Source of the DNA: Lytechinus pictus
Taxonomy: Eukaryota
Direction: 5' to 3'
Length of the DNA: 64,000 bases
Assembly (NCBI RefSeq): GCF_037042905.1
Contig: NW_026974140.1
Location: 4,216,001-4,280,000, forward strand
In this document: piece after piece, positions 1 through 64,000 of the stretch
Position numbering within the stretch: the first letter of the stretch is position 1
Layout: the number at the start of each line of letters is the position of its first letter
The notes under the pieces: generated by a model
Databases searched by the model: none
What the model saw: only the letters and a program-made list of their open reading frames with translations
Told to the model about the DNA's origin: nothing
Made by a program: the position numbers and the translations under genes

Positions 1-266
1 CAAGTCCATCTGGAAGGATGTAAGAAGAGTTGGTTCCTTATCATAGGGTGTAACTAGTAGAAGCAACGAATTATCTCTTATACAAAATAAGATTAAAAAT
101 ATTTTTCCTCTTTCCTGTACAAGATGTTTTGAAATAAAACTCTAAAAAACCTCAATCATATACTAGTAAAGACCATTCCTTGTCTCTCATTTGAATTGTG
201 GTAACACACAGGTTCCACTGAACATGCTTACTTTGAAGAACAATCCAGCTGGGTTTTGAGGGAAGA

Positions 267-351
267 CTAGTGCCACTCAAATGCCACGTGGCAAATCAAC
301 AGGTAGATCATTGCAACAAAGGTGGTGCAAAGCATCATGGGAAATCCAACC
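267..351 (-). CDS. OCA2: OCA2 last coding exon (VGFPMMLCTTFVAMIYLLICHVAFEWH*)
   Basis: TAG acceptor (AG at 352-353), phase 2, TAG stop at 267-269; final TM helix. Confidence 0.92.
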
Positions 352-1531
352 CTAGTGAAGGAAGAAATGGGGCAAAATGTTGTTTCAAATTCATCATAGG
401 ATATCTTTGTATGTCTTAATTGCATTGAAATTTTAGAAATAAACACAACTAAAAGATGAATTAAAATATAATTACAATCAATATATAATTCCAAAAGTAT
501 AATAAAAATCAAATATGTAGGTGTATTTTGTATATACACTTTTTAGCATTTCCAGAAATTATCATGGTTTAGAGACACATACTTTGGAATGGGAAAGCTA
601 TAATGTGACACTGTGATTTAAGTGTATGTTTCTAAAAATTGTGCGGATGGACTGGCATAATCAGCATATCCTGAAAATGGCCAGACGGAATATTTTGAAC
701 TTGAGGTATTAAGTTTTTCACCTTCTTTAAATCTGCAACATTCATAGGATTTTTAGACCTAAATAAATCACCCACTTTATATTTTATGATAAGTTTTTAT
801 TACATTTGATAAAATTGCGATATTGATTCTAATAAAACGATTGGCCAAAGTCATATGACAAGTCATTCACAACAGGTAAATACAATGTATGCTCATGACT
901 GGTACTAATGAATAATTGTTCTGACCAGGCATGGCTTTAAGATTGGGATGGTTCATCAAATAAAAAGAACCCACATCATTATCATATCAAACATGTAATA
1001 CAAATCATTTTTTTGGTAATTAGAATATTTACCCAAACCTGGTACATTCAGAACAGTCCAAAATGTGTTAGAGCTGGTCCAAATGTAATTATTACTAAAA
1101 ACCTTGGTGATGTGTAATATTATTTTGTAGGCCTATACTTTATTTCAATCTTGCTTTTCACTTCATCTTCATAAACTGCAATATCCAAGAAATGAACAGT
1201 TTATTTAATCAGGAAGATTGACAGCAAATCCAATGCTATATAATCTTCAAAATAATCAATATTCTGAAATGATATGATTCGATGGATATGCATACCCTTC
1301 CCAATTTTTTTCAATCTATGTACAGCTCCATTGCTGTGATCTGTAACTATGGTAATTTGGTTGAATGGTTCACCAATATGTAGTTTATGTAAAGTCGAAT
1401 TGATGGAAAGATTGACCTCCAGGTTATAGTTATCTTTTTCAGCATCCATGTAACTTTCCTTATCCTGTTGCCTGTATCTATTCTTGTTTGTTGATTATAC
1501 CAAATAAAATAATAATAATGATATTTCTCAC

Positions 1532-1719
1532 TTGAAGAAGTCAAAGAAAGTAAAGCCATATCCATGTTGATCAGCTATGCCAGCACACACCACGTTGGCT
1601 GAGGCACCAATGAGTGTTCCATTGCCTCCAAGACACGCCCCAAAGGCCAACGCCCAAACCAATGGCTGCAGAGGGAGCTCTAACTCCTCACGCTCAGCAA
1701 GATCTAGTACAATAGGGAT
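1532..1719 (-). CDS. OCA2: OCA2 exon (IPIVLDL...[23 protein letters not shown]...FFK)
   Basis: CAG acceptor, GTGAG donor, signature [12 protein letters not shown]. Confidence 0.95.
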
Positions 1720-2056
1720 CTGATGTACATACAAAATTTGGTATAGAGCGTTTATTCATAACATGTGCTAAGTAAATCATAAACATATTTTGTTTGAGAG
1801 TGCATGAAAAGGGATTTGTACTGATGATCCTATGTATGAAGGCTGACAATGATTTTGAGATGACAATAATTTAGCAAGGAGAATGCATATGATTATTTGA
1901 TAAAATAAACAAAATAAAATTATTTTGTTTGAAGTATCAATATAATAAAATATGCCAGGTACCTTCAAACAGTCTAAACAACTGTTCCAAAGGGACACAT
2001 AATACTGCGGGAAATTCTTGGCAATAACCTCATTGATTTAATTCCCCCTTTTAATG

Positions 2057-3367
2057 CTTGAGCATGATGGTGTTCGTGGGGCAGCCTTAAGTTGGTTAAA
2101 AAAATTACTTAAAGAATAGATGTCAGTATGTAATGATTAATGGAGTTAAATCACAATCTAAGGAGGTTAAATGTGGTGTACCCCAAGGCTCGGTTCTGGG
2201 TCCATTATTGTTCTTGATTTATATTAATGACATTATAAATTCATCAAAATTGTTTACTTATTCACTATTCGCAGATGATACTTGCTTACTTTCCCATCAC
2301 AAAGATATGCATACTCTTATATTTTCAACTAACAATGAAATTAAAAATATATTTAAATGGTTTTGCTGTAACAAGCTTTTATTAAATGCTAGTTAAACTC
2401 AATATGTTGTCTTTAGAACAAGGGGTAAAAGAGTCCCTGAAGATACTAATCCATTATCAATCGGTGGCCATCAGATTAATCAAAGTCAAGATGTAAGGTT
2501 TCTGGGAGTTGTAGTTGATGATCATTTATCATGGAAAAATAACCTCAGTTATGTTTGTACTATTGTATCAAGGAGTGTTGGTGTCATTTATAAGTTACGT
2601 TTTTCTCTACCTCAGCAGACCTTAGTAACTCTTTACAATGCTATTATTATGCCACACTTAAATTATTGTAAAGTTGCATGGGGAAACACATATAGAAACC
2701 ATTTAAACAAATTGCTAATTCTTCAGAAGAAAATTATGAGGCTCATAACATATTCGAATTTCAGATGTCCAAGTATTCCTTTATTTCTACAATTGAAGAT
2801 TTTGCCTCTTGATGATTTAGTCTCCTTCAATTGTTTGATATTTATGTACAAATCACAATCCTCTCAAAACTGTTCATTTTTAAAAGATGCATTTGTTGTT
2901 AACTCGAATGTCCATTTGTACAATACACGGCAGAAAAATCTTATCCACCAACCACTTGCAAGAACAAATACTGCTTTGAATTCTTTTGTGATAGTTTGTA
3001 TCAAAGAATGGAATAAGTTACCACAAAGCTTTAGATCCAGTCCAACACTGCCCATATTTAAAATTTCACGTTGAAAATATTTATTTGAAAGATTACAAAG
3101 TGCCTCTTATTGATTGAATCTTGACAAACCATATGTGTGCGTGAGGGTGTGGGTGTGTGTGTGTGTGTATTTTTCTTATTTACTCTCTAGATTATCATTG
3201 TATATATTTTCCATCTCATTCTTGCTGTACTGTACTGTATAAGGGGCCCCTCTCACAAGTTCTGCTTCTATGTGGTCCCAAACCTATCATGTATTCTCAT
3301 TTCTTGTTATACTATGTAATATGTCTCTTGTTTTGATTGGTTTAAATAAACTTGAACTTGAACTTGA
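2057..3367 (+). mobile_element. 5'-truncated, decayed LINE (L2/Crack-like RT), antisense in an OCA2 intron
   Basis: GVPQGSVLGPLLFLIYIND and LFADDT in ORF 2133-2396, premature TAA, C-terminal ORF 2649-3074, 3' AATAAA(CTTGAA)n tail. Confidence 0.9.
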
Positions 3368-3638
3368 AAATCTCTCTCATGATCTGGTCTCCTCCTCTCT
3401 CTCTCTTTCCATCATTGCCTTTTTGTTGAACTATTTGATCGTTCCATTCCATCTCTTTATTTGCCCCTGTCTTTATCTTTCTAAATCTAATCTATTATTC
3501 TGACTTTCTTTCTATCACACTCTCTTTCTCTCTCCTTTGCTTCCTTCCTTTCTTACTCCAAGAATAGAAGCTAGCATTTATACTACTTGCTATTCCTTCT
3601 TTTGCTGATGCTTGAGTTGAGCTGACATATCCACTTAC

Positions 3639-3743
3639 CATTGCTGTTGTAAATGGTATGTTATCAATGAAAGATGACGCTAGGGCTGATACCCAGAGTA
3701 TGAGAATAAGAGCTACAGCTAATCTGGCATTAGGAGGAACATC
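3639..3743 (-). CDS. OCA2: OCA2 exon ([35 protein letters not shown])
   Basis: TAG/GTAAG boundaries, 105 nt, phase 0-0, DNIPF motif. Confidence 0.95.
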
Positions 3744-4060
3744 CTAGATTTGAAAGAAGAAAAGAGGAAAAGAGAAGATATTGTCACTTAAGAGTTGTCA
3801 ACTGCGTAATATACATTCAAACATCCCAAAACATTCATCACCTCAAGCAAACTGTAAAAATAGATACTAATAGGCATATTATTATCAGTATGACATAGGA
3901 ATAATAGCACGAGATCCTACTGTTGACAAACATACCAGATATAGTAACAATGGAATCCCTTCTTGTGGAGTTTGCCATAAATGCAGCAGACATTTAAAAA
4001 AGAAAATAATACTAACAAAGACGCAAATGAGCTTGAATATTTGAAAAGCAGGATACCTAC

Positions 4061-4120
4061 CTCAATAATACCAGCCACAAAGTTTCCAATATACTCAATT
4101 AGGCCAAGTTCTGTTAAACC
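4061..4120 (-). CDS. OCA2: OCA2 exon (GLTELGLIEYIGNFVAGIIE)
   Basis: CAG/GTAGG boundaries, 60 nt, phase 0-0. Confidence 0.92.
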
Positions 4121-5373
4121 CTGTAAATATTATCAAAATAAAACATAACGATGAACTCATCCCAATAATGACCAGTATCCATCAGAACTTAGAGAGCTGC
4201 AAAACAAAGACCTATATCTTCTCATGCACAACTTTGTCATATCGTTCAGTGCAAGCCTTGCGTGTGACTTGCGGGTGGCTATCTTTGCTACCCGCAGGTC
4301 ACGTGCATTGAGAGTATCTCGCATGCATCTCACACGCAGTTGCCCTCAGAAACGCACACAAGTCTAATTTGCAAGCAGAAAAGTTTTGCACAAAAATTTG
4401 TTGCGGGAGAGTTTTGAGCATGTTCGAAAGGCATGCACAGAATGATGTGACAGGGCCTTAACCAAGCGATTAGAAATGCAGGAAGCAAGATGGCCATTCC
4501 CACAAGATGCATGGCACGTGTAGCATATGGTGCGCGAGCTTTCTCTGCCTCAGCACCTTCTCTCTGGAATAATTTGCCGTTGAATTTAAGAATTTTACCA
4601 TCACTGGAGACCTTCAAATCTAAACTTAAGTCTTATCTTTTCTAACAGTAGTAGTTATTGGCACTTTGACACTCATCCAAACTTTCTCATTCTTTCTTTT
4701 CTTGTGCACCTCGGAATAGAATATTTCTAGATAGATGGCGCTATATAAATGCCTATTATTATTATAGTAAGCTTAACATATGCAAATCATCTTCTTCTCT
4801 GGGCTCCATAAAACAAAGATACTGTCTTGCAATCAATCACAAATTGCAACAATCCATATAGTATGTGCATATAGTTCAAGATATTCCCTATCAACTAATC
4901 AGAATCATGTACAATTTGCAATTAATTTCAAATATGAGAATTATGGTGCGGGTTGCCAAATAACACCGAGATTAGTAATTGATCATAAGAATAGAATTAA
5001 CTGCACTGACCACAATGCACGATCAATCGTAAAATGGTCTAATCGGTCACTAAGCTCTGCCTTACACGACTCTGATACCCCTTTCCAAAGTTCAATTCCC
5101 CCTCTTTAAAAAATAATTTTCACTTCCCTTCTCTCCTCGACAATCCTTTTCATATCTTTCCCATTCTTTTAATTACATAGTGTGTTGGCGCCAACCCGAA
5201 TTTGAAAAAAATGCTACCAAATAAGGGGAAAAAAAGAGAGTCTCATAACCCATTCCAACCAATGCCTTTACACGATCAGAGCATGCACATTTATTTACTC
5301 TTGGGTATCATCAATTCAGTTCTTGACAGTATAATGGTATAATCGTCTTGAAAGGTTTAGTTCTAAGACCCAC

Positions 5374-5501
5374 CTCCATGAGAACAAAGAGAGCTGCAAA
5401 AAAGAGTAATGTAGCCCATTCCACACGATGCATGACATTCTCAATATCATGCACATCTGCTAACAGAAGAAGTGCTACAGCTCCAATGATAGCAATCCAA
5501 C
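5374..5501 (-). CDS. OCA2: OCA2 exon ([15 protein letters not shown]...[18 protein letters not shown])
   Basis: TAG/GTGGG boundaries, [13 protein letters not shown] motif. Confidence 0.95.
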
Positions 5502-5815
5502 CTAGATTTTAAAAAATAGTGTTTTATTTTCATCAAAGAAGAGTTGCTTCACTTTAGAATAATACATGCATTTATAGTGATGATCGTGATCACAATGGTA
5601 TCAGAAATAACAGTATTGATATGAATTAATATTAAATTTCTAATTTCAACCTTCTCATTTCATTACAAAGAATTAAACTAAAGGAATTATGTTTATTGAT
5701 GCTTCATATTTGAGTATGGTAGAAAGGTTTAAACAGGACACCGGTTAAAATTTCTTTGTGAATTTTGAGACAAAACAGTTTGAACATTAACATATATTAG
5801 GGTAATCAAACTTAC

Positions 5816-5924
5816 CTAGATCTAGGTAAATAGTATCGACTGCCGAGTGGATGAAGAATAAGAGTATTGTGACTATTAATATGAAGCTGCATTTGGCCAA
5901 CAAAACACTATCTGTAATGCGGTA
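5816..5924 (-). CDS. OCA2: OCA2 exon (YRITDSVLLAKCSFILIVTILLFFIHSAVDTIYLDL)
   Basis: CAG/GTAAG boundaries, phase 0-1. Confidence 0.92.
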
Positions 5925-6440
5925 CTGCAGATACAAAAATTTAAAGAAGATGTACAATACGGTTAATTGCACACATCAATGGTATTAGCACTACATGTAT
6001 ATGGCAGTTTGCATTCAACTGAAAGGGGAAAATATAAAGATACAATAATGCAGAAAACGGGTGTGTGGATAGTAAAAACTGAAAGTGTTTATTTATCATT
6101 TTTTGAACTGTGCCCAAGGAAACAAGTTTACGGTCATCAGTAAAAAAACCCATCACAAATCACTTCATGAAATGCTACCCAAGGAAAACCTCGTCAACTT
6201 GAGATATTTCAATAGCTTAAACTGGTTGTGGGCCTTTCTGAGCACAAAGCTAAAAACTAGTCTAAGGCAGAACAGAGAATGTAATAATCACTAGCAGAAC
6301 AAAGGACACATATCTCCCAATTTTTACATGTCAAGTAAAATAAGAATAATAATGGTGTTGTTTTCTAAAGCACATACTCCACCTAGTAATAGTTCTTTTG
6401 TATAAAGGAAAAGTTAATCAAGAGGATCAAAACGTATTAA

Positions 6441-6589
6441 GTGAAACCTGTCTATAATAATCATCAAAAAAGTGACTGCTATAGACAGGTTCCATACAAA
6501 TAATATGCATCCATTGGAATCAGTTTTAGTTGACACTATAAGCAGGTGATTGCTACAGAGAGGTGGTCGTTAAAACAGGTTTGACAGTA
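6441..6589. mobile_element. Small decayed MITE with pogo/Tigger-like ends
   Basis: AGTGAAACCTGT ... ACAGGTTTGACAGTA imperfect inverted ends with internal ACAGGT repeats. Confidence 0.5.
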
Positions 6590-6801
6590 CGCTGTATGTC
6601 TGAAGATGACTTTAGGGAATGCTCCACGTGGAGTGGAAAAAGTGCATGGTAAAGTATGAAATACTCTGACTAAAAATCAGGAGATTTTATAGGTAATTTA
6701 TTATGAGCACTTAGGTAGGTTGAAACTGATGATCACTTCGAAGGGAATAATCATTTTCCATTACCATGATCGGCGTGTATTAAATTTGACATGATATTTA
6801 C

Positions 6802-6859
6802 CCTTTGTTCTAATTCCATCAGCTTTTCCTTCCAGTTGAGATCTTCATTGGCTATATGT
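6802..6859 (-). CDS. OCA2: OCA2 exon (HIANEDLNWKEKLMELEQR)
   Basis: CAG/GTAAA boundaries, phase 2-0, fits both neighbours. Confidence 0.88.
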
Positions 6860-7085
6860 CTGTAAAGTGATATAAAAGAAGTAAAAGGCATAAATCAACT
6901 TAGTTCAAATGGAAAAATGACCACATAACATTACAAATATCAGGGTTTTTTTTGTTAGGGATTCTGAAAATTAGAACAATAATTAACTCCATCATTACCA
7001 TACTCATTATTGACATTATTTCAATCATTGTAAATATATTCAATATCATCATGACAATCACCATCATCATCATCATCATCATCTC

Positions 7086-7720
7086 ACTGATCTGCAAGAA
7101 AGCTACCCAACAGCTAGGCTTTGTCAGGCGTAATACAAGGTTTCTGCCCCAGTCATTCAGAGAGGCAGCATACAAGTCCCTTATACGCCCTCACTTAGAG
7201 TACTGCTGCAGTGTTTGGGATCCTCACTCTATCATGGATACACAGAATTTGGAAAGAATCCAAAGGCAAGCGGCTCGCTATGTTTTAGCTGATTACAGTA
7301 GAACCAGCAGCGTAACCAGCATGCTCACCAAGCTGAAGTGGCCTAGTCTGTCTTCTCGACGCACTGTAAGCAGACTCAGCATGGTGTATAGGATTGTGAA
7401 CGACCTTGCTGCAATACCCCAAGACAAATTCTTTTCCTTAAGCACCACTGTCACTAGGAAAAATCACAACAAGTGTTTTCAGACATATCGTCCAAGAGGC
7501 AATATTGACAAATTTGCCTTTGCCCAACGATCTGTACCTGAATGGAATAAACTCCCTCTTCAAATAGTTAATGCAGTTTTGCTTGACAGCTTCCAAAAGT
7601 TTCTGCAAAATCACCTTGAAAATATCCCTCACTCCTCCTCATAACGTGCGTCCAAGTTTAATTTCATCTTCGAGGTAGGCTGCAGAGCCCTTTGAAGATT
7701 ACAGCAGATGATGATGATGA
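7086..7720 (+). mobile_element. 3' fragment of a CR1/L2-group LINE inserted in an ATC microsatellite
   Basis: KATQQLGFVRRN...AYKSLIRPHLEYCCSVWDPH...EWNKLP is the LINE ORF2 C-terminus; (GAT)n tail. Confidence 0.85.
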
Positions 7721-7724
7721 GGAC

Positions 7725-7816
7725 TATCATCATCATCATAATCACCATCATCACCACCACCACCACAACCACCACCACCATCATCATCATCACCACCACC
7801 ACCACCACCATCATCA
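7725..7816 (+). repeat. (ATC/ACC)n microsatellite
   Basis: Direct reading. Confidence 0.9.
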
Positions 7817-7956
7817 GTGTAAAATGTCGAATAAATATGACGAGCAATAATCATAAATATAGTTATACATTATTAAATCATGAGTATTCTACATAATAAA
7901 ATATTGAAGAAAATAATGCCAGTACAGTCCCATTAATCAATATGATCCTGTCTCAC

Positions 7957-8101
7957 CTTTGTTCATAAATTTGGTTTCTGAGTTGTGTCTCAAGTTGGGA
8001 GACTTTCTGGAGAAGTAAAGCTTTTACAGTATTCTCCTCCTTTGAAGCTACCATTATCCGGACTGCTGCTTGGCGCCATACCTCAATCTCATGTTTTAAT
8101 T
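7957..8101 (-). CDS. OCA2: OCA2 exon (LKHEIEVWRQAAVRIMVASKEE...QIYEQ)
   Basis: CAG/GTGAG boundaries, ELKHEIxVWR motif, phase 1-2. Confidence 0.93.
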
Positions 8102-8124
8102 CTGTGGCGGAAAGAAAGGAAATC

Positions 8125-8430
8125 GGATGACAATGACGATCATGATTGTGACAGTGAGGATGATCATATCATCATAACACTGATGATGGTGATTGTGATG
8201 TTGACGTCAGTGATAGTATGATGATGGTGACAGTGAAAGTGATAAGCATCATGATTTTGATGATGGTAATGGAAACGATGATGATGAAGATGATGATAAA
8301 GATAACCGTGATGAAATTGTTGACACTTGTGATAATGATGGTGATGATGGTACTGACAAAACGTAATGTTATTGATGATGATAATAGTGATGGCAGTCAT
8401 GATGAAGATTGTAATGATGATGATCATCAT
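8125..8430 (+). repeat. Degenerate (GAT)n microsatellite
   Basis: Direct reading. Confidence 0.9.
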
Positions 8431-8793
8431 TATGCATATACATGTACATGCCATTCTTATTTTCATCATTTAAGTTTATTTACAGACTTCGACAGAATTT
8501 GACAATCAATACACATAATTTATAACAAAAAAATAAAACTTAATAATAAAACTATGGTCTCATTAAATGATGAATAAGGTGATATTAGTTTTATCTCAAG
8601 ATATACAGAAGAAAAATAGAGGTAATAAGGAGTAACTAACCTAAACTGATTTTTAGAAGATTACGAAAAATAGATATGGGGGGCATTTTATGATGCAATT
8701 TGAGGGTGATTTGCTCTCGGCGATCAGGGTGAAAAAGCTTGATTTGTCAGTGAAAATCATCTTTATAATGCTTCATGGCATGCTCATAATTAC

Positions 8794-8926
8794 CTCTTAT
8801 AGCAGGTGGTTCCAGGGAATGCAGATTGATGCGTCTATACAGTAGTCTCAGGGCTCCGTACCCTACAATCATACAGAATACTATTCCCAAGCTCAGATGA
8901 AGTGTAAATACTGAAAACCCTATACC
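8794..8926 (-). CDS. OCA2: OCA2 exon (GIGFSVFTLHLSLGIVFCMIVGYGALRLLYRR...EPPAIR)
   Basis: CAG/GTAAT boundaries, phase 0-1. Confidence 0.92.
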
Positions 8927-9099
8927 CTGCAGAGGTAGTGCACAGAAAAACCAATGGAATAAAAATTATCTTTTCATATCCTTGCTTTATGGTTGATCAA
9001 AAATAACTCATGTAATAAAGAAATGTTTCCCTATCATTAAACCAGGAAGAAAAATGATGAAGTGGTTCCAAATCTCATCTCTTGAATGAGAGGGTTCAG

Positions 9100-9282
9100 G
9101 GGGCTGGTTTATTAAGCTGATCGTAAGTAAAGAGCCACTTTAAGAACGACTGGTGATCCTTTCTTGTGGTAAATGATATTGACCATTAAATGTCCATTGG
9201 TGATTATTTAGAGCGTAAGAAAGGTTTACCAATCGTTCTTAAAGTTGCTCTAAACTTACGAACAGCTTTATGAAACACCCAC
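9100..9282. mobile_element. Palindromic MITE with 3-bp CAG TSD (PIF/Harbinger-like)
   Basis: Inverted arms AAGCTGATCGTAAGT / ACTTACGAACAGCTT; CAG at 9097-9099 and 9283-9285. Confidence 0.7.
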
Positions 9283-9358
9283 CAGGGTTAAAATCCTACT
9301 CCAGGCATTAATTTCCTTCAGCAAGAAATTCATCCATATTATGCTGCACTCAAGCCAG

Positions 9359-9503
9359 GGGCCTGTTGCAGAAAGAGTTGCGTTTAAATGCAAGTCAAAA
9401 TATCAAGCGCAAGTCCCGAATACGGGTGCCTCATTGGCTGAAAATCAAGTTGCGCAAGATTTTTTGAGTTGCGTTTGATTGCAACTCTTTCTGCAACAGG
9501 CCC
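9359..9503. mobile_element. MITE with TIR GGGCCTGTTGCAGAAAGAGTTGC and CAG TSD (Harbinger-like)
   Basis: Perfect 23-bp TIR; CAG at 9356-9358 and 9504-9506. Confidence 0.8.
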
Positions 9504-9545
9504 CAGGAGAGGTAAATGGGGAGTCGGCAAGAATGTATTCCTTAA

Positions 9546-10278
9546 CCCTATCTAGGCCGGGAGGAGGGGGGGGGGGGGGCTCCGAGGCCCCCCACAACGA
9601 TTTGCACAATATCTTCGCCGTGCGAAATTTTTGACCGCGCCTCTCGCTGACTTTTTACTTTCGAGTCTTGCGCAACTTTTGAGACCAATTTTGCGTCACC
9701 CGGGTACGTGGTTCCAAAATTACGCAACATTATATAGGTGCATAAAAAAAATTGCTCTAAAACATGATTTTGTGTACAAAGTCAAGCAAATTGTGTTTTC
9801 AACCAAAAATCATAAATGTATGATTATTTTTAGTTTTGCTGGTCTAAATGTATTTATTTTATGCTTTTTATAATCTCAGAAGAGTCCCCGACAAATTTCA
9901 TTGAAAAAACAATGAAAAACAAAAGGTCAGAAAAACAAAGAAATACATAAGAAATTGCAAAAAACATTATAATACATAAGAAAATGATTTGATATAGCAA
10001 AATTGCTAAGAACACCACAAAGAGTTTTTTATACCAAAAATTAGAACATTTGAAGCTCTATTTAGGGAGTTACAGGAAAAAGTATGATTTTGCATACTAA
10101 TTACGCATAAATTAGCATAATCACTTAATAGCAATTCGCATGAAATAAGTTACTTTACAATTTTGTAGATTATGTCCCAGACAACCGATTCTCCGCGCGA
10201 TCGACGGCCGAGATCTCAAGGGGGGCCTGGGAGGCCCCCCGCCATATGAACTCCCAAAATACCCCGGCCTAGATAGGG
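9546..10278. mobile_element. piggyBac-type non-autonomous element A
   Basis: TTAA|CCCTATCTAGGCCGGG ... CCCGGCCTAGATAGGG|TTAA. Confidence 0.85.
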
Positions 10279-10282
10279 TTAA

Positions 10283-11043
10283 CCCTAACTAGGCCGGGCT
10301 TTTTTGGCTGTTCTGTGGCCGGGGGGGGGGGGGGGGGGGGGGGTTGATTCAACCCCCCCTGAGATCTCGGCCACCGATCGCGCGAGCGCCACAAAAATTT
10401 GCACGCTGGTAGTGTGCGACGTAATCTACAAGGCAGTATGGTAAAATTTTCCAAAATAATGAGATTTTATTTTATATGAATTAATTATGCTAATTTATGC
10501 ATAAATCATACTTTTTGCTCTAATTCACTAAATAAAGCTCCTAGAATGTAGCATTCTTTGTAGCATTCTTAACAATGGCAATTGAAAAAAAACTTCGGTT
10601 TGGAAATCTATTTCTTATGTATTTTATTGTTTTATGAATTTCTTATGTACATGTATTTCTCTGTTTTTCTTTGTTTTTTTCACCAGATTTATTGCACAAT
10701 CTTTTTGAAGCATAATTATGCTAAAATCAATTGCTTTCAGCTGTTTAAAGTAAAAATAATCATATCTTTATGAATAAGATGAGAAAACTCAATTTGCATT
10801 GACTTTGTACACAAAATCACGTTTTGGAACAATTTTTGGTCTGACATGCACTTACAAATGTTGCGTAATTTTGGAACCGCGTACCCGGGCGTCGTAACTT
10901 TGGTCTCAAAAGATGCGCGAGACTTATAAGTATAAATTCTGCGAGTGGCGCGGTCAAAAAATTTCACGCGGCGGAATGATCGCAGAAAATGTTGAGGGGG
11001 GGGGTTGATTCAACCCCCCCCCCCCCCCCCGGCCATTTTAGGG
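10283..11043. mobile_element. piggyBac-type non-autonomous element B, related to A and in opposite orientation
   Basis: TTAA|CCCTAACTAGGCCGGG ... GGCCATTTTAGGG|TTAA; internal motif CCCGGGTACG-GGTTCCAAAATTACGCAAC is reverse-complemented relative to A. Confidence 0.85.
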
Positions 11044-11991
11044 TTAAAAAGCAGAGTACAAATATAACAGCTGCATTACTAAACCCAGGGTAATTATGCT
11101 GTATTTATTGTATAGCACACAGAGAGATAAGAAGTATTAAACAAAGTATAATTTCAAGGTTTTTTTTTGTTCGAGGGCTACTTTTCACAACCTACATGTA
11201 CTGCCTAAGTTAATCCGGGAATTTTTCCGGGGCTCTTTTTGAATTTCCAGGGCTCTTTTCACCCCGAGCCCCATGTATTCCCCCCCCCCATCACTTTAAT
11301 ATGAACCTACATGAACAGAGACTCAATCGTCCAAATTCATGAAAGAAGTTTAAACTAGGAGAGGGTATAAAACCCCATCCTAATTTGAATGAACACTCAA
11401 GACGGGGGGCAGGTAAGCACACTTTGGCCAAGTGTGCACCTCCAGCATTCATATGGGTATTATTCAGTGTGCATGCGGACATGCTTACAAAAACACAGGT
11501 TAGGGTTTAAACCAGGAGGGTAATAACATGGAATTGTGAGAATAATTCCCTTGTTTAAAGCACTTTTTGGAATTAAGACCATTATATCTTTTCAGCCTTG
11601 GAACATTGTAACAAGTGAAAAATAAACTTGTTCATATTGCCCATTTGGTTGAATATACAAATAACAACATGTCTGCAATTTACGCCCTACACTCAATTTG
11701 GGCCTAAAATATCTATACTCACAACATTTCCTTTAATTAGTTTAAAATTAGGAATAAGAAGTGAATTAGTTTCATCAAATGTGTAGGAGTAAATGATGCC
11801 TCATTGATTTTATGCAATGAGGCATAATATTACTTCCTCACTGATATCATTGTATTGTTTCATGCACAATCTAAGATCACTAATGGAAATGTACATGCAT
11901 AGCTTATGCTATATAGTAGCATTGCGTGTAGGTACATGTTCTTTTTCCAGATGATGTTGGCAGTTTATCTTAACTATATAATAAAATTAAA

Positions 11992-13022
11992 AACAAGTGG
12001 AATGCCTCTGGCTGTCTCACCTGCATCACGCGATTCAATATAGCAGCAGTGCTGACTTTGAAAACTACTATAAAATAATTATTCACAAAAAACACCATTG
12101 ATATAATGATACAATACTACATTCATTTGACCTTGATCATGTGATCTAAAACTTGTCAGTGATACTTGATTACCCCTATATCCATATTTTATACACTATA
12201 TCTATAACCTTTGAAAGTTATGACAGCAATCTAATAATTACCTCTAAAATGGCCAAAGTTCAATGACCTTAAATGACCTTTGACCTTGGTCATGTGACCT
12301 GAAACTTGCACAAGATGTTCAGTGATACTTGGTTACTCTTATGTCCACGTTTTATGAACTAGACCAATAAACTTTCAAAGTTATGATGGTAATTCAACAA
12401 TTACCCCCAATTTGGCCAAATTTCATTGACCCTAAATGACCTTTGACCTTAATCATGTGACCTGAAACTTGCACAGGATGTTCAGTGATACTTGATTACT
12501 ATTATGGCCAAGTTTCATGAATCAGATCCATAAACATTCAAAGTTATGATGGTAATTCAACAAATACCCCCAATTCGGCCAAAGTTCATTGACCCTAAAT
12601 GACCTTTGACCTTGGTCATGTGACGTGAAACTCAAGCAAGATGTTCAGTAATACTTGATTAAACTTATGTTTAAGTTTCATGAACTAGGTCCATATATTT
12701 TCTAAGTTATATGATGACATTACAAAAACTTAACCTTAGGTTAAGATTTTGATGTTGATTCCCCCAAAAAGTGGTCTAAGTTCATTGACCCTAAATGACC
12801 TTTGACCTTGGTCATGTGACCTAAAACTCAGGCAGAATGTTCAGTAATACTTGATTAACCTTATGGCCAAGTTTCATGAACTAAGTTCATATACATTCTA
12901 AGTTATGCTGTCATTTCAAAAACTTAACCTTAGGTTAAGATTTGGTGTTGACGCCGACGCCGCCGCCACCATCTGAAAAGCGGCGCCGATAGTCTCACTC
13001 TGCTATGCCGGTGAGACAAAAA
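11992..13022 (+). mobile_element. Helentron-associated (HINE/DINE-1-like) element with internal ~163-bp tandem repeats
   Basis: AACAAG start, GTCTCAC at 12014, units with TGACCTTTGACCT at 12274/12437/12600/12796, GCC microsatellite, terminal hairpin GTCTCAC..GTGAGAC followed by an A run. Confidence 0.7.
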
Positions 13023-13283
13023 TAAAAATATGCCGTTTCCTTCACCATTGGACCATAATGCCTGAAGAAAAAGATTTACATACAGAATACCTTAAATTAT
13101 TGATATAATAATTAGCATAAAAACTCCATTAATGAAATCAGATTACACCATAAACCCCATTAACAGTCCCCATAAATCAATTCAGAAGATAAAATGTTAA
13201 TTGAGCACCAACACCGCCAATCCTAGGTTCGTATCTCAATGAGAACATGCTAGTGAAATACCAAGCAACATACCACTACATAA

Positions 13284-14319
13284 AGGCTTTCACATCCTAC
13301 TGGGTACCCATTTAACACCTGGGTGGAGAGTGGCAAAGTGTGGATTAACGCCTTGCCAAAGGATGCTAGGCCATGGTGGGATTCGAACACACGACCCTCT
13401 GATTACAAGGCGAGAGTCAGAACCGCTACACCATGACGTTTCTACTTGATAATAAATAGTACTCAAAAACAAATCCAATACAACACAGTTCAAGAACTTG
13501 GTGGTTATAATAGTCTTGATATCTGGGATTAAAATTGGGGGGGGGGGTAAAATGTAGTATTATCTTTTAATACTCCCTGAAATAAAGAGGCATCATTAGT
13601 AGTTAATTCTACTGTATATTGGATATTAAAATCACAAATGATTAATTGCATATTAGTGATTAAGGAAGACATAAATCAAAGTTCAAGTCATAGAGGCTTT
13701 CACATCCTACCGGGTACCCATTTAACAACTGGGTGGAGAGTGGCAAAGTGTGGATTAACGCCTTGCCAAAGGACACTAGACCGCGGTGGGATTCGAACAC
13801 ACGACCCTCTGATTACAAGGCGAGAGTCAGAACCGCTACACCATGACGCTTCTACTTGATAATAAATAGTACTAAAAAACAAATCCAATACAACACAGTT
13901 CAAGAACTTGGTGGTTATAATAGTCTTGATATCTGGGATTAAAATGGGGGGGGGGGGGTAAAATTTAGTATTATCTTTTAATACTCCCTGAAATAAAGAG
14001 GCATCATTAGTAGTTAATTCTACTGTATATTGGATATTAAAATCACAAATGATTAATTGCATATTAGTGATTAAGGAAGACATAAATCAAAGTTCAAGTC
14101 ATAGAGGCTTTCACATCCTACCGGGTAACCATTTAACACCTGGGTGGAGAGTGGCAAAGTGTGGATTAATGCCTGCCAAAGGATGCTAGACCATGGTGGG
14201 TTTCGAACACACGACCCTCTGATTACAAGGCGAGAGTCAGATCAGAACCGCTACACCATGACGCTTCCACTTGATAATAAATAGTGTCTTAAGGAAGACA
14301 TAAATCAAAGTTCAAGTCA
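13284..14319. repeat. ~410-bp tandem triplication, each unit carrying a minus-strand tRNA-derived SINE fragment
   Basis: Units start at 13284, 13694 and 14105; B-box GTTCGAATCCC on the minus strand; third unit lacks about 195 bp. Confidence 0.9.
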
Positions 14320-17013
14320 ATGTCAATTAAAGTCGAAGTCCAAATTTACTTTGAGATATAATCCTGTTATTTGATGAGATAAACCAATCATTATCAAATC
14401 CCTGCAGTATTTTCTAGCACCAGATACCGATTGGTAGAAAATGAATTGTAACTGGTCATACTTAATTGCACATAATGACTTTAATTTTGAGTTTCTGCCT
14501 GCATTGTAATGTACATAAAGTTTTGAAGGAAAAGTTGAGATTTCAGATATCTGCATTTTGTGTATTCCATGCTTAGTACAGTTATACTAAGAACATCGGG
14601 GAAAATGCAGGATCCCCAAATCTAAACCACTTTTACCCACAGACAGTTAGAGACCAATCTCTCTCTGATTTTGATCTATGGCAATATCTATGGCCCTAGG
14701 TGCCTGGATCACTTTAAATGTCACCTTAACTTCAAAGCTTTAATGATGATCTGTCAAGCCTATAGTCATCACAGGAATTCACTACTTGAGTTTAATACAT
14801 GTATTTGCACAATGACAAAAAGGCCTTTCCAAAGAAGGTATTAGTTTAGTATTAGTTTCCAAGGACATAATTAAAGGGTCAATTGAAGTTGATGGTTAAA
14901 TATCTTGCACTACATACAGTATACATTGTAATTGTATGCATCTATCTACTCATTTGCTTCAGAGGTTTGAAATGTGAGCCACGCTGAATGCAGCAATTTT
15001 ATAACTGTGTTCCAAAACCATGTCAGACTGAACCTTTCTAAACCGCCATAATTATAGGTTTCAATCCATGAGCGATGGTGATGTGGCCTATTTTTTCCAC
15101 GCGTACAAAGAAGCCATATCCAATCCCCATTGACCAATAAACATTGATTTTTTTTAAGGCAAGATCTATCAGTACATACATGAAAAGGTGTTTATTTATC
15201 TAGAAATTGGAAATTATGCTTCCTACTATTTTGTTTTCTAATCAAATGAAATCTCACTTTCTTTGTTGTTAATAATACAGATCAAATAGGGGTGTTAAAA
15301 TAATGTATATCATTTGCAAAGATCTGTAGGGTGAAGGCAAATTTTTGGTGAGATCTAATGCCAATGACCAATCAAGATCATCGTTACGTGCGCATGTTGT
15401 TCAATACACTGACCAGGAACCAATCAGAGTGGTTCTTTCACATTTGCAATGCACTGCAAACCTTTATATTACAGGACCCTGATGGGGATAAGATGAGGAG
15501 CTCATAATTGATATACATGTACATTATGGATTGCACACTAATTATTACAATAAACTTCTTCATTTTTTCTCAAAATTTGCCAAAAAAGGTTATGTTTACA
15601 CATAGGCATACCATTCTTGTTTAATAAAGGAAAGGGAACGGTAGATTTCAAAGGAAGAATGGGCGGCAACAAATAAATGCACATACAACATGCAGGCCAT
15701 TTGTATGCCAGGAACGGTTTTCATGCAAAAGACATTCACAGGCAGATATGTATAAAATAGGGATAAAACTGAATTACATCTATTAAAATCAACATTTTTT
15801 ATAATGTACATGTACCTAAAGGGCAATAAAGATATACAAAATTCAACGACAAATCAATCTAGAACTCTTTCTTCAATGCAAACAAATTTCGGCAAATATG
15901 TCGTCCAATCTAATTCAAAAAAGGATAAAAAATGCAAATACAGTGATTATCTAAAATTGGTATTCACTGATGCAGATGGGGTTTTATGACAAATTTTCAT
16001 AAAATGTTATTCTATTGTTCATGTATATAAGGCCAAGAAAGGTTCCAACTCCCCCTCAAAAAGAAAACTGAAATGGAAACCCAAATTTCAGGGAAAAAAA
16101 TGACACCATTCCTTGAAGAGAGAAAATACTATACCCGCCATACCATAACTTATCTAAAAAATTACGCTGTGTGTATCACAAATTTATCTAGTATTACTAC
16201 AGATATTAAGTGATGCTTGGTACACTGAGAATTTTAAGTACCTAAGAACTTCAGGATTGTTGAAATGTTATTATTATTAATTTCATAGATCATCGATCAA
16301 CAACCTTTATCATATTTGGGAAGTACGCCCCCTATTGTTTGCTGATATATTCATTAGTGTTTTTTGTATAATTATGAATAATTTGTGTGTCAAATGAGGT
16401 GACAAAGTGAACTAACTAAGAAATACCTGTTACAATTGGCTTTCCATAGTTAAGTTTAGACCAGAGTTTAGATTAAACCAGAGTTCAGAAGATGAGCCCT
16501 CATATCCAATTCAAAATTATGTTTCAAAATGACAAATTTCAAAAGCTTCCACCCATATTAATATCCACCTACAAAGATTGTACAAACATTGTTCCACTAC
16601 ATTAACAATAATAACTGCTCTGTCATTATTCAGAACAGAGGAAGGAAACAAGCAAATTGTCAACTGCAATCTATTAGTGATACCAAGGTTAGGGGGTTAG
16701 ATCTACGCAATGTTAATATAACCATGCACATCTACAATTAGTCAGGAAAAAATATCACATATTAGTTGAAAGAAATATCCATACATAGCACACAAGGGAA
16801 CCAGCAAAAAACAACCAATGCAGTTTGGGAGTCAGTGGCATTCATCAACTACTTACCAATACATAAGGATATCTGTTTTCCTGTCAAATGGAATCAATGG
16901 AGTGATGCATGGATAAAGATGTCATGATAAAATACTGATGAGAATATAAAACTGCTGATAATACTGTTATTGAATTATGCCATGCCTGATGTGCAAATAT
17001 GATATCAAAAGCT

Positions 17014-17103
17014 TCATCTGTAGATTATAACATGGATTTAATAAAATTTACTCCTATCATCTGTAGATTATAACATGGATTTAATGAAATTTACTCCAAT
17101 CAT
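17014..17103. repeat. 43-bp tandem duplication
   Basis: TCATCTGTAGATTATAACATGGATTTAAT repeated at 17014 and 17057. Confidence 0.85.
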
Positions 17104-17956
17104 GGATAATAAATTTATCCTTCATCATAATACATACTTTTCTTCATTCAATAAAGATATTACATATGTTGAATTACCATGTTGGTTCTATGAATATCAA
17201 TGCATAACACTTTAAAGGAGGTTGATTTCAGATACCACCTCAGTATCACAGGTGGTGACCTACTTTGTGACATCTCAAGTCAACTAATTAGTTTTACTAA
17301 TTGATTCTACAGGAATTACCCTTTCCAAATATTGCCAATATCATAAGAAAATGAAACAAGAATGGAGATTTGTTGCCACAAAACTGTTTCAAACAAGTGA
17401 AATGATTTCTTTGAAGGGTGGGTATGGAGAGTAGTTTAATTCATTACAGATAGACATGATGTGCATTGGATTGAAAATAAATCTATAATCCAATATGTCA
17501 GATATATATATCAAACACAAAAACAAAATGGTCTCAAGATCAATTATTGGAATATAATTAAAATATGAATGAACAGATGAAATAAGATGTCATATCAATA
17601 ATTTCACCTATCTTTCAGAATTTTTTATTTCAACTTTCAAATTTTTTTTTTCAGTTTTGAAATGTGTTTGGAGTTGACAAGAATACATGTGTGGTTCTGG
17701 AGGGGATTTAACTTTGTAGTGTTTTCAAAATGTTGCCCCCATCCGATAATTATGGAATAGTAAGGTCAACAAATTTGAAAATGGGGGCAACATTCATCAA
17801 TATGATTAAACAAAAATAAAACAAAACAAAATGGACCAAGTTAGTAAAGCAAATCCTTAGAAGTTTCCCAGATATTCTCTGAGACCTTCTCCATATTTCA
17901 AAAGATATAGTGTAATTCACAAAGATATGTTCAGTGAAATAGAGATAAATACTTAC

Positions 17957-18095
17957 TGCAGCTTCAATCTCTGAGTTGGCAACAATGATGACGTTTGGAG
18001 GGTCTCCGATGGCTGTAGCTGTACCTCCTATGTTTGAGAAGATTACTTCAGCTATCAACACATGCCTAGGATCAATGTTGAGTACCTCACAGAGG
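17957..18095 (-). CDS. OCA2: OCA2 exon ([46 protein letters not shown])
   Basis: AAG acceptor after a pyrimidine tract, GTAAG donor; NIGG..GDPPN signature. Confidence 0.93.
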
Positions 18096-18601
18096 CTTCA
18101 AGAAAAACATAAAAAGAGAAGGAAAACAAAAATACTGCTTGTTTGTTCTACAAAAAAAAAATATATCAATGTGGAAAAAACTGGTGAAGTAAAGTAAGAA
18201 AAAGGATCGATATCACACATTCAATTTAATTTCAATTTCTGCATACCATCAATAAATCAAGATCTTGGTTAGAGGATCTACTTAAACTATTAACTCCAAA
18301 TGCAACTTAAATTCAAGTTTAATCGCATGTAGTTGCAGCAGCTGTAGAAATAGAAGCAACAAGACCTGGAAATATATTTACATATTTTCCCCGGGTAGCT
18401 GCCCCCAAATAAAACAAACATACATGTATGAGCCTTCACATGAGAGAAATTAATAAAAAAGAAAAAGAAAATTATTTGTGGTATAACTTTCTATTGAATT
18501 ATGGAGAAGGGGGGGGGGGAGGGGCTATCAAGACACCCATTGTACATGATAATGTGGGGTGATATGCAACACACCAATCACATGTATCGTATTATTCTTA
18601 C

Positions 18602-18783
18602 CTAATAGTGACAGGGGTCATGAGTAGAATGGTAGTGACATTGTCCAAGAAGGCAGAAACAATACCAGAGAAGAGACAAAGAATGGTAACCAGCGTCCAG
18701 ATCTTTCCCTTAGCCAACTTGTAGGAGAGCAATGCACAGTAGTCAAAGAAGCCAGTCTCAGAAAAGATGGCTACTATTGTCAT
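18602..18783 (-). CDS. OCA2: OCA2 exon ([17 protein letters not shown]...[18 protein letters not shown])
   Basis: CAG/GTAAG boundaries, SAFLDNVTT motif. Confidence 0.96.
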
Positions 18784-19072
18784 CTGAAACAGAAAATAAA
18801 AGAAAAAGGAATATTATATACTGCGCTTCTACTCTGCCTCCTTATGTCCTTCTTGTTTATGATGATAATGATAATATGCAACATTTGTATAGCATTAACA
18901 TTTCCAAAAGCTGCATATCATTACCCTGGCATTAGCATAGCTCTCCTGATCAGATACTCACACATTTAAGGAATTCCTTCCTGGGTGGAGAGCGGTGAAT
19001 GTAGTGACAAAATTTTCCCCTATCTATTCTTCTCTACTCAAATCTTTAAAGAAATCCAAGAGTCATTGTCAT

Positions 19073-19204
19073 CTGGGAATCATTTCATGAAACAGTGATT
19101 TTCACCAACTGTTATAATCTACTGAAATCCTTTGCATCTGATTGGCTAAGAAAGAAGTAATCAGTGGAAATCACTGACAAGTCAATTTATGAAACACTCC
19201 CCAG
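19073..19204. mobile_element. Short MITE of a CCAATCAG-core family (relatives at 22380-27712 and ~63528-63670)
   Basis: CTGGGAATCATTTCATGAA ... TTTATGAAACACTCCCCAG inverted ends. Confidence 0.65.
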
Positions 19205-19228
19205 ATCATTTGATATTTAAGCACTCAC

Positions 19229-19366
19229 CATTCCCCAGAGTAGAGCGAGAACATCATAATCTAACCATGACATCACAACCTCTAAAGGTGGACGTGCGTT
19301 GTAGCTTGTCAACACAGCTAGTGTAGCAAAGGATCCTATCATGGCAGCTGTGGTCCTATGTACTAA
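19229..19366 (-). CDS. OCA2: OCA2 exon (LVHRTTAAMIGSFATLAVL...WLDYDVLALLWGM)
   Basis: CAG/GTGAG boundaries, VHRT motif, phase 0-0. Confidence 0.95.
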
Positions 19367-19811
19367 CTGGAAACAAAACATGGACAATTTAATACTGCAC
19401 CTGTTTGATCTTGGTCTATTCAGGGTTCATACAAGAATATAAAAATGCAAAGAGTTTTTTAATGAATATTCTAGTACTTTTCATTCATTTCTAATGGCTA
19501 TAGCCCCCCCCAAAAAAAAAAAATAAATAAATAAAAATAAAAATAGGAAGTAATAATAAAAAAATAACAATGACAAAAAGGAGAAAATAATAGCAGTCTC
19601 AATTATTTAGTGCAAAAATGGTTATTCAACATTAAAAAAATCCGGTTTCACAGAGCAGTTATATTGCCTAAATTATGATGTCACTAGATACACATACAAA
19701 ATGTAAGTTAAACACAGCCAAAGAATGAGCTTGATGTGCTACGTGGTATTAAACTTATCCTCATATTCCTAAACATACACAACAATGGAGCAGTCTGACA
19801 CTATGACATAC

Positions 19812-19971
19812 CTCAAATCCAATCAGGACATATACAGCAACTAAGATAATGGCAGCCCAAACCACCTCTTCATTTGATGATGAGGGTAAGAGGGTGTGGT
19901 CCGTTTGCATGGTTACCAAATCATCAATGTTGCTTTCAAATCGCAGCTCATAACTGGTATTATGACCACAT
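19812..19971 (-). CDS. OCA2: OCA2 exon (CGHNTSYELRF...EVVWAAIILVAVYVLIGFE)
   Basis: TAG/GTATG boundaries, phase 2-0; end of luminal loop plus TM2. Confidence 0.9.
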
Positions 19972-20843
19972 CTAACAGAAAGTGATTGGAAATCAAGTAT
20001 CAGTATTTTTATCATTCTAATAATATTTGTATAGACAAGATGATAGCATGTCCTTGTATCAATCAAATATTGCAAAATAAATATGAATAGTGGACAGTTC
20101 CCTATTAAAATGACATAATTGGCAAAATTGCAAGTTACATGTATAAAGAGGAAGGGTACTTCTGACATTATACAAAGACATTATACAAATGCATTATGCA
20201 AATGCATCATTTCAACAATTAAATTATCTTCATCTCAATTGAATTGCTTTTGATGGAGATGTCAAGCTCAAACTTAGTATGATTCCAATGTTATGATGTT
20301 CAAACATTACCTTTGATTCTATAGATGTCTTCAATACAATGTTCAAATGAGGGATATGAAATTGTTAGTTTTCCAAATATGTTTAAGGGGGCTAGCCAGT
20401 CTGGTAAAGCTAGTGTACTCTGCACATTGTAATTCAAGTGATATTTTGTCAATATTAGTACATGCACATTACATGCATCATACTTTAAAAGACATATTTT
20501 TTCCAAATGTTTAATTCATCATTAATTATTGTGTTTTGAAGAAAGCAATGATGAATCATTTTTTTCATTGTACACACAATAACCTCTTATTGTTTATAAC
20601 AGCATATTTTTGTGAGATTGATCCACAAAAAAGACTAAATAAATACTTTTTACTTGCTCCAAACATACATGTACATGAAAATTGCTCTTTATCACATTCA
20701 TCTGAAAGACTCAGTGTAATATAGCTGGTATTTCATGGAATTAGGAATAAAGTATAAAAGTTTGGCAATGAAATAAAGTAATGCAAATTGAATATCTTCA
20801 TGTACAGGTACAATTATGTGTTACACTATTTATATGTGCTTAC

Positions 20844-21078
20844 CTTTCTTTAAGATTAGAGTATTTCTTCTCTATTTCTTCCCAGTAAATACTTTCTGAT
20901 AGTGGATATTCCCGATAGACGTTATAGACTTCTGAAACCTCATAACAAACCTCTTGAAAGTTGTTATAGCCAACCAGTCGGACTGTGATATTCTCTGTTG
21001 AGTTGCCTAATTCTACAATTGGACCCTTAAAGTTGACTTTTATTATAACATTTCCGCCAAGATCTGATATTTTAGAGG
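20844..21078 (-). CDS. OCA2: OCA2 luminal-loop exon (SKISDLGGNVIIKVNFKGPIVELGNSTENITV...YSNLKE)
   Basis: Stop-free 235 nt, phase 1-2, N-glycosylation sequons NST and NIT, GTAAG donor. Confidence 0.85.
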
Positions 21079-21575
21079 CTGGTCCAGTGGGTAGGATTAA
21101 GGAAAATATATGTACACTCTACAAATTAGATTGATGCATTGCCACAGGATACTAGCCGGGTCACCATGGGACTCAAACTTAGTACACAATATTGGTTTAT
21201 TATGTATCACTTCTAATAATATACAAAACAAAGGAGTTACTAATTGAGCAAAGGTCACAAAACGCCACAAATTTTTACGGTTACTCCCCCATTATTGGAT
21301 CAGAGAAAAGTGTCATTCAACATTTTAACCCTTACCAGAAATTGTTTTCCCTTGTCTTAGTATATCATATTGTAACTATGCCTATAGCACTGGCTGAACA
21401 AAAAGCGGTATTGTGTGAACATGACAAACATTAATGTAGGATGATATATTTCCCAAATCATGGTATTACAAAAGGAAATCTTTTAATGTAATCCAAATAT
21501 GCAACATCATCCAGATCTTCTTCTTTGTTTTGCCTGATTATTGATATAGATAGGAAACCATTCTTTGAAGGATAC
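21079..21575 (-). other. U12-type (minor spliceosome) GT-AG intron
   Basis: 5'ss GTATCCTTC; branch site TTTTCCTTAAT (21106-21096), branch A about 18-19 nt upstream of the CAG. Confidence 0.85.
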
Positions 21576-21648
21576 AATAAGGATGATCATGTGATATAGA
21601 GAATATTTCAAGTTGAGGCAGTACTTCATCTTTCAAGGTAAAGAATAC
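21576..21648 (-). CDS. OCA2: OCA2 exon (VFFTLKDEVLPQLEIFSISHDHPY)
   Basis: Pyrimidine tract plus CAG acceptor, 73 nt, phase 0-1. Confidence 0.85.
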
Positions 21649-22461
21649 CTGAAGAAAAAAACGAGAATCAAATAAAAAAAGATTAAGAATTAAACTGATT
21701 ATACAAATTTCCCAATTAGCTAATAATGTTATAAACTAGCAATGAAGAATTATTTTGTGATGGGATATTACACCGAATGGCTTTTGATACTTCCAACGGT
21801 AAAGTGGTGAACTAATAATGGGAAAATCTAGTTTCAATGTTTATAAAACAGCTCTTTAGAATTCCAAATCAATGATACTCCTTGCCATCGAGACTCATTT
21901 TACTTTTTTTTTACTTGGGGTGGAGCTGGGAATGAAAGGTCTAAATCCCCCTCTAATGAATATTCCTTCAATGACATTTAAAAACAATGTTAATCTGTGA
22001 TATATTCCAATTTGGATTTCTATAAGAATCTCATTTAATTTCCCAGAGTTAGAATAAATTGAAAAGTCATGTTAAACTTCAAAAACAGGAAACGTGGCAT
22101 ATATGGCTTTCCTTTCGTACCACTCAGGAACCTGCCTCTCACATCAGGAATTGGATGGCCTCTTGATCATGCAGGCATAAAATAGGATCCAAAATAGGCA
22201 GAGCTGCTACAAGTAGCTTTTATCATTGCCCATTTCGGTGATAATTTACAGACCAATCAAAGAGACTTTACAAAATTTCACATACAATCTAATATAGGTT
22301 TATCAATGTATGACTATACAGGGAAATGTTTGAATTAGGAAGGGTTCACATTGAAGTCTCCCTGACAGTCTAGGAGACCTGGGAAACATTTCATGAAACG
22401 ATTACTCAGTGATTTTCACCAACTGATTTGCTCTCAGCCAATCAGATACAAGGGTTTGCAG

Positions 22462-23241
22462 TAGTGCTGTTATCGATAACCTCTTATTGCTAGTCTTGTC
22501 GATAATCGCATGTTTTTTGCCACTGAGCGATATCGATAACTTTTCTCTCGCTGTCGATAATACCCATGATTATGTAGGGACATGACAGTGATTTTCCGTG
22601 ATTGCGGAAAGTGGCTTTTCAAACAGAAATTCACAAAAAACATATTTTTTCCCTCAAAATGCACAGAACAGCAACAGAAATTACTCCAAAATCTCAACAA
22701 AATATGAACATTTCCCAGCCACAAAATATGATCTCACTTCGCTATAATCATGACAATCCAAACATCGTGACTGCACTCGACTCCATTCGATCGTATCAAA
22801 AACATTCACAAGCGCCAGCTTAATTTTAGCGTAGAAGGCAGCACACGGCCGTGTTGCTGCCCTCTACATTTGAAGATGTACAGCACGATATGACGGATAG
22901 GCGAAAGTCGTTGACCGCTCAATACGATGTCTAAAGAGCCTCCAAATTATCAATAAAACTTCATCCAACCCTAAAATAATGCTAGTAACATGAAAGGTAA
23001 GGATGTATTTATGCTGAATATATTTGTTAAAAGATGTTATGTAATCGTTTACATCCGATGATTTTAAAGTGTTCTTGGTACAGTGGCAGATACAAATTTT
23101 GACCAACGCGAGGATTGTGACATCGCTAATCAATGCATAAAAAATGCATATTGATTACGTGCTTTTGTCAATAGTTATCGATATCGGTAAGATATTTTAG
23201 CGATATATCGACAGAGAATTTTCTTACCGATAACAGCACTA
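22462..23241. mobile_element. hAT-like non-autonomous element
   Basis: TIR TAGTGCTGTTATCG; decayed 8-bp TSD GTTTGCAG/ATCTGCAG; subterminal ATCGATA repeats. Confidence 0.75.
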
Positions 23242-23257
23242 ATCTGCAGTAGCTTAT

Positions 23258-26200
23258 TTCATTTTTCATTTCATTTATTGGTTTTTGCAACATTTTTCAT
23301 AACAAAATTCTGGACAAGAAAATACATATCTGAAACTTGACATCAAGATAATGAACAATAGTTTTGTATATAAATCATCAAATATATCTTACATAAATGA
23401 AAATCATTAAGTGGTATTTTCTGTTTCACAATAAAAAATAGGATGGTTGCAAGGGTCGTCACAAAAGCAAAGCTTGAAAACGTAACAACCCTGGAATATA
23501 GCCAAAATAATTAATATCTATTGTCATTTAAACGTGCAGGTGCATGAGGGACTGGGGGGGGGGGAGATGCTTGGTCCTTAGCATGGAATTTTAGAAAATA
23601 ACATGTTTTGTTGTTTGATTTTAATTTATACATGTTCTAGATAAAAGTCAATGTCTAATTAAAATAATGATAACAATTGTAATGATTTTCTTTTTTAATT
23701 TGTTAGGTATTGGTTTAATTGCATTTCTTTTATAGTTCGTTTAAAGGAATAAAATGATCTTGTCAGCTTGAGTGAATCTGGCAATGCATTCCAAATATCA
23801 GGTCCATGATGTCTTAGTGTTTTATGTGCAAATAGTGTCCTGGGATTGTTTAAGTGAATATTATTGCATGTTCTTGTTGGATATGAGTGTAAATTGTTAT
23901 TATATGAAAATAAATCCGTGAATACCGGAGGAAGCATGTCGTAATTATATCTATACATAAAAAGTGCTATTTGTAAAGTATTAATATCATTTATCTTAAA
24001 TATTTTCAGACGATAAAAAAGAGGGTCTGTATGTGAAAGATATGCAGATTTGGAACACATTCTAACCGCTTTCTTTTGCAATAAAAGTATATGATTAAGC
24101 CTTGTTTTGCAGCTATTCCCCCAAATGAGGTTACAGTAGTGAATATATGGTAAAATCAATGTATTATATATCATAACAAGAGATTTCTCTGGTAAGATTT
24201 GTTTTAGTCTACATAGTATTCCAATTCCTTTAGCTACAGAGGAAGACACGTTGCTTATGTGCGGAGTCCATGATAAATGATTGTCTATTGTTATACCAAG
24301 AAATTTTACGTATTATTTTTTATCTAAAGGCACATTATCAATTTTTATATCTTGTATAAAATTTTCATTTCTATGAGATGATTGAAAATGCATAATATGA
24401 GTTTTACTTATGTTAAGAGATAACTTATTACATTTAAACCATGATGAAACTTTATTTAATTCTAAATTCATTATATTTATTAATTCTGGTAAGTTCTTGT
24501 GAGATAACAAAATATTAGTATCATCGGCAAATAAGATGAAAGAAAGAATGGAAGATGAATCTACTATATCATTAATGTATATTAAAAATAACAAAGGTCC
24601 CAGAATAGAACCCTGCGGGACGCCGCAATTGATAAACGATAAAGGAGACTTAACATCATTGATAAAAATGTATTGTTGCCTATTGGAAAGATAACTCTTA
24701 ATCCATGACCAAGCAATGCCCCTTATCCCGTAATTATACAACTTATGAAGTAAAATACCATGGTCAATGGTATCGAAAGCTTTACTTAGGTCCATAAATA
24801 AAGCAATTGTGTGATTTTTTTCTGAAAGTGAGTTTACAACTTTGTCCAGCAATTTGGTTATTGCGAAATCGGTAGAGAATTTTTTTCTAAATCCAAACTG
24901 GGCTGGTGTAATAATCTTATTAAATGACAAAAAGGAATCCAATCTTTTGTAAACAATTCTTTCAAATATTTTTGATATGCATGGTAAAAGAGAAATAGGC
25001 CGATAATTTGTAACTTGAGTAGGATCATCTTTTTTATAAATCGGGACTACTTTGGCTATTTTCAATAGCTCAGGAAAGCATCCAGTTGAGAGTGATAAGT
25101 TAAAAATATGTTCCAATGGAGAAACAATACATGCAGTCAGACCGCAGGTCCCTATGCTAATGAGCAAAAAGGCCAGATTCATCCAAATCATCTCGTGGCT
25201 GAATCCTCCTCCTTGCAAAATCTCGTGATTCGTGAGATTTTCTTTCTCTAAGAATTTACCTGTTTTAACTTCAAGTTAAATGAAATATTATTACACGATC
25301 AGATAGAGTAAAAGTTACTCTTTCATATTGGTCATTTACTTTGTATACAATATTTTGTTAAATAAGTAAATTTCTGGCCTGAAAATGTGCCTAAAAATTG
25401 AATTTTCTTCCTCTGTTTTCTTTTGCAAATTGTGCAAAACTTTTTATTTTGAGCCTCAATGATATCTATATCACCATAAAGCTGAACATCTGTACTTTCT
25501 CACAATGCCACTCTTGATATGCGGCACCTTTTAATCGGGTCAAGATCACACTTTTCCCACCAAGGTACAAGACGAGATTTCTGAAATGTTGTACTTGCAT
25601 GAAATCCAGAGTTCTGATTGGCTGGATAAGGTTCACAGAACAACAGGCGCGGGGTATTTGAGGAGATTACCACATGGGAAGTGTGACCTTCCCACGAACC
25701 CAGGCACTGGAACCGTTGGAATTTGCCATTGTGTGGTCTCTTTGACCAATCACAGTGCAGTATTCTTGTTTTCAAGCTGCTTTATGTACTTGGCAAATGA
25801 AAAGTGTGATCTTGACCCGATTAAACCAATTCTTATTTTGAAACCTATATCATTTCAAAGCATACATATTCAGCTTTATCATGATATAAAAATCATTTGG
25901 GCTCAAACAAAAATAAAGTGTGAAAATAGCAGCTTTTGTCAGGTGAAAATATTTATTTTGTAGCATAATTTAGATCAAAATTTTAACCTATATTACAAAA
26001 TCTTTGAATAAATCCAAACACATGACCTGAAAGAATGATTCTTCTTCTTTACAATGGTACCAAATTCATGAAATTCGATGCTCAATTAGAGCAGCAATGA
26101 CCGAATGAAAAGAGGTGTTTTGGTCCGCATCAAGCTCATTAAATATGCAAAACATCTCAAGTCATGAATATCAATTGGATGAAAGAAGCCACTTTCTTGG

Positions 26201-27660
26201 GACCTGCAGTCTGACTGCATGTTACAATTTGCTTTAACAGTTTTGTACTAATACCATCATAGCCTGTTGACTTCTTTGATGTTAAAGCTTGTACTATTTT
26301 AATTATTTCATGTCGGTCTGTGGGAGTAAAAAACATTGTATTTTGATTTGGCTGGGAAAGATATTCTTTAAAATTCGTATTGTCACTAACTATCTTGGAA
26401 GCTAAATTGGGACCGATGTTTGTAAAGAAACGGTTGAATGATTGTGCGATTTCAGCCGGTTGAGATATTTCTTCATTGTCTATCTTAAGACTGTCCCTGT
26501 TGCTATGTGGTTTGCTTTTGTTAATCAATTTGTTTATAACTTTCCACGTGGCATTTAAATTTCCTTCTGCATCTTTTAATTCCTTACAATAATAATCTTT
26601 TTTGGATGAGCAGATTACACTGTTAAGAGTATTGCGATATTTTTTATACTTCTTAAGACTTTGTTCAGACGGTTTAGAAATATACAATTTATAAAGTTTA
26701 TTGCGTTTTTTAATTGAACGTATAATTCCTCGAGTGATCCATGGGTTTCTTTTATCATTTTTGCGTTGTTTTCTTTGAACAAGTGGTATATTTTTATTAT
26801 AATAATGAGTTAGTTTGTCAATAAAGTATTTGTAAGCTCTATTAACATCATGCTGAACCATAATTTCATGCCAGTCTTCTCTTTCTAAGTCTTCAATTAA
26901 GGCCGAAATAGTATTAAAATTTTCTTTTCTATATTTTCTTTTATTCGGCTTTTTATTATCATTAAGCTTCAGAAGTGGAGAAATAAAAAATATTGGTAAG
27001 TGATCCGTAATATCATAAGTAAAAACACCACTATGATTATTATCATTAAAAGAATTGGAAAATATGTTATCAATTATTGTCGCTGACATTGGAGTTATCC
27101 TAGTAGGTATATTTATACATGGATAAAAGTCATATGAAAATAGTGTATTCAAAAATGTATTTATGATATTCTCACTGGCATCATGATTTCCGATTAAATG
27201 TGACGTGCTTTGTATATGATGTGACAAGTCAATATTGAAATCGCCCATTATGTAAATATGTTTATTTTCTCGTGAAATTTTATCCAATTCACTATCTAAG
27301 TTTTCAAGAAAGTTGTTAATATTGCTACCTGGGGGTCTGTATAATGTTCCTATGACTACATTTTTTCCAACTTTATTATCTATTTCAATGAATAAACTTT
27401 CTATATCTTCAAAATGAATATCTGTTCTAAGTTTATATTTGATATTTGAATTAATATACATTGCCACCCCTCCTCCTCTTCTTTTCCTCCTATCAATGTG
27501 TATCATGTGATAACTTGGTAAATTATAGATATTTGGAGAATTTGACTTCAACCAGGTTTCCGAAATACCAATGACTGAAAAAGAATAATTGTTTAGAGAA
27601 GTTAAAAAAGTTTCGACAGAGTCAAAGTTTTTGCAGATACTTCTGGAATTGAAATGTATA
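23258..27660 (-). mobile_element. LINE (L2/Crack-like) with near-complete APE endonuclease + RT ORF2, inactivated by one nonsense codon and one insertion
   Basis: ISETWL, YRPP, MGDFN and TDHLPI (endonuclease); YRPISLL, DLSKAFD, GVPQGSILGP and LFADDT (RT); AATAAA plus a (TGAAA)n-like tail at 23258-23279. Confidence 0.93.
25134..26217. mobile_element. Non-autonomous DNA transposon with 4-bp CATG TSD inserted in the LINE (superfamily unassigned)
   Basis: TIR CAGTCAGACCGCAGGTCCC / GGGACCTGCAGTCTGACTG; CATG at 25130-25133 and 26218-26221. Confidence 0.85.
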
Positions 27661-28352
27661 TAACAATAGTCAGTGAATATATCTGACCACTTGATTTATG
27701 AAATGGTATCAGATGAAGTAAAGCTCACTAATCTGTCTTCCATAATACAAGGCTTTATAGCGAATGACTGGTATGATTGACAGCACACATACATGTAATG
27801 ATCAATGCGTTCCACTGTACATAAAAATCAGTCCTGTCATTGACCAGGTGCAATACAAATCAACATATTGATAACATCTACAGGTCAAATGTCATTGCTT
27901 CAACAACCAAACTTCCGTCCTGAATGTGTTATCCACAAATGTGCACCTGTGGTTTTTATCATTGGATTCATTCAACAAAATATTTCTCCTTTAAAAAAAC
28001 CTCTTGAACATTTAGTTCTGTTAATAGGTCTATTTTTGTTACATCATCTACATGTATCTGGAACATGGACTGGAAAGTTGATGATTTCTTGTACAATGGT
28101 CACACACCAGAACTGACGAAATCAGGAAAAAGGTCTTTAATTTTCTAGTCTTGTCATGCTATAAAGGTGGTCAGGAGAATTAAGAAACTATTCTAAAATG
28201 CATTGAGTGTGATGTCAAAGATCTGTGAATATTCAAGATCACTGTGACGAGAGCAACTACATGTACTTTCTTTCAACTTATTTATCATTATTTGACCTCT
28301 CTGACGATTATTTTGTCGGGGAAAATGCTTAACTTAAGATTTATGAACTTAC

Positions 28353-28410
28353 CGTGCAGACAAACATGGACAGAAATAAAACAGCAATCTTTGTATATCT
28401 CAGATAAAGC
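28353..28410 (-). CDS. OCA2: OCA2 TM1 exon (LYLRYTKIAVLFLSMFVCT)
   Basis: CAG/GTAAG boundaries, 58 nt, phase 2-0, basic residues followed by a hydrophobic helix. Confidence 0.85.
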
Positions 28411-28771
28411 CTGCAAAGATACATGTATAATGAAAAATTACATTAATTACCATACAAACAAATAAAACTACTCATAATTCTGCTGCAATGACTCCTATAC
28501 TTTACAAGAACTGTTGACAATACTTTAAACATCGGAAAACTCTGAAAAGTAAAATGGATACAGGTATGTCACAAATGTTGTCACTTCCCAATCAAAATAA
28601 TCAGTCTTAATACAATCAAATGCTCTTTTCCATCAATTCTTGTGATCCACATGGGCCGTGGAATGGTTTTCATAAGGGGGGGGGGGCAGCTGACCATGAA
28701 CATGTATAGAAACTCATAAGCAAATGGTCATTTTTCATTTATGTACACATTTATTGAAAACAGTCTCCTAC

Positions 28772-28952
28772 CCCCGGAGGGGCCACTTCCATTGACGAGT
28801 GGATACCATGCGCGACCATGGGGTGTCGAAAAGCACCCTAAACCTAGCGAAAATTGGATACCCTTATTTCACAATTTTAGTGTTTTTGATACCCTTATTA
28901 CGTGTTTCTTTGGTCGCGCATGGTATCCACTCGTCAATGTAAGTGGCCCCCC
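28772..28952. mobile_element. MITE with ~38-bp inverted arms (similar CCCGGGG-ended element at ~45947-46404)
   Basis: GGGGCCACTTCCATTGACGAGTGGATACCATGCGCGACCA mirrored at 28911-28950. Confidence 0.75.
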
Positions 28953-30016
28953 AACCCCGCTACCCCTGACGCACTGCACCAGTCTATACCTAGATGAGTT
29001 CTCCTGCAATGCCTACTGGACCTAGCAGTATAATTGGTTAACATGTTTTAGGATCGGTCCAATTCAAAGGGGAGATGGTGAAAAGTCAGGTAAAATGTCA
29101 AGCGCATGTATATGCCACAGTTAGATATATATCAAATCTATGGCTATGTTTGTCATGCTTCGGAAATTTTTCTGAGCTGATTTACATAACACAGTTCTTT
29201 TGCTGGTAAGGATTTCCTTGCTTGCCAACTTAACAGAGAATAGCTCATAATATATCCTGCATTTAAAGTTAAATACATGAATACATATGGCCACATTTAT
29301 CAATGATTTATGAATTTTCCACATTGGCACTTGAACGTTTGAACCTGTTAGAATGCCAACATTTTTTTTATTGCTGGCAGGAAATGTTGTCTTGCTTGCC
29401 AAGCATGAAGACAAGTGTAAAATTCATCAAGCATACGTGACAAAATGCAACAGAAAGGGGGATTAAAATCATCACAAGACTACAAATCCGCTTCTCTTTT
29501 TCAGCTAATCATTAATATTTTCCAAGCCAGCATGAATCTTCTTTGGAGCTAATTTGTTGATTGTAAAAGGAAATCATTCCCACCACAAGATTCATCCTGG
29601 CAGGAAGCAATTCAAACGTGACAATCAAAATAGAAATATAATAATCTCACAACATTAAAGGTCAACAAACGTCTTGTCAATGATTTCTGAATTAGTAATT
29701 ACTACAATGATTGTTGACTAATGACTACAATTCCTCATTCAAATGTTTGTTATTAATAACACTTAAGAAACAAAAAATATTTAAAAATGCCAACTGTCAT
29801 GATGACAACCAGAATATTTATTCCAATAGTAATTAAACAAAATGGCCGCCAAATATTTCTATGTGATATATGAATAAAACAGAATGTGCTAAATGATCCC
29901 TGTATAACAAGCTGGTAAACAGGGAAGCATTTTATAAAACAAATGAAAACTAAAATCACAAAATATCACATCAGCGTACTTGTTTCCTACTGTAATGTAT
30001 TACAGTCAGTACTTAC

Positions 30017-30151
30017 TTTGTTTGATTGGAAGGCTTGCATCTTGATAACACCCTTTTAAATTTACTATTTGACGTGTCCCCATCATCGTATGCTAAGTCA
30101 TCCAAAAGCATCTTATCCCATGAGAAAGATGTTCTCTGCGATGTCTCAAAT
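30017..30151 (-). CDS. OCA2: OCA2 N-terminal cytoplasmic exon (FETSQRTSFSWDKMLLDDLAYDD...SNQT)
   Basis: TTTTTCCAG acceptor, GTAAG donor, phase 2-2, stop-free. Confidence 0.72.
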
Positions 30152-30713
30152 CTGGAAAAATCAATCCAAAAACCAATCATTAGAAATAGCTTGTTAAATG
30201 TCAAATGTAATTGGTATACAAAGAAGCTACAGGTGCATATATAGTTTATGTTTCGGACGCACATTTAAAGGTGAGACAAAAAAGTGAAACCTACAAATTT
30301 TCATACATTTTCATCACTTGCCAGCTGGGTTTTGCTTTGGAATAATTTACTCACAAGATTGTCTTTTTGCCTCATGAGTGCTGGAATTCTAAAACCGATG
30401 CAGAATTTGTATTGGCAACTTTCCGACCCCCCCCCCCCCCCCCCCCGGAAAAAATAAATTGTGATGAATGCTGAGTAATCTAGACTGCTGGCCACATACA
30501 TGTACATGTACATGTAGAGGGTTGTGCAAATTCAGGCCTACTACAGTTGTACACATGGTACATGTACGTGTAGATGAGCTTCCATGGTTTGAGTTTTGAG
30601 CTCTGATATTACATTTTAAATTCCCACTAATTTCTAAATAAAATTATTGGTACTAATGAAAGGGAAATCTGTCCATTCATGTTTCCACGGTCCAGTGTAC
30701 ATGTATAGTGGAA

Positions 30714-30890
30714 GTGCCGTGGCCGAATGGTCTAAGGCGCCTGGCTATACATGAAAATGTCCGGGGTTCGATCCCCGGCCGCGGCAGCTATGCCCCTGAG
30801 CAAGGCATTTAATCTACAATGCTCTTTTATCCTGCTTTCAAATAAATGGCAATGCTACATTATATGCATTATTGGTAACTAGGTGTGAAC
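30714..30890 (+). mobile_element. tRNA-derived SINE
   Basis: A-box TGGCCGAATGG, B-box GGTTCGATCC, then SINE core CCCTGAGCAAGGCATTTAATC; no canonical anticodon arm. Confidence 0.75.
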
Positions 30891-31569
30891 TTGTTTTGTT
30901 TTTTTAAATGAACATGATCATTGTGCATTTTCCTTATGGTGAGACTTGTAAAAAATGTAATAATTAAAAAAATTAAATTAAGTTAAATTCAATTCAATTA
31001 CTTCTTGAATGATACATGTAATGCAATAATTGCCTAGAATTTCAGAGTGTCTTGTATTTTGATTGTCCAAGTCTGGTCACCCTGGTGTAATCCCATGCTT
31101 AAAATCTAAAACACAGAATTTACAGTATGTCATCTTCAATCTTGATAGAATTTGGAACTAAAACAGACAATCTTCATTCAATACAACATTTCAAGGAGTT
31201 AACAAGGTTATGGAGTGTGCTTTTTCCTGTTTATTTCATATAAAGAGTATAAAGAAGATAAAGTCCTTTTCCACATGACCATACAAAAACTTTGGTAGAA
31301 CACAAATGGTACCAGGAGTAGGACATCGGCATAATTCACAAAGATAGTTTCAAACTTCATGCAAAACACTGAGAAATCTGGAAGAATGGAACAGAACTCA
31401 AGAGACACAACAGATATGATTTTTAATTTGTCCTCTTTTGTTGTTTTACTGATGGTACCGTAGCTGATTTACCATTCAAACATAAACATTTTAACGGAAT
31501 ACAGACTTACGTTTTCCACATTATCTTGAAAATTGAAAAATTTCAAGATTAATTAGGTTCTTTATAGAT

Positions 31570-31933
31570 TCATTGACCCCCAAATTAGCGTTAGAACTGA
31601 CTAGTGACCTGAAATTACACGCATCCATTTGGCAATTTTTTTTTTATGTTACATGTACTTTAAAAATTATCTTAATCTTGGTTCTGGTTTTGATGTTGAC
31701 ACCATATGTACCAAAAATGACCTTGACCTTGATAGCGTGACCTGAAACTCATGCCAAATGATCAGTGACACTCGATTATATTACATTTAAGTATCATGAA
31801 ATAGGTCCTTATAAATAATCAATGTTATGACACTTTATAACAATGGTTAAGATTTTATGTCGATGACACTGTCACCTCCTTCAGAAAAAAAGGGGGTTAG
31901 TATGTCTTACTTCTGCTTTGCAAGCAAGCAAAA
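31570..31933 (+). mobile_element. Degenerate copy of the HINE-like element at 11992
   Basis: TGACCTTGACCTTG..GTGACCTGAAACT core and a similar 3' end. Confidence 0.55.
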
Positions 31934-32481
31934 TATAGAATTAAAATAAAAAATGAAAAAAAAAATTATACATGTACATGTTGTTTCTATCATCCCTTTC
32001 TTTAGACCTTCCTCCTTCTATAGCAAAACCGTAAAACTTACATTACAGGGTGTAAAGTACATGCAAAAAGTTTGTTAAGGCTATAAAATGTGTGATAAAA
32101 ACACTGCATACTTTGATCACCATTTCAGGAAATACTATATGTACAGTCCCTGAGGCCAATTCCCTTCCAGGTTTAGGGTGCAGGTAAAGATGTTTGGGAT
32201 AAGGGTGAGGGGGTTGGGGTGAGGGAGGAACAGAGTCTTCCTTCTACAGAAAGTAGTCCATGCAAATCAGACCAGGCACCAATATCACTTGCAACTGTTT
32301 CCATCAATGTGGCAACTACCATGGTAACAGGGCTATAAGCAGCCAATCGATATCAAGGTTACCATGGTTTAGATGCTGCAATGGCAAAGTTACCATACTT
32401 GAAATGCGCACCATTTCAAAAACATGACAAAGACGTTTCTACATCTGGATAAACCAAGAATAAAAAACTTAGCTCGCTTAC

Positions 32482-32657
32482 CTGCGATCATCATCATTAT
32501 CATCATCTACAGCTGTTTCCATCTCTTTGTACACTGAATTGCTGTGAAGTATAGAGTGTCCATTTGATGATATACTACCATGACTGCTCTTGCTTTCATT
32601 CCCATCCAAGAGTCCCTTTGTTTCACCTTCATCTTCCATTTCCTCAGCTACATACAT
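32482..32657 (-). CDS. OCA2: OCA2 putative first coding exon (MYVAEEMEDEGETKGLL...DDDNDDDR)
   Basis: GTAAG donor in phase 2 joins the 30151 exon; acidic dileucine ETKGLL; in-frame TGA two codons upstream of the ATG; an alternative acceptor at 32647 is possible. Confidence 0.65.
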
Positions 32658-34450
32658 GTATCAAAATAGCGATGACAGGATTTAGTTGAGGAGAGAAGGG
32701 AGGAGTCGCATAGATTTTGACGTGGAATCAAAATTGATTCTTCTCTCAATGGAAAGTGTGCTCCTCATTCTGCAATTGAAAAACAGGTGCCCCCATAATT
32801 GTTATAATAACAAATTTACATTAAAGTTAAAAGCTACAGAAATCCTTCAATCTGATTGGCTGTTTGTAAATTTGTTACAGAAAATGTGCATTTGAAATTG
32901 TAATAAGTCTTTGAAGACACGGGACCCAGATGTGAGAAAAGGAATTTGTTAAATTACTCACAAACACAATGTTCACTTTAAAATAAAATGTTTTCATGTA
33001 CGGTGTACATGCATTATATGAATGAATATTTATATTTACTATGGTCGTATATATATGCAAAAAAATTCCGGGGGGTGTATTAAATACACATACATTTTTT
33101 AAAGAAACTTTTTTTTGGAAGAAAAAACTTTTTTTAAGAAGCGTCAGAGCGAAGCAACCGAGCTTGTTATATAGGGGTGCTTTTGCATTTTCTAAAGTGA
33201 AATTGAACGATTTCATGCACTCACACATTTGGTGAAAATTTTCAGAAAAAAATATAAGTTTTCAAAATTTCAGGTACGGCCATGCTTGATACATGTACAA
33301 GTATATATTGTAATCAGAAATGTGGGTGTTTTGAAAATGCCTCATTCTTAAAAGCACTTCAACATATTGGTGAAGCTGGTAAAATTGTTAAAGAAAAATG
33401 TAGATTATAAAGCGATATGGGAATTATTTAAGAATGACAGAACCAGCTCAGACTCCTGTTAAGGTCACAAAACATCCACACATGAAACTCAAGTTCTAAC
33501 AACATTCTGAGGAAGTAAATGTGCTATTAAGCAATCACAAAGCAGACTGTATTTGACATCCCTCCTTTCAGTTTCATAGGATAATTTGTAACTTATGCAA
33601 AATGTAGATCACTCAGTGACATCTCAAACTACAGTCTGTTGTCATAAGTGTTGAAATTCTTCAAAGGTTACTTGTACAAGTACAAAACAAGAAGCACATA
33701 CTGATTATAAGTTACCTTTGATCATCACATCCTGGAAATGTGTCTCCTCTGTAAACAAATCCTTATCCTCATTAATGAATTAATCTTTAATTTTAAATCA
33801 ACAATGAATACACATGCAGACCAACCACTTTGACAGAGTATTGCAGAGCAACACAAAATATGTTTACTTGTGTACATGTACATAGTTGTAGTTGAAAGAA
33901 AACAGAATTAACTCTAAATTACACAAGTTTATTAAGACCTTTAACCGATCATACTTTTAATAGGCCAAGGTTTCTGTTTGTACACTATATTGTATGTCTG
34001 GATTGTCTAGTATTTCCAACGGGTGCATCATTGATTTTTTGAGAGGCGAGGACAAGACAATCAGAAATAATTTTTTCTCCGGTTTCAGGGGTAATATAGC
34101 ATTCAGACCTCTATTTTTTTTAGTACCCATCTTTCTTGAATTTCTTCATTACTTTCCTTTTACCATTAAAGATGAAAAATCATGACCGGAGGTGCCTCCT
34201 GAGGATGTGGCACTCATGATTTTAAGGCAAAAGTTAAGAGCAACACACAAGATTTAAGATTCATTTCATTTGAAAACAGGACTGGGATTATAAAAACTTA
34301 CATATGTACATTGTAAATAATGGCTGAGGGTGAAGGGGGGGGGGGTACCAAGAAGAGTCATGGAATGAGTCAAGTGTTTTCTGAAGTCAAATTCTGTGAC
34401 ATACTTAAAGTAACATACAAAAGTAAATCAGCATAAAAAGAGACACTATG

Positions 34451-35763
34451 TAGGGGAGACCGGGGTTAGTTGGAACATTTTTGACAGAAATGGTTGTAAA
34501 ATCCAAATAGATTTTATTCGAGAAACAATCGATATATCAGCTTGAAGCATATATCTCAGGGCTTCAAATGTACCCCATAAAATTTTTAACTCCATTATGG
34601 TTACTGAAAAAATCCAACTTGAACAAGACCATTGCAAACGTTCCAACTTACCCCCATATCGGGGTAAGTTGGAACATGGTATGGGGTAAGTTGGAACACT
34701 GCATGGTCAATTAAGAATTATACTTAAACTACTTAAAACTGTAATATCACATGGTTTTAGCCTATTTGCTTTATCTTATTCAAGTTCAAAATATTAAAGT
34801 GTGGATTCATTGAAATTTAGGCTTTCTATTATACAGCCACTCACACAAGCAGACTGTGTAGTAGAATTCCGCATATTTGGGTGCATTTGAGTTTACATGC
34901 AATTAGGTGTACTCTCAGCAATTTCATGTACTTCTGCATCAAATTTATAAGACAAAAATTAATTGTTTATATTTTTTTCATAATTAATTATGCAAATAAG
35001 CATATAAAATTTTCCTGAAATTTGCTTTTTTTGGTATGTTTTTGCCTTTAACTCTATTTATTAAGCTAGTAGAATGCTAATTTTTGGTGAGAGTATCAAT
35101 TTTTACATTTATAACAAATATCCACCAAAAATTCAAAAAATATAATTTATTATGTATTTATTATTATTTTTTTTTTTATTTGTATTTTTGTTTTCCGAAC
35201 TTTGTTTTTTCCGATGGACTTTGTCAGGAGTCTTTTGCGATCATAAATAGTATAAAATGAATCTATTTGAACCAGCAAAAGTAAATCATACATTTAAGAC
35301 TTTTGGTTGAAAAATTATGATGTTTGATTATGATGTTTAGGGTAAGTTGGAACATGTTCCAACTAGCCCCTTCAACTTTGTTCCAACTAACCCCGGAGGC
35401 CCATTTGACATTTATAAGCTTACAGCACAAAAAAGGGACTTCACCATGGCATATTAATAACCTCATTTTGTAGCTTGGTATAAGTGTCTATTATACCCCC
35501 AAACTGGCCAACTTGATCTATAAACTTCTCTGAGATAATCAAACATTTCTGAACGAGAAAAAAATTACTCAGAAGGTCAAAAAAAAAAAAATTGTTTCGA
35601 ACTTCACCAGGCTTGTTGCACATGTTTTGTCTGTAATATGGTGGATGGCTCTTGATAATGACAATAACTTGAGGGCAGTATTGCAGAAATTTATTTAAAG
35701 ACGTTAAAGAAAATTACAATGTTTCAACTTACCCCATGTTCCAACTAACCCCGGTCTCCCCTA
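34451..35763. mobile_element. Non-autonomous DNA transposon, 26-bp perfect TIR, 5-bp CTATG TSD
   Basis: TAGGGGAGACCGGGGTTAGTTGGAACA ... TGTTCCAACTAACCCCGGTCTCCCCTA; repeated subterminal GGGTAAGTTGGAACA. Confidence 0.88.
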
Positions 35764-36315
35764 CTATGCTTGTAAGACATAATATTCAATCTATAATAGC
35801 AAGCTGTTTCAAGTACATTTGAGGTTTCAGTCTCATAGCGTTGTTTACTCATTAGTTTCACAATCAGATTAAAGCCAAGTTAATGAGAAATAGCTTTGAA
35901 AACACTTGACCTCGTCCAGTGGTTAACTTTGTTTAGACAAACTTTTCGGAAAAAACTCACAATAAACCCCATTGAGGTCTGCCAAGAAATAATAGTGTCA
36001 CACTGATGGAGATTTTCAAAGCAAAAAAAAAATAAATAAAAAATTGCACAGAATTAAAAAAGGAATACAGTACACTGATGTCAGGATGCAAACAGCAAAA
36101 TGATACATGTACACAAGCAAAATTTATATTGATGCTGTGTAAACTGTAAGATATTATTAAGAGTAGGTTAAATTGTACAGTGGACATTATTTATTACACA
36201 ACACTTGACAAATTATTGATCAAGAAAACAGGAGGAGGTACTTATTTTATTGATGTTTTGGTATCAAAATATTCAATAACACATCCTATTGATACAAATG
36301 TAGACCCTGGAGGTA

Positions 36316-36706
36316 GACACTGTTCTCACTACAATTCAAACCTAAAAACTGGAAACAGGTTCAGGAAACCAGTTTGGAAGATCACTTACATGTAGCTGGC
36401 GTTCCCATTTGAACACATGAAAGTGATTTTCAAAACCACTTCATGGAAAGCGATCTTATTGCTTGAGTACGCTCTCAGTTTCGCAAGAAATTTGAAACCG
36501 CAGCGTAGGCATTCTCCACACAACATGTGCGGAGATCGCTTCCCGAAGAGTAGTTGTTGCTAAAACCAGTTTAACGAGGCAAAGCGATCTTGAAAACTAC
36601 AATGTGATTTCTCTAACCGGTTTGGAAGATCGCTTTGAAGATCAATTCGGCCATTCTGATTACAGTTTCCACTAACCAGTTTTAGGACGGTAATGAGTAC
36701 GGGGTC
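36316..36706. mobile_element. Decayed MITE abutting the next element
   Basis: GACACTGTTCTCACTAC..CCTAAAAACTGG mirrored by CCAGTTTTAGG..GTAATGAGTACGGGGTC; internal AACCAGTTT repeats. Confidence 0.55.
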
Positions 36707-36709
36707 TAA

Positions 36710-37531
36710 GGGCGTGTTTGTGCTTCCACTTTTCAGGTCAGAATCAGCGTTTCCATACGTGATTAGTCCAAAACACGGTTGCGTTCATGCTTACTTTCAT
36801 TTACACGACGTTTCAGAACGCCGATCGTAAACTCACAAAAAGGTACGTTTCAAAATGTCGTTTGACCAGAATCAGGGTTTCTGGGTAAGTATAAACAGAA
36901 CCACGATCGTAAACGTCTTTAAATGACGTCATATGTCACATGCTTCCGGTGAGATGAAAATCCGCGGGCAAATACAGCATTTTTCTATCCACGGAATTAC
37001 ATGTACCTCTCATCTCCCTGGTTCTGATAATGACCAATGTACATTTGCATGTGTGATTATTAATTTAAGTACTATCACTACACTCTTCTAATTTGTCATC
37101 ACCATGAATGAGTTATGATGAGGAGACATCGCTGAGCCATAAAGCCCCAGTAAACAGAAAGATGTCTTATTATTTCCTTTATACTTTAATATTCTTTATT
37201 TTGGCTAATTATCATCACCATGGTGGAAATTCTATGGCTATGTCAAGTAGCTCCATGCATTTACCAAAATATCGGAAATTTTTTTATGTTTAAATAATAG
37301 TCGACCACTACACCACTCTGTAAAAATAAACTTTCGATAAAGGGCAAGCTCAATTTGATCTCGCTTTCCTGTTCAACGAAAATTACGATGCGAAGCCAGC
37401 TGGAGATCATGATTTCGCCTCTTAAAAGTTAAGCATAAACAGCACTCCCAGAACCACGTTTACGATCGGCATTCTGAAACGACGTTTCAAAATGCTGATT
37501 CTGTCTACGCAATGGAAGCATAAACACACCC
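36710..37531. mobile_element. Harbinger-like MITE with TAA TSD
   Basis: TAA|GGGCGTGTTTGTGCTTCCA ... TGGAAGCATAAACACACCC|TAA. Confidence 0.78.
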
Positions 37532-37742
37532 TAAATCTACATCAAAATTAAGCCTATAACTTCATCTCAAAAATCATTTTTTTAAATCTCAAAATAACTA
37601 CTTTTAGATCAACCCTGCATGTACATACAGTGTTTATAAAGCTCATCATGGTTCATTAAGTTCCTTTTAAAAACTAATCAGCTGGAAAGCTTACAGAGGC
37701 TTACACAAAAAGCTTTCGGAGAAAATCTTCAGGTTACTATTA

Positions 37743-38141
37743 GGGCCGTCTGTACCAGCCCGAGTTTTCAAAATAGCGTGCTATTCCTGATATGGCAAAT
37801 TATCCCGATCCGAACAATCTAAATATCATTTGTAATGGAGACACAATTATCACACTAGTTCGTTGGATTAATCTCGAGATTGCAATCCCAAGTCAACTTA
37901 GGATTATTTGCAAAATAGCGCTTTATTTTAAGAATTATCACGCTAATTTGCAGGTGCAGACGCACTCGGGACTATTTATTTACGGCATCAGACCATAGTG
38001 CATCGATGCCTCGCTCGAGCAGGAATCGCATTTCCTGCGATGGTAAAGACAGGGTTTCTTGAATCTCAAGATTAATCGCGAAGAGGGCCGATCGGGCTAA
38101 AATCTTGAGATTGAGCAAACTTGGGCTGGTGCAGCACCGCC
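37743..38141. mobile_element. Harbinger-like MITE (decayed)
   Basis: CTGTACCAGCCCGAGTTT mirrored by AAACTTGGGCTGGTGCAG. Confidence 0.6.
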
Positions 38142-38944
38142 TATTGTTATTGAATACAGGATCAACTACATGACTGCTTCATCCTATGACCTAGGTGTAT
38201 ATATGGATGGGCGCCCAGGTTGTAAATAAATTGCATGCATGTGACAATATTATCAACTTTATATACATTTGAACTGAATAAGATTACATGTACAGTGTAA
38301 TTAGATCTCATTTGCATTTTATTTTGAATTTTTTAATGTATTTTTTTCATTCATAATTGTATTCAATAAAATATTTTTCATTCATTCATTCTTCAATCAT
38401 TCAATCATCATTCATTCATTCATTCTCATTATTTAATAAATTTTTAGTAATGTATTTGCTTTATTTTTTTATTTCAATTTTCATTTATATGAATATTTTA
38501 TCTTATTCAGGAGAGGGGGGAGGGTCTGTTAATCAGCTTCCTTCAACCCACGATACTTTTCTCTGCTCCGACACTAACATATCACACACAAAAACGTCTT
38601 GCCTCTTTTTATAGGTCACCCAGCTACATGCTCTGATAATACCCATACATCGACGTCATTCTGTCCAAACATACTGTCAAATTGGAATGCTATTTTAAAG
38701 CCGATTTAGTTTTAAACCCCTTAACTCAGCTTTTCATATAAGGTTTCTCCCTGTGACTGCACATGTTGAAGCGATGTTGTCAGGATTCAACCTTCTAGTG
38801 AAAGTGAAATCTTAAGTGGCCAATTGCATGAAAGGGTCTTTCCAAGGAAAGTCTAATATGTCGCATACATGTATCTTTTAAGATGTGCTGTATACGGGAT
38901 ATTTCTGACATTTATGATAAACAAATATTTTAGCTAGCTTTTAA

Positions 38945-39559
38945 AGGTCAAGTCCACCTCACAAAAATGTTGATATATAAATCAATAGAAAAAATCAGAC
39001 AAGCATATTAAATGCTGAAAATTTCATCAAAATTGGACATAAAATAAGCAAATTATGATATTTTTTATTTTCACTTATTTTTCACAAAATACATGTAGTT
39101 GCACAATTTAGTCACGTAAAAATGAGAATCGATTATTTCCCTAATTTCTTTGGTTTTTTATTGTTTGAATTACACAATATTTCAATTTTTACAGATTTGA
39201 CAATAAGGACCAACTTGACTGAACCATAAAATGTTAAATAATGGTGATTCCACATGTTCAGGGAGAAATTATAAAACTTTGTTTCACAGGACAAAGGGGA
39301 GAAAATTAGAATATTTCATATTTTATATACATGTAATAATATACAACAGAAAAAATTAGTGAGTGAGTGATGTCATCAGTTCCCTCATTTGCATACCAAC
39401 TGGTACATGTATGTGCATAACTGTTTTGTGAAATTAAGCGAAACTTTAAAATGTCATGTAACTTTCTTATTTTACGTCCGATTTTGATGAAATTTTCAGT
39501 GTTATGCTTTGATTTTTTTTTAAATTCAAATCTATTTTTTGCTGGTATGGACTTGCCCT
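38945..39559. mobile_element. Kolobok/T2-type MITE (TTAA TSD, AGG termini)
   Basis: TTAA|AGGTCAAGTCCA ... TGGACTTGCCCT|TTAA with long imperfect inverted arms. Confidence 0.8.
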
Positions 39560-39929
39560 TTAAATCAATTTTTGCACAATTTCACGATATACATGTACAA
39601 TATCACATCATTTTATAACAAAGATTTTGTTTACTTTTAATGGATGAATGAAATATGTTAGCAGGTAAATTATTTAAAATGAACGCACGATAATGCCACA
39701 ATTTGGAAGCTGCTTTGCAGCCGCTGGCAATCTTTGTCATGAAAAAGTGTCCCTGGGAAATTGGGATCTAGGACCGATTGCAAGGAAGGGTCTTTGCAAG
39801 GAACGTCTTTCATGTAGCCAATTATGACGTGGAGTATGAAATGCCTCTTTCATAAAGTTCCTGCAAACGTATTTTATTCATGAATCTGTTTAAATGAACA
39901 AATTACATTGTTTACAGATGTAATATTTT

Positions 39930-40527
39930 ATATGTCATTATAAAAAATTGATTTAAAAGTGAGCTAGATCTAACGTTAAGCCTAAATAATGTGAATAGTT
40001 TATAAGGATTCCCCAAACTGTTCATTCTGTGGAAGAGACCCTGAATGAAACAATTGTACATATTTTTTGTGATTGACCGGTTGTTAATATTGTGTGGGAT
40101 GATCTTATATCTAGTATAATAAACCAAAAACAACAATCGAATATTATCATTTCCTCCTTTGTAAAGATATTTGGTATTCAAGGTGATAATTTTTTAACAT
40201 TCTTTTTCCTTGCTTTCAAATACTATGTTCACTTTTGTAAATTTAATAACAAAACCCCCAATATTGTGGAATTCAAAGCTCGTATCAAAGGCATTAAGGA
40301 TATTGAATATTTTTTGGCGAAGAAAAATGGTAAATTACCTGCACATTCTGAAAATGGAGATTTGATATTAAATTAGTCTTAATATATAAAGTATCTGTCT
40401 CTACAAAGTTATAAATTAGTGCTGCTCTGTTTAATCATGTACATGTAAATAGCTTGTTGATTAGTTTGATTTATTATATTGTAATTTATACTTTGATCAA
40501 TAAAGATTGAAAGAAAAAAAAGAAAGA
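39930..40527 (+). mobile_element. 3' fragment of a Tx1/L1-group LINE
   Basis: Decayed zf-RVT-like CSFC..ETIVHIFCD..VW motif, then KYYVHFCK..IEYFLAKK; AATAAA plus A-rich tail. Confidence 0.7.
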
Positions 40528-40959
40528 ATAGTTTATAGGCCTAATTCATTTGTAATTACTAGGAACTAAAAATACACACACAGCACATTATGGGCGACAC
40601 GAAAGACGTTACTTGCAAATGCAAATACCTGTAGTGACGTGCACTTTTATATAGTTTCCTCATTCGCTATCCATATGGTTACGTATATGTACGTATTCCC
40701 TTTTGGCGAGCCATACCACTTTGCCTCTTGTCACGGCTCACGGGTTCCCTATGTAAAGCTGAGTCACTGTGTAGGTTAGTTGTTGTTCTGAGTCGATTTC
40801 GAATGGATCCAACGCTGAAAGCGTATAGTGGCCTGCGGAATTAACATACCCCGGCAGAACATACAGCGTCCAGCTAGGATCACAGAGCGCTCTGCAACGC
40901 AATGGCAGCTTCCAATCGCTTCAAGTTCTGAGCTCCAACCAGGTCTTCCAATCTCCAAG

Positions 40960-42000
40960 TACCCAGAGATCCATTATTAAGGAGAGCTAGTAAAGCAACC
41001 AAGGACGCGTTTAAGAGAGGAGTTCGTGATGCGAAAAATGCAGGCAACATCAAGGTGCTTCATGAAATTTCACAAGAATTCGTGCCCCATTCAATGTAGT
41101 GAAGGGCTGGATTTACCATTTTAAAAGAAGGAAGAGGAAAGGGAGGGCCGGACTGGAACCCGCTGCACATCTCATACGGTTTTCATGTCTGAATACATTG
41201 CCAATCATTCGGAAATGCAACAAGGGAGGAGAGGAAAATTAATGAAAAGGGCCCACAAGAAATGGAAGAGAATTAAAGGGACTCCAGATGAAGACGTCTA
41301 CAAAACAAAAGCTAATGAGCTACGAATGGCCATGAAAGGAAAGCCACTGACAGAAAAATGCAAAAAAGGCATCTCAAGATGAAAGAAGTAAGTACTGACT
41401 TGCCCTTGACATCTCAAGATGAAATAAGTACTGACTTGCCCCCGACATCTCAAGATGAAATAAGTACTGATCAAGGAAGACTTGATGGTTTAGCCGAATC
41501 ATTTTGAATACTGCTATTGGTATTATTTTCTCGGATAAAGTTTTAGTTTATAGATATATTGTATATGTTAGATATCTATGCTTTGTTTTCTCGGATAAAG
41601 TTTTAGTTTGCATATTTATTACATCGTATGTTAGATATCTATGCTTTGAAAAAAAAGAAAAAAAAAGAAGATAAAATAAAAGAATACATGTATCTATGTA
41701 TACATGTCATACATACATTCCTAATCGGTACTGGAAGACGTGAAAACATTCAAGAATGGAGAATAAACAAGGTTAGGTGCGGTTTGACAACAATGGATAG
41801 ATTAGTATGGACAAAGATGGAGTAACCCAACAACAAGAAGCTAAATGTGTAAGGAACTTAATGTGGCAGCAACTATCGAGCTACTTTACCCCGAGAACCT
41901 ATCCATTTCTTTTTTCTTTGGGTTACCCAACATACGGGGCACATATAAGTATTCATGGTCATAGCCTGAATCGGCAGTACATGCCCCATGATACCACTCC
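40960..42000 (+). pseudogene. Frameshifted homeodomain-like + HMG-box-like gene remnant, probably transposon cargo
   Basis: Pieces across frames: IHY*GELVKQ / KDAFKRGV..HEISQEF / PFNVVKGWIYHFKRRKRK, then RCTSHTVFMSEY..LMKRAHKKWK..DVYKTKANE. Confidence 0.5.
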
Positions 42001-43501
42001 AGGCACCTCTCAGTATCAGACTGTATCATTAGCCGCCCATCGTCTGGCTTTCGGCATGCAGAGGCAATAAGCATCGTTGCTGGTGGGGCGGGAGCCACTA
42101 GATGTAGGCACCTCCTTTCTACGTAAGAACGAGATATCGCTCAACTGTTTCACAAAGCCGATTTGGGCGATACGAAGAATGGTCCTTGGAAAGACACCTC
42201 CAGACATACGTCCTACGTAGGCATGATCTTCGGCATTGAGAGAAAATGCGTTTATGGCAACCACACTGACATATCACCTTTAAACATTTTTGGGGGTTGC
42301 ACACTGATGCATTTTATCTGGGATAGCGCCAAGTTATTTTTTATATGGGAGCTAGTTGTCATCAATTTCAGGTCGTCTTTTAGCACGGCAAGACGACCAA
42401 AAACAGATGTCATTTTAACTTCTCCGAGCATTAGGTCCGGGGGTAATGTATAGGCCCAAATATTTTTTAATATGTTTTCTTTTATTCTCCATCCTATCCC
42501 CACATCATTTCCATAATTTTTTTTTGAAATATCGAAATGGGCGGCACTATCTCTCTGACCCCTCATACTTTCTCATTATAGATAATTAAACAACATGAAA
42601 ACAAATTTCTTTAAAAGAAATTATGTAAGGTAAAAAACGCGTTTATAACGTTCAGCAAAAAAAAAACACGATACAAAACTAAAATGTTAAACATGGTAAA
42701 TCATTCATTCATTTTTATTTCATTTTCATTATAATTATTTTCTTTTTGCTGAGATTAGTTTTAATCAAGGAAAATTAACTGTCGGATTTGGGCTAACTTG
42801 AGATGTGAAACAGTGAAACAAAACAAAAAATCTGCAGTAACAAAATAGCTATAATTGACAGATTAGGCCTAGGCCTATAGCTTACGAATCCATCACAATT
42901 ATTACGAATGAAGATAAGCTAGTTCATTAAAGAAAAGGTTATGGAAAGTCCATACGAAGAGGCGCATTTTAAATCGTAGGGTAGGCCCCTTTCGGCCCCT
43001 ATGTAATGTTAAAGCAATAATGTATAGTCTCTACTCCTCAACTTTGAAATGTTGAACATATATATTTTTTATATTCTTAAACCTTATATTCTTATATACG
43101 GTAAGCTTCCATATATTAAGTGATCAACTTTAAAGATGACCAACGTTTATGATCATTGTAATATTTAGCATTATTTCTGTAAATAGTATTTTTTCCATTG
43201 CGGATTGCACATCTTTTTCTATGTTTTAATTGTTATTGCAAAGCACTACTTTATCCACTTGGACATGTTTGCAGCAATTTTCATATTTTCCTTGTCTTCG
43301 GTTACTCATCATGCAACTGAGGTATGATTATACACTAAAGACTCACATTTGTATTTCTTGCGTTATATCTGACAAATAAAATAAATAAATTAGATTTTTC
43401 ACAGGCAGCCTCTCATATTTTCCTTCTTAGTCTCATACAATCAGACACTGTTGGTTTTGTTTACTCCATTCAAACCCTATTTTTACCTCAACAGATATTA
43501 A

Positions 43502-43896
43502 AGAGAAATTCCAGTAGTTGCAGTAAACACTGATTTCATGAGAAAGTCTGTAAAACCAGGCTTAATTGTCAGTATATCATCGAGGATCTAGATCTGGTAC
43601 AGTTACATAAACTGAACTTTGTGAAATCTTGAAATTTACGCTGAATAATGTTCAGACTGAACTTCCCCAACACAGATAAGCGCACGTGGGACAGTGTATA
43701 ATTATTGCTTTGAGCGTCGGGCCCGACGCTCTACCCGAATCCTGTGCTTATTTGCTGATTTCTCAGCAATTACACAATTTCTTCCAGAATCCTTTGGCAC
43801 ATGCGTTTTATTTATACAAACAGACACATTGGTGGTCATTTCATTGGATTCTGTACGAACTCATTTTGATATCGTTACCAAAACTAGCATTTACCT
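43502..43896. mobile_element. Kolobok/T2-type MITE, copy 1
   Basis: TTAA on both flanks; homologous to 46660-47050. Confidence 0.78.
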
Positions 43897-44409
43897 TTAA
43901 CGCATAATTTGCAAAATCATCATTATATATATGTGTATTCTATAAAAAAATCAGTATATTGAACTAATAAAATGTCGAAATTACTTAGTTAAATCAATTT
44001 TATGTCGGACAAGGGTCTCTTTCGTTGAAATATCAATGGAAGGTGTCTCTAAAAAGACACCCATGTTCTAAATAAGGGAAATAATGAAAATTTCGATTTT
44101 ATCCATTAGTTATGTTTGTGAATCTTGAAAGTTTTTTCTCTCTTTAACTCATGATAAAGTACGCTCCATACATCAATTCTACAATCAGTAATAAATAAAA
44201 CATTATTTTATCCCCTTTTATTGAAATATATGACTTTATGATAAGTCGTCATTCCGAAATAAAAGGTTCAGGTGACGATGAAGACTAAATATTTTTCCGA
44301 TACTATCGATATCAAACGATGTCGCGGACTTGAAAGACAAAATTGCCTTCGTGAAACGGAAAGCGCTGATTTGTCACCAATCTTTCTATCTCGGAAGAAT
44401 GGTCCTAGG

Positions 44410-44445
44410 CATAGAGATGTATACTATTACTAATATATCTCTATG
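44410..44445. mobile_element. 36-bp minimal hAT-like element
   Basis: TIR CATAGAGAT/ATCTCTATG; perfect 8-bp TSD GTCCTAGG. Confidence 0.75.
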
Positions 44446-46659
44446 GTCCTAGGACGTTCCTACATGTATGGCAGTGAGTCCAAACTTCGCGGACGGTCAT
44501 TATCTAAGAAACTAGCCAATATCCTTAAAATCTGACATCATCAACGTGAAAAGCGACCTAAAATTACCATTTGGTGTAAGTTTCTTTAGGATGAGTTCAG
44601 TATTCATGAAAATATTGGCAAAAGATCGGCAAATTTGTCACCGTTAGCGCCCGTTTTGAAGAAATCTGATATTCTCAACAAGCATCACGATATCACCATT
44701 TTGCAAGCAGAAATCATCAAACATGTGAGTTAAATGTGGTACTAACCGATTCTATAGCATTTTGCCGTCAATCTGATATAAATATGATACTTTTTGAGCT
44801 TGAGTTTTTGTTTAAATGTCCACAAAAACTTTGGTCTGCGAAGTTAGGTCACACTTTTTCTGAACGCTTTTCCAGCACAGCGCGCATTCGCCGATCGGAA
44901 TAGAATTTTGAGATCGCGATACCGGCGAATCCCCTTGACCTACTTTACATTTTCGTCCGTGATTTTATAGTTTACGATCTTGCCGTCAATGTGGTAACTA
45001 TTTCTTGAATTGGTTTTGTATAAATTATGAATATTTTGTGAAAAATTTTAAGCCTGATGAATATTTTTGAAAAGTGCGCGAAGTTTGGACACCCCATCAT
45101 AGTCATACGTATCGCTCATCTCGTCATGCAACACAGGCCACTGGGCTATGCCTGGCTATGGCACGGAGTGAGCGGCCGCGGCATGCGGCAACAGATGCCC
45201 CTTCATTCTTCTCCACGTTCTCCTGGCCTGCTCAACTTACATTCTCAATTTGATTACACGGCAAATAATACCCTAGTGGTCTTCAAAAAGTGGTACAAAT
45301 AACACTTACTACTTTTACACAAGCTCTTTCTTTAACATCACTTCGGATTCAGCAGATCCTCAGCCTGAAACATTTATGGACAGAGCAGAAGTAGTCAAGT
45401 ACCGGTACCAGTCCGCCCGTTCCCGTTGTTTGTTTATGTCTGATTGTAGTCTGCTTGAAAGAGTTTTTGTTTCTTTTAGAGTAAATTAACAATAGGTACT
45501 TTCCTTTCGTACGTAAGGAATAATATTTTGTTCAATCTTACAAATCAACAAAATCATCGTTTATGTAATTTGATGACTACCTCCAATGACTAGTCCCTAC
45601 ATAGTGTGTAACAAATTCATTTTGTATATCCTTTTCTGAGCTTAATTGCAAAGTACAGTCTAGTATGAGTACCGTATCGGTAATAGGGTGGGGCCATAAA
45701 AGTTGTTCTTGAGCGAGCTGACGATTCTTTCCCGGCAAAAGCAAGCTTATGTAAGTTTTGCCCAACCTTTGCCCAAATTTATAAAAAAATGATAACAACA
45801 ATAGAATAATAATGATGATAATAATAATTATGAGAAGAATATAAGAATATAGTAGTATTAATCAGTAATAACAAAAATATTATTATTATCAATCCAGCTA
45901 GTCATAATTCATATATCAATGATGTAAACCATCCTTAACATATTATCCCGGGGGGGGGGGGGGGGGGGGGGCAGTCAAATATATTGCTGTACACACACAC
46001 GTGACCAAAAAAAGCATTTAAAGGGTTTTATTTTCAGTTTTGGACGCGGGCCGCGTGCACTCGTTAAGGGTATCAAAAACACCGATTTAAAAAAAAAAGG
46101 GGTAGTTTTGAAAAACTGGTCAATGGTCAATCGCAGGGTCAAACGTATTTAGGGTGTGTTTTTTTTTCCAAAGCTTTTTTTTTAAGACTAGCCAATTGTG
46201 TTTAGGGTATTTTTTTTCCCAAAGCTTTTACCCCGGGGTCATATTCTTAATTGCGACAACTTGTTTAGGGGCCAAAATAAAATAAAGCCTGCAAAAAACT
46301 TGTTTGGGCCGGGGGTAATTTTGCACACAGAGAAACTCTTTTAGAGTGTGTTTGGAAGTAATTTGGCCATGCATGTGTACAATGCAGCAATACATGGCCC
46401 TCCTTGCAGGCATATTATCTGCTAAGCAGCTCTTGATACTCCCTCTAATTCTCTCTCAGACACCGTATCAACAAAATCAACACATTCAGATCTATATAGA
46501 GGGAGAACCATGCATGCAGCCCTCTGCTCGTAGATGAGGCTACCCGGCAACAATGAAAGAGAAGGCACTAGGCCTCATTCCCGCTTCTCCTGGATGTGTG
46601 ATGACAGTGTTCTCCTTCTTGTCAGATTTTGTTAAATCTGTATAACCAATCATGTTTAA

Positions 46660-47050
46660 AGGTAAAAGATAGTAGTTGTAGCACTGCTGAACAATTATTT
46701 CATTGAGAAAGTCTTAAACTCAAGGTTCAAGGGATTATAATGCCACCATGTTATCTATAGATCTAGTTCTGGTACATTGAAATAAACTTATCTTCGTGAA
46801 ATCATAAAATCTAAAACCAGTGTAGTTCTGATGATCACTAACACAAAAAGGCATAGGACATATTGTTTGGAAAAATACCCCACTAACATTTTATGGAATT
46901 TCGTGCTTACTTTGTTCATTTCTCAGCAATTACACATTTTTTTTCCAGAGCCATTTGGCACATATTTTCTATTCATACACACAAACACTTAGGTGGTCAT
47001 TTTTCTGATCGAACTCATTTTGAGATTGTTACCATACTTGGTATTTATCT
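46660..47050. mobile_element. Kolobok/T2-type MITE, diverged copy 2
   Basis: TTAA flanks; shares TTCTCAGCAATTACACA and GAACTCATTTTGA with copy 1. Confidence 0.72.
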
Positions 47051-47542
47051 TTAAGTGATGATACTCAATTATTTGCTATTTTCTTACTATGATTTTTTTT
47101 CGTTATTTCTTACCACCAAGAGAATTTCTTCCCAAAATGTTGCTTTTAATTTTTTTTCTGGGTCCCCCTCATTTATTAATTTGAATAAAAGTTCCTGGTA
47201 TTCATCAAAATTCATCTGGAGATATATTATAGGATCTCATGCATGTATTTAAAGCCTCACTTTATTCGCAACCAAGCGAGTATATGTTCTGCCTGCACAT
47301 ATTGGACTTTCATACACATATTTCCCAAGTTTTATATCTTCACTAATGCAGCAAAAGTAAGTTTGAGCAATGTCTCTGTGACTTTGAACCCTGAGATCTT
47401 TTCCATGAAGCAAATTATTTCAATATGCCAAAAAGATAATAAATATCGGTGATCGTTTCCCTACATCATGCATAATGAGAGATGATCGATATCATTGCAT
47501 GGGTTCTCTTTGGTTGCAAAGCTCCAAGGCCACCACACATAA

Positions 47543-48055
47543 GGTGTGTTCAATGCCAATTTTCAAATTCAAACAGCAACATGAAATATGATTGAAAATG
47601 CTATTACAAAATGTGAATATGTGAAACAAAGGTGTGCTCAATGTTCCCCAATCCCTTTCATAAAGGTAAATGTCTTTCAGATCACGATTTGGAGGAAAAT
47701 TTAAATGTCAAAAAAGATGTTTGGAAACATGATCAGCTCAGATTTTATGACCTTCAGCATCGCGAATGCAACATTGAACACGACTGAGTTTTTAAATGTC
47801 TTTTAATTTGCTCTCGCAGTGAAAGCCTACACAAAAACCTGCCAGAATGGACCTTTCTTGTGATGGGTCCAACTCCGCCATAAAGCTGCGCTAACAAAAG
47901 CAGCAATTTTAAAGATGATTGACAGACAAACAGCTTTATATTTTCAACACTGAACGGTGCACCCTGATCGTGTTTGTGTTCGGTGTTTTGTAATAGTTTT
48001 TTCAATCATGACTCATGTTGCTGTTTAAATTAAAAAATAGACATAGAACACACCC
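47543..48055. mobile_element. Harbinger-like MITE with TAA TSD
   Basis: ~70-bp imperfect TIR GGTGTGTTC..AACAGCAACATGA..TGATTGAAAA..CTATTACAAAA. Confidence 0.75.
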
Positions 48056-51000
48056 TAAGTCACATACCCCTTAATCTTTTTTATTCCTAATGATAGCTGG
48101 ACAAACATAACTGCCATTCAACACAGGTTTATTCAAGGTTTTAAAAATAGTGTTTATTGTTTTTGCAAGGCAGGAAGGATGACTCCACATAAATGATCTA
48201 ATCTGCACATGAATGTATTAAAACATATGAATTTCTCAACAGAGGAACCATTTCCTAGTCAAATTATCTATTGAAAGACACCTTCTAGAGCATCCACCTT
48301 TACAGGCAATCAAAAAGCAATGATACTTTTCACAGTATACTACCTAATTCTTCAACATTGGATAAGCTTTACATGACAATGAACTGGGATTTTCCAGGGC
48401 ATTTCGGGGGTGAAATCACCCGAGTCCCTACATAATATTTCCCCCTACATCTTTATGATTTTCCTCTTCCATTTATTTCACTTTGGTTTTAAACCCAAGA
48501 CCAAGTCATTATGCCAATGCTTACTTCAATACAGGCCTGTTAAGATTCATTGGGTAAAACTTGAAATACTTCTCCCAGCAATCCACACAAAATAGCATTT
48601 ATCAAATTCTATGTTCACCCCAGGCTTCAGATTGAATAGAACAAAACATTATGGAATAACTTTATTTTAGTTGGGAGGTGTTATTTTTATTCGTTTGTAT
48701 TCTGTAGTTGGGATTTATAGGCAAAATAATACAAACACTTATCACTTCCTTCAATTATCAACCTTTCCTCTAACCTCTGATTCTATTCTAAGCATCATTC
48801 TTATAATAATATATTATTAGGAAGTCTTCCATAAATACATTGAAAATATCCACGAGGACATAAAAGTGTGCACTTTTTTGTACATTCATGTGCTCATGGT
48901 GACAAACTTCTGCAGAGAGTGTTTCAATTTTCAATGAAATACAGACTTTGCACAAAAAGAGGAGAAAGCATTTGAAAGAAATTATTCAATATCAGGAAGA
49001 AAAATTAAACATAAAAAAAAAGACTTTCAATGATGGAATATTGAACTTTTCTTATTTCTAGAAAACAGGTTTTCATGACTTGCTTCTAATCATAATTCTT
49101 CTTTGGAAAAAGAAAGAAGTCATTCATGAAAATAAGAAACCCAAAGTTCAATTCAACACAAAGGCATATACATGTAAAACATATATACCTTGCAAAATTT
49201 GATGCACTACAACACAATCACAAACATAATCAATGGTATATTGAAAGATTTTCCAATATAAGATAATGCACACAAAATAATTACCATTACCAATTTCAGT
49301 TCTTATCATAAAAAAAAAAAATATCAATGATATGTGTCTGATTAATGTATATCTTATAACCAATGGCCTGCCATTCATATATACACAGCTATGTGTATTT
49401 ATATTGCAAACTATTTAAACCATGCTGTAGAAACATTTTATTGAAATCGAACATTCCAGCAAGCAAAATCAATAGAAACTTTGATATGTTACCAAGTCAT
49501 ACCCTACATAAAATAATTGTAACTGCATATCTTTCATTATGCACGACAAGTAAAAGATGTGCGGAAAGAAAATAAGTGCATAGTAAAAATAATATGAGAT
49601 AGATTCCACTAGTTAAAAGTTCATAACTAATCAAAATGCTGTATTGTAAAATTGTAGGAAATAAATTAGGTACATTCTACAATCCATCATAGCATGTAAT
49701 TTCTTTTGTATATCAATATTTTCTTTTTAAAAAATCAAGACAAATATATTCAAGGGGGGAGCAGGGAGGAGTCTACTACTTGTAAGATGTTCTCCCTTTA
49801 TACAAGCTTACTTTCACATTTTGTTTAAATCAGAAGACAATTCAAATTACCAAAATAATGAAGCTAGTCATTCATAACATATTGTTATTCATGATCCATC
49901 AGAATTTTTCTGTTAAAATATTTTTTTTCTTCAATGACATAACATTTTCTACGAATGGGCAGTGTAAATAACAGTTTCCACGACTGATTTCAGGAAAAAG
50001 TTGAGGGCAAAGCGTTTATGAGGAAGATGAATATTGGAATTTGAATTACCAATGGTGATTTTACTTTCATTTGAATAGAAAAATTATGCTTAATCAATAT
50101 AAATGATTAATTTGCAAAACAGACATTGCCCAATTGACATAAAATCATTGGAATAGAGTGGGCATAAATACTACAAAGAAAAAACGACATAAATAACATT
50201 TATATGTGTAATGTGTGAACACACAGAAGCAGGGGGGGGGGGCTAAGGGGGCTTCAGCCCCCCACTTTGAAATTTGACAAATTAAACTGTTGAACAATAA
50301 TTTCTCTTGCGCAAAAATATTTTATCACAAATTTGTGAGTACTGAATATAAATGGCAACTACTATTATACCATCATCTTAATGTATTTTTCAAATAATTT
50401 GTATAAAATAAAGCTATTTTTTGTAGTACTATTCACAATGTATAGAAATATATATGTACATTGAAAGCAAAACATAATTATAAAACAAATAAATACATCA
50501 GAACATCTGAACAAATTAACATTCTCCAATCCATATGATCTAACCTGAAAAAACCTCTCTTCAAATAAATCTGTCAGCAAAAAACAAACAAAGTAAAACC
50601 AAATTAATGGAATATGAACATTTTCATCACTAAACAAATTAAGAAAAAATCTCACCGGTAAAGGGACAATGAAATATCTATAGCCTTTTGAGGCAGAACA
50701 TTTACAAAAATAACACAATATCATGTAAATGTGAATAAAAAGGTGCATGATATATTGATATATGCAAACACATTTGTCATAATATGAAGATTGAGTTGCA
50801 TTATTGTGAAATCTATTACAAAATTTGCTCTAATTCATCTGCCTATGATTCAATCAACTCATATTTCAACTACTCATCAGGGAAAGGGTACATTATTTCT
50901 TCATAACAACAAACATTCAGTTTCTGAATAACATTCCAGCACTCTCTAACTTGGACAGCAGGCACATAAAACTGCTGCTGAATCAAAAGTATCTAGTTCC

Positions 51001-51706
51001 GTCAATTCCTAAACATGCATTTAATAAATAGCATTATAATAATTTCAAATAATCTCCATTTTAAGTGGCAATATGAAATACTGAGTTTGTTAAAAAGCAT
51101 GAAAAAATATTGAGACATACAAAATATAGTAATTGTCAGCAATAGACTAATATGTATTGAGCTGTACCAATGCATATATTGTGCATCTTGCTAATATGGC
51201 ATACTCAATGCTAATTTAAAACATTTGAATTTTGAATTTCAGTGGAGATGTTGTTGGACTATATTTCACAAGGTCAAGGAATCATATCCCAGCAGGAAGT
51301 TACATAAAAAGATATTTTCCTGCAAGCGAATGCTCCTCAAGTGTAATCTACTTTTATGACTTCATTTTATTTCATGAGCTACAACACATATATATTTAAG
51401 TCAGGAACAATTCATGAAGTGGCGTAATTGAGTGAACAAAACTCTAAATCAAAGGATGATGGCAATTCATGTGTAGAATTACAATCACTTATAAATATTG
51501 ATTTCATATCTTTACAACAGGACCAAAAAGTAAGCTTTCTGACATCACTTTCTATATTTCAATTCAACCTAATCTCAAAGTGATTCTTAATGCATGTAAA
51601 GCTTTGTGATACATGCTCCATATATGAGACTTTATATACTGAGTGAGCCCCCCAAACTTGGTTCCAAGAACATATAATCAATATACAAATGGTGCACGGA
51701 TGTGAG

Positions 51707-51857
51707 TGCACAGATGTGAGTGCATCAGTAGGTTTTGTGAGCATAAGGTAACTATGGAACTGTTAAAACCCACGAGGCGCAGCAGAGTGGGTATAAACTA
51801 GTTTACATAATTACCGCATGCTCACTAGTCCTACCAATGCACAAACAAACCTGTGCA
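51707..51857. repeat. Imperfect hairpin with a GAGGCGCAGCAGAG centre (Crypton-like palindromic repeat)
   Basis: Arm GTGCAT..GTAGG..GTGAGCAT..GGTAACTATG..ACCCAC mirrored on the right. Confidence 0.55.
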
Positions 51858-52242
51858 TCATTTGTTTTTATAGAATGGTTGAATTTTTCGGTGAAAAATC
51901 AATTTTTCAAAAAAACCATTTCGTAAGTAATTACCGGACACATGGCAAATTTACGGATGCACGGCTGGCCATGTGGCGGCAATTACTTATGAACGGTACC
52001 CATTCGATAATCACCAATAACCTGAATAGAATACTTGAAAAATCAAGATCATGACAACACACCGTGATGTCACTTGTAGACATCAATATAATCATGCAAC
52101 CATCTCTCTGTAAGAGTAGCTTGATAATGCCTCAATGCCTCCTGTAAAGTGGTGGTGTTCCACTAGGAGTATGGATGGGTTCAAGATACTTTTATTACAC
52201 AACCCTGTCAAAAACAACTTAATTCAAACATAAAAATTCAAA

Positions 52243-52474
52243 TCAGAGGACACCCTCTTCATCTTCCTCTCGAAGTAAAGTGATGCCGTAGCCATCCCGC
52301 GACCTGTCACCTCTCCCCATGGTCCTTCGCAACCATGATAGGCCATTGCTGGAAGTCTGCATGTTGACTTCAATGTCGTCCGTTGATAAAGGTTTGTGTT
52401 TGTTGACGGTAGGAAGCCATCGTGAGAGCCAAAGGTGGTGCTGAGGAACCTGTTCTATGTCTGGCTTCTTGTAA
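52243..52474 (-). CDS. ATP7: ATP7 last coding exon (YKKPDIEQ...GITLLREEDEEGVL*)
   Basis: CAG acceptor, phase 2; YKKP follows TM8; dileucine plus acidic tail; TGA stop. Confidence 0.88.
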
Positions 52475-53199
52475 CTGTATATAGAATAAATAATCACATA
52501 TCGAAGGGGTATGTCCTCTCGAACACGAGTATAATAATGATGATGATGGTTACACTTACACAATCTATTTGAAAACAATGTTATTTGGTAGTGTACTTCA
52601 ATGCTTTTGTTCCTTGTCAACAGTATGGATGCTAAATATTTCACTGCTCTTCATCCTCAGAAAACAGCACTACAGAAATTCAATCATTGCTATCATTATA
52701 ACTCTTATTACAAGTAGCAGATGAAAAATATACCAATCAAGTGGGCATATCTTATGAGACTACACAATCAAAATGTTGCATTTTGGGTAAGGGATCAAAT
52801 ACAGAGTAGTTCAAAACTGCACAAATTAAATTCCATTCTGAGAGTTGGTCAGCATTTTAGAGCAAGAAAATATAAGATTGAGTAGGCATTCATATGGGAA
52901 ATATTAATAAGAGCATTGCAATCTTCTTATAGTTGCAGTCTCTTTTGATTTTACAGGTTATCAAATCACAAAAAATATGATTCTCTTCTTTAGAACAGGC
53001 AGTTTTAGACCAAATATGAAATAAATATTGGCCCTCCCTCAAGTTTATTTTACAAGCTGTTTCATGATAGAAAAAGATAGACTACAGTGTTGAATGTAGC
53101 ATTAGACATTATCATTAAGGGCAGTTTATATGCCCATGGGATATGCAATATTTGGTAGTTAACTATTGAGATCTCATGTTATCTACCGAATAGACTTAC

Positions 53200-53302
53200 A
53201 ATTTAAGTAGAAGTGATGATGTAACAACAGATACACTTGACATCGCCATGGCACCAGCTGCCATCCAAGGTTGAAGGGCTATACCCCACTGCATCAACGC
53301 AC
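53200..53302 (-). CDS. ATP7: ATP7 TM8 exon (ALMQWGIALQPWMAAGAMAMSSVSVVTSSLLLK)
   Basis: CAG/GTAAG boundaries, phase 1-2, MxxSS motif. Confidence 0.93.
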
Positions 53303-53650
53303 CTGTAAAGAGAATGATATCAGAGAGAACATTACCACAATCAATAGGTAGAAAGTAAAGCATGGCACCAGCTGCCATCCAAGGTTGAAGGGCTATACCC
53401 CACTGCATCAACGCACCTGTAAAGAGAATGATATCAGAGAGAACATTACCACAATCAATAGGTAGAAAGTAAAGCATGGCACCAGCTGCCATCCAAGGTT
53501 GAAGGGCTATACCCCACTGCATCAACGCACCTGTAAAGAGAATGATATCAGAGAGAACATTACCACAATCAATAGGTAGAAAGTAAAGCATGGCACCAGC
53601 TGCCATCCAAGGTTGCAGGGGTTTAACCCACTATATCAATGCACCAGTAA
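53247..53650. repeat. 114-bp tandem repeat: 3 identical units plus a diverged partial unit, spanning the acceptor and 5' half of the TM8 exon
   Basis: CATGGCACCAGCTGCC starts at 53247, 53361, 53475 and 53589. Confidence 0.95.
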
Positions 53651-53824
53651 GTAATATAACTATATTACAATTGATAAATATGAATCAAACTATTGCACTA
53701 GTAGACACTCATATTTACCCAGAAGGAGGAATAGTGTCTCCTTTAATTTACTTTTATTTTTAATGGTAGCAATCCCACATGAAATGATTAGAGAGAGAAA
53801 ATGTACCAAGAGTAGACTTTAAAG

Positions 53825-53956
53825 NNNNNNNNNNNNNNNNNNNNNNNNNNNNNNNNNNNNNNNNNNNNNNNNNNNNNNNNNNNNNNNNNNNNNNNNNNNN
53901 NNNNNNNNNNNNNNNNNNNNNNNNNNNNNNNNNNNNNNNNNNNNNNNNNNNNNNNN
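53825..53956. other. Assembly gap (132 N)
   Basis: Run of N. Confidence 1.
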
Positions 53957-54219
53957 ATTTCACAAAAATAATCAGTGTATGAAAGAGGCTTAAACAGTCT
54001 CTACACTTTTGTAAGATTGTGATTATAGAAATATAAAAAACAAATAGAAATCACCTTCTTAAATTATTATAGTTTTAAAGCTTTATGCTTGCTCAAAAAA
54101 GTATATATCTCATAAAAACAAACATGGACAGGATATTTTAATGCAAAAGACAAAAAGAAAACACAAAATATCATTAGAGATCAAGTCTAATGAGAGAATA
54201 AACTGAAAGTATACATTAC

Positions 54220-54337
54220 CTGCGGCAATGGGAATGGCAATGATATTATAGACGAGAGCAAACATGAAATTGATGTGAATCCTTTTAACAGTCTTATGTG
54301 ATAGGTCAATGGCTGCGACCACATCTTGGAGATCATC
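54220..54337 (-). CDS. ATP7: ATP7 TM7 exon ([39 protein letters not shown])
   Basis: CAG/GTAAT boundaries, YN motif. Confidence 0.95.
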
Positions 54338-54529
54338 CTGAATATAAAAGATAGGTCAGAGAATAATTTCATATAGCTGTTCTTAACATCAGGCATGGCT
54401 TTATAATAAAGACTGGTATGGTCTTGCAACATTTGCTACTCCGCTAGTTTCTCTGAAGATATAAAGGGGGGTGAGGGTTGTGATAGGGTATTAAGTTCAG
54501 GTACATGTAAGGATTAGGATTGATGTTAA

Positions 54530-56418
54530 AGGAGAAATATATTGAAAATCGTAAAAATGGAGAATCATATATCAAATCAAAGGCGAAAATAAGGAGAACA
54601 CGATGATGTACATCATTTATCATGGAGACCGATGGAACTCAGTTAATTGATAGTTTAAAGTTCTCTCTCTGAATGCTTCAAACACGCAGAATTACGTCCG
54701 CGAAATTGGGGATTTTTTATGACGTCACTTTCTGTACGAGAGGCGTGATTGGCTCTCCCACGTGAAGCTCCACTTGCATGCAAAACCTGTTGCGAGGGTA
54801 CGTTTTCTCCACATTGTCACTGAATACTTCGCGATCACGAAATGAAAGAAAACCCAGAATTTTATCTAGATTTGGATTTTCAAATTGATGATTTTGAAGA
54901 TGAAGAGAATGATGATGAAATGAACAACAAAGTGACGTAGTTGGAGGTAAATTGGGGGAATTACGCCGATGATGATGAGTCGGACAATTCAACTTGCAGC
55001 ACGATCACATGCCGATTCGCTACCTAACTCATGCAGCATGCTAAGTGCTAGCTACACCGCGCGGGCCAAATTGAATTCATGAAAATGAATTACCACACTG
55101 TCCAGACAGAGTCTCTTACCTCTGTGACTATGAAGAAGGAAAATAATGATAAAACTGTACTTACAAACAGTCAAGTGAATGTAATCCGAACCTGAAGGCA
55201 ACTCAACGAATAGCAGCAGACGATATATGCACCGACGATGAACTTCATGTGGCTGGGATAGATTGTCACTCGTTCTGTTAGATGTAATTTTTATCTCATT
55301 AATTTGACAAAATTACGAAAATCGGGGAATTATTTATCTATATAAAAAAAAAGTAACATCTCGTATAATTTCTAAATTACGATAAAACATTTTTTGAAGG
55401 AAAACGTTGAGGTAAATTAAAATTAGATGTAAAAGATCCCCAACATGCGTAGCTTGATTGAGAGCTGTGCAACACGTGCATAGATCTACTCTCTCAGCCA
55501 AGGCGCGATCAAGCAATACGGCATGTTTGTGATTTTGATTACGATCACATATACGAGCTTTTAAAAGGTTTTATCGTAATTTAAAAAATAATACGAGATG
55601 TTACTATATTTTTATATAGATAAATAATTCCCCGAGTTTCGTAATTTTGTCAAATTAATGAGATAAAAATTACATCTAACAGAACGAGTGACAATCTATC
55701 CCAGCCACATGAAGTTTATCGTCGGTGCATATCGTCTGCTGCTATTCGTTGAGTTGCCTTCAGGTTCGGATTACATTCACTTGTTTGTAAGTACAGTTTT
55801 ATCATTATTTTCCTTCTTCATAGTCACAGAGGTAAGAGACTCTGTCTGGACAGTGTGGTAATTCATTTTCATGAATTCAATTTGGCCCGCGCGGTGTAGC
55901 TAGCACTTAGCAGCTGCATGAGTTAGGTAGCGAATCGGCATGTGATCGTGTTGCAAGTTGAATTGTCCGACTCATCATCATCGGCGTAATTCCCCCAATT
56001 TACCTCCAACTACGTCACTTTGTTGTTCATTTCATCATCATTCTCTTCATCTTCAAAATCATCAATTTGAAAATCCAAATCTAGATAAAATTCTGGGTTT
56101 TCTTTCATTTCGTGATCGAAGTATTCAGTGACAGTGTGGAGAAAACGTACCCTCGCAACAGGTTTTGCATGCAAGTGGAGCTTCACGTGGGAGAGCCAAT
56201 CACGCATCTCGTACAGAAAGTGACGTCATCAAATTCAAGTCAATTCGGAGACCGATGCGAGGCATATTTCGGAGAGGCATTTTGAGCGTTTTTTAATCGG
56301 CGATTTTCACCTTATGTATTATTTTCGTTATTTTTGAATGACCCACTAATAATCCCCACATCATTACCTTTCCATTGACATATAATAAGACCACATTCAT
56401 AATCAATATAGTTCTCCT
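54530..56418. mobile_element. Kolobok-type non-autonomous element with a ~1.5-kb internal foldback
   Basis: TTAA|AGGAGAAATATATTGA ... TCAATATAGTTCTCCT|TTAA; near-identical inverted arms 54719-~55397 and ~55559-56229. Confidence 0.88.
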
Positions 56419-57190
56419 TTAAGGAAAGTTTTGAACCTTTTGCTTAGTGTGTGCAGTGTCAGTAGGAGCAATTGTTGCAGGAGCAAATGTAATGGATCCA
56501 CATGGCAACCCCAAGAAGCCCAAAAAGTGTCTCACCTAATTAGCTGTAGTAAAAATATTACGATATTGAATTACAGTTTTTCGAGGAAATACAAGAAAAA
56601 AATGAACATTTTACATACAGTCAGTTTGTTGATGTTATGAAATACTACAAGCTCACCTTTTGACACTTCATATTCTTCAAGCTATGTTTGGATTTACAAG
56701 TAGCTTTATAAAACTGTAGATTACGTTGTGCATGTCTTAATGAACAAACTGAGTGTAATGTGCCAATTTTTTTTTAACATTTTAACTTTAATTCAAGTTA
56801 TCCAATTGAAAACTTTTCTTTAAGTTCATTTTTTTTTTTTTTAAGATTATGTCTGTGTCAATCTTGGAACAAATTTCTGGGAGGTAAAAGATGCATGAAA
56901 GAAGAAAAATCCAATAATCCAACCAAGCTGTGATTAAAATGATTCAGAATCCAATCGCTGGTCATATTACATTGATCATAAAATCATGTGCCACTATAAA
57001 TAGCCCAATGAAACATTTTTAGATATTTGACAAGATTCCTTCCCCCCCTGAAAAAAATCAATCATATTCAATTGCTTATTAAAGAAATCAAATCAACTAT
57101 TTTCACAATAATAACAAAATAAATTTGCATTAATCCTTGTCATATCGTTAATCGAATTAAGTCTAATTTCCAGTTTCTCTCTTTACTTAC

Positions 57191-57394
57191 TCTGATCAAG
57201 ACCACATTGGCTGCCTCTACAGCAACATCTGTGCCTGTTCCTATAGCAATACCGACCTCAGCTTGAGCCAAGGCAGGTGAGTCGTTGACCCCATCTCCTA
57301 CCATGGCGACAAGATGACCTTTCTTCTGAAGTTCCCTGACCTTATCCACTTTGTGTTGAGGAAGAACTTCAGCAAAGATGTGCCCAATACCAAC
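57191..57394 (-). CDS. ATP7: ATP7 exon ([15 protein letters not shown]...[18 protein letters not shown]...VLIR)
   Basis: TAG/GTAAG boundaries, hinge motif GDGVND. Confidence 0.97.
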
Positions 57395-57839
57395 CTATCA
57401 AAATGAGCATGAAATACAACAAAGTAGTTGATAAGAATCTATCTTTTTAATGCCAGCCTATTATAACATGGAAAAGGTGGAAAGAGCACAGATTGAAAGG
57501 ACTCCCTCTCTTGACTTGTAGACCTGCCAACCTTGAAGAACAAGCAAAGGGGCAGAAAATACAGACACACAATACAGACAAATCATTATGAGAGAATTAT
57601 GGCCTTTCAATTTCCTCTAATGATAACAGCCCAGATAAAATTATATCATACTTATATTTCTCGGAAAATTCTATGTGTTTAGAATACATAATTAAAACCC
57701 CTTATTTGCATACTAATTTGCTGTAAAAAGATCATCTGAAGATGTTGCTGTGTTGCATACCAGAGTCAAATGAAACGCTTTGCCTGATACAGGAGTAGGA
57801 TAATTCAGCTTTCAAACATTATTCATGCTGCAAGGTCAT

Positions 57840-60496
57840 TTCTATTCATCTCATTCTTCAACTGGTGATTTTTTAAGTATTATGTATGCACAAGGTTTTA
57901 GACCTTTAATAACTAAACCTACACGCTTAGCACATTGTTCTTTTACTTGTATTGATAACATATTCACAAATGTATTAGATAAAGATATAGTGCCTGGTAT
58001 ACTTTTTTCTGATGTTTCAGATCATCTACCTATTTTTCATTTCACTAAAGCATTTGATCTTATTAATACTACAAAAAATAGAGATCACTATGCGTCTACA
58101 GAAGTTAATTATTCAGATCTTTTATATGACCTGTATAAAGTGGATTGGTCAAGGGTTGAAAAGGCGATTGACCCTAATATTGCATATTCAAATTTTATCG
58201 AAACTTTTACACTCTTGTACAAAAAACATTCCAAAAAATCTAAATTATCTGCAAGACAAAATAAATATATCCCAAAGAAACCTTGGATCACAAAAGGTAT
58301 TTTGAAATGCATTGCAAAAAAACAAAAACTTTTTAGTAATTTCTTACGCAGATCTTCTGTATATAATGAAGCGAGGTACAAGAAATATAGAAATATACTG
58401 AACAACATCATACGTTCTAGCAAAAAAGAATTTTACTCACGAATACTGACAAACAATGTAAAGAATATAACCAAGACTTGGGAAATTATTAAAGAAATTA
58501 TGGGAAGTAAAACTACTTCGAAACTACCCCAATATCTTGATAGTCATAACAGACGTATTGATGATGAAGGTGAAATGGCTAACATGTTTAATTCTTATTT
58601 TTCAAGTATCGGACCAACTATTTCAAAAAAGATAAACAAATCAAGTAAAAGTTTTCATGAATACCTTAATAATAAGTCTTTCAATTCACTTTTTCTACTT
58701 CCTACAAGTGAATCTGAAATTATAAATATCGTTCATGATATGAAGAATACAGTGTCATGTGGTCATGATGATATAAATGCTAAACTTACAAAGAAAATAA
58801 TTCATGGTATAGCTCATCCTTTAACTGTCATTTTCAATCTTTCAATTTCAACAGGTACTGTACCCGATGATTTTAAAACAGCAAAAATTATCCCTGTATA
58901 TAAAAAAGACAATAAGCACCTCGTCGATAATTACCGCCCAATATCCCTATTGCCTACATTCTCAAAGATCCTTGAGCGCGTCGTTTATAAAAGACTTTAC
59001 AACCACTTAATGCACAATAACATTCTAATACATGAACAATTTGGTTTCCGCCAGTCCTACTCTACAGAAAAGGCATTAGTGTATACTATACAACATATAA
59101 TACATTCTCTCGACACAAAAGAAATTCCCATGGCTATCTTTGTTGACCTCAGCAAAGCCTTTGACTCACTCGACCACAATATACTACTCTATAAGCTTAG
59201 GCATTACGGCGTCAGAGGTGTAGCATATAACTGGTTTCAAAACTACCTTTCTGATCGCAAACAGTTTACTTTTTTTAATAATACTAAATCTAATATTTTG
59301 CCAATAACATGTGGTGTCCCACAAGGAAGTATACTAGGTCCTTTGTTGTTTTTAACTTATGTTAACGATATTATCTATTCCTCTAAAATATTAAAATTTG
59401 TACTGTATGCAGATGATACTAATATCATATTGTCACATAAAAATGAATCAAAATTGATTGAATTAACCAATAGTGAACTTCTGTCCGTTGCAAATTGGCT
59501 TAAAGCAAATAAATTGATGATTAATATAAATAAAACCAAGTACATAATATTCCGTTCATTCAAAAAACATTCTGCCCCTAATCTCACAGTTAAAATAGAT
59601 AATACTGAAATAGAAAATGTTCACAGCATAAACTTTTTAGGTGTTACAATCGACGAAAGACTAAATTGGACAGAGCATGTTAATAATATTCATGGGAAAA
59701 TAAGTATGTACATAGGTATTATGCGCAAAATTCGTCATTTCATACCTTTAAAAACCTTATTCATGTTATATAATGCCTTCATCTTGCCGTACTTAAATTA
59801 CTGTGGAATAATTTGGTCAGGTACTACTTCAAAAGACATTAATCGGCTATTCGTTTTGCAAAAGAAAGCAATTCGGCTGTGCACAAACTCGCACTACCTT
59901 GCTCATACTACTTCTCTTTTCAAAAACTTAAATACATTAAAGCTCTCTGATTTGATTAACCTGAAATTGGCAATCTTTATGTTTTCTCATTTTAACGGCT
60001 CACTACCTCCTATTTTAGATGATTTATTTTCTAACAGTAAATTTAAGCACTCATTTAATACACGTAATAAGAATAACGCTATCTTGCCACATTGTCGTAT
60101 ATATCTCACTCAGCGTAACTCCATCATCTTTAAATGTACTAAATTATGGAATGCTCTTACATCTGAAATAAAAAATATACATTCACAATATGCTTTTAAA
60201 TCTAAATATAGAAAAATTATTTTATCTGCTTATTGATTCTACAAAACCTACACAAAACATTTTTTTTTTTGTGTGTCTGTTGTTTGTAGTCTGGTTGTAA
60301 TTGACCTATTGTAGATTTGATTGTTCTTTTATGTTCTTGATTTACCATGTCATAATGTATATTTTGTATGTAAGGGGATCACTGTTTAGCAAGCCATAGG
60401 CTTTTGTTGTGATACCCATACACATTTTATTGTATATATCTGCTTTGCATTTTATGAATTATTAATAAATTGAATTGAATTGAATTGAAATTGAAT
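57840..60496 (+). mobile_element. 5'-truncated but uninterrupted LINE ORF2 (L2/Crack-like), antisense in an ATP7 intron
   Basis: 803-aa ORF 57825-60236 with endonuclease end SDHLPI and RT motifs YRPISLL, DLSKAFD, GVPQGS and YADDT; AATAAA(TTGAA)n tail. Confidence 0.95.
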
Positions 60497-60586
60497 TTCT
60501 CAAAATCTCTGACTTTGCCAAGGATGGATGAAAGGGAAGTGATCTGACAGGCCCTCCTGTGGTTGGCTGGAAACCCTGTCACCTTG

Positions 60587-60666
60587 GACCCCATTTCATA
60601 GTAAAATCATAACTTTGCTATTAATGTAATAATGGCAGAATTACAATTCTTTATGAAATGGGGTCC
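60587..60666. mobile_element. Tiny MITE
   Basis: GGACCCCATTTCATA ... TATGAAATGGGGTCC. Confidence 0.7.
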
Positions 60667-60686
60667 CAGAGCTAGAACTGTCTTAC

Positions 60687-60829
60687 CTGTCCTGCAATGG
60701 CCTGAGCAGTCTTTTTATTATCACCAGTGAGTAGCATGACATCGAGGTTCATCTTCTTCAAGGTACAGATAGCAGCTGCTGCTTCAGGCTTGACTGCATC
60801 AGCTACACTGATCATACCTACCAGCTCAC
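60687..60829 (-). CDS. ATP7: ATP7 exon ([16 protein letters not shown]...[17 protein letters not shown])
   Basis: CAG/GTAAG boundaries, TGDN motif. Confidence 0.96.
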
Positions 60830-61330
60830 CTGAGGGAAAGAGAGAGAGATAGGGAGAGGGGGATAAGAGAATGACAAAACCCCAGATAACGTAAGCATAC
60901 AAAGGAAAGAAGCCGAACCGATTCCAGAGAAGAGAAGCAAAAGACAAAAGAAAGGATGAGTAGGAGGAGAAAAGGAGGTTGAATCATTCAAAACTTATAT
61001 TGCCTCACTTCTTATCAACAAGAAATTAAATAGAAAAAAAAATCAAATGCAACTTTCAGTGTAATGATATATCTATAAACAATGCAAAATTAATACTGTT
61101 ATTTGAAAGTGAAAGGGAAATAAATATAAGGGAAAATGGTTATGCCAGTAGAACTAGATATATAAACAAATTCCCTGTGCAATTCCTATGAGAATACTTT
61201 CTATTATAATTGTATTTTGTACTTTGTATATTTAAATAATTCAAATATGTGAATTCAGTATTTACTGCAAGACATGTATTTTAATAAATCATGAATCGAA
61301 CTGAAGTGATATGAAAGACATAATCCTTAC

Positions 61331-61495
61331 CATTAATTGCCACTAAGACAGCAGTTTGCCCGAGCTCTTCCCTTGCTCCCAATGAAGCATCAATCTGATC
61401 AGCCATTGGTACAAAGTTACGATGCATCCACTCACGGTTGCCAATAGCAACGACATAATGATCAGTCTTAGTCCCTTTAGAAGCAGCGACATGTC
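61331..61495 (-). CDS. ATP7: ATP7 N-domain exon (HVAASK..VAIGNREWM..GQTAVLVAIN)
   Basis: CAG/GTAAG boundaries, GNREWM motif. Confidence 0.94.
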
Positions 61496-62026
61496 CTGTC
61501 ATAAGAACAACAAAATTTTAATAACAAAATGATGGCTTATGTAGATGACTGATTAATTGCTGAAACTTTTAAGCATTTTAAGTTTTCAGCATAAACAAAA
61601 ACTATGACTGTTTACTTTTTTTTACTAGGTATGTAGATCTTAAAACCTACAAGTAATACACATAGTATATAATAAATAAGTTGTAGTGTGGCAAAATCAT
61701 GTAATAAGTTTCTCCAAAGGCTTGACAGTGCAAAGCAATAATGCAAAGGGATTGCTGTCTCTCTTGTTTAACTGACTTAGTCTACCCCATGTCTATAACT
61801 TTGAAGAAAATATATACCCCCATAGAAATATACAGTAAAACCAAGCGCAGCAATCGATTTCTCTTTTCTTCAGATATTAGTCTCATGGATAAATATTCAG
61901 GGAGGCAATGTTCCATAAAGTCCATTAGCCTGTAATGAAGACCATCTTCTTTGTCTTATTATGTGAGTGGTCTTTACACACTAGTTTGAACAAAAGTCAC
62001 ATAACCATAAAACAATCTCAGCTTAC

Positions 62027-62252
62027 CTGTGGACTCTGAAGAAATGACAGCTGAACCTCCATTGCTCCTGCTTGGAGATACCACATCCACAGTGTTGTTA
62101 TCAATCTCAACCCTGACTGTATCCTGGCTACTGTCCCGAAGCTGACGACTTAGGAGGAGTTCTAGGGAGAGGGCATCGACGGAGCACTTGATACCACATC
62201 CAGGCACAACCTGAAACTCACTGCACTTTGCAAGGACACTGGTTCCAAACAC
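62027..62252 (-). CDS. ATP7: ATP7 N-domain exon (VFGTSVLAKCSEFQVVPGCGIKCSV...SEST)
   Basis: CAG/GTAAG boundaries, FQVVPGCGI motif. Confidence 0.93.
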
Positions 62253-63001
62253 CTGTAAGGGATGCAGTCATGTTGTAGAGTACAACATTGAATTTAATGG
62301 ACATATAAAAAAAAAAGTGTACTGAAGTACACCATAGTCCAATCAGTGGTAGAACTTAAGCAAGTTTAATGTGTTGGATGCATGATTTTTGGTACTGATC
62401 ATCATCAAAACTGTCTGGAATAATACCATTGTTTTTTTAGGGAAGGTTGCAATGAATATGAAATCAAAAATTCAGAGTAAAGGAACTTGAACAGAAATTA
62501 TCATAAATGGTAATTAACCAAAGCTACGCTTTAGATTTAAACCATGGTTTAACTCGAGACACCTTTGATTATGATCATAGGTCATGGAAAGTGGTTTGCC
62601 ATATTCATTTCATAAACAAGCTTCCAACAAGTGCTCTTTAACTGCCATTAGCATTGTATAGCCAATTATTAGCTTTTAATGATATTCTACCCATCGCAGC
62701 TACCTATGATTAGTATTTGCATAATAAAATCTATAACTTGCACACAAGCAAAAAAGCAAATAATTGCAACTGGACAGCTGAAATGACAAACTGTTCACGT
62801 AAAACAGACTGTATTATAATACAATTAATAAAAGTAAATAGTGCTTGTGACAGGTTAGGCACTCATGAAACGATTGTGACAGGCATCTATAATTTATGAA
62901 CATTTATCTCAACTATCTTGTGTAACTCAAATTGAAGAAAGGAATTACTGCATAGTGGTCCATTATTCTACAAGATAATTAATCATGAATCTGTTATGAA
63001 C

Positions 63002-63181
63002 CTCTTTAGCTCTTGATGCTATTGCTACTCCTACTGGATGTTCACTACCCATCTCTGCTGAACCAGCTACAGCCAGGAGTCTCTCTGTAGTGTAGGTCTC
63101 TCCCTTGAATGCTGTCACATCAGTCACAGTAGGTTTACCTTGGGTGATCGTTCCTGTCTTGTCAAAGACCACAGTCTTTAC
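63002..63181 (-). CDS. ATP7: ATP7 phosphorylation-site exon (VKTVVFDKTGTITQG...SEHPVGVAIASRAKE)
   Basis: CAG acceptor, weak GTTCAT donor, DKTGT and SEHP motifs. Confidence 0.95.
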
Positions 63182-63936
63182 CTGGATAAAGATACAAGGA
63201 AAGACAAGATATGGTAAAATGTTTCTGGACATCTAGGATGGGATCATCTTTCCAGGACCCCATTACATTAAAGTCAAATTTGTGGTAACTTTGCTATCCA
63301 TTGGTAACTACCATGGTAGCAATACTCAACAGCAAATCAAATAAAGGATTCCATGGAAGACACCATTAGGTGGCAAAGGTTCCACGATAATAGTAACTTT
63401 TATGCAACAGGCCCAAGACCTTTGCCTCTGGATTTATTTTTTTCTCTTCTGGTTTTATTTCAACAGGGTAGCCTCTTCAGATGACAGATTGCTCTCACTG
63501 ATTCAATGAAATAATCTCTATTAGCACCAGGAGAGCATTTCATGAAGAGATTTCACAGTGATTTTTACCGACTTTTGTTTTACGCTACGTTAATCCGAGC
63601 ATCTGATTGGCTAATAAGAAAATTAGTCAGTTAAAAATTACCAACAAGACTCGTTATGAAATACTTGCAGTTAAATATGTCCAAACAGTACAACAAGCAG
63701 ACTTGAATTGTTTTTAGAAGGAAACCTTAGTTTTATACCAAATTCCTTTCTATCGTGTCAATAAAGCAACTACTCACCTCTCAATATCAAGTGACAAGGC
63801 AAACTATATGTATCACTACGGCAAGCAAAATGTACATGCTATCTTTGCTCAGCTTCTCTTCAAAAATTATATTTTGCCTATTACTGGTCACCAAAGGTGA
63901 TTATTTGCTTTCTACTTCACCCAAAGAATTCCTCAC

Positions 63937-64000
63937 CTTATGAGCTAACTCCAGAGGTTCCCCTCCTTTGATGAGTATGCCATTGGTTGCTCCTACCCCG
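63937..64000 (-). CDS. ATP7: ATP7 exon, partial ([21 protein letters not shown])
   Basis: GILIKGG motif, GTGAG donor; cut by the window edge. Confidence 0.93.

What the first reader, a model, noticed from the sequence alone, without database searches (positions are those of the whole stretch)
21079..21575. U12-type minor-spliceosome intron in OCA2
Seen on the minus strand: exon..CCT TAT T|GTATCCTTCA at the 5' end and TTTTCCTTAATCCTACCCACTGGACCAG|CC at the 3' end, with no classical pyrimidine tract. The phase 1 junction joins the two exons in frame. Established: RTATCCTT and TTCCTTRAY placed 10-20 nt upstream of the 3' splice site define U12 introns, which are rare and often rate-limiting. No other donor identified in either gene has this signature. 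Inference: OCA2 output depends on the minor spliceosome, and retention would truncate the protein just after TM1. A second in-phase CAG (exon start 21063) could remove 5 residues.
Basis: partly seen in the sequence, partly recalled or inferred. Interest (0 to 1): 0.7.

Follow-up and report, generated by a model that had tools for sequence, protein, structure and literature searches.

The report
Conserved U12-type intron in OCA2

Summary
On the minus strand the intron 21575..21079 starts with GTATCCTT and carries TTCCTTAAT 18 nt before its terminal AG. It joins a 73-nt exon (21648-21576) to the next exon (21078-20844) in phase 1.

- **RNA:** transcript contigs from three samples join 21576 to 21078 exactly.
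- **Machinery:** the genome holds full-length U11, U12, U4atac and U6atac snRNA genes.
- **Conservation:** the intron at the same alignment column has a GTATCCTT donor in a sea star, a sea cucumber, a tick and a coral. It is decayed in a bee, U2-type in Aplysia and absent from an intronless fly gene.
- **Prior knowledge:** the MIDB tables of Olthof et al. 2019 already list a minor intron in human and mouse OCA2. The human one lies directly after the 73-nt exon 6.

So this is a true U12-type intron, probably older than the cnidarian-bilaterian split, but an already known feature of the gene. A low-depth unspliced contig over this intron is no deeper than those over two neighbouring U2 introns. 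The scan noted other U12 introns in this genome (SET/TAF-I, UFD1), not this one on other DNA.

The parts
28353..28410 (-). 58-nt exon encoding the first half of TM1 (LYLRYTKIAVLFLSMFVCT). It is flanked by cag| and |GTAAGT.
   Evidence: Sequence. The loose end of the transcript contigs at 21649 matches this exon. The 58-nt exon is conserved in Patiria, A. japonicus and Stylophora.
21649..28352 (-). 6.7-kb U2-type intron (GTAAGT ... T-rich tract, CAG), phase 0. It holds a broken non-LTR retrotransposon.
21576..21648 (-). 73-nt exon A (VFFTLKDEVLPQLEIFSISHDHPY + 1 nt), covering the end of TM1 and the start of the luminal loop.
   Evidence: Transcript contig pieces 21576-21649 in X1, X2 and X3. 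The 73-nt exon is conserved in five other species.
21079..21575 (-). U12-type GT-AG intron, 497 nt, phase 1.
   Evidence: Joint 21078/21576 'skips 497, CT..AC, both=0' in three RNA samples and in X23.
21568..21575 (-). U12-type 5' splice site GTATCCTT (exon|intron ATT|GTATCCTTCA).
   Evidence: Predicted U1 pairing is only -1.3 kcal/mol, against -6.9 to -10.3 for six neighbouring introns. Its pairing with this genome's U6atac is the strongest of the seven.
21096..21104 (-). Branch-point sequence TTCCTTAAT (in context TTTTCCTTAATC). It is complementary to GUAAGGAAAAU of this genome's U12 snRNA.
   Evidence: Duplex energy -12.6 kcal/mol.
21079..21080 (-). 3' splice site AG. It is the first AG after the branch site, 18 nt from the branch A.
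20844..21078 (-). 235-nt exon B (luminal loop, with NST and NIT glycosylation motifs). It ends in phase 2 like the orthologous 241-nt exon of echinoderms.
   Evidence: Contig pieces 20844-21078. Translation. Orthologues.
21538..21540 (-). TAA stop that would end the protein 12 codons into the intron if it were retained.
21064..21066 (-). In-phase downstream CAG, a possible alternative acceptor that would remove 5 residues. No use was seen.
   Evidence: Sequence. Only the 21078 acceptor appears in the contigs. It lies 33 nt from the branch A.
17957..19971 (-). Next four RNA-confirmed exons: C 19971-19812, D 19366-19229, E 18783-18602, F 18095-17957. All have GTRAGT-type U2 introns.
   Evidence: Exon E hits Pfam CitMHS at 5.6e-17.

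Best explanation
This is a U12-type (minor-spliceosome) GT-AG intron of the OCA2/P-protein gene. It sits in phase 1 just after the first transmembrane helix. The inferred mechanism is as follows. U11 recognises the GTATCCTT donor. U12 pairs with TTTTCCTTAAT and bulges a branch adenosine. U6atac later replaces U11 at the donor. The first AG, 18 nt downstream of the branch, is used as acceptor. The intron is the positional orthologue of the minor intron catalogued in human and mouse OCA2. It has kept its U12 signals at least since the cnidarian-bilaterian ancestor. Shown here: the junction, the motifs, the snRNA genes and the conservation. Inferred: that the minor spliceosome is the machine that removes it.
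For: Motifs and coordinates.

RNA: three transcript contigs of 3.2-4.0 kb from separate samples, plus X23, join 21576 to 21078 with no ambiguity. The contigs lack all five introns in the stretch laid.

Machinery: U12 (114.6 bits), U6atac (134.8), U11 (112) and U4atac (91.8) are all full length. Their recognition sequences are intact: U11 5'-AAAAAGGGC, U12 GUAAGGAAAAU, U6atac AAAGGAGAGAAGG.

Contrast with six neighbouring introns: U1 pairing is -1.3 against -6.9 to -10.3 kcal/mol, U6atac pairing is the best at -6.8, and the pyrimidine tract is the weakest at 0.65.

Orthologous introns, in the same alignment column and phase 1:
- Patiria GTATCCTTAT...TCCTTGAC and A. japonicus GTATCCTTTG...CCTTAAT
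- tick GTATCCTTTT...TTCCTTCAC
- coral GTATCCTTTT...CTTAAC

None of the roughly 75 other introns mapped in those four genes has this donor.

Literature: Olthof et al. 2019 (PMC6717393) lists OCA2 and Oca2 minor introns in Tables S1 and S2, with 5'ss ACTGTATCCAAA. The human intron ends at chr15:28022500. With c.574-19 at g.28022592 (PMC13311137) that is directly after a 73-nt exon 6. PMC12956336 reports Oca2 as a minor-intron gene in several arthropods.
Against: No functional test of minor-spliceosome dependence is possible here. No formal intronIC or PWM score was computed. The U11 and U12 duplex energies alone do not discriminate, because T-rich tracts of U2 introns pair as well with the A-rich snRNA segments. 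Position +9 is C rather than the consensus T. The runs used are only guessed to be RNA by the tool; their RNA nature is inferred from contigs that lack all five introns. The later intron taxonomy cited in PMC12956336 places mouse Oca2 among genes whose best intron is only 'minor-like or hybrid'. So in some lineages the class of this intron is borderline.
Confidence: 0.9

Rival explanations
1. The intron has U12-like signals but is removed, wholly or partly, by the major spliceosome. This would make it a 'hybrid' or 'minor-like' intron on its way to U2-type, as appears to have happened in the bee and in Aplysia.
For: Class drift at this very position: bee GTATCTTG and Aplysia GTAAGT. Mouse Oca2 is ranked minor-like or hybrid in the newer taxonomy. 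The 3' region is 65% pyrimidine and ends in CAG.
Against: The donor has almost no U1 complementarity: ATT|GTATCC, -1.3 kcal/mol. Both U12 motifs are consensus-perfect over 8 and 9 positions, and the branch-to-AG distance of 18 nt fits U12 rules.
Confidence: 0.07
2. It is an ordinary U2-type intron whose two U12-like motifs are chance matches.
For: Each motif alone occurs at the chance rate in the window.
Against: Both motifs sit exactly at the RNA-confirmed boundaries. The same donor octamer recurs at the orthologous intron in four other lineages, including a cnidarian, where neutral intron sequence would long have been randomised.
Confidence: 0.02
3. The skipped form is not a transcript but a processed DNA copy or an assembly artefact.
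For: The tool only guesses that X1-X3 are RNA.
Against: X1-X3 have zero depth over every intron and full exon coverage. The same multi-exon contig appears in three samples. The exon structure matches orthologous gene models.
Confidence: 0.01

Closest known systems
Human OCA2 intron 6 and mouse Oca2 minor intron (MIDB; Olthof et al. 2019, PMC6717393, Tables S1 and S2)
   Same: Same gene. Same position directly after the 73-nt exon that ends TM1, phase 1. GT-AG subtype with a GTATCC donor and a CCTTGA-type branch site.
   Different: The vertebrate donor is GTATCCAAA, weaker at +7 to +9, and the introns are 3.9-9 kb. Here the donor is GTATCCTTC, the branch site matches the full TTCCTTAAT consensus, and the intron is 497 nt. 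Mouse was later down-ranked to minor-like or hybrid (PMC12956336).
Orthologous introns mapped here: Patiria miniata, Apostichopus japonicus, Haemaphysalis longicornis, Stylophora pistillata
   Same: GTATCCTT donor, phase 1, the same alignment column, and preceded by the 58-nt and 73-nt exons (85 nt in the tick).
   Different: Branch sites vary (TCCTTGAC, CCTTAAT, TTCCTTCAC, CTTAAC), as do lengths (136-1057 nt).
Canonical U12-type GT-AG introns, for example MIDB entries such as AGTGTATCCTTT / GTTTCCTTAATT
   Same: In the same 12-mer format this intron reads ATTGTATCCTTC / TTTTCCTTAATC, nearly identical to high-scoring human minor introns.
   Different: Nothing of note. It is a textbook example.

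Membership tests
U12-type (minor-spliceosome) intron | 5' splice site RTATCCTT at intron positions +1 to +8 | tested here: met
   GTATCCTT at 21575-21568, exactly at the RNA-confirmed donor.
U12-type (minor-spliceosome) intron | Branch-point sequence TTCCTTRAY roughly 10-20 nt upstream of the 3' splice site | tested here: met
   TTCCTTAAT at 21104-21096. The branch A at 21097 is 18 nt from the last intron base, and there is no AG in between.
U12-type (minor-spliceosome) intron | Weak or absent polypyrimidine tract and poor U1 complementarity | tested here: met
   Pyrimidine fraction 0.65, the lowest of 7 introns. U1 duplex -1.3 against -6.9 to -10.3 kcal/mol. The tract difference is modest.
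U12-type (minor-spliceosome) intron | Host genome encodes U11, U12, U4atac and U6atac snRNAs with intact recognition sequences | tested here: met
   All four are found full length above the Rfam cut-offs.
U12-type (minor-spliceosome) intron | The predicted junction is used in RNA | tested here: met
   Joint 21078/21576 in the contigs of X1, X2, X3 and X23.
U12-type (minor-spliceosome) intron | Positional orthology with catalogued or independently recognisable U12 introns | tested here: met
   for four invertebrate lineages. for the human and mouse MIDB entries.
U12-type (minor-spliceosome) intron | Probabilistic score (intronIC or MIDB position weight matrices) above threshold | not tested
   No such tool or matrices were available. 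Only the consensus match and a comparison with printed MIDB 12-mers were made.
U12-type (minor-spliceosome) intron | Splicing depends on minor-spliceosome components | not testable with these tools
   This needs knock-down of U11, U12, U6atac or RNPC3 in the organism.
OCA2 / P protein (CitMHS-type transporter) | CitMHS domain and best reciprocal similarity to animal P proteins along the gene | tested here: met
   Exon E hits PF03600 at 5.6e-17. There are 11 colinear tblastn blocks to the Patiria P protein. The source names of the hits are 'P protein'.

The most novel reading that the evidence does not exclude
The OCA2 minor intron may be one of the few U12 introns kept at one codon position from cnidarians to mammals. 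It would then be retained because slow or regulated minor splicing at the TM1/luminal-loop boundary gates production of the transporter. Lineages that converted or lost it (Aplysia, bee, fly) would have escaped that control.
Probability: 0.12. Interest if true: 0.4.

Novelty: already known. Interest (0 to 1): 0.2.

Why it matters
The result gives a firm annotation. It fixes the exon boundaries of OCA2 in this genome, shows that the gene needs correct handling by gene predictors that ignore U12 signals, and adds a well-documented case of an ancient minor intron. That case comes with lineage-specific decay (bee), conversion to U2-type (Aplysia) and loss (fly). It opens no new question: minor introns of this type, and this one in OCA2, are already in the databases.

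Tried and rejected
- **N-terminus by homology:** tblastn of the N-terminal 320 residues of four homologues gave only weak hits upstream of exon A. One of them led to the TM1 exon. The N-terminal exons upstream of 28410 were not resolved.
- **Amphioxus:** the gene model P0015 lacks the N-terminus, and the upstream DNA of L014 gave no clear match. The amphioxus state is unknown.
- **Mammal locus:** the lynx gene spans 409 kb, so no DNA was served.
- **Look-ups with no gene on record:** Malaya P0122, Stylophora P0052 and Acropora P0171.
- **Duplex energies:** U11 and U12 energies were tried as a discriminator but are confounded by T-rich tracts.
- **'U12' hits in albinism papers:** these were not in the main text and say nothing about intron class.
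- **Olthof 2024 supplements:** none are held.
- **Preferential retention:** the only unspliced contig over this intron (X23, depth 2) is no deeper than those over two U2 introns (depths 9 and 10.9). Contig depths cannot rank retention, so nothing can be concluded either way.

Full report
**Observation.** Read on the minus strand, the window shows ...CATCCTTATT|GTATCCTTCAAAG at 21576|21575. It shows ...ATATTTTCCTTAATCCTACCCACTGGACCAG|CCTCTAAAATATCAG at 21079|21078. The donor octamer GTATCCTT occupies 21575-21568 and the branch motif TTCCTTAAT occupies 21104-21096. The second A of that motif is 18 nt from the last intron base, with no AG in between. Taken alone the motifs are not enriched in the window: RTATCCTT occurs 6 times against 6.0 expected, and TTCCTTRAY 7 times against 4.8 expected. 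Everything therefore depends on whether they lie at real splice sites.

**The gene.** Open stretches on the minus strand from about 270 to 28410 match animal P proteins (OCA2). A 61-residue exon (18783-18601) found 908 relatives. The best named ones are P proteins of Apostichopus japonicus, Patiria miniata, Aplysia, Branchiostoma and others. The Patiria protein gives 11 colinear tblastn blocks, and the exon hits Pfam CitMHS at 5.6e-17. The peptide made by joining the two exons of the finding aligns without a gap across the junction to the sea-cucumber protein (E = 1e-4) and to several others.

**RNA evidence.** A word search found four runs of the same organism (X1-X4) that hold about a fifth of the words of 17800-21750, which is roughly what the exons make up. 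Three of these (X1-X3) and a fourth run (X23) were laid on 17000-22500. Single contigs of 3.2-4.0 kb in X1, X2 and X3 cover only exons. They join 21576 to 21078 ('skips 497', CT..AC on the plus strand, no positional ambiguity). The contigs also contain four further junctions, all GT..AG.
- The confirmed exons are A 21648-21576, B 21078-20844, C 19971-19812, D 19366-19229, E 18783-18602 and F 18095-17957.
- The loose end upstream of exon A matches a 58-nt exon at 28410-28353 that encodes the first half of TM1.
- Together these exons translate into 328 residues without a stop.
- Only the 21078 acceptor is seen. The in-phase CAG at 21066-21064 is not used in any contig, although contigs drop rare forms.
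- X23 also carries low-depth unspliced contigs. The one over this intron has depth 2; those over two U2 introns have depths 9 and 10.9. There is thus no hint of preferential retention, but contig depth cannot settle this.

**The machinery.** The 812-Mb genome encodes full-length U12 (4 copies, best 114.6 bits), U6atac (134.8), U11 (112) and U4atac (91.8). Their recognition segments are intact: U11 begins AAAAAGGGC, U12 carries GUAAGGAAAAU and U6atac carries AAAGGAGAGAAGG. UUUUCCUU of the intron pairs with AAGGAAAA of U12, and an A of the following AAU is left to bulge as the branch.
- The donor has almost no complementarity to a generic U1 5' end: -1.3 kcal/mol, against -6.9 to -10.3 for the six neighbouring introns.
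- It has the best U6atac pairing of the seven introns (-6.8) and the weakest pyrimidine tract (0.65).
- The U11 and U12 duplex energies by themselves do not discriminate, because T-rich tracts pair with the A-rich snRNA segments.

**Comparative evidence.** I mapped six orthologous proteins exactly onto their own genomic loci. Each has a phase-1 intron in the same alignment column as ours; the tick's is two columns off because its exon is 85 nt. Where the upstream exons could be mapped they are the conserved 58-nt and 73-nt pair. That intron reads:
- Patiria GTATCCTTAT...AATCCTTGAC(N18)AG
- A. japonicus GTATCCTTTG...AACCTTAAT(N13)AG
- the tick Haemaphysalis GTATCCTTTT...TTCCTTCAC
- the coral Stylophora GTATCCTTTT...GACTTAAC(N10)AG
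- the bee Frieseomelitta GTATCTTGTC, with no clear branch motif (decayed)
- Aplysia GTAAGTAG with a pyrimidine tract (converted to U2-type)

A P-protein-like gene of the fly Anastrepha has no introns at all. None of the other introns mapped in these genes has a U12 donor. An octamer kept inside otherwise unconstrained intron sequence in echinoderms, an arachnid and a cnidarian cannot be chance. It dates the U12 character of this intron to before the cnidarian-bilaterian split.

**What is already known.** Olthof et al. 2019 (PMC6717393) list, in their MIDB tables, a minor intron in mouse Oca2 (9051 nt) and human OCA2 (chr15:28018558-28022500). The 5' splice site is ACTGTATCCAAA and the branch sequences are TTCACCTTGATG and TTCTCCTTGACA. 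PMC13311137 places c.574-19 at g.28022592. Exon 6 therefore runs from 28022573 to 28022501, which is 73 nt, and the catalogued minor intron starts at the very next base. PMC12956336 adds two points. [quoted passage not shown] Oca2 is classed as a minor-intron gene in several arthropods.

**Mechanism and consequences.** The best-supported reading (0.9) is a GT-AG U12-type intron removed by the minor spliceosome. If it were retained, translation would add 12 residues (CILQRMVSYLYQ) and stop at the TAA at 21540-21538, just after TM1. The transcript would then encode no transporter and would be a likely target for decay. Whether splicing of this intron limits OCA2 output is not shown. The main rival (0.07) is that the major spliceosome contributes, as in 'hybrid' introns. 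Chance resemblance and artefact are effectively excluded.

**Verdict.** The observation and the interpretation are both right. The feature is a textbook minor intron and the counterpart of one already catalogued for this gene. The deep conservation, with decay, conversion and loss in single lineages, is a tidy but unsurprising addition.

Noticed in passing
window 16856-16879 (-): A 24-nt phase-0 micro-exon (GAAAACAGATATCCTTATGTATTG, ENRYPYVL) lies between exon F (ends 17957) and the exon starting at 8926. It is present in the transcript contigs of X1-X3 as the loose end at 17956. It is absent from the Patiria, A. japonicus and other P-protein models. It holds the window's other minus-strand ATATCCTT inside this gene, which is exonic and not a donor.
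   Followed up: partly
window 23698-27695 (-): A broken non-LTR retrotransposon lies on the gene's strand inside the 6.7-kb U2 intron upstream of exon A. It has an APE endonuclease ORF at 26160-27695 and a reverse-transcriptase ORF at 24316-25275, split by stops. Further RT-like ORFs lie at 2100-3071 (+) and 57804-60233 (+).
   Followed up: partly
window 19024-19207: Contig word depth is very high here (2300-4400, against 20-60 for the OCA2 exons) in all four runs. It centres on 19108-19149 inside the D-E intron, with a 1-nt deletion at 19131. This is probably a short repeat that is abundant or highly expressed elsewhere in the genome.
   Followed up: no
L017:2919-3059 (Frieseomelitta varia) and L013:12173-13280 (Aplysia californica): The orthologous intron is GTATCTTG in the bee, which looks like a U12 donor that lost one C and has no branch motif. 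It is GTAAGT with a pyrimidine tract in Aplysia. These look like two independent exits from the U12 class at the same position.
   Followed up: partly
L016:501-2771 (Anastrepha obliqua): The P-protein-like gene is a single uninterrupted ORF of 756 codons. All introns have been lost, or the copy is retroposed.
   Followed up: no
window 53000-64000 (-): A copper-ATPase (ATP7-like) gene lies upstream on the same strand, with exon-like ORFs at 57143-57394, 60675-60983, 61284-61517, 61977-62267 and 62966-63232. No RTATCCTT occurs on its strand. An N run at 53825-53956 and tandem copies at 53199-53630 lie at its 3' part.
   Followed up: no
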